Below are positions 1 to 64,000 of a stretch of DNA of 64,000 bases, piece by piece (positions within the stretch are counted from its first letter, which is position 1; each line of letters begins with the position of its first letter). The translations under genes were made by a program, and so were the position numbers. The notes beneath the pieces are model-generated. The model was not told the origin of the DNA, ran no database searches, and worked only from the letters and a program-made list of their open reading frames with translations. Location of the stretch: NCBI GenBank assembly GCA_002633005.1, contig NMRA01000018.1, positions 118,291 through 182,290 of the forward strand. The letters are read 5' to 3'. This DNA comes from Phoronis australis. Its lineage: Eukaryota; Animalia; Phoronida.

Positions 1-829
1 TGAATGGTTTTGTAATAGGAAGACGACAACATTTTCCCAATTTCCGATGTGTTTGACGTATTCTGTGCCATTTAATGGCCATTTGTTTGATACTAAAAAC
101 TCCATTAGAAGCACACCCTTTCTGTTGCTGTTATGTGTGCATTTCAATGCTCTTGTCGAGTTACCTAAAGACATTGTGTTAGCACAGGCATGTATTCATG
201 AAATTTGTAGGATTGTCTTCCCGCTCATTCTACATCTGATCTTAGTGTACTGAGAGTGGGCACTTGGTGTGGGTAGGCTTTTGATCCCATTGCAAGTTGC
301 TTGCATTTTTACGGTTTTTAAATTTCGTAAAAGTCTGTGTTTAGCTTTAATTGTTAGAAAAATTTACGATTTTTGATATTCTAAATTGAGGATTATTAAC
401 TATAGTTTTATATGTCTGTTGTTTTGGCATTTTTGTGCACCCACGTGAGTGCTTATTGTTGTCATCTATTTCTGTCCCATATCCTTCCAAATGCATCTTC
501 ACTAAGTGTGGCATTAAGTGTGACTGAAACGCAATTGATGTTGATTTTTGGATAGATACAACTTCTGTGACACTGACAGCCCTTAGCGAAGACTGGCATT
601 CCATCTGTGCGCCCCGTCATTCTTTACCGCCTGCTAATGCAATTAAGCATTGTAATTGAAAGTCGCATTCCTCTACTGTTTTAGTCGTACATTTTTCCTT
701 ACTTGAGCATACAGATTGATGTCGTACAAAATTGCAATCTGTCCTCGAAGACAACGTCCTTCAGAATGCATGCACTAATTCTTTAAGGCATGGCATTCTG
801 ACATCATCGACTCCAACCCATTGTTACAG

Positions 830-985
830 GGCTTCAAACAGTACAGTCAAGCGCGTAACCACGAGGTGTGTCACAACCCACGCAATGAAGATGAATTAGG
901 AGAGGACCACTGGTCAACTAAGAAGACCTGTGACATCTGTAATCGAACATTTGTCAATATCAAGAGTTTGAAAAAGCACGTCGAG
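830..985 (+). CDS. Zinc-finger gene internal exon
   Basis: ttacag|GGC...GAG|gtaaa; GFKQYSQARNHEVCH...KTCDICNRTFVNIKSLKKHVE. Confidence 0.88.
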
Positions 986-3554
986 GTAAACTGTTGAATG
1001 TACCAGTAAAATATTTTAGTTGGAAAGTTTTATTTTTCTGTTGTAATCATTCTCCGTGACTCAAATCATTAAGCACTGAGCATATTTTACTTTGTGTTAA
1101 ATTGGATGCATGTCAACATTTTGCCATTTTGTAATTTTGTCAAGTGTCACGTGCATAGCATGTTGCTCAGACCTCTGTTGACTTTGTGTTTCTTGTATAG
1201 GTGCATACTACACATATAGGTACATCTGCTTAATTCTGGATATAGGCCCAGTTCACATATAGCCATGTGGGTCTAAATACTCTCACATGCTGTATACTAG
1301 TTCAACTGTGACATGGAGCAAATTGACTCTCCAGCAAGGTCACCTGTGTCCAGTTAGTTTTAGCTGCTCTTTTCAAAAATGGTGTTGAGCGTTTGATCAG
1401 AAACTCCTTCGTACATGCTAATTGGTGCCTGCAGCTGGACACCAAGTGGACACCAAGGGATAGTTGGCATAAAACCAATGATTAATCTTACCTTGCACCA
1501 CCTTCGTCAAGATGCGCCATACCAAACTACGTCAAGAAATTTGCACCAAAGCATTTTGATCTGTGTTGCTTTGCATTGTGCCAATATTTCAATGTAGACC
1601 GACATTACACCTATATGTAGCTTGGAGATGTTAATAAGCGGTGGTGCTTTCAGTGTGTCCATGACAAAGTGAAGCCCTTCTTCTGTCCCTACTGTCCACA
1701 CACTGCTTCAAGAAAGGCTATGATGCAGCTTCACATGAGGACCCACACTGGAGAGAAGCCCTTCAAGTATGGTTTTTCCCATTCAGTTCGATTAAATGCT
1801 ATTTGCATATTTCACAATTATTCTGGTTGTCTATGAGGTAAAATCTCACCGATTTAGGACACAATATGGCCGACAAGTGATTATTTTACTTACTTTTTCA
1901 ATTTCTCGTAAAAGATAGTTGGCACCAAATTAATGCTTTTAACATTTTTAATGTTCAGTGCCATAGCTACCATCAGACAATGAATCTCTGAAATTCTTAG
2001 TATTCACAGCAGTGTTAGAAGTGGCCTTTGAAAAATGAAAAAAGGCCTATTTTGACAATTTTTTTTTAGTTTTTACTATAGTACTAGAAATCCAAGCTTG
2101 TTATAGTTGTTCTTTTGTCAAGTATGGGATATGGCATTTACTTATTTTTACTGTGAAACGAAGTATACACCTGTAACCCCTAGGTAGTGAAGTACGGGAC
2201 ACCTCAGAATTTGCTTGCTCGGATTGTCCTGTCTTTCTAAATCAAATAATAGTTGATGTTTTATGTGATAATTTTCACCTAATCAGCAGACAACATGGCT
2301 GACGCATGGCACTTCATTTTGTCAAATATCTCAACAAAAATTAGGATTAAGAAAAGATGCTTGGTAATTTTTTCTTTAGTTGCAACATAGTAGTCGGACT
2401 ACTTTTTGGAAGGTTGAAAAAATAACCATTTTGCCAAATGTCTTTGTGCAAACTAACTGAAGATTTACCAAACAGGTAATTTGTGGAATCATTGTTAATT
2501 ATATCATTTTTGGCCGTAGTAAGATTAAAAAACAGGCAATCGTTGCACAAATAAAAAAGTTCATGTTCATTCAACGTTTCGTCTATTCCTAAGACATCAT
2601 CAGGATAATATATACAATAAGACAGCAAGTGTTGAATACCAGCCAAGTCACATCCATGCAGTGAAATGAGAGTAGGAAGAGATTCAGGGAATAGTAAGTA
2701 GGTCATCACCATAGCTGTAGGGTCACTGAGCTCTGCATGTTATTGAGAGATTCAGTAGCATGCAGGTCCTGAATGGCCAATGAATTGGGCTCATTTATAT
2801 CTTCTATTACGCAATGTCCTCTATTACGCAACGGGTCTTTTCTGTACACTCTAGGTGTGAGGTGTGTACATACTCCACTGGCGATCACAACTCATTGCGA
2901 CGGCACAGGATGAGGCACACCGGCCAGAAGCCTTACAAGTGTGCTCATTGTGCGTACTCGTGTATACAGGCCATCTCCCTTAAGATGCATATGAAGAGCA
3001 AACACATGGGCGAGGAAGGACTGTACGTGTGCAAGGAGTGTCCGTTCCACACTATTAACAAGAAGACGTTTGAAGAGCACTTAGAGGATCATAAGAACGG
3101 ACTGGTCCAAGCTAAGGCGCCAGAGGTGGTTAAACCACCACCAGTGACATCAACGAGCAACGTAGTTCAAGCAAGCGTCATCTCTGGTCCAAGTGAAATC
3201 TCATCGGCTCAGTTCAATTTGATCTACTCGGCTCTCAATGCCATATCACAAAACAGCGGCACCGTATCACTCGGTACAACGGTTGCCGAGGGGGACAATC
3301 AGACGCAAACCATCACTATCCATCTGCCCACAGAACAAGTGGAGGGAGAGTCAGTAGTGTTGGCAGTGGGACAGCCATCGGAGGCGAACGTCCAGGATGT
3401 AGAGTTTGTGGATGCAAGTCAGATTCACATGATTGAAACGGAACAGGCAGCCGAATGTGTTGCTAATGGAGATGAGATCACAAAGGCGGGGGAACAGAAC
3501 CAAGAACATGTTGCACAGCCAGTGCAGGACTCAAGTGTACCAAAAACTGACTGA
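830..3554 (+). CDS. C2H2 zinc-finger protein, 3' part (exons 830-985, 1654-1766, 2855-3554; 5' exons not found in window)
   Basis: Spliced translation gives one partial and five full C2H2 fingers (e.g. CDICNRTFVNIKSLKKHVECVH, CPYCPHTASRKAMMQLHMRTH, CEVCTYSTGDHNSLRRHRMRH) with TGEKPF/TGQKPY linkers, then an acidic low-complexity tail. GT-AG introns are phase-consistent. Confidence 0.9.
1654..1766 (+). CDS. Zinc-finger gene internal exon
   Basis: tttcag|TGT...AA|gtatgg; CVHDKVKPFFCPYCPHTASRKAMMQLHMRTHTGEKPF. Confidence 0.9.
2855..3554 (+). CDS. Zinc-finger gene terminal coding exon
   Basis: ctctag|G TGT GAG; three C2H2 fingers, then a tail ending in TGA at 3552-3554 (ORF 2814..3554). Confidence 0.92.
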
Positions 3555-4834
3555 ACATCCATCACTTGTTCATTAATATATGAATCCATCCAAAACCATT
3601 CTCTGCAAAATTTGTTTGCCAATAGAACTTTTACGAGATAGTGTGTATTTTTGTCCCACTTCAATTGAGGTCGTGTCACAAACCTGGGGCACGTTCCAAA
3701 AGGCAAGACAGGTGCAAGACACCTGCAGCTGGAAAGCTTGAGTGATAGTATGGAACTAGTGAGTTTGCTTACATTTCTTTAACAATTCAACATTCCAATT
3801 TTACAATGACATATACAGAAGGGGGACAAGTCTACCTTCCTCGCAAAAGGATTATTGTGTATTGAATTGCTAATGGTTGTTTACCTACAAGTAACTTGTA
3901 ATTAAGCAAATTTCAACCATTAAAATTGATGGGCTACCTTTGTTACCTAGGTTGTAATTCTTGAATAACTTAAGTATTAATAGTATACCCATAAAACTAT
4001 ATTTTTCAAATCCTTAATCGTACAAAAGCTTGTCTGGGATTTTCTTTTAAAGGGGACACCGTTTTTAGAGTCCTTTTGGTGAGAAAAGATTTTCAGGTTA
4101 TCCAAGACAAATGTAGAAGTTCATCAAATTTACCCGGTTTCTAATTAATTACGCACGCATCACTCCCGAAGACTTGGATCATTTCTCGCCTTCCTTAAGC
4201 AATGGTTTATTGTGAACATATTTACGGCAAAAATTGTCCAGTTGCACCGCTTTGGGATGAAGAGTCAGCAGTGCATTCTTGACAGGTACGAGGCACCTAT
4301 AACAGATGTTATCATCCACATCTGTACTCTGCAAGAGCTTATGATGCGTGCATCCCAGAAGGCAAACAACCTCTAGACATACTGCAGAGTAAGACTCGGA
4401 GAAAGACATAAAATGGTCCATCTTGTTACAAAGTCATGAACGTATGGTGCATTTGATGTTAAACAAAGCCCAGTCCATGTAGCAAAGCTGGCAGGAAGTG
4501 ATATGGGTCGCAAACATCAGTTCCGGAGTGACACATGCAGTATTGATTAGAACTTGGGGAAACTTCAGAATTTTCTTAAGATAATCAGAAAATCGTATAT
4601 TAACTGAAAATGGAACTAAAAACAGTTGTTTGAGAACACTACTGCCAAATATTAAGGCACTAAGATTCTTTGAAAAAATGAAAGTTGTGATATTTGACAC
4701 CTGTGTTCTCTGCCTAAAACACCATAAAAAATCCCAGGCACATTTTTGTTGCTAAAAGAATGAAGACAGAGAATAAGAAAGCTTCTTACGGAAAAAAATG
4801 TTTGTGTAAAATACAGCGACCTGTAAAAGAACGA

Positions 4835-6055
4835 TTTTTATGTGCGGCGTCCGCTGCTCTATCTCCAAAACCGATTGACATATAATCATGAAATTTTGCA
4901 CATGTGTTGCGTTCATGGATGGGACGGCATGAGCGAACTTTCGGACGATTCCGACTACCGGTGTGCCCCCTAGTGGCAATTTTAGTTTTTTACGTTTAAT
5001 TCTGTATCTTCAAAGGTCCTCAACATATTTTCACAAAATTTGGTATGTAGGCATCTATTACTGAGGCGACAGTAACCTCGCGTTTTCGGATGGATTCGGC
5101 GTAGTTTGCGCCACCTAGTGGCCATTTTTAGTTTTCGAGTCTGCTTTTTGGCGTCCAGCTCTCTATAAACCAAACCGCTCTAAGTATGATTGTGAAAATT
5201 GGCTTGTATGTTCTTACTATGAAGATGACGGTGGACGGTGATTTTCCGACGACTTCGACTACTGTGGCACCTCCTAGTGGCAGTTTTTTTGTTTTTTTTT
5301 GCACCCATGCCTGTATCTCCTAAACTGTTCAGAGGATTCTTACTAAATTTATTAAGTGAATTTATATGATGTTAACAACGGAGGTCGACGACTTTCAGAC
5401 GGATCTGACTACTGGTGTGCCTGCTAGTGGCAATTTTATTTTTTTACGTTTACCTCTGTATATTTAAAGGTATCTGGCATCTGTTAATAAAGTGACACTA
5501 TCTCTCCGTTTTCAGATGGATTTGACCTAGTTTGCGCCACCTAGTGGCCATTTTTACTGTTTTTGGCGTCCACTCGTCTATCAACCAAACAACTTTCAGG
5601 ATAATTGTGAAAATTGGCATGTGTGTTTTTACTATGAAGTGGATGGCTGACCATTTTCCGACGAGCTCGACTACTGTGGTGCCTCCTAGTGGTAGTTTTG
5701 TTTTTTTGCGCTCATGACTGTATCTCCTAAACTGTTTGCAGGATCTTAACTTTATTTAACAAGTGTATTTATATGTTGACAACGGACGACGACGATTTTC
5801 GGACGGATCTGACTTCTGGCGGATCGAACGGACGCTGTGCCCACAAGTAGCAATTTCATTCTGTTCTGTTTTCCTCTTGTTTCTCAGAAGTTCCTTGACA
5901 GATTTTTATGAAATATTCCATGTTCCCGTTTTTGGATGGATTGTACATTTTGCGCCATCTAGTGGCCATTGGTATGATGCATATAAATAACCCTAAAAGC
6001 ACACCATTTTCGATGCATTCGTGGGTGCATTTCAATGCTCCGCGTTGCTCTTGTT
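4835..6055 (+). mobile_element. DINE-1/HINE-like non-autonomous element with internal ~115-160 bp subrepeats
   Basis: Starts TTTTTATG and ends GCTCTTGTT. Homologous to the reverse complement of 50988-52201. The subrepeats each contain a GYGCCNYCTAGTGG-type motif. Family assignment is by architecture only. Confidence 0.7.
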
Positions 6056-7000
6056 GAGAAAATCAGGAATTGCTTTTGTGCACACAAGATTCTGTGACCA
6101 TCAAGGAATTTAAAAATGTATAGTGTTATGGATCCACTAATACTTAGAAAGTTTGTTTTTAAAAAAACTGATTCATGGTCCGTGGTAACTAAGATAGGCT
6201 ACTACCTTATGTAATTACCAACAAACTGACAAGATAAATCTAAATTTATTCAAATTAATCACAATTCCATTACTTCTGACTTTCTGTAACAGTTTTTGGC
6301 CGTTCATGAGAATTGCAGTCTACTAAAACATGATTGAACAATTGCTGCAACTGCATTTCAGCCAGGTAAAATTTGCAAAGCAGTTATGGCACAACTTGAA
6401 ATGGAATATGTCCAATTTCAGTAGGCCAATACCCTTAACATGAGAGAGACAGAGGTACTAATAGCAAAGTTCTCCATTTTATCCTCCTATAAAGTTGTAA
6501 ATGAGACACTTTTACTTCATTACTAGGTAAAGGTTCATCCCTATGAATTACTTAACACGCAAACTTGAGTCGTGTTTATTCAACTACAAAAATATATAAC
6601 TCGCTTCAATCGAATTTTTGCTTTTAACTCTGGAAGTTCCTTGCTGAAATAAAATCTTGGATCCAAATTGTGCGAGTTTCATGGATAGCAGCTATTTTTG
6701 TGCTCCAACAAATTCAGGGCATTGGCAAAAATACAACAAAAATAAAGTAATCACCTTGAAATGGAAGATTACTTTTCCAAAAATAAGACTCAATTTCTTG
6801 TGATTACCGAAACCATAAGTTATCAAAGTACTCTTTAGCAGTTAAATTGCTTATAAACCCACATTTCACCCACTACAATTTTTTTATGTAAACCACTAAC
6901 TGCTATAAAGTTGGGTCTCTACTTGTTCTGGTTTCATGAACAACTGGCCAGTCGTTATTTTTCCAGACCATGCTCGCCGCATAAAGTGAAACGCCATGAC

Positions 7001-7210
7001 AAGTCAACAAGTAGAACCTAGTCTACACCAATAACAAGTCATCAAGTAGAACGTGGTCTCCACCACTAACAAGTCAACAAGTAGAACCTGGTCTCTACCA
7101 CTAACAAGTCAACAAGTAGAACCTGGTCTCCACCAATAACAAGTCAACAAGTAGAACCTGGTCTCCACCAATAACAAGTCAACAAGTAGAACCTGGTCTC
7201 CACCAATAAT
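7001..7210. repeat. 35-bp minisatellite, 6 copies
   Basis: Unit AAGTCAACAAGTAGAACCTGGTCTCCACCAATAAC starts at 7001, 7036, 7071, 7106, 7141 and 7176, with no unique spacers. Confidence 0.95.
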
Positions 7211-8242
7211 TAACTGTCAATTCTTTCGAAGCCTTGAAACCATCTCAAGTTTTACCAAGGAAAATTTGAGTCCAATTTCATAGGAGTAAGTGGTCTAAAT
7301 CAAAACTTGTTTTTGTAATGGAAGGCAAGTTTATAATGGTAGGCAAGTTTAGAATGGAAGGCAGGTTTATAATCCGTTTAAGAACGACACTATTTTGTGA
7401 CATTCATGTTCTGGTCATAGTAAGAAATGGAATACGTACCTTTTAAATCAACTTCTGAAGGAGACGAAATGAATTTGAGAATTGTTGAATTACATGTGAT
7501 ATATCATATTACAAAAGACGCAAATTTTAACAATAAAAATTCAAGCCGCAATGCTCCATTTAGTTGAAACTAATACCTACTTAGCAAAATAACTGTTCTA
7601 GTCTTCAGTAACTCAATCCTTAACACCACGGCGCAAGTATTATGTATCACACTGCAACCATAACAACACAAGTGTGACAAGCAATAATCCAGAGGTTAAA
7701 ATGACTTGTGATGTTTCAAACAACCCAGCCTGAATGTTGAAAACCTTAGGGCTCCTTGATCATTGACCTTGCAAAGATTTTAAATGAGTAACACATAAGT
7801 GAAAAATTTCTAAAAACTATGAAAATAAACAGCAAATTTGCAGCACTACTGAAAAGTGAAAGGAAATACTGGAAAAAGGCAGTTATGCATCACGACCTCG
7901 CCATCAACATATTGCAACATTCCCCAACTCGGTGTGGTACCATTGTCTCTGTGTTTGTTGCAAGGTTTTATGAACAAGCCATTGCCACACTTTACATTTT
8001 TATGCCCGTCCTCGAAGTTCACTAACTAAACATTAGAAATAATCACAAGAAAAGATATTTAGTAACTGAAAACTGCACTGAATTTTTTTGTTCACCGAAC
8101 AAATCTTGCATGATATCTCCACTATAAACGTTTGGAAGAAAACACAGCACTGCTGGACATCTACACTAAATGCACTAGTATCGATCATAACTGTAGATTA
8201 CATTAATTTAGGGTATCACTCCTGAAATATGTAATAAAAAAA

Positions 8243-8337
8243 TTATGTTTCAGTTTCAAGGAACTTGTTATAAGCTTCCTCGTCCATAAGCCCTTGTAAT
8301 TGTTCAGGGTGGCTCATCTTGATCTTGAAAACCCAAC
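8243..8337 (-). CDS. GCSH: GCSH exon 5
   Basis: [31 protein letters not shown]. Confidence 0.95.
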
Positions 8338-11300
8338 CTGTGAATGAAAATAGGAGTTACTTAACAAGTGAACAAGCTAAATGATTGTGTGGTAAAGGAT
8401 AAAATTCTAAATTAAAGGTAACATGACAGCTTAATAGAAAACTTTTAAGTTTCCACAATTTAGCAAAAAAGCGGAAAAAGCTAATTTGTCGCATAATCTC
8501 ACATAAGAAAACCAACATGAGGTCTTAGAAACCTTAAGCCAATTCGTGCTGTGCAGTAACAGGTCATCACCATGACGCCAAGGTGAGGCAAAAATCCACC
8601 TTTGCTTTTCAAAAGGTGTATCATTCATTAGTCAAAAAAATTCCCCTCAATAGCAAAGGCTCTGTATAGATCAGCGTCCATCAAAAATAAAATGTATTAC
8701 ACCAAATTCACATAATTTAGTGACAATAAATACGGTAGACTGTCTGTTGTCAGAATAAAAAGAAGGTCCATTTATTATGGTTTTATGAGAGAAAGTTGTC
8801 ATAATAACAAAGTCTTGTAAACAAATCACCGTTGTAGACTGGACTGAATACATTGGCTTTTGTAGGTTACTTTTTTATGTCTAGAAAACAAAGTCGGACA
8901 GCCACTCAGAGAATAGGCTGGTTGCGTACTCGAACACTGAACGGAGTAACAGCTCCATGATCCGTCTTTTCCTCCTATCTTTAGAAAGGACCATGCACGG
9001 CATATGGACAGACCCGCCGTGACACGCCAACTCATCAAGCCGTATCTTAGGCAATAACAAACTGTCAGTTCTTCTAAACTCCAGCAATAACCTCTGATCT
9101 TAGTAAGGAAAACGCCAGCAGTGGATTTATAAAGGTAACTGCCTTAAATTAAAAGCTTTTTTGACAGAGGAAGGCGTTTATAACTTAAATTTCTGGAGTT
9201 TCACCACAAAATGGGTGCTGAAGTGGAATGACGCGAAACTTCCAAATTTAAAACGCCACCTATGAAATTTGTGAATACTGTTCACTGTAAGTCTGTAATC
9301 ATTTATGAAGCATTCCTATTTTAGTGGCACCTTTCACCTGATGAAACTGATATTGTAACAGTGTTCTAAACTAAAGCCAGTATCTTTAAGGGGCACCCAC
9401 CGTCTGTATAACAGGAGTTGTTAATGAGCGAGGGTTCTTCATCCAGTTTCCCGTTCACCTCTGTCACAGTGCCCGAGACAGGTGAGTATAGGTCACTCGC
9501 TGCCTTCACACTCTCCACAGCACCACACTCACCTGCAATCAACACACAGGTAGTAAAAATGCAATTAGAGCAAGTAAACCCAACCTGTTGATAGGTACGT
9601 GAGTACCAATGCACTGACTGGTTAGCAAAGCATAGTAATCAGGATATTAACTGGCTAGAGTGATCAGCTGCAAATTGTTTTCGAGAGGCTAAATGGTTGA
9701 AACTTATTTTTCTGAGGTGAATCAGGATCTGAATTTCCACAATTTTCGGAATGTAGTAAGTGCTGGCACTGAAAGACCAGAAAATAAATAAATAAAACCC
9801 AATGACCATTTTGTCGCCTCCCTTCAGTCATCGCCAACAAAATATGAGCTCAACATAATGTTTCGCCAAAGAGCGTACCAGAGCAGCAAAACATGGACCT
9901 CGGCTTTTTGTTATTCACTAATACGCCATTTGTAACAAAATCACAAAAATGCATAACGTATTTTGTTGTTTTAAAGCTCTGGCCAAAGCTAACAACTTGA
10001 AGGTAACTTGTACGTAACTTGAACGACACTTGTAGGTAACTCTATCCAACAATAATCCCAATAACGCACTTTGCCGATATAAAACTGATAGCGTCACTTT
10101 GAAAGGTTTCCCTGAAAGCAAATAAAAAATAACAACACTATTTCCAGGGGAAATGTATAATTTTTTCAGGAAATATAGTCAGGCCTCCTTTTGCGACTTC
10201 TCCGATCCGCCACTGAATTTTAAATCCATATATATACACAGTCACTGGTAGTTCATCATGGTATAACCTGCCTACCTCCTTGAGCCACCTCTGAATCAAC
10301 ATCAGGCAGTTGGACGAAGACGATATCTCCAAGTGTCTCCTAGAAACAAAGAGTCTAACATGCAAAACTTGAATATCCTGAATGATTGGCTCATTTGTGC
10401 CACTTGCAGCAATAACTAGGTCATGTTAATATCATCAACTAAAATTTTAGCAATTTTAGAGACGTGGCTTTAGCCTCAAATACAACCAAACAACTGTAGT
10501 TGGACCATACTAACTTAACAGAATGTGTAAAATTAAAAGATGGTAACGAAAAGTTATATTTGGTGCACGTGGTCCAATGTCGTTTGCGGTGCATCAGGTG
10601 TATGACTGGCCCCACTGCACGAAACACCCGAGCTAAAACTCTTAAGAAAATGAACAAATTTCCCATTTGTTGCCATGCACTAATGTTATAAGCATGTAAT
10701 GGCGCCATCTGGGAGCTTGCTCCTTAAGCTTTAGAAGCTCGGCACGACTTTACCAGCTGTTTAGGGGTTTCAACGCCAGTCCCACACTAAGGAAACACTG
10801 AAAAAGTTAAGCCCTGAAATGGTTTTCCAACAACTACCGACCGACAAAGCACACTAGTTACACTCTTACATTCTTTTGTGTCAATTGTAGGCAGTCAAAG
10901 CGTCTGAATGGTTTTCACAAGTCTAAATGTAAACCCTGCATTCACATTCACCTGGGCGTGGTTTGAGATTCCCACTGTTCCGATATCTCCTTCCACAGAA
11001 ATATATTCATGGCTTTCAGCAAAGTACCTGTCTGAAAACAGAAACCTATATTTTGACTTTCATTCAGAAATATAGAGAATTAAAGGTGACCCAGATAGGC
11101 AAGTATTGATGTCTCCCGCTATCATTGAAATGACACGTGGGGAGTGTCATATTTTTTACTCCATTTTGTTAGTCTCAAATTGTTGAGTATAACGGCAGGT
11201 CGAGCCTTCTAGAGACAGTAGCAAGAGTTCATAGGTATTATTTCTGGCTTACCACTTGAGAATTCATTGAAATTGATAGTTTTGACCTACCAAGGCAGCG

Positions 11301-12813
11301 CTCAATGCAACTCTAAGAATGATTTGGAGAACATTTGGTAGCACTGAGATGAAAGTGAAAAATCATTAACTACAAGCACAGACAGTCTATAAGTTACATA
11401 ACTATCACTAACAGTCACTTCAAGTGTAATGCAACTCATGCAGTTTGGATATTCTCCTTGTCGCTGGAATACTGTAAAAGGACAATGTTTTGTGCCTACT
11501 CTCAAATCTGTGGACGCCTACCAGTATAGCCAGTATTCAGAGGTCTAAATTATCTAGACTTCAAACCTTCGTCTGAAATGATTTTAACATTCAAATCCAT
11601 AGTTCATATATATTTCCAAGTCCTTGAATTTGAAGTCTTATTCGAAAACAAGTTAACTTTACTTTGAAATTGAACATGAAATAAATGCAATAATTCCATT
11701 GATTACAGAGCTCATAAAATTTTGTACCAGAAAAAGAAGAGCATAGCTAAATAGTTGGATCTCGAAAATCAATTAATTAACTCAAACCCAAAAATAGGGC
11801 GTTCGTGGACAAACTCTTATCACGCTTGTACAGATTTTTACACTGACCACCGTCTCTACTGGCATTAGAGACAGCGAAACTCCTATAGGTGCTTTACACC
11901 AAGGAAGCTTTTTGGCAATTTATGCCTCACATTGATTAAAACATCAAAGTCATGTTGTTATAAGTACCTTTTGCGCATAGAGGGACATGTTAGGAGCCCA
12001 TTAATGTCTTTAATTCCTTCCAATTCAAACAAATACTCCCATTTAATCCAATTTTTTTTCAACCAGTCCTTCGTTCAGTTGCCCAAATCAGCGACTGGCC
12101 ATTTTTGACACTTCACATGCCAGAAGAAATCATACCATATCTTCCAAAGATGTCCCTTAGTCCCTCTCAGGGATTGGAATGACCAATGACAAAAAAGAGA
12201 AATGTTTTCCAGGTGATGAATCATTCCATGCTCAGATACATAAAACAACATGTAAATAGGCTTGTGTCATAGAAATAGTTTTTTTGAGTTGTAAAACTGA
12301 GCAGAAAAAAACGTTTTTGCATGAATTAAGTCAAAGTAATGATAAAAATAGACGAAAAAATAGGAAACTGGAAATCAAATATGAGGAAATTGAAACCTAG
12401 AGACAAAATCCTCTTACACTTGACTCTTGACTGTATAAATTAGGAAAATTCCAAACCCTGCCCTCTGGCTCTGGATCTATGCGCAAAAGGTATTTATAAC
12501 AAAGTGACTTTGACGTGAGGCATGCTTCGTCGAAAAGCGCCTATAGGAGCTTTCACCGTCAGTAGATACGGTGATTACGGTGGTCACTGTCTAGTGCATG
12601 GTGAACTAATAGTTTCTTGTCTTGAGGACAGGTGTAAGGGCGCCGAGTTCGAAGTTCAATACAAGTCCACAAACCTGCAAATTTGCTGCTGGAAATGCTA
12701 ATACTGCGCAGTATGCATAACTGTGGGGGTGTCACGCTCCAGACTTGTTTTGCTTGTAAAGTTTGACGAAAAGCAGGGCGCACGCAACGCAACAATCCAC
12801 GAACTGTTGCCAT
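8243..12813 (-). CDS. GCSH: Glycine cleavage system H protein, mitochondrial (exons 12813-12675, 11031-10952, 10339-10276, 9532-9401, 8337-8243; 169 aa)
   Basis: Arg/Ser-rich presequence [17 protein letters not shown]; [19 protein letters not shown], lipoyl motif [18 protein letters not shown] (Lys codon 9504-9506), GWVFKIK. All introns GT-AG and in phase. Confidence 0.96.
9401..9532 (-). CDS. GCSH: GCSH exon 4 (132 nt, lipoyl-Lys)
   Basis: [44 protein letters not shown]. Confidence 0.97.
10276..10339 (-). CDS. GCSH: GCSH exon 3 (64 nt)
   Basis: [21 protein letters not shown]. Confidence 0.95.
10952..11031 (-). CDS. GCSH: GCSH exon 2 (80 nt)
   Basis: [27 protein letters not shown]. Confidence 0.95.
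12168..12460. mobile_element. hAT-like MITE (CAGGG...CCCTG termini); related copies at 19166-19365 and 26016-26242
   Basis: CAGGGATTGGAAT...ATTCCAAACCCTG, flanked by CCCTCT on both sides. Internal sequence (aaataggcttgtgtcatagaaata) is shared with the 26016 copy. Confidence 0.75.
12675..12813 (-). CDS. GCSH: GCSH exon 1 (transit peptide)
   Basis: ATG at 12813; [17 protein letters not shown]...SSSKFA, donor G|gtttg, phase 1. Confidence 0.88.
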
Positions 12814-14278
12814 CCTGTAAGTGAAACCGATCTGTCCCAAGTTCACTTTTTGAGATTAAAGATAATCTGTCGTCGAGGGTACATTACGAGAGCAAAGCAC
12901 AAGCACGCTACCGAAAGAAATCTTATCCTAAAATGCAAATATATAGAATAACTTAGTTCAAAAGCCTCCTTTTCAGTAACTTTACATTACTAATGAAGAG
13001 TTCTAGAAATATTAAATGTGAGCGATAGAGCATCTTTGCTGATTACAGAGTAGACACCTAACGGTAGAATATCTCGTAATCTAAAGACCAAAGACCGCGT
13101 CCCTGCTGCCCTGTGCGTGAACTTGACTCCGTGCCGCTAGTGGTCAGAAGCCAGCACGCTGGCTAGGCACGTAGGGCACCAGCGAGGGAATCCTGCTTCA
13201 TCTCAAATCGTGTATGCGTGAATTTTGGAATACACGAGGCAGCTTTGACAATTGAGTTCCGCGTTCACGTTCACAAAAATTTGCACTGAGCTAAATAAAA
13301 TTACATTTGTTTTTAACCAACCTTTTTTCAACTGCTGGCCAGTTCCACATAAAAATAATTGATTTAGACTTTCTAATATTCCTCCGGTTTTGTGACATAA
13401 GTTACGGTAAAGGAGAAAATGAGTGATCGTGAGGCTATTCAAAAATTCTTCTCACTGAACAAAAAAGTTTCACGTGATTGCCTTACTCAATTCCACATTC
13501 ACGCAGGAGCGATAAGATTGAGCAGGATTCTGAAGCACAGCAGCCCACTATAATAAGGTCTATGGGGGCGAATCAGGTGTTCTATAATTCTCGTACAGCT
13601 TGTTAAAAAATTGCTTGTGAATATTTTCACTACTCTTGCATATCCAAAGCTATAGAGGCATTTAATCACATCAGTTAACTCGCGAGTCAACGCTTAATTA
13701 CAGCGGCGACGTGGAATATCAACTAGCATTTGGGGGGGGGATCGGGACCGAACGAATGGGAATCTGGTGACGACCGTGACCAGAGGTGAGGTGCGACAGC
13801 CACATATATGTTGACAAGCAAGGTTGTGGCCTACAACCAATCTTTTTTTTTTCGGTTTGGAATATGTCAAACATAGTGGTTTCCGTCCACAAGCAAAGGC
13901 GGACAATTGAAAAGAGCAGAAAATGGTATTACAGGGGTGTTGAGTTACTTGCAATTACTGTAAATATTTAGGATTGTATTTCTAGTGGGCTAAGTAAGAT
14001 AAAGTGCTGCAGGACACTCGCACAAAGCAAATTAAAGCAATAAATTAAGAGAAAATGATTTTCTGTGCCAAATAGGACCTAGAAAAAACGTATTGTTAGT
14101 ATTGTTAGCCTTTTAAGTTGTTTGAAGCCGTGATAGCACCCATTTTAGTTTATGGATCAGAAATATTGAAAGGAATTTGAAAATGTTCAAACCAACTTCT
14201 GTAAATTATTACTGTTTATTACTGTTTATTAAGACGACAATAACCATGGGAAAGGAAGAGTGTAACCGTGGGCATGAT

Positions 14279-14332
14279 TTATATGTGTCTTATATGTGTC
14301 TTATATGTGTCTTATATGTGTCTTATATGTGT
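14279..14332. repeat. 11-bp tandem repeat (TTATATGTGTC)n, ~5 copies
   Basis: Directly visible. Confidence 0.9.
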
Positions 14333-16347
14333 AGTCCTGTAAAATATTTTTAGATATGGAAAAGCAAAATGATAGACTTCCAAAACAATGCTTTTTTCAT
14401 TTCATACGAAAGGCAATTGCAAGCTCAAAATAATTGAAATATCCGTATTAAAATGTGTTGCATATAACTGCTTTGATCACGTATGGTTGAACCGGGAGTC
14501 AGTGATGAACAATATGTTTGTTGGAATTCAAACAACGGCCGAGAGATGTAACTTTCAAAATTGGTTATGTGGGGAGAAGACACAGCAGCAGATATTTTAC
14601 AAAGCAAACAGAAGTTCAACCGCATGTATAAAGTTCGTGAAAACTATTTTGAACTGTGGACCGATGGCCTCCTGTTCAAATAAAGTCATTTACATTATCG
14701 AAAAAATCTGACTTCTAAATGGGCTTTCTCGACTTGTTCAACAGTCCGAAAACGCTCACCAGCCTAATACCTCTAATTCGATCATAAAGTTTCCTTTAGT
14801 ATGCTGATAGGACGTTACTGAATTCCTTTATCTACGAGTACTTTCAAAGCATTTACTGGACAAAAACGGCCAGACCCCGGCCTTCAAAACTCACGGATCC
14901 TCCAAAGTAACTTTGCGATAGTTATAATTTTGCCGTCGCATTATCAAGCGTCACGTCGATAATTTTTATATGTACTTGACGTTATGCAGCAACTAAACTT
15001 ATCCTGCGTATAAGTTTTGACGTTTTACGGTGCAACATAGCGGCCCTGAAGTATGATATAAAGGTGGTTTTGATATTTTATAATATCATTCTAAGTTATA
15101 ATTCGAAAGAGATTTAAATATTTATTACTTAAAGTCCAGCGCATATCGATCACCAATGAAGTTGGTGCTATTCGAACATAACTTTATTCAACAAAAACGT
15201 GAAATTGTATTGTATTATGGTTTTGAAAAAAGTTGAAACGAAAGCTTCCTCTCAATTAGTGGTCACTGAGCTAATCTTATAAGTATAATCAAATTTTTTT
15301 GGTTTAAAGTTGTCTGAAATAGTTTGAACAGGAAAAATAAATGGAGCGGCTGTTCAAATGCTCTCATTGATGTTAGATCTCGTGAGCAGTAAACATTTTA
15401 CAAGCAACAGAATTATCTAAACGGCAATGATGGTCATTGAGAAGAAATTATTGTTGAGTATAACGAAGTTGTGCGCGAAAATTATGTGTTCCTGTAGTAG
15501 GCTGTGATAATTTCATTCTCTAAAACATACACTGAAACGTGGACTTAAGAACAATTTATTCACAGGAGTTCATCATGAAATCTCAAAGCTGCAAATCCTC
15601 AATTGAAATGGACAAAACTACGAAAAGCTAAGTCGCAGAAATACAAATTGCTGTTATCACTCCTCTAGCCGCTTACACATAGGATTCGGGACACTTAATA
15701 CGTTGACCTATCGACTACTGCCAGATAACTGAACCAAACTCTTCCGTTATAACCCATGTCTAATGTTAACAGTTTTACACAAGTTTCAAAGTCTTCTAGC
15801 AAAGTCCACTGAGTCGGCAAGCGTAAACAATGCTCGGTTCAGGCAGTGGAAAACTACTGCCCAGCTCGAACCAAGACTACAGTGATGGAAATATTTGCGC
15901 TGTATATAATGCGTGTCTTTCTTGAGGACTAACTGCAGGCCTACAATAGCATTGAAATGAAATCACTTAAAACAGTTATTTTAAAGCTGCCTTTCGCCCA
16001 GTTTACAGAACTAAAAAACGAAAATCGAATCAGTCCGTCAACATTCTTACCGGCTCTCAACTAAAAACTCAAGTATTACACAGACATGCCCTATTTTGGA
16101 ATTTGCAATTTTCGGGGTTAGCCAACCTGAACAAAATCTGAAACAGTTGGAAACCATCAGTGACTCAAGCATCTCACTGAGTCGCGGATGGTTTCGATGT
16201 TTTGGTAACGGAAATGGGCTCCTATCGCGATAAGGAATATTATGGGACAGATAGTAAAAACATAATCTGGTTTTAGTTTTTAGCCAGTTGAACAGGGCGA
16301 AATGCAACTTTAAAATGACAAATCCTTAATCAAGGATCGGTAAAACA

Positions 16348-16445
16348 CTAAAATTCTTCAACTTCAGTGAAACTCTTGTAAGCTTTCCCATCCATCAGGC
16401 CCTGTAATTCATCAAGATTTCTCAGCTTGATCTTGAATATCCAAC
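16348..16445 (-). CDS. GCSH-like paralog exon 5
   Basis: GWIFKIKLRNLDELQGLMDGKAYKSFTEVEEF*. Confidence 0.93.
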
Positions 16446-19400
16446 CTGTGAATGAGATCATGAATCTGACTTACAACCGAACTGTTTGCAAGACATTCCT
16501 CAGTCGATGTGTGTTGCGACCAGAAATTTTAGCTTTTGTCAGCAGATACCCAGAGTATTCCTGTTCAACTAGCAGTTTAAACAAAAGATGCATTTCCTAC
16601 CAAAAAGCAATTTGGTGTTAGAGCGTTTACCATCAACTAGAAATGTCTCTTGGAATAACGCAGAATTGATTCACCAATAGCCCAAAATACTTGCAACAGG
16701 AAATTGCTAACCACTTTGTATTGAAAGATATGCTAACAAATAACAAACGTGTAAAGAGTCGACAGTTATTTTAGTGGCTAAAACGAAATAAAAATGTAAG
16801 TCTTGAACCGGCGTCGGAATATGGATCATACACATTTTTGTCTGGTTTGTGGCCAACAAGCGGCATGAGACTACATGTAAAAATTTTGCGAGCTAAAACG
16901 AAATGGTTTCAAAAACGTTAATAATGTTACATATATGTAATTTTTCACCCAGCAACATAAACATTGGTGATTTACAAGAAATAAGTACGCCAGGTTGCAT
17001 TCACTGCGCGTACGTTATCATAATTTAAAATTAAGTTTAATTCGTGCATGCACAAGGGCGAGACCGCAACAACACGACCCTTGGGGTACTTTTTAGGTCT
17101 ACACCTACCATCTGTTTCACAGGCTCTATTGATGAGTGATGGCTGACCTTCCAGTTGTCGGTTCACATCCGTAACAACGCCAGAGACCGGGGACGTGACG
17201 TCACTGGCACCCAACGCACTTTCCACGACACCAACGGTATCTGCAATTTCCATCCCGGTGAGCACTCAGTATACAATTACTCAATGTCCTGGTTTATGCT
17301 CTATATTAACGTAATCAAACGGATATCTGCAATTCACGATGTTTCAACATTTTAAAAATATAGTTACCAGTAGGCAAATGCCTCAAATAAACGACGATTT
17401 ATGCTCAGGCGTTTTGTACTTCGCCACGTATTTCGCGGAGAAAAGAAGCCCCTGCAACTGACAAAATGAGGGGAACATTTACATGCGTGCACCCAGGGAG
17501 GGGAGCTCGGGGGGGCTTGAATGAGCCCCCCGCCCCCCATTTGGAGAAGAGGGCAAAAGGTCCGCCTCAGAGAAACAAAAAGTTCGAGAAAACGAGACAA
17601 AAGTCCACTAAAAAGGCGCAAACGCACAGTGAAGGTGGGTACCCCGTTTTTTTTAGTCCCACTTTTTTGTCAGCAAAAGGTCCATATCGCCAGAAATTCG
17701 AGCCCCCCATATTAAAGGCTGGGTGCGCGCATGATTTAAGCATCGGGTTCCATTCATCTTTTGAAAGCGATGCAGGTTGGTTTTTGCCACGGAATTTATA
17801 AAATCGGATGTACAATGATAAGACTACGTACCATCTTTTTCTACTTGTGCACGGACGTTTGGCAGCTCAACATAAACGAATTCTCCTAGTTTTCTCTGCA
17901 ATCAGATGAAGTGGATATGGAGATATAAATGAACTCGGTTGATCATCATGAACGACTGAGGTACTGAAAGCGGCGAGGTAAAATAGTCAAACTAAATTTA
18001 ATTCCAACTTACGATTTCAACAATAACAACGTGCTAATTAAGTCTACCAATAGACCCAAAAATTTCCTTGTCATGATAACCATTGTTTTTTTTACAAAAC
18101 GTCACTCGTTACTGCGACTGCAACGGCATAGATTTGGAAAGGATGGCCCAACCTATCAAAACTACGACTTTTCAACACTGCTCGATGCTGTGACAGGTGT
18201 TTTGGGAATGAAACACGTGTTTTTCTATATAAAGAACATGATAGAAAACCAAGAACTGAAACTGACGTACATGCCCTTAAGTAATCTGGCCTGATTTGTG
18301 GCTGTTGCACCAGCGTATTTAAACCTATGCAGCCTATTCGAAGAAGCGCCCATACACGTCACTAGGCGCTTGTGTCTATACGCGAACCGTTTGCTTGAGT
18401 CGCACCGTACTGGGAAGTTTTGCTCGACCGACACATAGGTGGATTTAGGGGGGGTCGCCCCCGCCCCCCCCCCCCCTTGGCTGCGGCGGCAAAAATAAAA
18501 CAGCAAAGGCGTGAAAGGCGTGAGGTAATTATCGTTATACGGCTGAAACGAGATTTAACAATGTGCAGTTTTAGTTTGTGTGCGAGGGGGGGGGGGGCTC
18601 AGACCCAATTTCAAGTGTCCGATTCAGATCACTGGCGCATTCGTAACGGAAATATGGATAAGTAATGGCGCTCCCGGTCGATATGTGCATAAATTCCCAG
18701 GCGACCGGCAGTGGCGCTGCGCACTACCACTCCGTTTCTGTCGTCTACTCCACTGTGCAATTGAAGAAAATTACGGAATCTGAGTGACGATGATGAAACA
18801 GGAGCAGCTGGTAAGATGTAAATTTTAGCCAAAAGCCTTAGTGAATCACGCAGAAACTCATAATTCTCTCTTTGTCAAACATTAAAATTAAGACGATTTC
18901 CACAGGCACAGCAATCGCTAGCCAGCCAGCTAGCTGTATGAAGACTGTCGTCAAAATACAGTCCCCCTCCCGAGCTCCCCCCATTCGGCGCTATGCGCCT
19001 CTACAATCGTGCTTTGCGCGATTGTTTACTAGACAAAATGTTGCCCCCTCCTTATGATATCCTAGATCCGCCACTGTGATATACGTGCATCTAATTATTT
19101 TCAAGTTAAAAAATCTCAGGTGTTTGGTCCGTGGAATGTACAGTGAAGAATCTTGTATACCGGTACAGGGCTTGGAATAAGAGGAAAAAATTCCAGATAA
19201 ATAGAAATGTTTTTGTGTTGTAAAATTAACTGCAAGAAACGTTTTTTTGTATGAATAAAGTCAATATAATGATAAAAAAGAGATGAAAAGATGAAGCTGG
19301 AAATCAAATGAGCTGAAACAAAAAAAAGAGGAAGTCCTCTTAAAAAAAGAAAATTTCAAGCCCTGTGTACATGATGTAAGCTCACGTAATATGCCTAGAC

Positions 19401-20170
19401 GTAATGCATGTAGACGAATTTACTTAGCTCGGCTGGTTTGAGAACCCGCTGACTTTACCTGTGCGTAATCGGTGACTCCAACTACACCGACATCACCTTC
19501 CATGAAAATGTACTCATGGTCTTTAGAAAAGTACCTATCTAGAAATGAAAACAATAGTATTTTAGTAGCTATTATTTACCTTCATGTATAAGTATGGCCA
19601 GTATGGCCTAATCAGAACAAAGCCTTTCACTGGGTTCATCAGTGTCCAGAGCCCACAAATACGCATTCGCTTAATTGCACCCAACAGGATAGAGAATGGT
19701 TCGTTGGTAGGCTGGTTAGCTAGGAGGTGTCACAAACAGGAAGGTGGTGATTTTGCCCTCTAACGTCTCAGTGCTCACTAGAACAATCTGGTACATTACA
19801 CTGACGCACAGAAGCAGTTGATTGGAAAGAGGTGGAAATAAAAAGACGATTCGAGCTTGTTGAGTTTTGTGGCCTTCATTGTGCTGTATGCTTAAATATC
19901 CGCGGAAAAAGGAATGGTCGGTTCCTCGATCTGAGAGAACGAACTTAAAACATGCGTATAAATAAGCCACTTAGTGAAACTGAACACTGAACTAAAACTC
20001 AGGCGGCCGGGGGTTACAAGAAACAGTGCACATGTATGCTCACCATCACTCCTTGCCAGAGATGATTTCAATTGTAAATTTACCTATTTGAATTACAGTT
20101 GGATTTGGAAACAGTAATGTTCGTATGTATCACCATGATTCTTACCCATCTGTAAACGCTCCTTTCTCAT
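16348..20170 (-). CDS. GCSH-like paralog lacking the lipoyl-lysine (exons 20170-20146 [tentative], 19538-19459, 17895-17832, 17240-17109, 16445-16348; ~132 aa)
   Basis: Exon sizes 80/64/132 nt and phases are identical to the neighbouring GCSH. About 54% aa identity by manual alignment (66/123), with no stops or frameshifts. The motif reads VVESALGASDV. Confidence 0.9.
17109..17240 (-). CDS. GCSH-like paralog exon 4 (Lys replaced by Leu)
   Basis: DTVGVVESALGASDVTSPVSGVVTDVNRQLEGQPSLINRACETD. Confidence 0.95.
17482..17733. mobile_element. GC-rich MITE with 15-bp TIRs
   Basis: CATGCGTGCACCCAG ... CTGGGTGCGCGCATG, flanked by ATTTA on both sides. Confidence 0.75.
17832..17895 (-). CDS. GCSH-like paralog exon 3
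   Basis: RKLGEFVYVELPNVRAQVEKD. Confidence 0.92.
18433..19076. mobile_element. Non-autonomous DNA element with CAGTGGCGGATC-type termini
   Basis: CATAGGTGGATTTAGGG ... CCTAGATCCGCCACTG imperfect inverted termini; poly-G/C tracts; a similar end occurs at ~10204-10215. Confidence 0.55.
19166..19365. mobile_element. hAT-like MITE copy
   Basis: CAGGGCTTGGAAT...ATTTCAAGCCCTG; homologous to 12168-12460. Confidence 0.7.
19459..19538 (-). CDS. GCSH-like paralog exon 2
   Basis: DRYFSKDHEYIFMEGDVGVVGVTDYAQ. Confidence 0.93.
20146..20170 (-). CDS. GCSH-like paralog, putative first coding segment MRKERLQM
   Basis: ATG directly after an in-frame TGA; strong donor ATGG|gtaag in phase 1, giving Asp with exon 2; acceptor candidate ttcag near 20259. 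Confidence 0.5.
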
Positions 20171-22045
20171 TCAAGCCAATTTTAGCCTTTCACTTGATGC
20201 ACCTTATCCTGAATGTTATTGGTCCGCGCCCGAATTGGCTATTCTTGCGTACACTACCCTGAACTCAAATTTGACACAATGACAACAACTAAGTGACAAA
20301 GGCATGTTTCCATTGAATACGTAATGCACAATGAGTGATGCCTAGCCATAGGCCGTTTTTAAAAGGGGGCTTTATCTGCGAGAAAAGTGATTTCTGTGAC
20401 TGAAACCTGCAGGCCGCGGCCGGTTGCATTTGTCCAACGCTCTGCAAGCTGGCGGAGCTAAATCTTACTCCAATAAATGACGTGGCAGCGTATTTAGCTT
20501 GATTCAACGGATGTTTAACAGAGAACGTTGGGAATTAGCGACGTCAAATAAAACAACAAACCACATAACGGACTTACAGCTTTGGTCGAAGCTATAACAC
20601 TCAAGATGTCTATCCCATGATCCAAAAATGTGTTTTCGGTCATAAAACGGATCTTGTGATGTCCCTCAATTTAAGGCTAACTATACAAGCTATGTTTACA
20701 TGAAAATAAAAAAATATGTTTCCATTTGTCCATAACAGAGGGTTTCCCGGTCAAAAGAAACTACCAGGAAACGTATAGTTGTAGTAGTAATTTAACGAGT
20801 CAGGTGTCAAAAGTGTAATTGCGTCCTGCAAGTTTGTTTTTCCAAAAAAGGTCATCCCCATGTACTGAGCTTTCGCAGCGTGGTTTCTCACGTGACCGAC
20901 TGTCCCCTGGAGTGCCACAACTGATATTCAATGACACGGTCTACCAACTGCAAGGTTTGGCTGTGGATGCGAGAATTTGCACTAGCTGAACAACAAATTT
21001 GAATTACTAAGGACAAACGTGTTGTGTAGCTCGATCTGTACGCAATTACGGCAATCTCTCTAATTACGGTCCACTGTATCCTTACGAGCACCAAACTTCA
21101 CCTTTCTGGAAAGTACACACAGTGAAGATCGGCAGTCCGGGCCCTATTCCATAAATGCGAACGGTTATCAACTCGCGGAGGATTGTATTTCTTCCCTTAT
21201 GAACAGACACTAAAACGTAACGCTAACTAGACATTGTTTCATTTTGAATATCACCGGCAATGTCATTGTGCGACCCCGCTGTGGTTGATGAGATTTATCT
21301 ACCATGTCGCACAAATATGTTACGTAGGGCCTAAGCTAATGACTTTGCCGATTGAGAAAGCGACATCAGAGGCAGACTTATTTGACTGCCACTGACAACA
21401 TGATGCAAAACAAACAAAAAATGCTATAATCTCTGTATACCAGTGTATGAACTGAACACGTCCCCTAGGTCAGTAAGTAATTCGTCTGCTAAAGTTCAAG
21501 GATAGAATACGTTTGTTGGTTTTCCAAGGCCACTTGGCTATCAGTCGGGAAAATAAAGTATTGATGCCAAATATGTTGTTTGACAAGTTTGCAAAGATTA
21601 CTACCATAAAGGTGTTGGTCAAAAATTAATTAATCTTCCATCTTAATGGAATTCTGCGTGTGCGTGTGAGTGAGCCCCAATTTTTATCAGAATATATATA
21701 CACAGACTAGTCTAGGAGGCTCAAATGTCAAGAATATCCCAACATTCTGAGTGAAGTTTTTTTACCCCCCCCCCCAGGTGTCACCATCTCAAAAAAGATC
21801 AAATTTTCACCAGCCATAAAAATTCTATTTATTGCAATGATAACTTACATGCTGAATAAATAACCATTTTATTGCATACAAACCATATATACAGATGACA
21901 TTCATTTAAAATCAAAAAAACAAACATGCTCCTCTTCAAAAACACCAAAATCATTTTTAAATCTCCTAATATTTGTTTCAATAACAATCTCACCTAGGCA
22001 GCAACACCAGACTTAGTGATGCCACATAGTCAAATGACAAGTGTC

Positions 22046-22293
22046 ACCATAAATTTTCACCAATTTTTGACAAAAATGATTGCCAAAATCACATTTTATT
22101 TCATTTTTCAAGGTCTTCAAACATTGTTGGGAATGTCCAAAATTTTTCAAAATATTTTCTGCTGTTGTACAGAACTTGGATGTATAGCAATGCATCCTTC
22201 TGAAACTGCGTATCATTCATGAAAAAATGAGAAAATAAACTTTCACCTGCAGTGTCTGACATATTGCATCTCAAATTGGTGAGATTTTATAGT
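22046..22293. mobile_element. MITE family with ACCATAAAATCTCACCAATT-type TIRs (second copy 22796-23047; fragments near 1840, 40995, 43915)
   Basis: CACCATAAATTTTCACCAATT ... AATTGGTGAGATTTTATAGTG inverted termini; the motif recurs across the window. Confidence 0.65.
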
Positions 22294-22795
22294 GCTCTTG
22301 ATTAACCTAGCAAATACACATGGTATCATTCTAATAACAATGAACCATTATTGACTTTTAACGTTACAAAATATAATAGTGTCGATCACCAGTTAACATT
22401 TGATACAGCCAGCGAAATTATACACTAGTCAACAGTATTAGCACTGAAAGACATCACTTTGGGATCAACTTGAATGCCATGAAAACCAAGTGCGAACAAA
22501 AACAGAACTACCTTGACATGGTCATCAGATAAATCAGTGAAATTTCTGTTCATTTCGTTGTATTTCAGAACTGTACTGTACTCTACTTCGTAATACTGTT
22601 GTGCAGTATAGTTCAGTGAAATGAAGTGGACTATTTTACACCGAAGTGTAATATTTCATAGTGAAACAGTAAATGTTATTATTATACAGTACAATGCACA
22701 ACAGCTGAATACAATCTAATAAAATGCATTATTACACTGAATTGTATCATCTACAGTGTAATATTACACAATAATCTTATTGTCCACCACAGAGA

Positions 22796-23047
22796 ACCAT
22801 AAAATCTCACCAATTAAGGATGCAATATGGCTGATGAAAGAACTCTTTATTTTACCATTTTTTCCATGAAACCTGTGAAGCATCAAAATTACTTGCTTTT
22901 GAATGTTCAAGTTTTGTACTACAGTTACCATTAGGCACAGTTAGGAATAATTACGAGCATTCACAGTAATCATCTTCAAAACCCTTGAAAACAAAAAAGG
23001 CAATTTTGGCAATTAATTCCACCTGAAATTGGTGAGATTTCATGGTA
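22796..23047. mobile_element. MITE copy of the same family
   Basis: ACCATAAAATCTCACCAATT ... AATTGGTGAGATTTCATGGT. Confidence 0.7.
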
Positions 23048-23053
23048 ACAGTA

Positions 23054-23138
23054 AAGTGTGACACAAGACAACGTGCTACATCTGAGGACAGTTAAGTGTG
23101 ACACAAGACAACGTGCTACATCTGAGGACAGTTAAGTG
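23054..23138. repeat. 40-bp direct tandem duplication
   Basis: AAGTGTGACACAAGACAACGTGCTACATCTGAGGACAGTT x2. Confidence 0.9.
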
Positions 23139-25021
23139 CAATATAGTTGAGAAACACAAGAGTACCCTGCCTAGTTATGAGCTGCCACATACTGTCAAAT
23201 GTCTAGCGCGTAAAACGTAAGTATTGTTGTACTCAGTCAAGTCGTTTTTCAGTTTTCGAGGCATCAAATCAAAAGTCCCAATAAAATAGAAGCTCTGGCC
23301 TCAAAATTTTTTCAAACACAGACCTGTGTCAAGCAATTTGTGGCCAGCTAAAAAGACGAGACAACCTAGACTTGTTGATAAGACTACAGTTGTATTATCT
23401 GCTTTCCATTCCAACAATTCAACAGATTACCACCTTTCACAAAATTCAGAATACACAGTTCACTACAATGTGTCAAGTTATATCCATCAGTTTTTCAGAC
23501 TTACGCTTTCCATGTAATACGCAGAGGAAAACGAGGTTGCCTGTAAGTTGTCAAGAACTCCCCAGGGAGCACTCAACTATATTTTAGACAAAGGGTGAGC
23601 AGCAGGACCCATCTAAAAATGGACTCAAAAAGGATCCATTTATAAGGAGCTTCTGCGATCTGGTCGAGAAAAAGTCATCCTGAGCAGCAGGTCCCGTATA
23701 CCTATTGTATGGGGGCGCTCCAGTTTCAATATGGTATTATAAACTAAGCAAGCCTAGTCACAATTGCAGAGCAGTCACTCAATATCAACAAAACGGTGCC
23801 ACAGTACATCGACGAATCTTTAAACTTGTACAAGCTCAGTATGCCTGAGGTCCAAAAATAATGATTGCCACTTTAGCTTATATAACATACGTAACCGACA
23901 AAGATGATACTCCTTAGTTACCAAACAGGCTGATCACTGCTGTAAGCACAGTAACAGGCTAACAGTAACTGCGAGCAATCACTTAGTTCAGTTTGCTCCG
24001 ACTATGCTAAGAAGCCGTTACATCACCGAGTCCCTGGCTAACATGGACCAGCAACTGAAAGAACAACCAACGCCATATCTCCCAAGAAACTGTACATGCT
24101 GTGGCCAACTCGGATCCTGCAACATACCTCACCTACTGTCTATACTTCTCCTGGATGGGTTTTTGTCACACTAAGAATTAAAGAAATCTTTGATTATATC
24201 CCAGCTCATTTAGACCTACGTAGCCGTTGGTATTTTTAAAGGACCCATGAGGAACCCTTTCCAGCTGAAAATTGACCGTCGGACGGCCTTCGTCCGACGG
24301 TTGGAGTTTGCTAATGCGATCACAATAGCCCATTGAATTCAGTCCAGCTGCCTGGCCTGCTTGGTCACGTACGTAATCCTTTAATGACACCTCATTATGC
24401 CATAAAACTACGCGCCTGTCGACTATTGGCAAAAAAAATAAAGTTTATTTTAAAAATCTACCTGCCTAACCGAATTCCTCGCGAAAATCTAAGCATTTTA
24501 GAACTTTGAATTTTCTTTCTAGGCCAGAAAATAAAGTTTTTATTAATATAAAAATTTACCACCTTGTGTACGAGCAGAGCGCAAGAATTTACAAAGGGTA
24601 TATTGTGATTCGCCGCCATGAGGCAGCTTATAATTTCCTANCTTCTTCAGCAGTCTAAAGTGGGAAATACAGGCTTTCCTACAATTATCAAACAATCATC
24701 TTAACGCGTGACCCCAAAAATTGGATTTGTTCGTATTTCTTCTCAGAATTGATTTTCCACCTCAACTTTCTACACACAATAACAATAAGTACCTAAAGAA
24801 CCAAGAAGAGGCTGCAGTCTGCTCATCAAACAAGCCAAAGAATGGATCTGCCAGCCCCCATGCATGAGGACCCTCGCTCATACTGTGGCCGTAAAGACGA
24901 GACTGACAAGCTTCCCTCTTTACTCCAATGACTCTGTGCGTACAGCAAATTTATCAGCTTCACACTATTGATAAGGACGTAGACATTCCACCATGAAGTG
25001 AAGAACAGCTTCATTCCACCA

Positions 25022-25225
25022 TCAGCACTCTATCTTGACATCCTTCAGGGACATACCCCCCTTCCTAGACGGCTTCCTTTTGTACTTATAGTCCTCCTTG
25101 GTATCGAGGCTGGGAGAGATCAGGTAGGTTTTCATGGGTACATCTTTACCTTTTATCTTGATCTCTCCCCGGTACGCACACTTGATGCCCGCTGCTATCA
25201 GAATTATTGCACTTTGTTCAGCCAC
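25022..25225 (-). CDS. ADCY2: AC terminal coding exon
   Basis: VAEQSAIIL...[18 protein letters not shown]...KIEC*. Confidence 0.92.
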   Translation of the reverse strand: MAEQSAIILIAAGIKCAYRGEIKIKGKDVPMKTYLISPSLDTKEDYKYKRKPSRKGGMSLKDVKIEC

Positions 25226-28200
25226 CTAAAACAACACAAGTAAAATAGATTAACTAAAGGTATATGGGTACATCCAGCATGGCTGAGAACAATCCAGTGG
25301 ATGGACTCAGAAATACCTTCGTCGTGAGAGACCATTCGGAGTTGGTATGTGGTGCAACTCCGGACGGTCTGGGCTCAACAGAAAACCATTATTTTCTACT
25401 ATGAGTCTACACCAATGTGATAAACGAGAGTAGTTCTAGTTGCCGCATCAGCTGCAGGTATCCTTATCTCTTTTATTACAAATAACATGTGACTGGGCAA
25501 AGCCTTTTCAAATTAGTGTAGATAATCCAATGGAGCTCTAGACCCCTGAGGTATCTGTCAAGTCCTCATGACAGTTCCACGTTATGCACATGCCAACTGT
25601 AGGTGGCGCTGAATGTTTTGTACAGCAAAAACTCTTTCACCACTGAGCAGCAATGTTTATTTCCGATATACTTACGCACCCGCACTGTGGACGAGTATGC
25701 CGATTGGCACTGAACGTCTAGTCGGAATATAGCCATGTAGTTATCAGTTTGACAGCCACAGCAAGGGGAGAAATTTGGCAAACCAATGTTTACATAGTTC
25801 AGGTCTTTCATTGTCTGCGTTCGTCTGATAAGCTCACGTAATCCAGCAATTATGTTATACACAGGGCGCCTGCCACTAATTGATCTTCAAAAAGTACTAT
25901 TTCCAAACGACATTCAACAAATGTTGGGAAGAAGTGTTTTTTCGAAATACTATCATCAAAAAACTTTGAACGGAGAAATACAGATGACTTTCATAGAAAT
26001 TAGACTTAACTTTCACAGGGCTTGGAATGACCAATGACAAAAAAAGAGAAGTTTTCCAGGTGACGTATCATTCCACAAATAAATAGGCTTGTGTCATAGA
26101 AATATTTTTGGGTTGTAAAATTTAACCAAAATAAATGTTTTTGTATGAATGAAGTCAAAATAATGATGAAAAGAGACGAAAAAAGAGGATAATGGAAATC
26201 AAATAAGAAATGGAAACCAAAAAGATGAAACGATGTACCCTGAAAACAGTCCAGTTGATGACCCTGATATTTACCTGAATTTTTCCTCTCACGCCAAAGC
26301 TGTCCATTCGACTTGCCACATTCACTGTGTCACCCCAGATGTCATACTGGGGCTTTTGTGCTCCAATTACACCAGCTATCACAGGTCCATGGTTTATGCC
26401 TGAAAACAAACCAGCACCACAACTTACAATTAGCAATGATGCACACGTCAAGTACCTGAACCGGAACTGCAGATTTTATATACAACCCGCCAGACAATCA
26501 ATTCTAATTCTAATTAGCCAAGATTTGCTCCAAGATGAATCAGCCCACACGCCGCCAGAGCCCAAATATGGTGAATACCCAAATCCATGTACTACCACGG
26601 CAACAATCCACCAAGCTGGTAATGTTCCCACCCATACGGTTCAATGCTCAGGCTAGACTGATTTCTAAGCATCAGAAGAACTGTTTATAACTGCTTCAGA
26701 CCTGCTCACCAAATTGCTTGTCACAGTGCATTAGTTTCCTTCTTCAAAGCTTTATGACTGTCGGCGAAATCCAAGCAATTCATTGCAACCAATTTTAATT
26801 CAAACACAGGATAAGAACACCAAGACTTGGAAGAGCCTGTGAATATTGTTGCTTTTGACACAAGAACATGGTGTTTAGAGAATTTTAAAATTTCAAACTA
26901 AAAAGTGTGATAGCCTTATCACAGACACATCACATGCATGTCCACATCACTTACACACGAGTTTCAGTTTCATCGCGGCTTCACCTACCTATCCTGAGGC
27001 TGAACTCATTGAATGAGTCTCTATTGATGTTCTCCAGTGAGCCCATCATGGCCAGGGCAAAGTCGGCCAGCAACAAGACATAATATTCACTTTTGGAGCT
27101 GTCCTGGAGATGGAGAAAAAGTGTACTTGTTTATACGCTGACTTACCCCCACACATTTCAAGAGTTTATGGACACACACACACAATGATCGACTTTCACT
27201 GAGGTCAATAGGTTGGTTTTCAAACCCTCAAAATCTGATAATGACAAAGGTAGATGGTTCCAATCGCTAATTCATAAAGGAGGCTATGCTTGAGCTTTTG
27301 ATTGAATGTTGATCACTCGTTTTGATAGTCAGCTACTAGCTTTGTAAAACAAACGTGATTTCAGAATCCAGATGAAATTAAACGACTTAAAGACTTTCGA
27401 GTTTGGTGATGTGCTGGTGGTGCAGTATTTAAGTCGAGGCTTGCGAAATGAAAGAAACCGGGTAATTGCAAAGAGAAACTGTGAGATGAAATTTGAAACG
27501 GCATTACCTTGTTGTGGTCAATATTGTGATTTAATGACTCCAAATACTAGTTTATAACTCCATAATCTGTAGAAATTATATAACATCGTGATTTGGTTTT
27601 GACATCACATCTTTCATCACTCTAACATTTTGAAGGGTTGTCAAGAAATTTGACACCTTTTAGTCAAAGAAGGAACAACATACACTAATTTTCAGACAAA
27701 CTCAAAGACCTCGGCACCACCTCGTGGCATAGTTATATTGTTTTATTTTCCGGCAGCCTCTAAATACTGGGCCACAAGTGAGACCTCATCAATAACTGGC
27801 ACATAGTACATTTCTATCACAAAGAGGATAAAAATTTTGGGGTGAAGACTGCTGCGCCACCTAGTGGGCCAATTTATTTTTGACAACTATAACGAATAGC
27901 CAGTGACAACCTACTTGGTCGTTCTCTCTGCCAGGCTTCAAGCCTGCTGCAGCCATGTAAGTACTTCCTATTGTCTTGATCTTTTCAACACTACTAAACT
28001 TGGGCTTGGATAGAAGCTGCAACATGAACAAGAGTATATCAATGCACAGTAACTATGGACAGCATGTCAGGTTTGTAACAGTGGCTGTGATTGGTGGATC
28101 TGATGTATGTCCTCTCGCTGTCAAGAAGGTACTTAATCAAATTTTACAGACTTGAGACGGAATGTTACACGTTGTGACACATATTCAAGCATTTATCTCT

Positions 28201-31200
28201 GTCAATATGCTAATCAATTACAAAAGTTACAAAAACAAAAAAAAACGGCCACAAATACAACATCATTCATAACACTACTACAGACAACCCCAATATATTG
28301 ATACAACACATTCAAAACACTTAAAAGTTAACAATCAGCACATTTTAATTACGCTACCGCAAGACCTGAGAATCATCATACCATGTCAAAATCAGCAATG
28401 ATCTCATTAAGAAGTCGGAGACATTCCAGACCCTGCTTGTTGACACTGGTCTGATTGTAGAACTCCTTGAAATTTGGAATAGAGGCGAACATGACAGCTA
28501 CACTGGCATAGCTCTCATGATATAACTCCTGAAAAGAAAACAAGAAGGCAGACTTCACTAACAGATATTGATCTAAAAGCATAAGTCAAGACAACTAAAC
28601 AACATAATAATTTGAATTTTACAAGTTAACCTTCATTTTGCCTCTCAATAACTACTTTAGATGTCTGTCAGTGATTTGTGACATTTGTTGAAATTTTGGA
28701 GATCACAGAGTGACTTCACAACATCCTATCTATTAATATTGTTTCATACCATGTCAACATGTTTTTCCGACAACAAAAATGTTGTGGGGTATGAAATCAA
28801 CTTTATTGATAATGTCCTCTAAATCATTGTAAATATTACAAGCATCATCACCAACAACGATTATTAGTCTATTGGCTTCGTTGTTATTATTATTGAGACT
28901 ATTATTATTATTATCATTATTAAAAAACTTACTATTTGGTTTCAATTTCAAACAACAGTTTTTTTCTAAATCCAGATAATTCCAAATATCACTATAGTCC
29001 ATTGTTGAGCGTTCCGGAGTGTACTGTTTTGTCCAACATCATAACCTGCAGGCCAATTATCTACCATTTCACAGTTCAAAGAGTTACTAAAACCATTCAA
29101 CAATGGATACCACTGAGAGATCTGAAACCAAACGTATTTATTCTGGCTAAGTTTTATCATATTTCTTCGAGTAAAAATGATCCTAACTTGAACTTATTAC
29201 GAGAAATTCAAATTCAGAAGATAACAATTCGAAAAGTTAGTAGTTTTAGTCCACGATATATCAATTTATTTTAGCCAGAGTTTTATTGTCGTGAAGCCAT
29301 TGCTAATGCGGTAATTGCTGTACTCCACACAACAGGACACAAAATCAGATTTCCTGCAGGCCTCTTGATGACATCGGGAATTGCACAAATCTACTGATGA
29401 AGTATAAGGTGCTTTGAAACTGGCCGAGCTTCTAATTTAAAATTTAATATTTTCTTTTGCTGGCCCCCTTGAAGAGCTTCTAGTTGTTGTTGCTTTACAG
29501 TTGTTGTTGTTAACATGAAGTGCTAAGCCATATGAGCCAGGAGTATGTTCTCTAGAAGCACCTTGGTAAACTCAGTTACACCACTGCTAACTCACTTCCT
29601 TAATGAACCTGTTGTTGTTATTGACGGTTGACATGAAGTGCTCAGCCACATGAGCTGGCAGTATGTTCTCTAGAAGCACCTTTGTCAGCGAGCCCATCGT
29701 TTCCACCTCCTCGCGTTCTACCTTGAACTTGGTCTTCCACAAGTAGTCCAGCTTGGACGTGAACTCGGCCTAGCCAATGGAAATTGTCAACATTTAACAG
29801 ACACTAGTTCAGCAACAGGGAGTTATGTAGTACTAATTAGACAACTAACCTAGCTGTCTAATGCATGCATTCAGGTAATTTCATGGGACCCTTAATTTAC
29901 CCGGCTATTCTGGTGAACAGCTTTCTGTACTTAATCTATACAATGAAATAAAAGTGAGGGCCCATTCTTCATTAGCGCCATCTAGTGAAAATAAAGACAA
30001 ACATAATCATCAACTTAACAATTATAAATAAATTATGTACATTATTTGAGATTAAGACACCAAGAGTGAATATAACTAGTAAGGAATTAAACATCACTTC
30101 ATATATACTTAAATAACGACAAACACTCATTAAATGGAACTGATGTAAAATACTAAAAATGTTTAGGTTGAGAAACTTAAGGTAAAATTTCACCAAATTC
30201 GGATGAAAATAATTGCCAAAAATGCCCTTTCTTATTTTGCAAGAGCTTCTAACCCTGTTGTGAAACTGCGCACAAATTTTCAAAACTTTTTTATGGCAGC
30301 TATGGTACAAACCCTGAACATGGAAAATCATTTAATTTGGTGCTGCACATATCTATCATGGAATAATGACGAAAAAAAATTTCACTTGTTATCCATATTA
30401 TGTCCCGAATTTGTGAGATTTCACTGCATGTGGTTGTGTGGCACAAATATCAACAAACTACGGCTAACTTAAAAAGCAACCAAAGCTAGACACTGCATTA
30501 ATACAGCCCCTTATTCATCTACTGCATACTTTAAGTGAAACTTTTTACCAAACCTGCAGGGTACGTACCTGCCTATCAAGAATATGTAGCGTAATAAATA
30601 AGACAATTAAGTACATCGTTGCTTCGCTACTTGAGGACAGAACATTCCCGCTGTAAAACAAAGGAAAGACTATTTACGACGCAAGTCAAATCCAGTGACT
30701 GTCTTATCTTAGTCACATCACGCAAAAATGTATGCACAAAGTCTCACAATTTGGTTCTTTGAGCACCACGTGATGGCATGTCCCGTGAACCAAGAACGTG
30801 CGCTCCACACGGCATGGTTGTGGTGACTTTCTGTTTTAGTGAGAAAGATGTCTCCCGCTATAAGAGGTCATCATCGTGACAGCATGCAAACTAATGGTTC
30901 AAGAACCTTTGAAAGTACAGCAACAAAGTCCTATTTTCTCATTGGTAAATTACTGTCCAACAATATTTGTAAGAAGCTCTAATTAGAAAAGCGCCGTGAA
31001 AAAACTACGTTGCACCTCGTATGGAATAGAAGTCTCACCTGATGTTTTAATCACTCATTATTTATGTTTTTAGGCAATAGAATACCTCACACGCACATGA
31101 GTGTACGCAGTGTTCTCTTATGGGCATAAGTGAGATGATGACAATGATAGGGAACATTCGACGGAGAACTCTTCAGCATTGAAAGAGCACAAAATGATTT

Positions 31201-34200
31201 CCGTTTCATCAAGTTTCAAATTCTGGTGGTCATGATGAGTAGGTCAGTGACAAAGACAAAACACAATCTATTTCATTTACGAAATGGCAGTGGTGGGCCT
31301 AGTTATGTCGGTGAATCATCTGAGAATGTCACAGTGCAAACATGAATTGAAAAAGAAGTGAAATTCCAATGCTTAAAACCTCCATCAAAGTTACATGTAA
31401 ACTGAAGGTGGCGTTGCATGTTTGTACACAAAATACTCTATCACCATCTGAGCATTACAACAGACTTCAACATGCCACGCTATCTCCAAAAAAGGTTAAT
31501 TGGCCCTCTCTGGTTTCTCATCATTTTTCGCGTAAACCAAGTAAATTCACCTTCTAAAATCACCTTTCAAATGCTCACTGTCAATGGAGCTTGACCTTTG
31601 AAGCAAATAATCATGGCGCCACCACTCTAAATAAAAATAGGGCCATTGTTTTACACCCTCTGAACTTGTAGCTTTGTAACTATAACTTGAGGGTAGTGCT
31701 GAGATCTATCATTACTTCCCCCCCCTTTAATTAGCCACAAACTTGACAGAAAAAATGAGAGACAAAATCAGAACTGCAGTCTACAAAATAGTTCCAGCAA
31801 TACATACATTTTTATATTCATGAGATCCATTCTATCAAGCAATACTAAACGATAAATTATATTTTAAATAAAAGTTAGGGACAATCAGCATTTTTTGTGA
31901 CAGAGAAAAATGTGTTGTCAATAATGTTTCAATTTCAGTGAGGGTCCAAAAGTTGACATGCTAATGAGCTCAATTTGGCGATCATAAAATTCATGCATTC
32001 TTGATGAAGTTGAAATTTAAAAAAAAATCCTTAAAAAATATTCGCAATCGGAATTTCAAAGTATAACACTTTTTTCGCAGAACATAGGAGTAAAATGCTC
32101 ACCTGCCCTGATATGTTGAGAGATCGTAGACTTGAAACACGCTCCTGGCGAACACGTGAAATATGAGATTATACACAGTAATAGCCACCACCATGAAGAC
32201 CAGCTTAATGATGAAACTAATCTGCAGGAACACTGTACATGCAGTGAGTGCCAGGAGACAGCAGTGGGTAAAGTACTGTAAGAGAAATGGGTACGATACT
32301 AACTTACCATTTTCAGAATCAACAGTACGGTAACATCTCAACAAGACACAATATGGTGGACATGGGAAATTATAATTTTTTCGACACCCAAATAAATTCT
32401 GTAAGTTCCATGTCATAGCTACCATCTGACAAGTGTAAACAGTTTTAGAAATTGCGGCCATTCACAGCTGCAATAGTAGACTTTGAAACATGAAAAAATA
32501 AGTTCCCGGCAATTATTTTTGTCCAAAATAGGCGAGTACCCGAACTTAAAATCTTCGTTTTACAAAGTTGTTAAGCAACTAGTTTTATTACTTTAATAAC
32601 AATGGCCGTTTCAGTTCAATAGCTTGCACAGAATATAACTGAAGTGGAAACCAAAGAAACAAGTAAGCCAACATCAAAAAGAATGTGTACATACTTGTTA
32701 CATACTGCACAAGACAAAGGTAATCGTACATGATACTGTTTTCTCATCATAACAGTAAAAAGGTAATAGTTGTTGGGACAGCAACATTCTAATAACAGAA
32801 TGGCTTGGCCACCTCATCAATTTTTCCTGTAAATTCTGCTTCATTATTGGACACGCAGGAAGACTAGTCTGCTGATGGATTCTGCATCCACACGGCTGAC
32901 ATGACGGGGAATTCCGGGTCATTTTGTCTGAACACTTTCTGAGTATTCTGTAAACATGTCAGCTGCGAGTGACCGTCATTTGAGATGGGTTCAGGGTTAT
33001 TGGCTTCAGGTTATAAACTCGAACAATTATTGTATTTCACTTTTGAGTGCATAAACCAAAAATGTTAGAAAGCAGGTATCTACTACTGAATTACAGAAAT
33101 TCCACAGAAACATCTAAGAACATAAAAGAAGTAAAATTCCTCGGATACCATCCATTTTCCATCATTTTACAACCAAGTCGTTGCACAGCTTACCGGGACG
33201 TAGTAACAGCGATTATCACCGGCACTGTGACTAGCATTTACGATGGAGGAGTCTCTTGATATTATTGTATCACAGTTAGACTGAAAGAGAAACAGACTAA
33301 TTAGCATAAGAGTTCAGATTTTGTTAAGAACACATCTACCCGGCATACCTAAAGGCCTGACTATGTGCAGTATTGACATAAAATGTGGGAACTGCATATC
33401 AGCAGAAACAAAAAATCCATGATAATTCCAAGTATGACTCAGTGTTTCATAGCTAATAACAGGAGTTGGGTCTTGTGATGGTTAGAGGTACCGATGAAGA
33501 GGACAGAGAAGCGGTCACAATTCTGTGAGTCCTAGTGGCATGTCCATACCATGATCTTGTGTGCACCGTGACCTTGTGTCTGTTGCACTAAAACTACATG
33601 CCACTCCTCTTTGTTTTGGCTCACATTTGGGGTGGGCTTTTTGTATGTTTTTAATACTAGTTCCAAGTAATTACACATGATAACAATAAGGAATAAATAG
33701 CACCGCATGCTTCAACTGGGACATCAACTGCCAATGAAACCAGACTTATTCCACGAAGAAGTTTGTGACTTCAGCCTGACCTAATTACCCTCTTGTCGCA
33801 AAAACGATCATCAGTCATTCTAATGTGGTGGCTGCAGAGTGGGGTAAGTTGGTCTCAAACTTTTGGTTTAATGTGCATGCACAATAGTTGACTAACTCAG
33901 TCGCATATAATTTATCATTATGAGGCACCGTACTCAGAACTGAAGGTGACAGGTAAACAGTGATCACTGTCAATATTGCAATTAGAATGACTTTACAGGC
34001 GCTAGGAAACATGGCCTTATGACATGAACCTGACATGCCAGCTTTCAGAATCTTTTTGAAGTTGTCTCTTATTTCTGTCTTGGTAAAACATTATCGACAA
34101 ACAGCCTAATTACCATTTGTCAACATGAAGCTTAAATGAAATAGATAAGGGGACTTCTCATATTGGCACTCTCTAGAGTAATGAGAGCCCAAACGTCTTT

Positions 34201-37200
34201 GACTTCCACTTGATCCCGACTCAGATTTGGTGGACAGAAATTCAATTACTACATATTAGTTCATTAATGTATAAATTCCACTGTCAACCCCTCTCATGTT
34301 TTTTGATCACTTTAAGTTCACTAAATTTATTTTTGCTTTTTGACACTGACTGGGATCTATATTCTCATGTTCTATCAGCTGCAGCCACTGGCTTTGTCAC
34401 AAAATACTTCTTTGCAGTGGGAAATACATAGAACATGATGTCCTTGTTCATCCATTTTATTTTCAAAAGCTTTGCTGTTTTCGTAAGGCGTAAGTACATT
34501 CCACCGCAGAGCAGTGAACATTTGACAGTAATATAATAGCAGAGAAAGATGTTAAAACACTGTTTATACCAATAGGTTGAGTCCTGTCCGCATTACATAG
34601 GATCTGTTGACAGCACTGAATGCCCACCCGCCAAAGACATGATCACCATTTGGCGGATTAATGAATTTAAAAATGGCGTGGTTATTTCGAAAGTCAGCTA
34701 TTACTCCACCTTAAACAAATGAAGCAGAACTGACTAATCCCCTCATACCGTGAATAATACGCTTACAAGGAAGTCACACATTCCTAAAGATATGTGGGAA
34801 TTTTCGCCGCTCGTCTTTCTGAGCGGCTTTCACCAGGATCAAAGAGAGTGCGGCGCTGGAGTCAGATACAGATGTGATGACCACATTGTCTGGTGCGAGC
34901 AAGAACCAATTAAGAGTAATTACCCGACTATAAACTGAAGTAAACATCTCTGTCTGCACATACTGGCGAATTTTCAAAATGCATTAATCAATAATTTTCA
35001 TTAAAAATGAACACCATGTCAGTATTCAGCTGGAAAAAACAATCAAGTTTTTGATTTTTTAAAATCGATGAACTAATAATAAAAACTACAAGTATTGGGT
35101 ATGATTGATGATAAACGACCGTGCAAATCGATATAGTCGGTGGATTTACAAATGCTGATCAGAGTTAACAATATCACATGGATTATTCTTTTAATATTCT
35201 TTCAATCTCGTTTAACCAGATTTTTGACCAGGAAACAGTCGTATCTAACTTGTGCCAACTCTTCTTCATTTTTATGACTGATAAAAAGCTAGAATTGTTA
35301 TGCAGTTAGTACAACCAAAATTGTCCAGGGATTCCAAATCTTCAGTTTGGCTATCACCATTTGCACTTAAACATGTATATATTTTATGATTTGAGTTCTA
35401 ATAAAATTAAAGTTGAACTAATGACACATGTACTTTTGTTCGCTGTGAAATATTTACTAGTGTAGCTGTAAGCTGGAAAGTTCAGGGATGGGTTCACAAT
35501 TAACTAATTACTAATTAAGTTTCGCTGGCAGTCAAAATCTAACAGTGACTGTTTTTGACCCTTCAAGTTTAAATATTAAACAAAAAGATATCGACTCGTT
35601 CCCGATAAGAAAAAACAGGTAGACAGGGGTATTAAAATGAAATAACACAAACCATTATGCAACATATATAAAACCATCGTTCGTCATGGTCAAGATAAAC
35701 ACAAATTAACTTTTTTAGTCATTTTGTAGTACTTAAAATGTACCAAGTTGCAGGCAGTAACTTTGTGCAAATGCCAGAGAAAAACAATTTGGGTGTAATA
35801 ACAACCATATGATTGCTAAGAAAGTAGTGCTAGCTATTACCTTTCTACTTCATTAGCTCAGATCTCCATCAATACAAAGGGCGTGCTGAATAGGCATCGC
35901 GAAAGTTGTCTGATGCTAAGGGAATCTGAGCGATGACCAGTGTAAGCAAAAAAATTCTGCACATGTGTATTTAAGGGCATCAAGGAAACCGAGTGAGGTA
36001 CTGATCAAGTAATCCAAAAGTGAATGCGCCTTTGCGTGGTGACAGTGGCAAACGAATAATGAATAACACAAATGACATATAGTGACACTGTACACAAAGA
36101 CAGGCACTTAACTACAGTAGTAATCGAAATTCAATGGTATTGAGACACCAAAGATGAAACCTCAAGCAAGCTTAACATAATTCACTTACGACAGTTATAA
36201 CAGCCAGTGTTAATAACATCGTCATGACAACAGACGCCATGACTAATCTACACGCCAGACTCTTCCTCAAAGTATAAGACATTGTCATCAGAGAATCTGC
36301 CAGACCACTACCGCTGATGGACGAATGCTTTCTGCCACCCTGTAAATAAAATTACCCTAATTACTCGTATAACTATTCCATTCATAATACTAAATTTGAT
36401 GGTTTGTAGAAAATTTATTACACTTTGATAATGCTCGTAATGAGTACGAGACTAATGACCTTGCATGCTGCAGAGATGTAGCATAGGAATGTATTATGAG
36501 ATACGGAGCGAGCATTTGCCAGGAAACAGTATGACAACGTGTACCTAACAGTTATGAGTACCAGTTGAATGGAAAGGATGGTAACAGTCACTTACCGAGT
36601 CCACATTTTTAGAACCAGTTTTATCAAATGAATAACAGGCATCAAACTGGTTCTCAAAATCTAGGACCCCTGCATTTAGTGACAATTGCTGAAAGGTCAT
36701 AGAGCATCACATGAAGCCATCACAGTTCAAGCCATTGAATGAATGTTTATAAAGAAGTGTCTTCAAAACAAAGTTTTAAGCCTCCCCAGGACATACGAAA
36801 CAGGCCATAAATAATGATCACCTAAGGAAACATGAGCCACAATGAAATACTAAGGTAGTTGCCACCAGTCGAACTGGTTGAATGAAAAGATTTGGTATAC
36901 ATCAATGTAATTATTCACTATTAAAAGTGTAATTGTTGAAAATTCTTAATGAAAAAATACCCTAATTGCGACTCCATTTTACTTACTGTGCAGTAGTCAG
37001 AGAGTAAAACAACCAAAAGCAAAGAGAAGACCAAGGCGCCAATACCATATCCTACAAATAGTGCCAAGCTCCTGCAATAAAGAAGATGAAAATCTCCACT
37101 ACAAAGACGAAATGTGAAAAAAATAGAATAAAACAGACAATTGAATTGAAATGGGTTTGAAATGAAAAAAACACAAGTCTAAGCAAAGCCTTATGTTCGC

Positions 37201-40200
37201 TTAATCATAGATTAATTACATTTCCAACTGTGTGGCTAACGATATGATTGATGATCTAATTGGTATGACCTTTTTTATAATGAGCAAAGCAGGACTGGCA
37301 ACTGCTACGAATTTACTCGTTTTCTACATACACTTAGGGAGTAGAAAACCATTACCTGCGAGCTTTAAAATGTTACAGATTTAATTTGCGCATTTATTTC
37401 CGAGTTTTTAAAATCAGTTCAAAGTAAAACATATCGGCCATTTTGAAGCGTGGTTCACTTTTTCAACACTTACCTGGGAAGCATTAGAACTTGAACAACA
37501 AACATTGAAGCAAATATGACAGAGGCGCAGCTGATGTAATACTTGAATGAAGAGTCGCTCTGCTTTAGGTACCCTTGGTTCATAGATTTCTCGTAGAATG
37601 AGAGGAACACAGGATGAACGTCTTTAGAACGTAACCACCGCCTGTAAAACACAAACGACTGCACTTAGCACATGACAGACATTTTCAGTAATAGAAATAT
37701 TTTTACTTACCTTTGCCAACAATAGAAAGGTGACGCCAAAATGACCCAGCAAATGGCCAGCATCTTTTTGTGTTCATTCACTTCCCCTGAGGAAGATCGC
37801 ATATAATGAACGAAGTCAGTGTTTCATTAACTTGAATGCCCAGTATTGCACTTGACTACTAACACAGACTTCGTTCATTACATACGATCTGTCTCAATGG
37901 AAGTGAATGAACACAAAAAGATGCTATTCCTATTAATGCTACAAAAATCTATTTGAAGTAACCAGACATTTATCTCCAGTAGGGGTAACACCAAATACAT
38001 TTTCCCTCAAAATTCTCAGCGACAGCATCGTGTACTGACCTCGGATCAACTGAGCAAGACAGTGAAGTGAGATTCGCCTCCATCATGGCTAAACTCTGAA
38101 ACAATGAAAAGTAACTGAGTTATCAAATAATGTAACAAGTAATCATACAGACTGTCATTTTATCCACAAATGAATAATAAGAGAAAATTGAATTCAAAAC
38201 AAAACATCAAGAAACTATCATTTTGACTAGTCACTATTATTCGCAACTCTAAAATATGTGAATTAAATAATATATGTCACAGAGAATGAAAACAGTGACC
38301 ATAACATTTCAGCCGAGGTCAAAACGATTTTGCATTCCTACACAGTCGATTTACTTTATTCACCCTGTATTATTAATTAGTTGGCGCGCTTGAAAACTAT
38401 CCATTAATTGAATTCCAGTCTGGCAATGACTACTAATTTAATTAATGAAACCTAGTGGTATACGCTCATACTTAGGCCTATGTGCCGCCATTAAACATAA
38501 TGCGTGTTTTCAAAGTGTTTTCCATAAAAGCATGACTCATTAATGCACTACATCTCACAGTGGGAACACAGAGACATCTCAAATTAACACTCCTGCTCTT
38601 CCATTTTGTTAACAGCACGAGAATAAACATGTCCTGTATTCAAATATCCTACTCACTGTCTCTCCAATATTTTTGGCTAAGCTTGCGCCCAAAATATTAG
38701 CGAATGGTTTGGCAGCACCCCACGAGTCGAGGTACTTCGACACTCTCATGGAAGCGCGCAAACTATTTTCTATGTGGTGACCCCTCTGTCTTTTGCATAC
38801 GGCTTCATCATTCTGTACCTGTGGATTGAAATTGTTTAGTGCCCTGAAGGGAAGTATAGCCCCTGATGGTTATGTGACTACTAACTGGAACTGAATACGT
38901 AACTATAAGGTTTTACAAAGTGCCAAAATAACCCAAGGAAAAATTCGCACAATTCATAGCCCCGGCAGGCACAACCATACTTCTGTGGTTGTGAAAAAAC
39001 TTTAAGTTTGAAAACTAATGCGTTTTACTTGTAAAGTGCAAACTTTAGAAGAATTAACTTTTGACAAACTGTTCCTTGAAAAAATTGCTGATTCAAAATT
39101 GTTGTCAGTAAAAGGACAAGCTGATGTCACTATCAAAACCAGTTGAAGATGAAAATTCTACAGCTGAATTTTCAACTAGAAGATTACAAGAGAATGAGAA
39201 AAGAACAAGATCTATCAAAGCTTAAATTTGATCACAAACTTAAGCACCAAATTACAAGTGTCATCCCAGTCATTTATTTTAGGAGACTTCATGCCAGTTG
39301 TTAGTGTTGGTAATACCAGGTCACAGATCGCAGTGACCTCTCTCTCAACTGCGCTCATAGTGTGCAGTTAGTTGCTTAAATACAATAATGCTGTTTCGTT
39401 ATAATTTGGTGTTCGTTTGCTCACTGGCGCCAACACTAAGATACAAGAATGACAAGCTTGCTTACCGTGTCAACAATGAGAAATGTCTCGACACCCCTCT
39501 CTGCCAGAAAAGCGTCCCTCAGCTGTCCGTTACCTGGCTCTACCTTATACTCGTTATTCAGGTGTAACAGTGTTGACCTGGAGATGTGCACTCGCCTAAC
39601 AGAAAAGAATACAAGGCATTTTATGAGTACTGACTGTGAAACAAAAGTAAGACTAATATTGTGTCCATATCTCGGCGTACCTTGCAATGCAATGCACACA
39701 CTTGCAGAGATCTTGCTTTTCTGTGACAACAAAAAAAAAAACGGATAGAATTCACGGAATTAGAGTTCCAATGAAATTCACATGCTTCATTGGTAGATAT
39801 AATTCTAACATCTTTGGTTTTTAATTTCCAAAACGTAAGAAAAAACCGTCAAATACCATGATTTTGACACAAATCCGTCGATGACAGTTTTGCAGCAGAC
39901 ATGTTCAAGTATTTACTCATTCTTTCTGAAGGTGACGCTGTTCTTTTTCCGGTTTTGAGAAAAAGTAAACATGGCATGCAGCAAGTTATCGGTAAAACGG
40001 AGTTACGGCATACAAAAATTCAGAGGAAAAACTGAAGCAATTCCCATGGCATTTTATTTATCACTTTCAATTAGCAAAAATGGAAGTTGCTAATTTGCAA
40101 AATGGAAAAGTGGAATTTTATATTCATAACTATATTCTCTTTCTGAAAACAGAAAATCAGGGTCTCTACACTTTTTAGTGAAGCTTTGTAAGATTCACTT

Positions 40201-43200
40201 CCCTTCCATTTACTGTTTAAAGTAAGAAATTTTTCCATTAAGGACACATTATGAAAGAAGTAGAATTTTATTTAGCAAAAATGTCAAAAAATACGAAAAT
40301 TTCACCTGATATCACCCATGTAGTTTATACTGAAATGTCACCAAACAGTAATATTGCTAAAATTACGAGCATATGCAGTTAATTCAAAAAGGGTAATATT
40401 ATTAGTTAGTCCTAAGTTGAAGTCTTACCACCGCCATTTTGGTAGATGTGAATTCACATCACCATTCACAACATCACTCATGGAAATCCTCAGTCTTTTG
40501 ACCATTTGTCATTGCTCAGTGATAAAAAGTCACACGATTGATGATAAACTTTGCATGGAAAATTATATAAACCGTTAATATGTGCCATGTCGTTTTTCCA
40601 TGTCCATCTTGCAGAGTCTTCCTTATTTCATCCTACTTTAACGTCATAATAAATGACATTATTCTCAATTCTCATCTTGTTTTACTCTGCAACATAGCTC
40701 GTCGCATACCCCGGGCAAAATAAATTACGATAATATGAACTCTTATTCATTCATATCATATCATGCCATTCACAGAAATGGTTGATATGAATTCATTATA
40801 AAAATATTTTATGGTGAACCATCCAAAATTGCCTGCATAAACGTGAACTCAAGAACTGAACTAGCAGATTTCCGTGCTGTGTTAGTATAGGTCTCAATAT
40901 TCAGTAGTAAAGGAGAAAGAATTGAAATAAATTTTTAAGCGATGATTCATAAGACAGTGCTGTGAATGTTCGTCATGGTGATGGAAATCACGGTTAAATC
41001 TCACCAATTTCGAACAAAAAAAAAATTGTGCTGAATTTTCCCTCTTATCGTTTTTCAAAGGCTTATAACACTGTTGTGAATGTCCATATGTAAAATGTTA
41101 ACATGCTATGAACATTCCCACTAAATAAAATTGGTTCTAACCCCGGTGTTTAAGGTAAACGGCGGGGTATGGAAAATTGAACTAGACCGTATTTATCCAC
41201 CTTGGCTGAGACGCGCTCGGCTCATGCTCAAAGGGATGCCGCCAAGCTGCTCTATTCATCGAGTCACGAGCGAGGATAATTGACTTCGCTCATGCGGATA
41301 TGATCAGCTGATTACAGTCTAGCCTAACAACTGTNNNNNNNNNNNNNNNNNNNNNNNNNNNNNNNNNNNNNNNNNNNNNNNNNNNNNNNNNNNNNNNNNN
41401 NNNNNNNNNNNNNNNNNNNNNNNNNNNNNNNNNNNNNNNNNNNNNNNNNNNNNNNNNNNNNNNNNNNNNNNNNNNNNNNNNNNNNNNNNNNNNNNNNNNN
41501 NNNNNNNNNNNNNNNNNNNNNNNNNNNNNNNNNNNNNNNNNNNNNNNNNNNNNNNNNNNNNNNNNNNNNNNNNNNNNNNNNNNNNNNNNNNNNNNNNNNN
41601 NNNNNNNNNNNNNNNNNNNNNNNNNNNNNNNNNNNNNNNNNNNNNNNNNNNNNNNNNNNNNNNNNNNNNNNNNNNNNNNNNNNNNNNNNNNNNNNNNNNN
41701 NNNNNNNNNNNNNNNNNNNNNNNNNNNNNNNNNNNNNNNNNNNNNNNNNNNNNNNNNNNNNNNNNNNNNNNNNNNNNNNNNNNNNNNNNNNNNNNNNNNN
41801 NNNNNNNNNNNNNNNNNNNNNNNNNNNNNNNNNNNNNNNNNNNNNNNNNNNNNNNNNNNNNNNNNNNNNNNNNNNNNNNNNNNNNNNNNNNNNNNNNNNN
41901 NNNNNNNNNNNNNNNNNNNNNNNNNNNNNNNNNNNNNNNNNNNNNNNNNNNNNNNNNNNNNNNNNNNNNNNNNNNNNNNNNNNNNNNNNAGCTTTCCACC
42001 AAGGCTAGGTGATGCAAGACATTATTATTTGTTCTTTGTTGCATTATAGTAACTGGTCTTGGCTAATTATCATTTTATGGCCTGGTCATCCATTCAGCCC
42101 AAAGTAGTTCCAGAGGTGGCTTATCAGCCAATTATTCACGCATGCTGACTCACAATAGAAGCCTGATAAGAGTGCAGGTGGATAAATGCAGTGTTCCTAC
42201 AGTTTCTTGTTTTAGTGGATGTGTTCACGACATGAAAAATATTATCTAGTGGTAGCCGAGGCACAGAGCTTGAACATAGAAAGCATTCATTTGACTAATT
42301 TACCTTTCAAGAAAAAATGAGAAAAAGAAATCTGATTAGTCCGCCATACTGTGGGACTCAATTAGTGACATTTTACCACAAGTCCTGTCACAAAAAATTT
42401 CAAGACAGCCTTTAAGATAAAATAACCTTTTACTGTGATCTTGATTTCCAAGGATTTCCATGCATGTAACACAACAATCAGTTATGTAGTTTTAAGTCCC
42501 ATTCTTGAAATTTGAAAATAGAGAACTGAAATACAACTGCTTGAAGGCAGTATTCCATGCTTGTCGATGAAATGTCAGTCAATGTATCAACAGGTCTTAC
42601 CCAGGTACCCCGCCAGCCTCCATGTGATTGGCTATGGTGACGTCATCTGACCAGACATCATACTGCCATTTCCTCAGCCCCAGCACTCCACACAGCACAT
42701 TGCCAGTGTGGATGCCTATACGCATGTCAACATTACAACCAGTCGCCTCTCTCACCTCCCTGTAAACAATTGAGTGTTCTAAATCACCAGCGAAAATGGG
42801 CGCTAGCTTAAGAAAGAGAATAATCTGTATAACTTAACAACGAAAATAACATTCCGTTCCCATCCTTTCATGTTCCTCTTGAAACGTTTGAACAACCAGT
42901 TAAGCCTTGCAAACTGTTAACAGTTAATTATTTTAAATAACCTATTCTTATAAAAGGGACATAAGCACAAATGTATTTTCCGGCCTTGGAAGAGGGGTCC
43001 CCTATATAATACGGAGGGCCCCCACCTAAAGAGTCCCGTCGATCAGGGCCCTCATATTAATATTATAGAAGATGCACTATTACTGTGAGCAGTATAAAGA
43101 GTTTCCTTCTCATAACCAAGGAGTCCCCGCAGACAACACAAATGCCTTTAATGAAGTCACAAAAACTGATGACATTATCACTACAGTACTACTCATTGTC

Positions 43201-46200
43201 ACAAACAGCATCACCACATACTGATTACAAGTTCCTACCTGATAGCGTCAATCATCTTGAGCCCCATCTTGACACAGTTGAGTGCATGGCTGGGTCGTGA
43301 CACAGGCAGGCCCGAGACACAGTAGTAACAATCACCCAGGATCTTTATCCTCATACAGTCATTCTCCTGCCAAAGATACAATCACTTCATTGCCAGACAA
43401 GAATGAGATAAAGACTAAAAAGCGTATTGATTGATTTACATTTTTTCTTGAAAAATCAAGTCGGTGGTGTAGTATCTATTTTAGTTGCTTATTTTTTAAA
43501 AAGTAAATCGACCGAGACAAGCAGAAATGATGCATGATTTTTTTTACTCATTAACTCAGCAAGTCATGGCATTTCAAACCTTGCTTAACCTTGTTTACAT
43601 GCCTTCGGGCAAAACCGGTGGAATTGTTACGGGCACACCAGTTTACTTGCATTTACCAAATGTTTTTCATGCAGTTTACATGACGTACCCAGAACATCTG
43701 AAATGTTAAAACAAGGACTGGATACTTAACTAAGTGAGAAAAAGCCTACTAGGATCTTTCCTCGCAACTGATTAATAATCGGTTGCTTTTCATGACAGCA
43801 TACTCCTACCTTCGAAAATTCTAATTTTGTGGCAACAGGAAATGAGATAGCAGATAATTGCAAAAAATGAGCACTGGAATTGGTTTTCGACTACAATTCA
43901 CCTGAAATCAGCTACTAAAATCTCACCAATTACGGACAAAAGTAAGCGGCATAGTGAGTCCAAAATTAACTGGAGAGTTTTTACAATTATAAATGATGCC
44001 TGAATGCTCTAATTTTTAAAAACATCGAGAAGAGGGCACAAGCTTCGTAAAACATATATCTTTGCCTTTTGACACTTACCTGTCCTATCTTATCGAATGT
44101 GCCAAAAAGTTCATTTAACATCTTGACAAGTTCACCAGCTGTACATTCTGAAGCTAGTGGAGTGAAGTTGACTATATCAGCGTACAGAATACTGAAATAA
44201 CACAGTCCAGATGAGAACAAAATTAAACAACTCTGACTTATTGCAAAATCATGAGGTCAAGAGGCAGATAGTCATGTGGATAAATAAATTAATAATAAAA
44301 TAATTGCAGGCTGCTCTGGTGAGCCCATTGAACTGATCACCTGGAACTATTTTTATGCTCTACTAATATATAGTTACAACCTAGCTGAGGAGCTAGAGAC
44401 TTGATTGAAGGGTCTAGCAGTGTGCCCCAGTGGGACTTGAATCCACGTCCTTGAATAAAGGAAATGGACACTTATCCCTCTAGGCCACACTTGCCCCCTC
44501 TAAAAATAGTAACTTTGCCAATGCGTGAGCAAAAAAAAGCCCATTCACAACAAAAAATACTTCAAATAGCACATTAACATTAAATTTCCAAAACAACCAT
44601 GATCAACCGAAAATAAATCCTGAAAAAATTTTGGATGTAAATTGATCAAAAATGTTGAAGTACTGTGCATTGCCATATGGCTCGGAGACTGGTTGAAGAT
44701 ATAGTACTTGAATGAATAAAATTCACAAATGATAAGAGCAAATTGTGAATATTTCAAGTTGACACAAATGAATTCCACATCAAAATGTTTCATTTTAGTT
44801 AACTTTTCCATTGAAAAAGGTTAATTGATGATTTATTGTCATGTAGGGGACAACTTTACCTCATTTTTCTGAAAACAATTATCAATTTAACTTTTTTCTA
44901 CACAAAAGTAGCACACCTAACTCATTATACACACACTTTTCTCTTTTCTCCATGTCACCCGGAAGACTAGGGGAAATCTTTTAAGGACACATCTCCTTAA
45001 TCACAATAAAAAATTACGAACCGAGTCACTCAACTGCATAAAATATTCTCAAACCCTTCCATACCAAGACAGTAAAGGGAATTGGCTGGTAAAAAGGGCG
45101 TCCATTTTGACATGGTTGGCTAACCCTTCCAAACAGGGCCATTTCACGTCACTCGATGGTGATCTGACTTCCTGTTTACCATAGAAGCAAACTGCTATTA
45201 AGACACGGAAAAATTTAAGCCTGTTCTATGAGTTTCATAAAATGTGCTGATTAAGATAAGGAAATGACCCTTCCACAAAACATTAACCAGTTCCTTTGAT
45301 AAACAACCTTTACAAGCTATGCTTACCTAAATTAAACCATTTCAAAAGACATACCATGATATAATGTTCCAATTAGAGAACACTCAGAAGACACATTTTA
45401 GTCAAAAGGTCTGTTTTTGATCAAATAGCTTTTCCACCTGCAAATGCCCCCACTAGATTTTTTAAACTTTGAGTCATGATGCTTGAAATGATAAATGTTT
45501 TCATAGGACAATAACTGGACCAAGAACACAAACTCGCTCTAACAGAGGTTTGTACCGACAAGGTTTTGGTATTGCCAACGCTTGCAACCTAAACACTGGC
45601 GACAGTACAACTGGAAGTTCACAAGATTTTAAATCACCATGGCACATCTTGGCACCTCAGAAAAACCATAAGGTTATGTAAGAACCTAGAAAAATGCCCA
45701 AATTTGTCTGAACTAAGGAACTGGTTACTAGCTTTGAAACATCATACCTCAGAAATGGCCGATCAGATTCACACAAAACTTTCCGATACTATGCTTAATG
45801 CTCTGTTCTCCTGTTAAGAATTTTTTTAATTGACCCACTTTTGCATGAAGAGCTATTAAAATTTCTTTTAATGAGTTGCATAAAACAAACAAAACAATAA
45901 CTTGAGAAAACCGTACCAGCGTTTTAAAAGAACTTTGGTGAATCAGACGTTTATTGATTACATTGCTTTGCTAATGAACAGTACTGTTACACCTTTCCGT
46001 TTTGCTAAGTTTTAGTAGAATGACATGGTCATGTGACCCAATCAATGGCAGATAGATATAAAGTAAAAATCTTTTCTTGAAGTAAATTCTATGACTTGTC
46101 AATAAGGTCCTACATACAACCTAACAATAAACAGTGAAAGCAAGCAATGTCATTCTGCATCCCTCCCACCTCTTGTTAACAAGCCCCGTGTACCTGACGT

Positions 46201-49200
46201 TGCTATGGCTTTTTACATAAAGCTCATGAAAGCGTGTGGTAGATGTATGGCGGCGAACTTGCAGGAAGTCATGGCTGGATTGTTTGATTTTACGCATCAT
46301 CTGATTCTTCATCTCAAACGCCAGGTGTACCGGGAGAACGCTAAGCAACAGCTCTTCCTGGAAGTTAGTAAAGACACTAAGCAAAAATGGCCACCAGGTG
46401 GCAGATTAACACTTGTTAAAGCAGAACAAGGCACTTGGGCAGCAGTGGACAATATGAATAAAGGTCTGGCAGACTTGTGGTAAAAGTTCTTCAATTTGGG
46501 ATAAAAGCAAATCCTAAAATTGATGGCCGGATGTCCATTCCTAGATAGGCATACTGCACTGCTACAAACAACCAGAAGTTAACCAAACGTAGCTCGACAA
46601 CAGCTATGTAGTAAAGCCCCTGTTAACATTTTGCGGGGAAAATGTGACATAATTAAATATTCCGCTTATCCACTGGTGCACCATATGGTGTCGCAAACTG
46701 AAAAATGTTTACCATAATGCCAGCAGTTTATGTGTCATAGTCCACTATGAATGGGATCCTCTGGCAAACGGATAACATGGTTGAAAATGTCTGCCCAGAG
46801 AATTTGACCAAATTTCCTTCAGAGTTGTACTTCAATGATGTGGTTTTAAAGTTGATGTGCGGTGATATCTCCATGTCAAAAACCAGCAAACAAAATTTTG
46901 ACTGAAGTTTCAGCTAACCAAGATTTAGTAGCCCATGCCTAGTTTCTTTCTAGTTTGTTGCCATGACTTTGAAAAACCGGACAAACTTCTGCACCATTTA
47001 TCAAGTTAACTTGAATTAGCTCCATAACTGTTACATATCTGTTGTCAGTGGACAATAAACTGTAACCCTTGATGTGAGTACTGCACTGCCAATCAGCAAT
47101 GTTTCCCCTCCATCACTCACCAATTCATGTGGGATGTATAATAATTACAGCTATCACCTGGCTATACAAATGGGTAATGCATTTTCTAATGGAGTCATCA
47201 TCAGGGGACAAACTAGGCAATTCACCAGTAAGTTAAATTCTTCCTCCTCTCACTAGAGACCACCAGAAGTCATGAGTGACTGGTCACCACTATAGTGCAT
47301 CATGGGGCTACGTCATCATGTGTCATCTGGGGACACCCATTATGAGCAAAGCATCTTCTTGTTGATGTCTCAAACAGATAGCCTACAAGTGGGGAAGCTT
47401 TACACCTGTTAAATTAAACAACTGGCAGGGCTTGATGCATCTCAACCCCACATTGCTTAGTCAAGGGTTAATTGGGCATTGTGTTAATTCTTTGTCTATT
47501 TAGCACAAAATATGGTGAAATTCTACTTTGTCAACAAAAACAAAGAATTTTTTTAGTCTAACACCAGCATGGTTTTGCACTGTGTTGATGTCCTAAAACA
47601 ACTGTTATTTGCAATCGGCAAAGTAACCAGTCTTTGAAAACTGGGAAAATGATAATTTTGGCAATTATTTTTGTGCAGAAGAATTACAACTCTGCCTGGG
47701 TGCAAACTTCTTGAAAAACACTAAAAATATACACTACCACCAATAAGAGAATTCAAATTTGTTTTGAGCATAAATTCATAAATTTAATCAGTGTTAATGA
47801 ATAGCAAAGATCGGTTCACTACAATGACTTTTGCTGCTGAGAAGTTCTTACACACTACCAGTTAACATGGCAAAAATTCCTCTAATACTTGGATCGTTTA
47901 AAATCAGTTCAATTAGTATTTTAACTATGTTTGAAACATAAAGAAATGGTTGTCTGGATTCTCTGGAACCTTGGTGTGAAACATAAAAATGCAACATTTA
48001 TGTCAGCTTGGTCACTTTACAATTCAAGCAATTGAAAGTTTTCCTCTCATTAGGAAAAAGGCCGTTCAGTGGTATCTTGTAGATGGACAATGCTTCTCTA
48101 CATGAAATGGGAAAACCGCTAAAGCCGTCCGCCCTTGATGTAACGAAAGTTGATCTAAGCTCCATTGTTGCACAGGGCAATTACTGCATTCACGGCAATA
48201 AAATACTGGCTGAAATAAATTGAAATGTCAAGGACAGAAATTGGTAATTTTTTAAAGTGTTTAGCTTCTGAAATTGAATTCCTCGTGAAAAGTTAGTGTA
48301 GAATCTTTCTTTCGCAGAAGAAATATGAAAAAAATTGGCCAAAATGCTGCAATGGATTTTTATTCGTTGACAACAGTTTTGAGTCAATACATGTATATGT
48401 TACTGTATTCATTCAGCCTGGGAGATAATTGGCATTTGTGTAGTAACATCAAATAAAAGACAGAACCTGGCGATTAACAAAAAAAAGATTGACATCCGGC
48501 CTCTGAAAACTGGTTTTATCTGGAATACGGACCAAACGTGAGTTAGTTGTAATGTTTCAATAGGAACCAACACTCTGGGGGTGATCGGTGGCAGTTATTC
48601 TCATAAGTCTGACTACTTGGCCCTTATCAGAGATTTACACTGGTTGGCAATGTTAAACATTCCCTGGCTTGAATTAAGTCAATGAATGTTTCCGCAGAAA
48701 GGGCGTATTCATTAGGATGGCCTCACTAATGACATTAACACTCAGGTTACATGAACCTAGCGGCAATAACACTGTAAACACAATTAGTAAATGTTGTGGA
48801 CCATCTGAAACAAGAGCAAAGCGGAGCCGTTCGTATGTATCCATGAGTGCATCACATACAGCGCAAATGCAAGTGATGATCACTTCAAACATGCCCACTA
48901 AACAGAGCAGCGCTAGAAAACTGAATAATAGTCTCTAGGAGATTCAAAGCAAGTCAGAAATGCTCTCCACAATAGTAACACACTTGTCACCTTTCATTAT
49001 GATTCACGATTCCTCAAAAAGTTTGAAAGATTGGGAGACAGATAACAAAGGTCAAAAACATGGAAAAGCCAAAGGGGGGCGGGGGCAACATTGTTAAAAT
49101 GAAGGAACTAGTTAGACATCAAGGCAAATGCAATGAAAAACAAAAATTACCACCAGGCAGCTCTGCAGTAGTCAGATTTGTCCCAAAATCCACGTCAATT

Positions 49201-52200
49201 GTACTCTTCCCAAATTAGAAGTAACATACAAATTTCATGAAGATCCCTCAAGGAACCTGTATTGAGCCACAGGAGAAAAAATGAAATTGTCATAAAAAGA
49301 AACCACAGCAGAACCTGTTAAAATATCATCATCAGCCACGCACTCATTAGGAACACATTTGCCAATTTTCATAATGATCCTTAGTATGATTTGGCCAATA
49401 GAGAGGCAGACGCCAAAAGCCAGACTAAAAAAATGGCCACTGGATGGCACAGAGCAGGTCAAATCCATACAAATATAATTAGGTGCCATATTTCTTGAAA
49501 ACTGTCAAGGAACTTCGAAGATATGGAGGAAAATGTCACACAATAAAATTACCAATAGGGGACACAATGGTAATTGGATTCATCCGAAAGTCGGCATCAC
49601 CCATTGTCACGTTCCTAGAAATACACCAGTCAAATATAACACAGATCTCGCAAGAGGTTTAGGATACAGGCACGGGCGAGAAAAAACACCGGCCACTAAG
49701 GGGTTCCACAGTAATTGAAGCCATCCAGATAATGAGACGGATGCCAAAAAAAAAATAGAAAACAATAAATACTGCCACTATGTTAAATCGCGTACAGTAC
49801 GTTGAATTGTAAAACAACACAAGACATCACCGTGGTGCTTTTAACAGAAACTCGGGCTTCTAATAAGCAAATTCAAATCAAGATTTTAAACTAAGACAAA
49901 AAGGTGGTTAATATTGATGATATTACAGCAGTTCAGACATAAAAATTAGCAATTTTACTTTGATCAACTTACCGTACTCAACCTTCCAAAAGAAAAGTTA
50001 AGTTTTAAGTACAAAAATATGCAAATAAAACGTTTTTCACAAGTCCTCTTCAAGAAATGCCACTTACGGATTTTAAGACTGCCTTATCTATAACCAATTT
50101 CAGTTTACACCAAGCAATTTACTAGAAATACAAAGTACACTATAATCTACAACTTGAGCTATCACAAAAATAAATTAATGAGATGGCTATTAAAATAAAG
50201 CCACCTGTTTTTAACTGCATGTTAACCAATTTCTGATTTGGTATAATGTTTGAAAACTGTAAATTGCAACAGTCAGGGTAGCTGTGTTACAAATGTATTC
50301 ATTACGCAAAATAAACACAATTTATTTGATGAAACAGTTCAAGCGATTTGCACTTTGAACCCTTAAGCAGCAAGTCGAAACTGAAGTAAGTCTCCACAAC
50401 AAAAACAGATACTCAAGACAACAACAATGTTAGCACCAAACAACACCTGTGACAAATCTGGCCTAAATATGACCAATATTAACTCCCAAGCAAAATAGCA
50501 ATCAAGCAGTAAACACAACATGTTTTGCCTCCACACTATATAACCCGAGCAGGTCATACACACTTGTGGGCACACGTCAGACACTAATCACTGTTTTTGA
50601 CAACTTCATGACTTTTTAACGTTGCACAGACAGTGCATATCCAGTCTGAGTCAGCTCACAGTGACGTCATACCCACTTGCACCCTATTAACCCAAGCGAC
50701 AGTGACACATGTCAGGCCAACAAAACAGGTAGCAAAGGTGACCCCCTCCACCACAACGTATGACCTCTAACAAACCTGACGGGATGACACTGGCGAACAT
50801 ACAAATCCCGGAACAGACACACCTTGGGGGCCTTGGTCATCATTTTTAGTTTTAAGTCCCCCACAATTTCTTTTACTAAATTTCTTGGTATGCAACTTTG
50901 CAAAATGTGCTCCTAAAACAAACAATAAGGCAACCAAGTATTGAGGTGGTCCAACATCCACTCATACAAAACAATCAAAAGTTAAGAAACATGAGCAACG
51001 CGGAGCGTTGAAATGTGCCCACGAATGCACCGCTAACGTTGTGCTTCTAGGGGTGTTTATTTGGAACATAAAAATTTGCAACCAGATGGCACAAAATATG
51101 TCGAATCCATCTGAAAACTTGTATGTGTCATCAAAGTTATTTACCAAATTTCATAAAAATCTGTCAAGGAACTTCTGAGAAAAAAGAGAGGAAAAAGAAA
51201 AAATTAAATAGCCGCTAAGAGGCTATAAGCGCAAAAAACATAACTGCCACAAAGAGGCAACAAAGTAGATAAAGTCGTAGGAAAATCATCGTCAGACGTC
51301 CTCTTCCCATTAGGAACATAAACACCAATTTCCACAACCATCCTTAGAGTGGTTTGGTTGACAGAAAGGCATACGTCAAATCACAAGACTCAAAAACAGT
51401 AAAAATGGCCACAAGATGGCGCAAAATGCCTCGAATTTTACCGAAAACTGGATGATAGCGTCACCCAACTGCCAAATTTTATGAAAATCCATTGACGATC
51501 CTTTAAGATACAGATGTAAACGTAAAAAACTAAAATTGCCACTAGGGGATAAACCGGTAGCCCGATCCGTCCGAAAGTCGTCATCCTCTGTAGTCAACTT
51601 CATATAAATACACCAGCAAAATTCAATAAATATCCTGTGGAGCATTTAGGAGATACAGCCATGGGCACAAAAACAAACAAAACTGCCACTAGGAGGCGCC
51701 ATAGTATTTCAAGTCATCGGAAAATCATCGTTAGCCGCCCTCTTCACAGTAAGAACATATATGCCAACTTTCAAAATCATACCTAGAGCGGTTTGGTTGA
51801 CAGAGCGGTGGACGCCAAAAACAGACTCGAAAACAGTAAAAATGGCCACTAGGTCGCGCAAAGTACCCCGAATCTGTCTGAAAATGGGAGGATGGCATCA
51901 TCCCACTAATAGATGTCTAACTGCCAAATTTTATGAAAATCTGTTGAGGACTTCCAAATCTACAGAGGTAAGCGTAAAAAATTAAAATTGTCACTAGGGG
52001 GCACACTGGTAGACGGAGAGGTCCGAAATTCGTTGTCATCTGTTGTCACCTTCATGGGAACACATCTGCCAAATCTCATCAAGATCCTGTGAAGGGTTTA
52101 GGAGATACAGCTGTGGACGTCAGACACCGGACGATGGACGCCCGGACAGACAGAGATGATGGCAATATGCGACCACATATAAATATGTGGGCGCATAAAA

Positions 52201-55200
52201 ATATGGTGTTTACAAAAAATCCTGTCTTAACTACAATCTTCTCTCTCGAAGTCACACAAGATGATAACAGTCAAATGTTATATAACTGTATCTTTCTTTA
52301 TGGTCAAGACTACAACTTGAATACTTGAATGTTATACCTGGGTGCACTCAACTACATTTTTGATCGAGAGTGCAGCAGGAAAATTTGAATACTCACCTGT
52401 CTAGAGAGTGGAGAAGGAGCCCATTTATTGGGTCTTTATGTGAAAAGTCATCCTTTCATGGGTTTTTGTAATAGAAATGTCACCCTCCTGTAGGGGCTTA
52501 CCCCGCATTTTCATAAACCCGAACCCTTCATAGGGATTCCTGGACAACTGAGTTTCAAACCATTTAACATGAAACAATACACGAGGTGATGCCACGTCAA
52601 AAATCATTGCATCCACTTTTGAAATAATACTCATTCTGAAAACCCTTCTGATGTTACTGGAAAAAAGAACATTTTTTAAGAGTTTCAAACAACTGAAGTG
52701 AACCTTTTGTAGGGAATTAAACTGAAATGGCACCTTTCTGAAGAGAAGTTTTGTTTGTCAAAAAAGACACCTTTGTATGGTCAATGGATGTGAAAGTCAC
52801 CCTTCTGGACGGCACATCACAACTACCTCTACTGAAAGAGCTACCCCTCCAGAGATACTATTTAGTGTTTGCCAAGAATTCTCAGCTGGTGTTTTTGGGA
52901 CTTTAACACAAGACAAATCAGAATGCTAGGTAAACACTTTGCCTCACTGGGTGAAAAATTAGAACAGCCAGACAATTTTTCACGATGCTTTAGAAGTCCT
53001 AGGAAAGAAATATTTTGTCACACCCTCCACACCTCGGACACATTCTGAGCAAAGGTTAAACTAAAAGGGAAATTGAAAACTTCAAAAGTATAGGCCAATG
53101 CTTGGGATTCAAATGTTTGAGGGCTTTTCTGTAAATAACGAGAGGATTCACGTCTTGATAAAACAGTACAATATCTAAACTAACCCAAACAGATGTCACA
53201 TTCAGTTGAAATGGATACATGCAGTGAACAAGTAACAATGATTTTTTGTGGATCACCACCAATACTTTTTACTGTCAATGTCATAGGACTGTGATTGATA
53301 GCTAATTTAAAGGACACTTAAATCTGACTGTTCCATGTACAGACTATTATTCCTGCTTTAACAACACCAATATTGTCTTGTCTCCATTCAGGCAACTCAA
53401 CCATGTACTTCTACAACTACTTAATCCTATGAATAACACTTGCTTCTTTTAAATACGATATTAAACAGTTTAATGAAGTATGCCCAGAAATCCGTGTCGG
53501 TACCGCTGTATTCAGGCTAAAAAGAGCTGTAACAACATGGCTGTGTAGCTTTTCAGAATTCTAATACTTTACGCAAATCCTTTTTAATGCTCAATAACGT
53601 ACAGAATACATTTGAAAAACGAAAAATTAAACAGTAAAACATGAAATAATACGTGTTATCAGCAAGAATCACTAGTCTTCTAACACGCCACATGTCGGTG
53701 ACTTCACTTGACCCATAGTTAAGTTGGAAAGACTTCTGTCCCAACGATCAAGATCTTTTCAGACCTAGCTATAGGTCACGTGATGTGACAGACATGTGCT
53801 GTGTAAAAGTATAATTCTTCCTAGTGTACCGTATCGCATGAAGCAATAAAATTGATAGAAAATTGAGAAATTGTGTGATTTGCCAAAAGTTTGGAAGTTC
53901 CATTTTATAAAAAACTGTCCTGTATATGATGATTTGCCAAATAAGTTCATTCCTGGATTCAAAAACGGCTCATATTATACATTCATACGACTAATGCAAG
54001 ACATCTCAAAAATGCTCAACTTGTCTAAATACCTACAGCACGCCTGGCGAACCAGAAAAATATACTGAGTATAGATGATGAACTAAAAAATATATTTCAG
54101 TTATGCTTTGTTCTTTTATATATATTGACATTATTGTATGATGGGCCGGAGGCCTTCAAGTTCAATAAAGTTTAATAAAGTTCAATAAAGTTTCAAGTTC
54201 AATAAAGTTTATTCTTCTCTTCTCATAACAGCACATGAACTAATTTTCAAAAGAATATTTGAGTTACTTGGTGTTGACAGGTTCAAAGCCACTAGTATTC
54301 CCCCAAACTCAACAACCAAAAAGGCAGTCTGGGCAAATTTAATTAAACAAGACGCATGAATTGCCCCTTCACTGTGTAAACTTTGATATCCTAGTCCTTG
54401 TACACCCAAATTAAATGTGCTTCTAGACAAAATAAAAAGACAACACAAATATAAACACCTCGAGAGTGTGCAAAAGCCCAACTTAAAGGGACACATTCAG
54501 TTCTAGGGATTATTGCTGGAAGGTACAGTTGTTATTAGCTTTGACCAACCAGTACCATAACACAACAAAATCCTGCGTTTTGTGACTTTATTACAAATCG
54601 TCAGTTTTGCTGTTGACTGCCAGTCCTTCGCTGCAATTGAAGCCGGTGACTATATCAGCTAAATACGCTTAAAATACTCTGCTACTAACGGTGTGGGGTT
54701 TATCTCCACTAGCAAACCTTTGGACTGCTACTGGTAAAGTCGTGAGTACAAAGCTGCCGCGGGGCGAATCTCAATAAGACACTTTTCTCCTCAAATGTGT
54801 CACTTTAAGTTTTATGCCAACTGCTTAATTAAAACCAATTAAATGATTGATGGTAAGCTGTACTATTCAACAAGACAATGGCCAGACAGGTTTCCATTTC
54901 AGTTCTTGCCACTCAAGGGAAATGTAATACCTGACAAACCCGTCAATGAAACTAAAGACAAAATGAAAAAGTACAAAAATCGAGGCCATGGTATTTACCC
55001 CCAGCCGTATGAAAAGCAGCTAAATAATACTTGTGTCTGCTCTTTGTAAGCTGCCAGTTTGAGCAAATGGCAAAAACCTGACAAGCATCATCAAAGGGTA
55101 GGAAACGATAGAATGTGCATTTGCTGAAAAATCAATTTCTTCAGGAATGGAGACTATGGCATTAGTAAAGAACATTTCTGTAGAGTTAAATAGAGTAACG

Positions 55201-58200
55201 AAATTTGCAAGCCAGAAGGTTAGGCATAATTAAATGTCACTTTAAGTTTTGAAGGGCTTACAAAGTTCAAATTGTGGATAATTATCTACGGTTACTGAAT
55301 CTGGGCAAACCTTAAATAAACCCCAAAATAGGTAAGCGAAAACGCATAAAATTATAACATTTTTTCAAATTAAGAAATTGTAGTCTGTCGATTGCAGAGT
55401 CTTGAGAGGGATTTGTTTAAATAAAATCCTACATGTTACTACAGTCAAGTTAGCATCCACGACACTAATGAAGTTCATAGTAACTAAGAACATCACTACA
55501 TTATGTAATGAACAAATTCATTGCAAAAACATTTTAAAGCGTTTTTGTGACGATTCTCCATAAAAATTTCAACGACATAAATCAATACAGTTGCTTTACA
55601 TGATTTATCAACCAATGACAAAAAAACAAAAATTATACACAAATTTCAACGAACTATAATTTTTTCATACCTGCTGTTCTCGCTCATGCTCCAACTTGAT
55701 ACGCGACTCGATGCAGTTCCGTGTGTCTAAGAACGTCCGCCTGTGGGCGATATCTGTCAAATACTTGTGGTAGGCACCCACCAAGTTAGCGCACAAATAG
55801 ATGATGCCATTTGCAGCAAGCTACAACCAGAGACACACAAGTTTTAAGAAAGGTATAATAATAACAATAACAATAATATTAATCATGATAATAATAAGAT
55901 GAAAAACAGAATAGCAATAATGTTAATAATAATAGCTGGAATAAACACAATACTAATACAGTAAAAACTCTTCAGACTGGGACAATGAAAAATAATTTGA
56001 TTTGTTCCAGGTTGGAGCTTGTACCGAATTTCAGAAGTCAATACTAGACGTGTCAAATCCAACAATTAGAATTAATGACAAACAATCATTCAACTCAATG
56101 TCACACACTACGGAAACACATGAAAATGTTGCATTGGCGACTATTTTCAACAGTTTCATGAACTGCCACACCTATTTTCAGACTCTTTTGATACCAAAAG
56201 GCAGCATTCGATAATTTTCAAATAAAATGAATGCCAATGTTGCTTGTGTCCCAATATCATTCACGATTAAGAAATTCAATTACTGCTTAAATTTCAAGGT
56301 CCCAACCCAAATTTTAGTGCCAAACTAGAGAACTTTTAATGTATACTTTGTTTACAAAGGATACATCAAAAACACAAATAATGTCACCCAAAGGTGCATC
56401 GCATAGATTTCTTGAGTTTAGAAAAAGTTAAGACATATAAATTAATTCAAATGAAGCAAGTAAAATGAGTGTATAAAATTAAAATTTTAAAAACACTGTC
56501 TATAATTAACAAAAATTTCTGAAATCCATTTATGATAATTACCAATTTTGTATTCAAAGATTTATAGTTATCTTGGTTAATAAAGCCTTCATAGCTTTTA
56601 TTTGGATAAAAATGTCATTTAGCCAATGTAACTTTTTAGTAAAAAAGATATGAAAATAAAAAAGTTGCAATACAAGTTGTCTGATAACCATGATAATCCA
56701 AAACCAGTTTTCAAAATGAAGCCCATCTCTAACCGGCTCAATTCAACCAACTTTGTAACTAACTACACAATACGTTGTAAAATGATGGACATTTTGCACT
56801 TTTCAAAGCAGATTTAAGTACAAATCAATCTCTATTTCACACACACTGTATATACTGGGATGGATCGTTTATACATTAAAGTTTACAGATTCAGCCTGTG
56901 TCCACGCCATGTGAAATGGAGATTGTAATCCAAGTGAAAAGATGACCTTTAGCAGCTGGTTAAGTCTAATTAAAAGTCTTGATTTCACACTTTACCACAT
57001 GCTGTTGGAAGCAGAGTTGTAGTATTAATTACTAAGATGCTGGAACCCCTACGCACAATCACGGTTATACAGACAAGTCATTCAAAAATAGCAGACATTT
57101 TGGGCAAATACACCTCACAATGGCATACAATACACAATCTCCAATAGCTAGCTTACTGCATCCAACAACATACAGCGCAGTCACATAATGTTGCATTTAC
57201 ACGGCACTAAAGGACAATGAACAACTGACACAGAACTACAAAATGATCATGGAGCGCAAGTATGTGTTTAACGGAACAAAATGACACCACAGTGACAAGT
57301 TTTGTCACCCGTTTCTGAGCTAGGGTAAATTGAACCAGATCATTTTGTTACATATCAACTTTAGATCAAACCACAAACCAGTGGCAATGCGAAAGGGGTA
57401 ATTTTAATTGAACTTGTATAATCGCATACATGTGAGTGATTATTCTTGACAAATATTCACAATCTGTCACTCGTTTTTGTGATATGGTAAATTGCGAAAG
57501 TTACTTCGTCTGCTGTTTTCATGTCGTGACGCTATAAATGCACACAACAGTTGAAATTCTACATGGTTTTAGGCATTCGCCATTGTTGACACGAGCGTGT
57601 ACAGATTGGCTTCCCGTTACTGACTTCCCTGCTGATCCAGATTCTGACAGTGTCATATGTAGCACTGATCAACTCATGCCACGACAACTTCTATGCCAAG
57701 CATTAGTTGTATAAAAGCCACTTTAGTTAACTTTAACTGCCCTAACCAAAATATTTAAGGTTACCAGTCACTCTTAGAAAAATGTCCAAATTTAAACTTC
57801 CTTTCGAATGTCATATCTCAGAAATGGCTGACCTGATGCATACCAAACTTTCACATACTACGCTCGATACACTGTTCTGCAAAACCTTGAATGGAATTGT
57901 TTATAAAATTTCCACTTTTGCACACGGCGCTATCAAAATAAGAGAATTTAAGTGATTTTTATGAAAAAACTCAAAAAGTTGCATAAAACGAAACAATATT
58001 TTAGGAAACCATTCAGCTTTTTTTAAATTCTTCTCGATAATTCAAGTAAGTGTACATTGGGTCGTGTTCATGAAACCAGAGTTTTGCTATGAATGCACCT
58101 GCCTTCTTTAATTGCTATGAATGCACCTGCCTTCTTTAATTGCTAAATTTTAGTGAAATGACATCACATTACCCAGTTAATGACAGAATTGTGAAAAGTA

Positions 58201-60896
58201 AAAAAAGCCGAGAGACAGACAATCGACATTCGGAAATATTTAGAGAGCTAATTTCTAGAGTTTTCTAGTTGGTAAATAAATTCACACGCAACCTTACAGC
58301 ACCAAAACTAATTACTTGAGGTTCAACTCAGCTTTTAATCAACAGTGACAACTGTAACTTCTTAGCAATGCGAGATCAAAAACAGGGAAGGCCAACAGCC
58401 CAAACTGAGAAAAAGAATTCGGTTAAAATCGCCGTTTAACAAGCACACATCAAACGATGCTAATCTTTCCAAATACACCTNGTCACAACCCGCCGTACGT
58501 GCAAGTGCGTGCTGTCTACGTGTAAAAACGTGGGGGAAATTTGGCGATCCGTACGTGGCAAGTACGGCCTCCGTGCGTTTTGGTGAATACGCAGGAGAAC
58601 GCAGACACGACGTAGCACTTTTAGTGCATGCAGAACTTTCTCTGCGTGCAAGCTGCGTTCGCATTACAGATTCACGGCAGTACGTGTGACGTGCGTTGAC
58701 GTACGTCCTCCCTGCGCTTGCCACTCCCTACTCACGTTTTCAGAAAAACGTGGTGCCCGTGGCGTCCGCAGAAAACGTACGAACAATAAACACGCACGGC
58801 GGGTTGTGACCATAGCTTTAGTTAACTTTAACTGCCCTAACCAAAAGGAGCATGCTGATTCACGCATTTATTGAATTTAAGGTTACCAGTCACTCTTAGA
58901 AAAATGTCCAAATTTAAGCTTCCTTTAGAATGTCATATCTCAGAAATGGCTGACCTGATGCATACCAAACTTTCACATACTATGCTCAATACACTGTTCT
59001 GCAAAACCTTGTATGGAATTGTTTATAAAATTTCCACTTTTGCACAAGGCGCTATCAAAATAAGAGAATTTAAGTAATTTTTATGAAAAAACTCAAAAAG
59101 TTGCATAAAACGAAGAATATAAATCGGTAAATAAAACAACAAGAATGGATCAACTGAAATTTGAAATTTTCGGATGTATCAACTTCCTTTATCAACAACA
59201 AAAGCTTAAATTTGGACATTTTCTGTTTTTGTTGATAAAGGAAGTTGATACATCCGAAAATTTCAAATTTCAGTTGATCCATTCTTGTTGTTTTATTTAC
59301 CGATTTATATTCTTCATTTCTTGAAACAATAGTATCCTTGGGAGGATCTGGATCGCCTTATTTAGTTTCAGATATATATTTTCTACATAAAACGAAACAA
59401 TATTTTAGGAAACCATTCAGCGTTTTTTTTTAAATTTCTTCTCGATAATTCAAGTAAGTGTACATCGGGTCGTGTTCATGAAACCAGAGTTTTGCTATGA
59501 ATGCACCTGCCTTCTTTAATTGCTATGAATGCACCTGCCTTCTTTAACTGCTAAATTTTACTGAAATGACATCATATTACCCAGTTAATGACAGAATTGT
59601 GAAAAGTAAAAAAAAGCCGAGAGACAGACAATCGACATTCGGAAATATTTACAGAGCTAATTTCTAGAGTTTTCTAGTTATGGTAAATAAATTCACACGT
59701 AACCTTACAGCACCAAAACTAATTACTAGAGGTTCGACTTAGCTTTTAATCAACAGTGACAACTGTAACTTCTTAGCAATGCGAGATCAAAAACAGGGAA
59801 GGCCAACAGCCCAAACTGTGAAAAAGAATTCGGTTAAAATCGCCGTTTAACAAGCACACATCAAACGATGCTAATCTTTCCAAATACACCTCAGACGAAG
59901 GTCTCACTTAGTCCAACCTGAGAGCGTTTATTCAAGAAGCAACAATAATAGGCTGTCTACTTTCATATTTCACTTACAAATAGGTGATTTTATAGTTTTG
60001 TAGATATTTGACAACAGGAAGACTTGACACTATGCTGCTGAATAACTTTAAAGATGCTACAAAACATGTTCTGGTGTTAAAAACAACTTTTTTCAGAAAT
60101 CTGTTTAAAAAATTGCCCGAAATTCCCGACAGACACTGCCATGGGGACTGAAACCAAGTGCAACTGTAACTTAATGGGCACAGTCTGAAGCAATAATGGG
60201 ATATCAGTTCTTTAGACTATAAATCATCTCCAATTTAAGTAAAGAAAAAGGCGAGACTGATTTTATAACAGAATATAAATAGAAAAATATTTTTTGACAG
60301 AAGGCACGAATTTATTGTTCTTTTATGTGCAAAAATGATTACCACAAATTCTTCAATTAAGGCCAAAATTGTCACAAAAGAGGAACTTTACAGGCAAGTC
60401 AAATATCTAAAGTAGAAATTTAAACTGAACTGAACAGATATATACAGCAAAGCAGCCATTGGATACCAGATAAATTTTTCCACTTTGACAACTGCTTTTA
60501 TCCAAAACTATAGACTTTTACCATATCTACTGTAACTACCTGGTAGCCGATATGGTCTGTATTCATGTTACTATGCAGGCCGCCCACAATCAACTGTGAG
60601 ACTGCTGTTAGGATACCCAGTACTAATGCACCAATCTGAGGCAGGGGCATCATCATATGCAGGACCAGGATGACGTAGTATGTGATGGCCACCATGTCCA
60701 TTGGGGTCCTGATGGGGGCAAAGATGAAGTAAAGGTGAGAGCCAGTTAGAATGACCACCCACAGGACAGCGGTCACTAGGGTGGTGACCCGCCGGAACAA
60801 TGGCTCTATACAGATGAGGACGAGCATGACGATGGAGAGACTGGTGCTGACCGTTGACACCACCAACTGTTCCACAGCAAGGTCTTTGTTGAGGCT
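25022..60896 (-). CDS. ADCY2: Transmembrane adenylyl cyclase, ADCY2/4/7 (group II)-like, 5'-partial; 21 in-phase exons (~1009 aa) plus one alternative exon
   Basis: C1a motifs [38 protein letters not shown]; group II signature [20 protein letters not shown]; C2a motifs [47 protein letters not shown]. Catalytic Asp/Lys/Asn/Arg residues intact; all introns GT-AG and in phase. The symbol denotes the ADCY2-like subfamily, not proven 1:1 orthology. Confidence 0.93.
26016..26242. mobile_element. hAT-like MITE copy
   Basis: CAGGGCTTGGAATGACCAATGACAAAA..., near-identical start to the 12168 copy. Confidence 0.7.
26275..26399 (-). CDS. ADCY2: AC exon, C2a
   Basis: [42 protein letters not shown]. Confidence 0.97.
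26989..27103 (-). CDS. ADCY2: AC exon, C2a
   Basis: [38 protein letters not shown]. Confidence 0.95.
27915..28016 (-). CDS. ADCY2: AC exon, C2a
   Basis: [34 protein letters not shown]. Confidence 0.97.
28382..28528 (-). CDS. ADCY2: AC exon, C2a
   Basis: [24 protein letters not shown]...[17 protein letters not shown]. Confidence 0.97.
29513..29567 (-). pseudogene. Degenerate partial duplicate of the adjacent AC exon
   Basis: [17 protein letters not shown], a copy of ~29631-29685 with GAG->TAG at 29523-29525. Confidence 0.85.
29596..29769 (-). CDS. ADCY2: AC exon, second helical domain
   Basis: [46 protein letters not shown]. Confidence 0.96.
30569..30650 (-). CDS. ADCY2: AC exon, TM12
   Basis: [27 protein letters not shown]. 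Confidence 0.9.
32103..32275 (-). CDS. ADCY2: AC exon, M2
   Basis: [28 protein letters not shown]...VYDLSTYQG. Confidence 0.93.
33194..33280 (-). CDS. ADCY2: AC exon, extracellular loop
   Basis: [29 protein letters not shown] (Cys pair, N-glycosylation sequon NAS). Confidence 0.82.
36190..36339 (-). CDS. ADCY2: AC exon, M2
   Basis: [12 protein letters not shown]...[20 protein letters not shown]. Confidence 0.83.
36987..37071 (-). CDS. ADCY2: AC exon, M2
   Basis: [28 protein letters not shown]. Confidence 0.85.
37474..37641 (-). CDS. ADCY2: AC exon, C1b/TM7
   Basis: [18 protein letters not shown]...[24 protein letters not shown]. Confidence 0.93.
37759..37925. mobile_element. Palindromic (foldback) MITE-like element in an AC intron
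   Basis: AGCATCTTTTTGTGTTCATTCACTTCC ... GGAAGTGAATGAACACAAAAAGATGCT; inner arms also complementary (aatgaacgaagtc/gacttcgttcatt). Confidence 0.8.
38040..38095 (-). CDS. ADCY2: AC exon, C1b
   Basis: [18 protein letters not shown]; phase 0-2 links the flanking exons. Confidence 0.8.
38657..38818 (-). CDS. ADCY2: AC exon, C1b
   Basis: VQNDEAVC...[35 protein letters not shown]. Confidence 0.93.
39466..39595 (-). CDS. ADCY2: AC exon, end of C1a
   Basis: [43 protein letters not shown]. Confidence 0.95.
41335..41989. other. Assembly gap (N run)
   Basis: Run of Ns. Confidence 1.
42601..42759 (-). CDS. ADCY2: AC exon, C1a
   Basis: [52 protein letters not shown]. Confidence 0.97.
43239..43366 (-). 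CDS. ADCY2: AC exon, C1a
   Basis: [42 protein letters not shown]. Confidence 0.97.
44080..44191 (-). CDS. ADCY2: AC exon, C1a
   Basis: [38 protein letters not shown]. Confidence 0.97.
44424..44495 (-). repeat. Degenerate tRNA-derived (SINE head-like) sequence
   Basis: Minus strand has an A-box-like TGGCCTAGAGG and a B-box/T-arm-like GTGGATTCAAGTCCCAC; the acceptor stem does not pair. Confidence 0.4.
46194..46357 (-). CDS. ADCY2: AC exon B (canonical helical domain/C1a entry)
   Basis: [17 protein letters not shown]...[15 protein letters not shown]|gtaca; phase 0-2. Confidence 0.94.
50776..50912 (-). CDS. ADCY2: AC alternative exon A (divergent homolog of 46194-46357)
   Basis: ttgttttag|[47 protein letters not shown]|gtttg; phase 0-2, open. 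Confidence 0.75.
50988..52201 (-). mobile_element. DINE-1/HINE-like element, fuller copy
   Basis: Minus strand: TTTTTATGCGCC, hairpin CCACATAT-TT-ATATGTGG, (TGTC/CGTC)-type microsatellite, tandem subrepeats, end GCTCATGTT. Homologous to 4835-6055, with fragments at ~1-160, ~27700-27880 and ~49140-49580. Confidence 0.72.
54159..54209. repeat. Short tandem repeat (GTTCAATAAA)-like
   Basis: Directly visible. Confidence 0.8.
55671..55820 (-). CDS. ADCY2: AC exon, TM6 and helical domain
   Basis: [50 protein letters not shown]. Confidence 0.95.
58482..58817. mobile_element. PIF/Harbinger-like MITE
   Basis: TIR GTCACAACCCGCCGTACGTG / CACGCACGGCGGGTTGTGAC, followed by TTA. The empty site (CT-TTA-GTTAAC) is visible in the other copy at 57721. 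The left end is truncated by N. Confidence 0.7.
59112..59315. repeat. Long near-perfect inverted repeat (~90-bp arms) inside a 282-bp insertion
   Basis: GAAGAATATAAATCGGTAAATAAAAC... / ...GTTTTATTTACCGATTTATATTCTTC; the insertion is flanked by CATAAAACGAA at 59104-59114 and 59386-59396. Confidence 0.9.
60540..60896 (-). CDS. ADCY2: AC exon, M1 transmembrane region
   Basis: [13 protein letters not shown]...[14 protein letters not shown]...HIGYQ; phase 0-0. Confidence 0.9.
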
Positions 60897-63800
60897 CTGC
60901 AAACATAAGTAAATCAGAATGATTACACAGTCAATGAGCACATAACAGGGAGGCTCAGATATCACCACCAACTGTTCTAGCTAAGTGACTTACAGGGGTC
61001 CCACATTTTGAGAATCATTTTTCTCCATTTTGAGAATCATTTTTCTCCATTGAATAACTTGAATCAAACCACCTCTCAAGATGCGGGAACGCTGTGACTC
61101 TTTCCTATTCTACCACAAGGTCTCCGCTGTGGATGAAAAATGGCTCATTTTATGCAGATGAGATTACCCAGTAAGATTAGTGTTATATGTACCAATAATG
61201 ACAAATGACCAAACCAACAGTTACATGGCAAAGGCTTTGCCAAGGCTCTGAAATACAACAAACTATAAATGAGGATGAGACAGGTGTTAGCTATTGGCAT
61301 CTCCACTGTGAGGTCTCAATATTGTACGGTAAAAACAGTGGTACTCAGGTGAGGATGGGACTAGTGTTGGATATTGGCACCACCAACATTTCCAGTGCAC
61401 AGTCTCAATTGCGACCACAGCGGTCCTACAGGATGAGAGGGGTGTTGGCTAATGGTACCATCAACGAATCCGCAAGGTATCAATTGTGACTTTTAAAAAA
61501 CATGGTTTTATGGAGTTGAGGAATGAACTGTTACTATAGCTATCGGTACTACTAACTATTACATGACAGTCCCTGAAGGCACTAAAACAGTGGTTGTATA
61601 AAGGTGAGAACGAGATAGAAGCAACTCTTGGCACCTTCAGTAGCTTCACGGCAAGGTTTCTGAGTTGCGGCTCTAAGAAAAAACACGGACACTATAAAAA
61701 CGAGGACAAAATGTTGATATCTGTTAAGCTTGAGAGACTGGTGCCGATTATTGTGAGACTGATTTTTTATTTTGATGTGAGTTTTTCATTTTGTTGGCTA
61801 CTCATGTGAGATCATGTTGCTATCCCCTACCGAAGCGCGACATTTGTTTTTCGACCACGAAAGCCATCATGTTTTTGGACTAGTTCATAGCAGGTGTGAC
61901 TGCTCAGACACCGACATAACAAGCATTACCGATCGAAATGTTGGTAGTCGTTAGACCTTTATGAACTGGTCCCGCCTCTTTAAATAACCACTTGGCCATT
62001 CATGTTGAGGACACTACTAGAATCAGACGAAATTTTTGACTGGCGATGTTTTTCATATCAGGGGACAACTGGGGACCATCTGATGCGAAGTTTTGCATTA
62101 GGTTGTGCAGCCTGTGGTTGGATCTCAGTGACATTTCCGTTATTGGTTGTTTAGTCATGTTTTATGGTATGAAAAAATAGTTATTTGACAGTCATTTTTA
62201 TGACATCAAAAGCATACACTAACAGCAAGGCCTCCCCGTCCCCCCCCCCCCCCCCCCCNTTCACAGTACATTTTTCCAGTAACATTTTGTGATAAAACCT
62301 GATTTTGCAACATGTGGCCAATCCAACAGCAGAAAGAGGACTTGACAGCAGAAAGAGGCTTGAGTAGCACAGAGTGTCACAGTGCATATTTGTATGTAGA
62401 GGAATGCATATTAAGTACGCAGGAAAATGTGTATGTTTTACACGTGAACACAACTGTAAAAGTACGCTGTTAGTGAGGAGTTACTCCAGTTCAGCGAGAG
62501 TGGTGACCAAAGAAACCGTGACCTTGACAGCCAATTTGGAAGCCACATTCCACCTTCAAACCACTATTTTCAAGACCATAGGAAGATAATGATTATTTCA
62601 TTATGGAGGCATAAATAATTTGACAACTGTGCCTGTGATTCACCACAGTTATGAGTCTGGCAACTTCCCTCTGATGGCCATTTACAAATTGTTTTTAAAA
62701 AGACAAATAATAGCCTGGCCATGCCATCTTAACTGCAGTCTATAATACGAGTAACAGATCCTTTCAATGGTGAAAATATCATTAAGCGTTATACAGTTGG
62801 CAACTTCCGATTTCTGAAGTCTAATTTGAAACTTGCTTTCTGTTGTATTAAATGATGAATTACTAAGCCGACAAGATCAGACAATATAGTACGAGTTTGT
62901 CGAGACAATTTTACACCATGAATGATAGATTTATTCAGTAATCATGCACGTTATATGAAATTGGGAATATCAGACAAATTGCAGGGCAGAACTTCCTGCC
63001 CATTATTTTGATATAATTCAAAAACGGTTCGTCGGACAGACTTCAATCGTGCGCAAATTAATGCGAAACGATTTGTGATAGAAGTGTCCAACATTCAGTT
63101 TACCGTTCCATCAAAACTGGACAAGCAATCATTAGGTTCAAAATAATTATCATTAACCAGATTACTCTCACACAATCTGCACAGTTTGAATGTGACAACT
63201 CTCCCTCGAGATGACAATTATACACCCAACTTAACAGGCCAGAATGGGTAATTAAACGCATAGGAAAGACAAAATTAACAAATGCCCACGGGATCACTCC
63301 ACTGAGATTGATTCCCAGTATAGAACAAGAGAGAAGAAATTGTTATTTTTCTGTAATTACCGTCCTTGTCGTATTAAAAGAGCATTCACAACACATACTA
63401 CAATGCTATGTTCAGGCACATTGAGATTATCTAAACAAGCATTGACCTATGTGACATGACCAATGAGCGATAACCTCAGGTCATGCAGGAGATCTAAACG
63501 CTCCCTAGAACCACATATGGAGTAAGAAGAGAAAAGATACATCCACTCTGAAATACACCCACCCTATCCTACACCAAAACTTCCTTCTTTGAAACACTCT
63601 TGGGTTGCCAACTAATTAAAATCATCACTTGATACGAAATGACCAGTCTCGGCTCGCAATGGCAACTGAAGTTAATACAGCCGCACTAAACAATTCATTG
63701 GGTTACAGAGTCTAGAACATAAACATTCTTAACCATAAAAAACAAAACACCTGAATTAGTTTTTCAAACATTTATTTCGTCAAACAACTCATTAATTGCT

Positions 63801-64000
63801 CTCTGAACTCAGAACTTTACAGCTAATACGCACATAGTTCTACTGCTATCACGGGACCACTGTGCCATAAATTTAATCCTTACGGTGTAACATCTGCAAC
63901 ACGATTGCACGCGCGCACTTCACCACGTGAGAATAGTGGAGCACTGTATGGTCATTTGTCGACTGCACACTACAGTCACCGGAATCAGCTCTAACAAGAC

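What the first reader, a model, noticed from the sequence alone, without database searches (positions are those of the whole stretch)
16348..20170. Intact tandem H-protein paralog that cannot carry lipoate (ESVKAAS -> ESALGAS)
Seen: this second GCSH copy keeps every exon size and phase and an open frame, despite ~46% aa divergence from its neighbour. Its lipoyl turn is rewritten at three consecutive codons (GTG AAG GCA -> GCG TTG GGT; Leu at 17212-17214 vs Lys at 9504-9506), and Lys to Leu needs two base changes. Several acidic or neutral positions have also become basic (ETLG->RKLG, DS->RA, AQ->EK, GK->RQ, NS->RA). Established: H-protein's roles as the glycine-cleavage swinging arm and as the LIPT2/LIAS/LIPT1 lipoyl-relay scaffold both require that Lys. 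Inference: a conserved pseudo-carrier with a new role, such as a decoy or regulator of the P/T/L proteins or lipoylation enzymes, or an unrelated binding scaffold.
Basis: partly seen in the sequence, partly recalled or inferred. Interest (0 to 1): 0.85.

Follow-up and report, generated by a model that had tools for sequence, protein, structure and literature searches.

The report
Lipoate-less, untargeted H-protein duplicate
An invertebrate keeps an old, spliced second copy of the mitochondrial glycine-cleavage H-protein gene that has lost the lysine that carries lipoic acid and likely its mitochondrial address, yet preserves the rest of the fold, so it likely serves a new non-metabolic binding role outside mitochondria.

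Summary
Real, and more than decay. A tandem GCSH copy (minus strand, 16348-20170) has Leu (TTG, 17212-17214) at the lipoyl-Lys position, an open frame, 65 of 122 residues identical to its neighbour, and dN/dS about 0.29 (CI 0.14-0.50). It keeps 26 of 30 near-invariant H-protein residues. The four lost (V106, K107, A108, Y113, human numbering) all lie at the lipoyl site; neutral drift would have changed about 20. Spliced sense reads occur in 1 of 3 raw RNA runs, at roughly a quarter of the neighbour's depth. New here: the likely first exon codes only 8 residues behind an in-frame stop (1-2 reads), so the 46-residue mitochondrial presequence is gone. That argues against a decoy of mitochondrial P/T/L or LIAS. 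The 'basic shift' is weak: net charge -9 is normal for animal H-proteins. Best reading (0.5): a sample-restricted, likely cytosolic, non-lipoylated H-fold binding protein, an independent repeat of the ABITRAM/Simiate route. A BADC-like decoy (0.15) and slow decay (0.25) remain. No ortholog was found, but the databases showed no close relative. The scan noted Lys-less GcvH folds before, in bacteria with other architectures.

The parts
20146..20170 (-). Likely coding exon 1 of the Lys-less paralog: 8 codons plus 1 nt, GTAAGA donor, in-frame TGA at 20171-20173 before the ATG; a second ATG just before the donor would start at the mature N-terminus. No presequence.
   Evidence: Sequence. 57 sense read-bases in bin 20126-20276, run X2 only, zero in both flanking bins; 1-2 reads, joint not listed.
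20218..20238 (-). Two CCAAT boxes around a GC-rich stretch upstream of exon 1; promoter-like, untested
   Evidence: Seen in sequence; chance expectation not computed
19459..19538 (-). Paralog exon 2 (80 nt)
   Evidence: GCV_H E=0.0022; about 2 sense reads in X2
17832..17895 (-). Paralog exon 3 (64 nt), carries E77R and T78K on the LIAS-contact helix
   Evidence: exon 3-4 joint in 4 reads
17109..17240 (-). Paralog exon 4 (132 nt) with the rewritten lipoyl hairpin ESALGAS and Y113T
   Evidence: (GCV_H 39.3 bits, cut-off 22.2); depth about 6-7 in X2
17212..17214 (-). Leu codon TTG at the position of the lipoyl lysine (human K107)
16348..16445 (-). Paralog exon 5, coding part to TAG
   Evidence: exon 4-5 joint in 5 reads from 3 starts
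12675..12813 (-). Neighbour (canonical GCSH) coding exon 1, 46-residue presequence-like peptide
   Evidence: joint 11031-12675 in all 4 runs
10952..11031 (-). Canonical GCSH exon 2
10276..10339 (-). Canonical GCSH exon 3
9401..9532 (-). Canonical GCSH exon 4 with ESVKAAS (Lys codon 9504-9506)
8243..8337 (-). Canonical GCSH exon 5 to TAA; the 3' UTR runs to 7400 or beyond

Best explanation
This is an old tandem duplicate of GCSH, spliced in some samples only, whose product lacks the lipoyl lysine, likely lacks a mitochondrial presequence, and likely works in the cytosol as a small non-lipoylated H-fold binding or adaptor protein. Steps. Shown: duplication with the same intron positions and unalignable introns; Lys to Leu; purifying selection on the fold; sample-restricted spliced mRNA. 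Likely (1-2 reads plus sequence): a short first exon with no presequence. Inferred: without import the protein would never meet LIPT2, LIAS, LIPT1 or the P, T and L proteins, which would free the lipoyl hairpin (V106, K107, A108) and the arm-handling Y113 to drift, while the barrel core and the acidic pocket that normally shelters the aminomethyl-lipoyl arm (H57, E58, S110, D111) stayed constrained. The most likely use is binding a protein or small amine or acyl ligand at that empty pocket or the altered helix-1 face in one tissue or stage. The partner is not identified.
For: NG86 dN 0.32, dS 1.10, ratio 0.29, bootstrap 0.14-0.50. 26 of 30 positions that are at least 90% conserved in 26 non-redundant homologs are kept; the 4 lost fall within 8 residues, P=0.004 for any such span; a two-rate model (six invariants in 106-113 against 24 others) gains 2dlnL=23.5, window chosen after seeing the data. 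Independent set of 144 representatives: 15 of 18 positions at least 80% conserved are kept, and only 106-108 differ. Spliced sense reads in X2: joints in 5 and 4 reads, exon-4 depth about 7 against about 29 for the neighbour. 57 read-bases at the short exon 1, whose only strong donor is at 20145, with an in-frame stop before the ATG and no pyrimidine-rich acceptor; no trace of the neighbour's presequence in 19540-22000 (best tblastn E=0.75). The pocket residues named in PMC7733448 (E. coli His-13, Glu-14, Ser-67, Asp-68) are kept and Tyr-70 is lost. Precedent: Simiate/ABITRAM is described as H-protein-derived and sits in somata and nuclear speckles (PMC3859600).
Against: No protein evidence, no partner, no localisation test. 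Exon 1 rests on 1-2 reads; an alternative upstream exon with a presequence is not excluded. The paralog branch is about 4 times longer than the neighbour's (0.70 against 0.18; relative-rate chi2 5.8-15.1 with 4 outgroups, 1.7-3.0 and not significant with 2), so the branch dN/dS is about 0.45 if dS is split evenly (inference): relaxed as well as constrained. Ligase and LIAS recognition acids (E104, D111, D81 as E) are kept, which a purely new role does not require. No ortholog is known.
Confidence: 0.5

Rival explanations
1. Slowly decaying or dispensable duplicate: constraint relaxed after the presequence and lysine were lost, and the gene is on its way to pseudogenisation with residual transcription.
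For: Paralog branch about 4 times faster. No exon-4 reads in 2 of 3 raw RNA runs or in the contig run. A recent neutral phase of d up to about 0.1 is not rejected by the count of lost invariants (P=0.29). No ortholog found.
Against: Recent uniform decay cannot place 5 base changes in three hairpin codons and 3 in Y113 while 24 other invariants are untouched. No stop, no frameshift, all splice sites intact at dS about 1.1. In X2 the mRNA reaches about a quarter of the neighbour's depth.
Confidence: 0.25
2. BADC-like pseudo-carrier: the protein reaches mitochondria by a non-classical or alternative-exon route and competes with, or helps to assemble, H-protein complexes with LIAS, LIPT2, LIPT1, P or T, tuning lipoylation or glycine cleavage in one tissue.
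For: E104, S105, A109, S110, D111 and G118 around the hairpin are kept; of 17 human H residues that touch LIAS (PMC12246082, Supplementary Table 2), 8 equal the neighbour's and 3 more are conservative. Hairpin divergence (d about 1.0 on one branch) is high enough to allow selection against lipoylation. Plant BADC proteins are the precedent (PMC11926652).
Against: No presequence in the likely exon 1; the first 20 residues hold 5 K/R and 4 D/E. E77R and T78K face LIAS Arg110, Ile84 and Pro85, and V106 and K107 contacts are lost. BADCs keep their plastid location (recalled).
Confidence: 0.15
3. Assembly or reading artefact (haplotig, sequencing error at the Lys codon).
For: The codon was not read directly in raw reads; variant rows were partly hidden.
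Against: The copies differ at 33% of coding bases with unalignable introns; five base changes over three adjacent codons; reads from an independent RNA run fit exon 4 at 95% or better and splice at its ends.
Confidence: 0.02

Closest known systems
GCSH / GcvH, glycine cleavage system H-protein (Pfam PF01597)
   Same: Exon 4 alone passes the Pfam cut-off (39.3 against 22.2 bits); nearest solved structures are mammalian H-proteins 3KLR, 2EDG, 8UGO; same intron positions as the neighbour; 26 of 30 invariants kept.
   Different: No lipoyl lysine (117 of 117 and 144 of 144 H-type homologs have it); V106, A108, Y113 changed; likely no presequence; sample-restricted expression.
ABITRAM / Simiate / FAM206A
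   Same: A eukaryotic protein described as descended from H-protein (about 20% identity) and found outside mitochondria (PMC3859600). That it lacks the lipoyl lysine and binds actin is recalled, not checked here.
   Different: ABITRAM is pan-eukaryotic and ancient; this copy is a lineage-level tandem duplicate, 53% identical to its GCSH neighbour, groups with it in the tree (bootstrap 70) and shares its introns. An independent event, not an ABITRAM ortholog (direct comparison not run).
Plant BADC1-3 (non-biotinylated BCCP paralogs of plastid ACCase)
   Same: Carrier-domain paralogs that lack the cofactor-attachment motif and act as inhibitors or assembly factors (PMC11926652).
   Different: Biotin rather than lipoyl system; BADCs are conserved across plants and found in the enzyme complex; here no partner is shown and co-localisation is doubtful.
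Bacterial Lys-less GcvH-like proteins noted by this scan (e1-4760579, e1-4896506, e1-4677257)
   Same: H fold without the lipoyl lysine, in tandem paralogs (unchecked AI notes).
   Different: Bacterial, fused to cysteine-rich or membrane domains under sigma-54 control; none appeared among the 145 hits to this exon.

Membership tests
GCV_H sequence family (PF01597) | Profile score above the curated cut-off | tested here: met
   Exon 4 peptide 39.3 bits against 22.2, E=7e-10
Functional GCS H-protein (GCSH) | Lysine in the beta6-beta7 hairpin for lipoylation (human K107) | tested here: not met
   Leu; nearest lysines are at 96 and 146, none in the turn
Functional GCS H-protein (GCSH) | N-terminal mitochondrial presequence | tested here: not met
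   Likely exon 1 codes 8 residues behind an in-frame stop; rests on 1-2 reads; no targeting predictor was available
Functional GCS H-protein (GCSH) | Barrel core and arm-sheltering pocket (E. coli His-13, Glu-14, Ser-67, Asp-68, Tyr-70) | tested here: inconclusive
   4 of these 5 kept, Tyr-70 equivalent lost; no structure model of the whole protein was made
Functional GCS H-protein (GCSH) | Acidic LIAS-binding surface | tested here: inconclusive
   8 of 17 contact positions equal the neighbour; E104, D111, E81 acidic; E77R, T78K, V106A, K107L changed
BADC-type pseudo-carrier (works-like) | Carrier fold without the cofactor lysine | tested here: met
BADC-type pseudo-carrier (works-like) | Binds and modulates the parent enzyme complex in the same compartment | not testable with these tools
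   No binding test was possible for the spliced protein; lack of presequence argues against the same compartment
ABITRAM/Simiate | Orthology to the pan-eukaryotic, about 20%-identical H-derived family | tested here: not met
   53% identity, shared introns and tree grouping with the adjacent GCSH; no ABITRAM sequence was compared directly
Pseudogene | Disabling mutations, neutral evolution or no spliced transcript | tested here: not met
   Open frame, dN/dS CI 0.14-0.50, spliced reads in 1 of 3 raw runs; a recent short neutral phase is not excluded

The most novel reading that the evidence does not exclude
The first animal pseudo-carrier of the lipoyl system: a tissue-restricted, unmodifiable H-protein that keeps the acidic ligase and LIAS recognition residues and acts as a BADC-like brake or assembly factor on protein lipoylation or glycine cleavage.
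Probability: 0.15. Interest if true: 0.8.

Novelty: new variant of a known kind. Interest (0 to 1): 0.52.

Why it matters
If the best reading holds, this is a recent, still-alignable replay of how a cofactor carrier turns into a non-metabolic protein. ABITRAM is the ancient case, too diverged to dissect. With the parent gene next door, the order of events (address lost first or lysine lost first) and the new use of an empty lipoyl pocket can be tested directly. It is also a natural scan of which H-protein invariants serve lipoylation (106-108, 113) and which serve the fold. If the decoy reading holds, it would be an endogenous regulator of lipoylation, for which my searches found no animal example in print. 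Limits: one genome, no ortholog, no protein data.

Tried and rejected
Ortholog searches, all blank. (a) Word-indexed search with exon 4, proteins of 80-2000 aa: 0 of 34 candidates passed. (b) phmmer over 1.84 billion representatives: 145 hits, best identity 64%, 144 with Lys and 1 unrelated 1781-aa repeat protein, which was dropped from later counts. These blanks are weak: the neighbour's own exon found nothing above 76% among the 120 listed of 4028 hits and the adjacent zinc-finger gene nothing above 69%, so no close relative showed up. No whole genome is held, so further copies elsewhere in this genome were not sought; within the window there are only two. The ESM Atlas did not complete. The run index listed no RNA holder; four runs came by species label, and only 18-19% of each raw run was read. 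Whole-protein folding and complex prediction were not run, because those tools do not take a spliced product; binding is therefore untested. Rejected: the net basic shift as evidence; an alternative lysine in the turn (none); a remnant of the neighbour's presequence upstream; the shared 110-bp element at 12269-12380 and 19201-19309 as duplication evidence (a dispersed repeat in different introns). Caveat on invariants: the first homolog set was gathered by exon-4 words, which inflates exon-4 conservation (A108 and Y113 are 84% and 74% in the second set), and 26 of 117 sequences were kept after an 80% redundancy filter. Literature searches listed no paper that by title or abstract describes a Lys-less GCSH duplicate in an animal; subscription journals and bioRxiv supplements are not covered. 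The scan's own records had no look-alike.
Full report
Setting. The window is intron-rich animal DNA. The adjacent zinc-finger gene's best named matches are molluscs and a nemertean at 67-69% identity, so the host is likely a lophotrochozoan without a close relative among the hits. On the minus strand, in the direction of transcription, lie an adenylate cyclase gene, the copy in question (20170 to 16348) and a canonical GCSH (12813 to 8243). No whole genome is held.

Observation. Exons 2-4 of both genes are 80, 64 and 132 nt with the same phases and AG/GT ends; the copy's frame is open; 65 of 122 residues and 67% of coding bases are identical. The lipoyl turn GTG AAG GCA is GCG TTG GGT in the copy, with Leu at 17212-17214. 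Alignment to human H-protein (8UGO) puts this Leu at K107, the lipoylated residue (PMC12246082, passages). Introns do not align, apart from one dispersed repeat. Exon 1 is not conserved (below). And the charge shift is not unusual: the copy gains ten basic residues and loses three, but its net charge (-9) matches six eukaryote-type GCSH cores (-7 to -13), and the neighbour (-17) is the odd one.

Selection. Between the copies dN is 0.32, dS 1.10, ratio 0.29 (bootstrap 0.14-0.50); 20 of 33 fourfold sites differ. The copy evolves faster: branch 0.70 against 0.18, significant in relative-rate tests with 4 of 6 outgroups. If dS is split evenly, the copy's own ratio is about 0.45 (inference). The pattern is what matters. 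Of 30 positions at least 90% conserved in 26 non-redundant homologs (from 117), the copy keeps 26 and has lost V106, K107, A108 and Y113. Neutral drift at d=0.55 would change about 19.5 (P=6e-9 for 4 or fewer), at d=0.2 about 10 (P=0.009); d=0.1 is not rejected by the count. But four random invariants fall within 8 residues in 107 of 27405 combinations (0.4%), and a two-rate model beats one rate by 2dlnL=23.5 (window chosen after the fact). A second set of 144 representatives repeats this: 15 of 18 positions at least 80% conserved are kept and only 106-108 differ (this set is informative mainly for exon 4). Y113 is E. coli Tyr-70, one of the residues that handle the aminomethyl-lipoyl arm; His-13, Glu-14, Ser-67 and Asp-68 equivalents are kept (PMC7733448, passages; mapping). 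So the lipoyl site has been free or driven to change for a long time while the fold was held.

Expression. Four runs of the same species label were laid (18-19% of each raw run read). The neighbour is spliced in all four. The copy has sense reads on its exons in X2 only: exon 4-5 joint in 5 reads from 3 starts, exon 3-4 joint in 4 reads from 2 starts, exon-4 depth about 7 against about 29 for the neighbour; X1, X3 and the X4 contigs have zero depth in the exon-4 bin. Tissue and stage are not given. X1 and X2 show the same alleles at several sites of the neighbour's transcript while X3 differs, which fits a tissue or condition effect (inference). The Leu codon was not read directly in these reads, because most variant rows were hidden.

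Missing address. The neighbour's exon 1 codes 46 residues with 7 K/R and no D/E, a typical presequence composition. For the copy, X2 has 57 sense read-bases in 20126-20276 and none in either flanking bin. The only strong donor there is at 20145; the ATG at 20170 has an in-frame TGA directly before it; no pyrimidine-rich acceptor lies upstream within the exon region. The N-terminus would be 8 residues, or a single Met, before the mature domain. No remnant of the presequence is found in 19540-22000. This rests on 1-2 reads, so it is likely, not shown. Lipoyl assembly (LIPT2, LIAS, LIPT1) and the P, T and L proteins are mitochondrial (established; PMC12246082).

Partner surfaces. Of 17 human H residues that touch LIAS (PMC12246082, section 9 and Supplementary Table 2), 8 equal the neighbour's, 3 are conservative (Y74, E81, Y84), and 6 are not (E77R, T78K, V106A, K107L, L168T, T170V). 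The ionic anchors E104, D111 and E81 remain, so a decoy is not ruled out by surface; E77R and T78K face LIAS Arg110, Ile84 and Pro85. No binding computation was possible for the spliced protein.

Mechanism. Best (0.5): duplication, then likely loss of the presequence, left a protein that would stay in the cytosol, out of reach of lipoylation; the hairpin drifted; the barrel and its empty acidic pocket were kept for a new binding role in a restricted tissue or stage. Shown: gene structure, Lys loss, selective constraint, sample-restricted splicing. Likely: no presequence. Inferred: localisation, order of events, binding role. Rivals: slow decay (0.25), BADC-like mitochondrial decoy (0.15), artefact (0.02).

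Comparison. It belongs to the GCV_H sequence family but fails the defining features of a working H-protein. It works like neither proven case yet. Simiate/ABITRAM shows that an H-derived protein can take a non-mitochondrial role (PMC3859600, passages; its lack of the lysine is recalled). Plant BADCs show that cofactor-less carrier paralogs can regulate or assemble the parent enzyme (PMC11926652, passages). This scan has unchecked notes on bacterial Lys-less GcvH folds with other architectures and none on this DNA. Eight literature searches, seen as listings with abstract starts, showed no Lys-less animal GCSH duplicate; the library lacks most subscription journals.

Orthologs. None found: 144 of 145 representative hits keep Lys and the other is unrelated. 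Controls show the collections gave no close relative even for the neighbour genes, so conservation across species is untested.

Verdict. A real, constrained, expressed, lipoate-less H-protein duplicate; a new variant of a known kind (pseudo-carrier or repurposed carrier fold). Interest 0.52: a clean and testable case, held back by a single genome, thin read support for exon 1, and no partner.

Noticed in passing
window 13950-14750: Degraded open frames between the two GCSH genes that resemble the C-terminal end of a LINE reverse transcriptase (resemblance recalled, not scanned), interrupted by a 14-bp tandem repeat near 14280-14333.
   Followed up: no
window 17500-17735, 18470-19080, 19200-19350, 12170-12400: Short dispersed repeats in the introns that collect hundreds of reads from both strands at 90-95% identity; 17558-17718 has inverted ends (MITE-like).
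   Followed up: no
window 8243-12813 (canonical GCSH): Unusually acidic H-protein core (net -17 against -7 to -13 in six eukaryote-type homologs); a polymorphic codon at 10293-10294 differs from the assembly in all four runs.
   Followed up: partly
window 21930-23400 and beyond: Long transcribed minus-strand region ending near 21929, likely the 3' UTR of the adenylate cyclase gene; it leaves under 1.8 kb for the paralog's promoter.
   Followed up: no
window 2784-3554: Last exon of a C2H2 zinc-finger gene on the plus strand, tail to tail with GCSH; homologs in molluscs, nemerteans, brachiopods, chelicerates and beetles.
   Followed up: partly
window 41300-42000: Assembly gap; the window holds 658 N in all.
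   Followed up: no
window 15555-15560: The only AATAAA or ATTAAA within 950 nt downstream of the paralog's stop, a candidate poly(A) signal on the minus strand.
   Followed up: no

Follow-up and report, generated by a model that had tools for sequence, protein, structure and literature searches.

Introduction

Mutually exclusive homologous exons are a well-known splicing device. The closest described systems to the exon pair reported here are the tandem duplicated exon substitutions (Martinez-Gomez 2021, PMC8373072; Martinez-Gomez 2022, PMC9741552; Hatje 2017, PMC5740500), which resemble this pair in being ancient, homologous, tandem exons of the same phase that are used one at a time. For example, PMC9741552 describes a protostome-wide pair in Ca-alpha1T that was lost in one lineage. 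Within the literature that we searched, which excludes most subscription journals, we found no duplicated or mutually exclusive exons in any adenylyl cyclase: one supplement of PMC8373072 contains no ADCY or GUCY entry (the controls GNAO1, ACTN1 and ACSL6 were found in it), and no ADCY was found in 10 supplements of PMC5740500, searched without a control, or in the main text of PMC9741552.

Here we analyze a stretch of 64,000 nucleotides (the window) containing two tandem exons, A and B, in an AC2-type adenylyl cyclase gene (Table 1). We consider that these exons probably form a splice switch that is both ancient and mutually exclusive, and that it yields two AC2 forms, which are predicted to differ in their regulation by G-beta-gamma. 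The pair differs from the known tandem exon pairs in that the derived copy appears to be the sole annotated form in gastropods and bivalves.

Table 1. Coordinates of the adenylyl cyclase gene, its exons and one intronic motif in the window
Feature	Position	Strand	Basis and remarks
AC2-type (ADCY2/4/7, Ac76E group) adenylyl cyclase gene	25100..60900	-	Approximate span seen by homology, without first exons
Upstream constitutive exon	55671..55820	-	End of TM6 and most of H6 coiled-coil helix; phase 0 donor
Alternative exon A, mollusc-type (SCIP)	50776..50912	-	Open, phase 0-2; clipped RNA reads, profile, tree
TACTAAC heptamer	46364..46370	-	At -13 to -7, in the pyrimidine tract of exon B
Alternative exon B, Lingula/arthropod/AC5-type (SVLP)	46194..46357	-	Open, phase 0-2; RNA joints, profile
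Downstream constitutive exon	44080..44191	-	Start of catalytic C1a (YADIV strand); phase 2 acceptor
Next two C1a exons	42601..43366 (43366-43239 and 42759-42601)	-	tblastn, RNA joints, splice sites

Results

The gene and its constitutive exons

Judged from its sequence, the window gene is a membrane adenylyl cyclase of the AC2/4/7 (Ac76E) group. Pfam matches (AC_N, two Guanylate_cyc domains and a sub-cutoff Adcy_cons_dom), collinear tblastn matches to eight AC2-like proteins and a tree show a TM-C1-TM-C2 layout with AC2-like best matches, and nearly all the named proteins among the best 120 of 3151 matches are called "type 2" or Ac76E. The C1b region, which is common to both forms of the protein, carries a PFAHL-like motif of the kind named in PMC10187219.

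The exon upstream of the pair is bounded by AG/GT sites, matches Pfam AC_N positions 336-385 (E 1e-7), and is 84% identical to the Lingula AC2-like protein and 58-74% identical to five mollusc proteins. The downstream exon matches Guanylate_cyc positions 10-45 (E 4.2e-8) and has RNA joints on both sides, and the two C1a exons that follow it are 89% and 93% identical to Lingula by tblastn.

Two homologous exons that preserve the reading frame singly

The coordinates, phases and translations given for exons A and B in the initial annotation were all reproduced when we recomputed them. Exon A is 137 nt long (45 codons plus AG) and exon B 164 nt (54 codons plus AG); both are preceded by TAG/CAG acceptors and end in GTCAG followed by gt, and the donors of both, GTTTGT in exon A and GTACAC in exon B, are non-consensus. 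Joining the exons in a script showed that the upstream and downstream exons remain open with either A or B between them, that including both leads to a stop at codon 111, and that including neither leads to a stop at codon 54, in agreement with the earlier proposal that the reading frame permits only one of the two.

The two exons share 12 of 45 residues. Their proposed homology is borne out by a global BLOSUM62 score of 29, which none of 5000 shuffles reached (mean -24.6, SD 8.8), and by the match of both exons to the mollusc profile; the likeness is a distant one, since a local tblastn search with exon A missed exon B. The pair resembles homologous mutually exclusive exons in its mutual homology, the same phase, compatible splice sites, and an open frame with both neighbors. 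No third copy was found: 136 candidate exons lie between the two flanking exons, the 25 best of these each overlap A or B, and scanning 2157 open stretches with profiles returned A and B only. Pfam gave no match for exon A and a sub-cutoff match for exon B. The introns flanking the two exons show no DNA likeness, and the likeness of exon A is thus not due to recent copying. Elsewhere in the same gene, a dead local duplicate already bears a stop at 88% DNA identity.

Both exons appear to be spliced into RNA

In three RNA runs (X1-X3), of which about 18-19% of reads were covered, the joint between exon B and position 44191 was present in 10 reads (3, 3 and 4). Exon A was covered by 15 sense-strand reads, eight of them unspliced and seven, probably from about four fragments, clipped at its splice sites. 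Three of the clipped reads start exactly at the donor (50776) and four end at the acceptor plus two shared AG bases, with bin means of 1.86 and 3.86 that fit 13 of 14 bases; we infer the partner exon of the clipped reads. The bin past the A donor is empty in both runs with donor-clipped reads, which fits a junction to the next exon (starting with T) and not to exon B (starting with G). Among the joints listed (15 of 41), there was no A joint or upstream-to-B joint and, at this low depth, no A-B joint or joint skipping both exons, and a contig run (X4) contained nothing from exon A. A lack of reads on the exon A junctions had been named as grounds for rejecting the switch, and reads do stop exactly at both of them. 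The splice evidence for exon A is thin. Overall, we consider it very likely that both exons are used, one at a time, with exon B likely the major and exon A likely the minor form.

Each exon type is conserved in its own lineages

Sorting 168 proteins by this segment gave 37 of A type, 116 of B type and 15 unclassified. The A-type proteins comprise 28 with a name, all from gastropods or bivalves (19 species), and nine without one. All 22 AC2 proteins from gastropods and bivalves that were picked through another exon and cover the segment have it in the A-type form. Haliotis XP_048254952.1, Aplysia NP_001191655.1 and Mya WAR11788.1 carry A-type segments of 43-45 residues with the SCIP and F-DLYV motifs. 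The listed isoforms of these AC2-like proteins are likewise all A-type, including three of H. rufescens and two of H. asinina, with no B-type isoform among them. The proteins on record for Lingula anatina (AC2-like XP_013380296.1) and for arthropod Ac76E are B-type only, and exon B is of this type: it has the same length as the Lingula segment (54 residues, score 163) and scores 77.9 bits against the non-mollusc profile. Exon A scores 57.4 bits against the mollusc-only profile versus 11.0 against the non-mollusc profile, and single-exon open reading frames show matching exon boundaries. The description of exon A as highly divergent is accurate relative to exon B, but not relative to seven mollusc segments, to which it is 39-53% identical. 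The further description as Cys/Lys-rich does not hold as a conserved trait, as exon A has five Lys to the four of exon B, and only one of its three Cys is kept in relatives.

In a backbone tree from which the segment was left out, the window gene groups with Lingula (support 94), whose XP_013380296.1 is its closest backbone (68% over 729 columns), and molluscs form a separate clade (100). In the exon tree (45 columns), exon A lies inside the mollusc clade (100/99). The combination of a mollusc-like exon A, a Lingula- and arthropod-like exon B, and a backbone that goes with Lingula makes it likely that the duplication is older than the split of this lineage from gastropods and bivalves, which appear to have kept A alone.

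Other sources gave no second example of the pair. None of 80 metagenome loci contained both exons or an A-type exon; one AC2-like locus (L033) with the same exon phases had a B-type exon only. Among the best 120 of 3151 matches, none of the named proteins came from a cephalopod, chiton, annelid, nemertean or phoronid. Word-based searches for homologues of either exon by itself returned nothing, a weak negative, as they also missed relatives found later.

The swapped segment and the G-beta contact

The AC5 alignment and predicted models uphold the proposal that the pair is placed where the helical domain ends. Residues 429-468 of human AC5, known from its complex with G-beta-gamma (PDB 8SL3), align to the swapped exon; PDB sequence searches were non-significant (AC5 at E 0.31 with exon B as the query and at 0.14 with the A profile), and the alignment is used for residue mapping only. 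AC5 belongs to the AC5/6 group and not to AC2, and we infer the carry-over to AC2-type regulation. According to PMC10187219, Leu433 and Leu436 of AC5 contact G-beta Trp99 in this low-resolution structure, coiled-coil changes in AC5 alter both activity and the G-beta-gamma response, and other G-beta-gamma sites are listed for AC2. The Leu433 equivalent, at exon position 5, is Leu in exon B and in every B-type motif counted, and Gln in exon A; the relatives gave 15 distinct A-type motifs, and not one has Leu there. The Leu436 equivalent is Ile in exon A, a Leu-to-Ile change only. Structure predictions for a Haliotis protein (A-type) and a Lingula protein (B-type) have the same helix-helix-loop-strand order, and the length difference lies mostly within a low-confidence loop; at the helix end, pLDDT in the Lingula model is about 55.

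Splicing control

A steric lock between the two exons was rejected, as the intron between them, at 4418 nt, is too long. Competing RNA pairings were also sought in 190-370 nt flanks, and none of 14 pairings between the flanks of different exons clearly beat eight shuffles; a pairing between the upstream and downstream flanks of exon A beat them modestly (-29.6 versus a best null of -26.1). The TACTAAC heptamer upstream of exon B, which was spotted post hoc, occurs once in the 11.7 kb that separate the two flanking exons and four times in 36 kb of sense strand, and we take it to be a candidate STAR/QKI or SF1 site.

Discussion

We propose that the duplication giving A and B took place before this lineage parted from gastropods and bivalves, that gastropods and bivalves would then have retained A, with B lost or silenced in them, and that the window animal would have kept both, with B as the major form. 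Exclusivity would most likely come from two weak competing exons together with nonsense-mediated decay of products containing both or neither. The swapped piece would comprise the last turns of the coiled-coil helix H6, then a further helix and a loop, and the initial half of C1a strand 1. Both forms are predicted to be catalytically intact, because this piece spares the metal-binding Asp, which we take to sit in the exon downstream. The A form would be without the Leu that meets G-beta Trp99 in AC5 and would have a shorter helix and loop, and it is therefore predicted to respond more weakly or differently to G-beta-gamma.

The low identity of exon A to B, and the failure of local tblastn from B and of Pfam to detect it, would fit an exon that is open by chance or that was recently copied from B and is in decay. 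We regard both origins as ruled out by the match of exon A to the mollusc-only profile (E 1.5e-16, the best of 2157 stretches) and by an AU test that rejects an A+B clade (p=0.00016), and spliced reads on exon A also speak against them; conservation in relatives, which had been put forward as a check on a decaying duplicate, is likewise seen for exon A. A different case, which we consider improbable, is that the pair is ancient and exon A is a fading relic, formerly functional and now spliced in at low levels without a separate role. Its end branch in the exon tree is long (0.9), so that selection on it may be relaxed, it differs from molluscs where they agree (the second and third residues, and a final Asn/Asp changed to Pro), few reads cover it, and the L033 locus is without an A exon. 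However, exon A keeps its frame, its exact 45-residue length, both splice sites and all 12 columns that are invariant across it and the seven mollusc segments; its flanking introns show no trace of recent copying, and the truly dead duplicate in the same gene has acquired a stop. Only slightly less improbable is that the window animal is an early-branching mollusc with a mollusc-specific duplication, or that A was acquired by gene conversion from a lost paralogue. Every named A-type protein is molluscan, slow-evolving sequences can cluster through ancestral states, and the AU test against placing the window gene inside molluscs is weak (p=0.032); the backbone nevertheless falls with Lingula, outside the well-supported mollusc clade, and the mollusc-likeness is confined to one tandem, phase-matched exon, as an exon duplication predicts.

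It is a weightier alternative, though still an unlikely one, that the two forms are regulated alike, with the swap tuning folding, stability, partner binding or localization, or being neutral, and with the G-beta-gamma contact coincidental. The shared fold order of the models, the C1b motif common to both forms and the confinement of most of the length difference to a low-confidence loop all agree with this. The consistent split between A-type and B-type motifs at the Leu433 equivalent, and the effects of coiled-coil changes in AC5 described in PMC10187219, argue against it. On balance, we expect a measurable regulatory difference between the A and B forms; that G-beta-gamma control in particular is altered is a tentative prediction, less likely than not to hold, made by analogy with AC5.

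Two versions of this segment in one otherwise identical protein are a natural swap experiment on the presumed relay that links the membrane bundle and G-beta-gamma with the catalytic core. The pair explains the odd mollusc AC2 at an otherwise near-invariant segment, and it offers a clear candidate case of one exon replacing another via a mutually exclusive intermediate. A bolder and rather doubtful reading is that an AC2 switch more than 500 million years old toggles the coiled-coil G-beta-gamma contact, and with it coincidence detection, on and off, that the "off" exon became fixed in snails and clams, which would make molluscan AC2, including that of Aplysia, a frozen splice isoform with rewired G-protein control, and that the window animal keeps both. 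If the regulatory prediction is true, conclusions drawn from AC2 in flies and mammals would not be transferable to Aplysia and other molluscs.

Two homologous exons, probably used one at a time

Pfam and homologue searches placed the gene under study in the AC2/Ac76E group of membrane adenylyl cyclases, and the top match among eight proteins aligned to the window is the Lingula anatina AC2-like protein (summed bits 1388 vs 1018-1203 for the others). The initial annotation described two homologous, open exons of the same phase and with the same GTCAG/gt ends in this gene, and our re-reading of the sequence agrees with it in coordinates and features. The two exons share 12 of 45 residues, and their global alignment score of 29 exceeds that of all 5000 shuffles (mean -24.6, SD 8.8); a local tblastn search gave no link between them. 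Translation of the joined sequences demonstrated that either exon alone connects the flanking constitutive exons in frame, and that including both leads to a stop at codon 111 and skipping both to a stop at codon 54; as the initial annotation had argued, the frame is kept by one exon at a time. The introns across the region are, in order, 4758, 4418 and 2002 nt long, with no detectable DNA likeness between those around exons A and B, and searches of the region's open stretches gave no third copy.

Features of the exon pair and of the rest of the window
Feature	Position	Strand	Details
Duplicated and inverted segments	57753-59891		recent; 90-97% identity; intronic, upstream of exon 55820
Upstream constitutive exon	55820-55671	-	
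Interspersed repeat, copy 1	50990-52300		starts ~80 nt upstream of exon A acceptor
Exon A (SCIP-type)	50912-50776	-	137 nt, 3n+2, open, AG before, end GTCAG/gt
TACTAAC	46370-46364	-	perfect; 13 bases before exon B acceptor, within pyrimidine tract
Exon B (SVLP-type)	46357-46194	-	164 nt, 3n+2, open, AG before, end GTCAG/gt
Downstream constitutive exon	44191-44080	-	
Assembly gap	41335-41989		downstream of the exon-pair region
Partial exon copy	29567-29509	-	recent; 88% DNA identity over 59 nt to the end of the preceding exon
GCV_H exons	9384-9539, 17092-17259	-	glycine cleavage H-protein; ~56% identical
Likely mitochondrial leader exon	~12700-12810		between the two GCV_H exons
Interspersed repeat, copy 2	4850-6050		~74% identical to copy 1, opposite orientation
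C2H2 zinc-finger gene, 3' part	2784-3551	+	Pfam zf-C2H2
C2H2 zinc-finger gene, 3' part	~900-1800 (same gene)		Pfam zf-C2H2

Exon A is the mollusc type

The AC2 proteins of molluscs use an A-like segment. Conservation of exon A in relatives, which the initial annotation had proposed as a check, was found: of the gastropod and bivalve proteins picked via another exon and covering the segment, 22 of 22 (14 species) are A-type, a count that excludes one further Biomphalaria fragment in which the segment is not covered. When 2157 open stretches are scored with a profile of 14 mollusc segments, exon A comes out on top, at 57.4 bits and E 1.5e-16 (exon B, 32.6 bits), and a profile of 10 non-mollusc segments gives B 77.9 bits and A 11.0 bits. 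Searched against 1.84 billion representatives, a profile returned 19 matches at E<=0.001; among the 14 new matches looked up, all six with an organism name are molluscs. A further four matches, weak or repetitive (proteins P0148-P0151), class as neither type. The same exon edges recur in unnamed single-exon open reading frames. Overall, the set of 168 proteins contains 37 A-type, 116 B-type and 15 of neither type, with B-type in no named mollusc and A-type in no named non-mollusc. Both AC2-like records of the snail Candidula unifasciata (P0003 and P0142) carry an A-type segment.

An exon at odds with its gene

In a backbone tree of 25 rows, with the alternative segment cut out, the window gene pairs with Lingula (SH-aLRT 94), and the 14 mollusc rows form a clade that does not include it (100); constraining it to group with the molluscs is only weakly rejected (AU p=0.032). 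The animal is probably a lophotrochozoan. In the exon tree (31 rows, 45 columns), exon A falls inside the mollusc group (100/99), on a long terminal branch (0.9), and B falls with Lingula; a single A+B clade is rejected (p=0.00016). Such a conflict between one exon and its gene would be expected if an old tandem duplication had been followed by the loss of one copy. Judged by protein annotation, B appears to have been lost in molluscs; the sample covers a subset of phyla. Among the metagenome loci we saw no second genome carrying both exons: the AC2-like locus L033:2890-6190 has the same phases around a 57-residue B-type exon, with no A-type exon in either flanking intron. In several other animals (L016, L025, L040 and similar loci), extra introns divide the B-type segment, an arrangement that would rule out a swap of one exon of this kind.

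RNA evidence and the choice of exon

We read ~18-19% of each of three raw-read RNA runs (X1, X2 and X3) with the same species label. The joint from exon B to 44191 is present in 3, 3 and 4 reads; the 15 of 41 joints shown include none with exon A or the upstream exon, and none between A and B. A narrower alignment to 50580-50999 gave 15 reads, all on the gene strand. Seven of them, probably from 4 fragments, align in part only and end at the splice sites of exon A, which suggests its use, and 8 are unspliced. Depth steps from zero at the exact donor site (X1, 1 read; X2, 2 reads) and drops at the acceptor site plus two bases (two reads each in X1 and X3), the latter as expected when an upstream exon ending CAG is set against an intron ending TAG. 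X1 and X2 show zero spill beyond the donor. The downstream exon, with T as its first base, would give this pattern; exon B, with a first base G that would match the intron, would not. We infer these partners, as the unaligned letters fall below the print threshold. At the shared 3' end there are 3 A reads vs 10 B reads, counts made with different settings, and exon A looks to be a minor but real form.

At 4.4 kb, the A-B intron is too long for a steric lock to govern which exon is used, and in the 190-370 nt flanks of the different exons no docking-type pairing stood out. The alternative donors, GTTTGT and GTACAC, have a +3 or +4 base unseen in all 11 other donors listed. The likeliest rule would be that weak exons compete and that out-of-frame products decay. 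A TACTAAC, seen post hoc and occurring 4 times in 36 kb, precedes exon B and is a candidate STAR/QKI-type silencer or SF1 site. It lies closer to the AG than a usual branch point allows.

What is swapped

The exons align with human AC5 429-468 without early gaps, with weak E-values and with the position set by the flanking exons. In AlphaFold models of a Haliotis protein (A-type, mean pLDDT 73.7; best structural matches AC5, AC8 and AC9) and the Lingula protein (B-type, 71.8), the long H6 helix ends a few residues into the segment and is followed by a second helix, a loop of low confidence and then strand 1 of C1a; the second helix has 16 residues in the former vs 21 in the latter. In AC5, G-beta Trp99 touches Leu433 and Leu436; mutating the coiled coil increases activity and dampens the stimulation by G-beta-gamma (PMC10187219). 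The same study notes that resolution at the contact site is low and that other sites have been proposed for AC2. Leu433 and Leu436 correspond to exon positions 5 and 8, which are Leu/Leu in B and Gln/Ile in A. All 3 distinct B-type motifs counted have Leu at position 5, and the 15 distinct A-type motifs from relatives have Val, Asn, Thr, Ile, Ala or Met there. From these contact residues we tentatively predict that G-beta-gamma control of the exon A form may be weaker or altered; some regulatory difference between the forms is rather probable.

Other features of the window

The preceding exon, the end of which is copied at 29567-29509, encodes the end of the C2-side coiled-coil helix; in contrast to exon A, this copy is an intronic, stop-bearing, dead local duplicate. 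The GCV_H exons belong either to a tandem pair of GCSH-like genes or to a further case of exon duplication. The interspersed repeat family has heavy RNA-read coverage from other loci.

Relation to known systems

Homologous mutually exclusive exons are a standard device (PMC8373072, PMC5740500, PMC9741552, PMC5602346). ADCY genes are absent from the searched supplement of PMC8373072, in which control genes were found, from the searched supplements of PMC5740500, with no control run, and from the main text of PMC9741552, and we found no report of mutually exclusive or duplicated exons in adenylyl cyclase in the open-access literature. The pair described here, which is real, old and expressed, belongs to a well-known class of splicing device; it gains interest because snails and clams appear to have fixed the derived exon and because it yields a specific, testable prediction on regulation.
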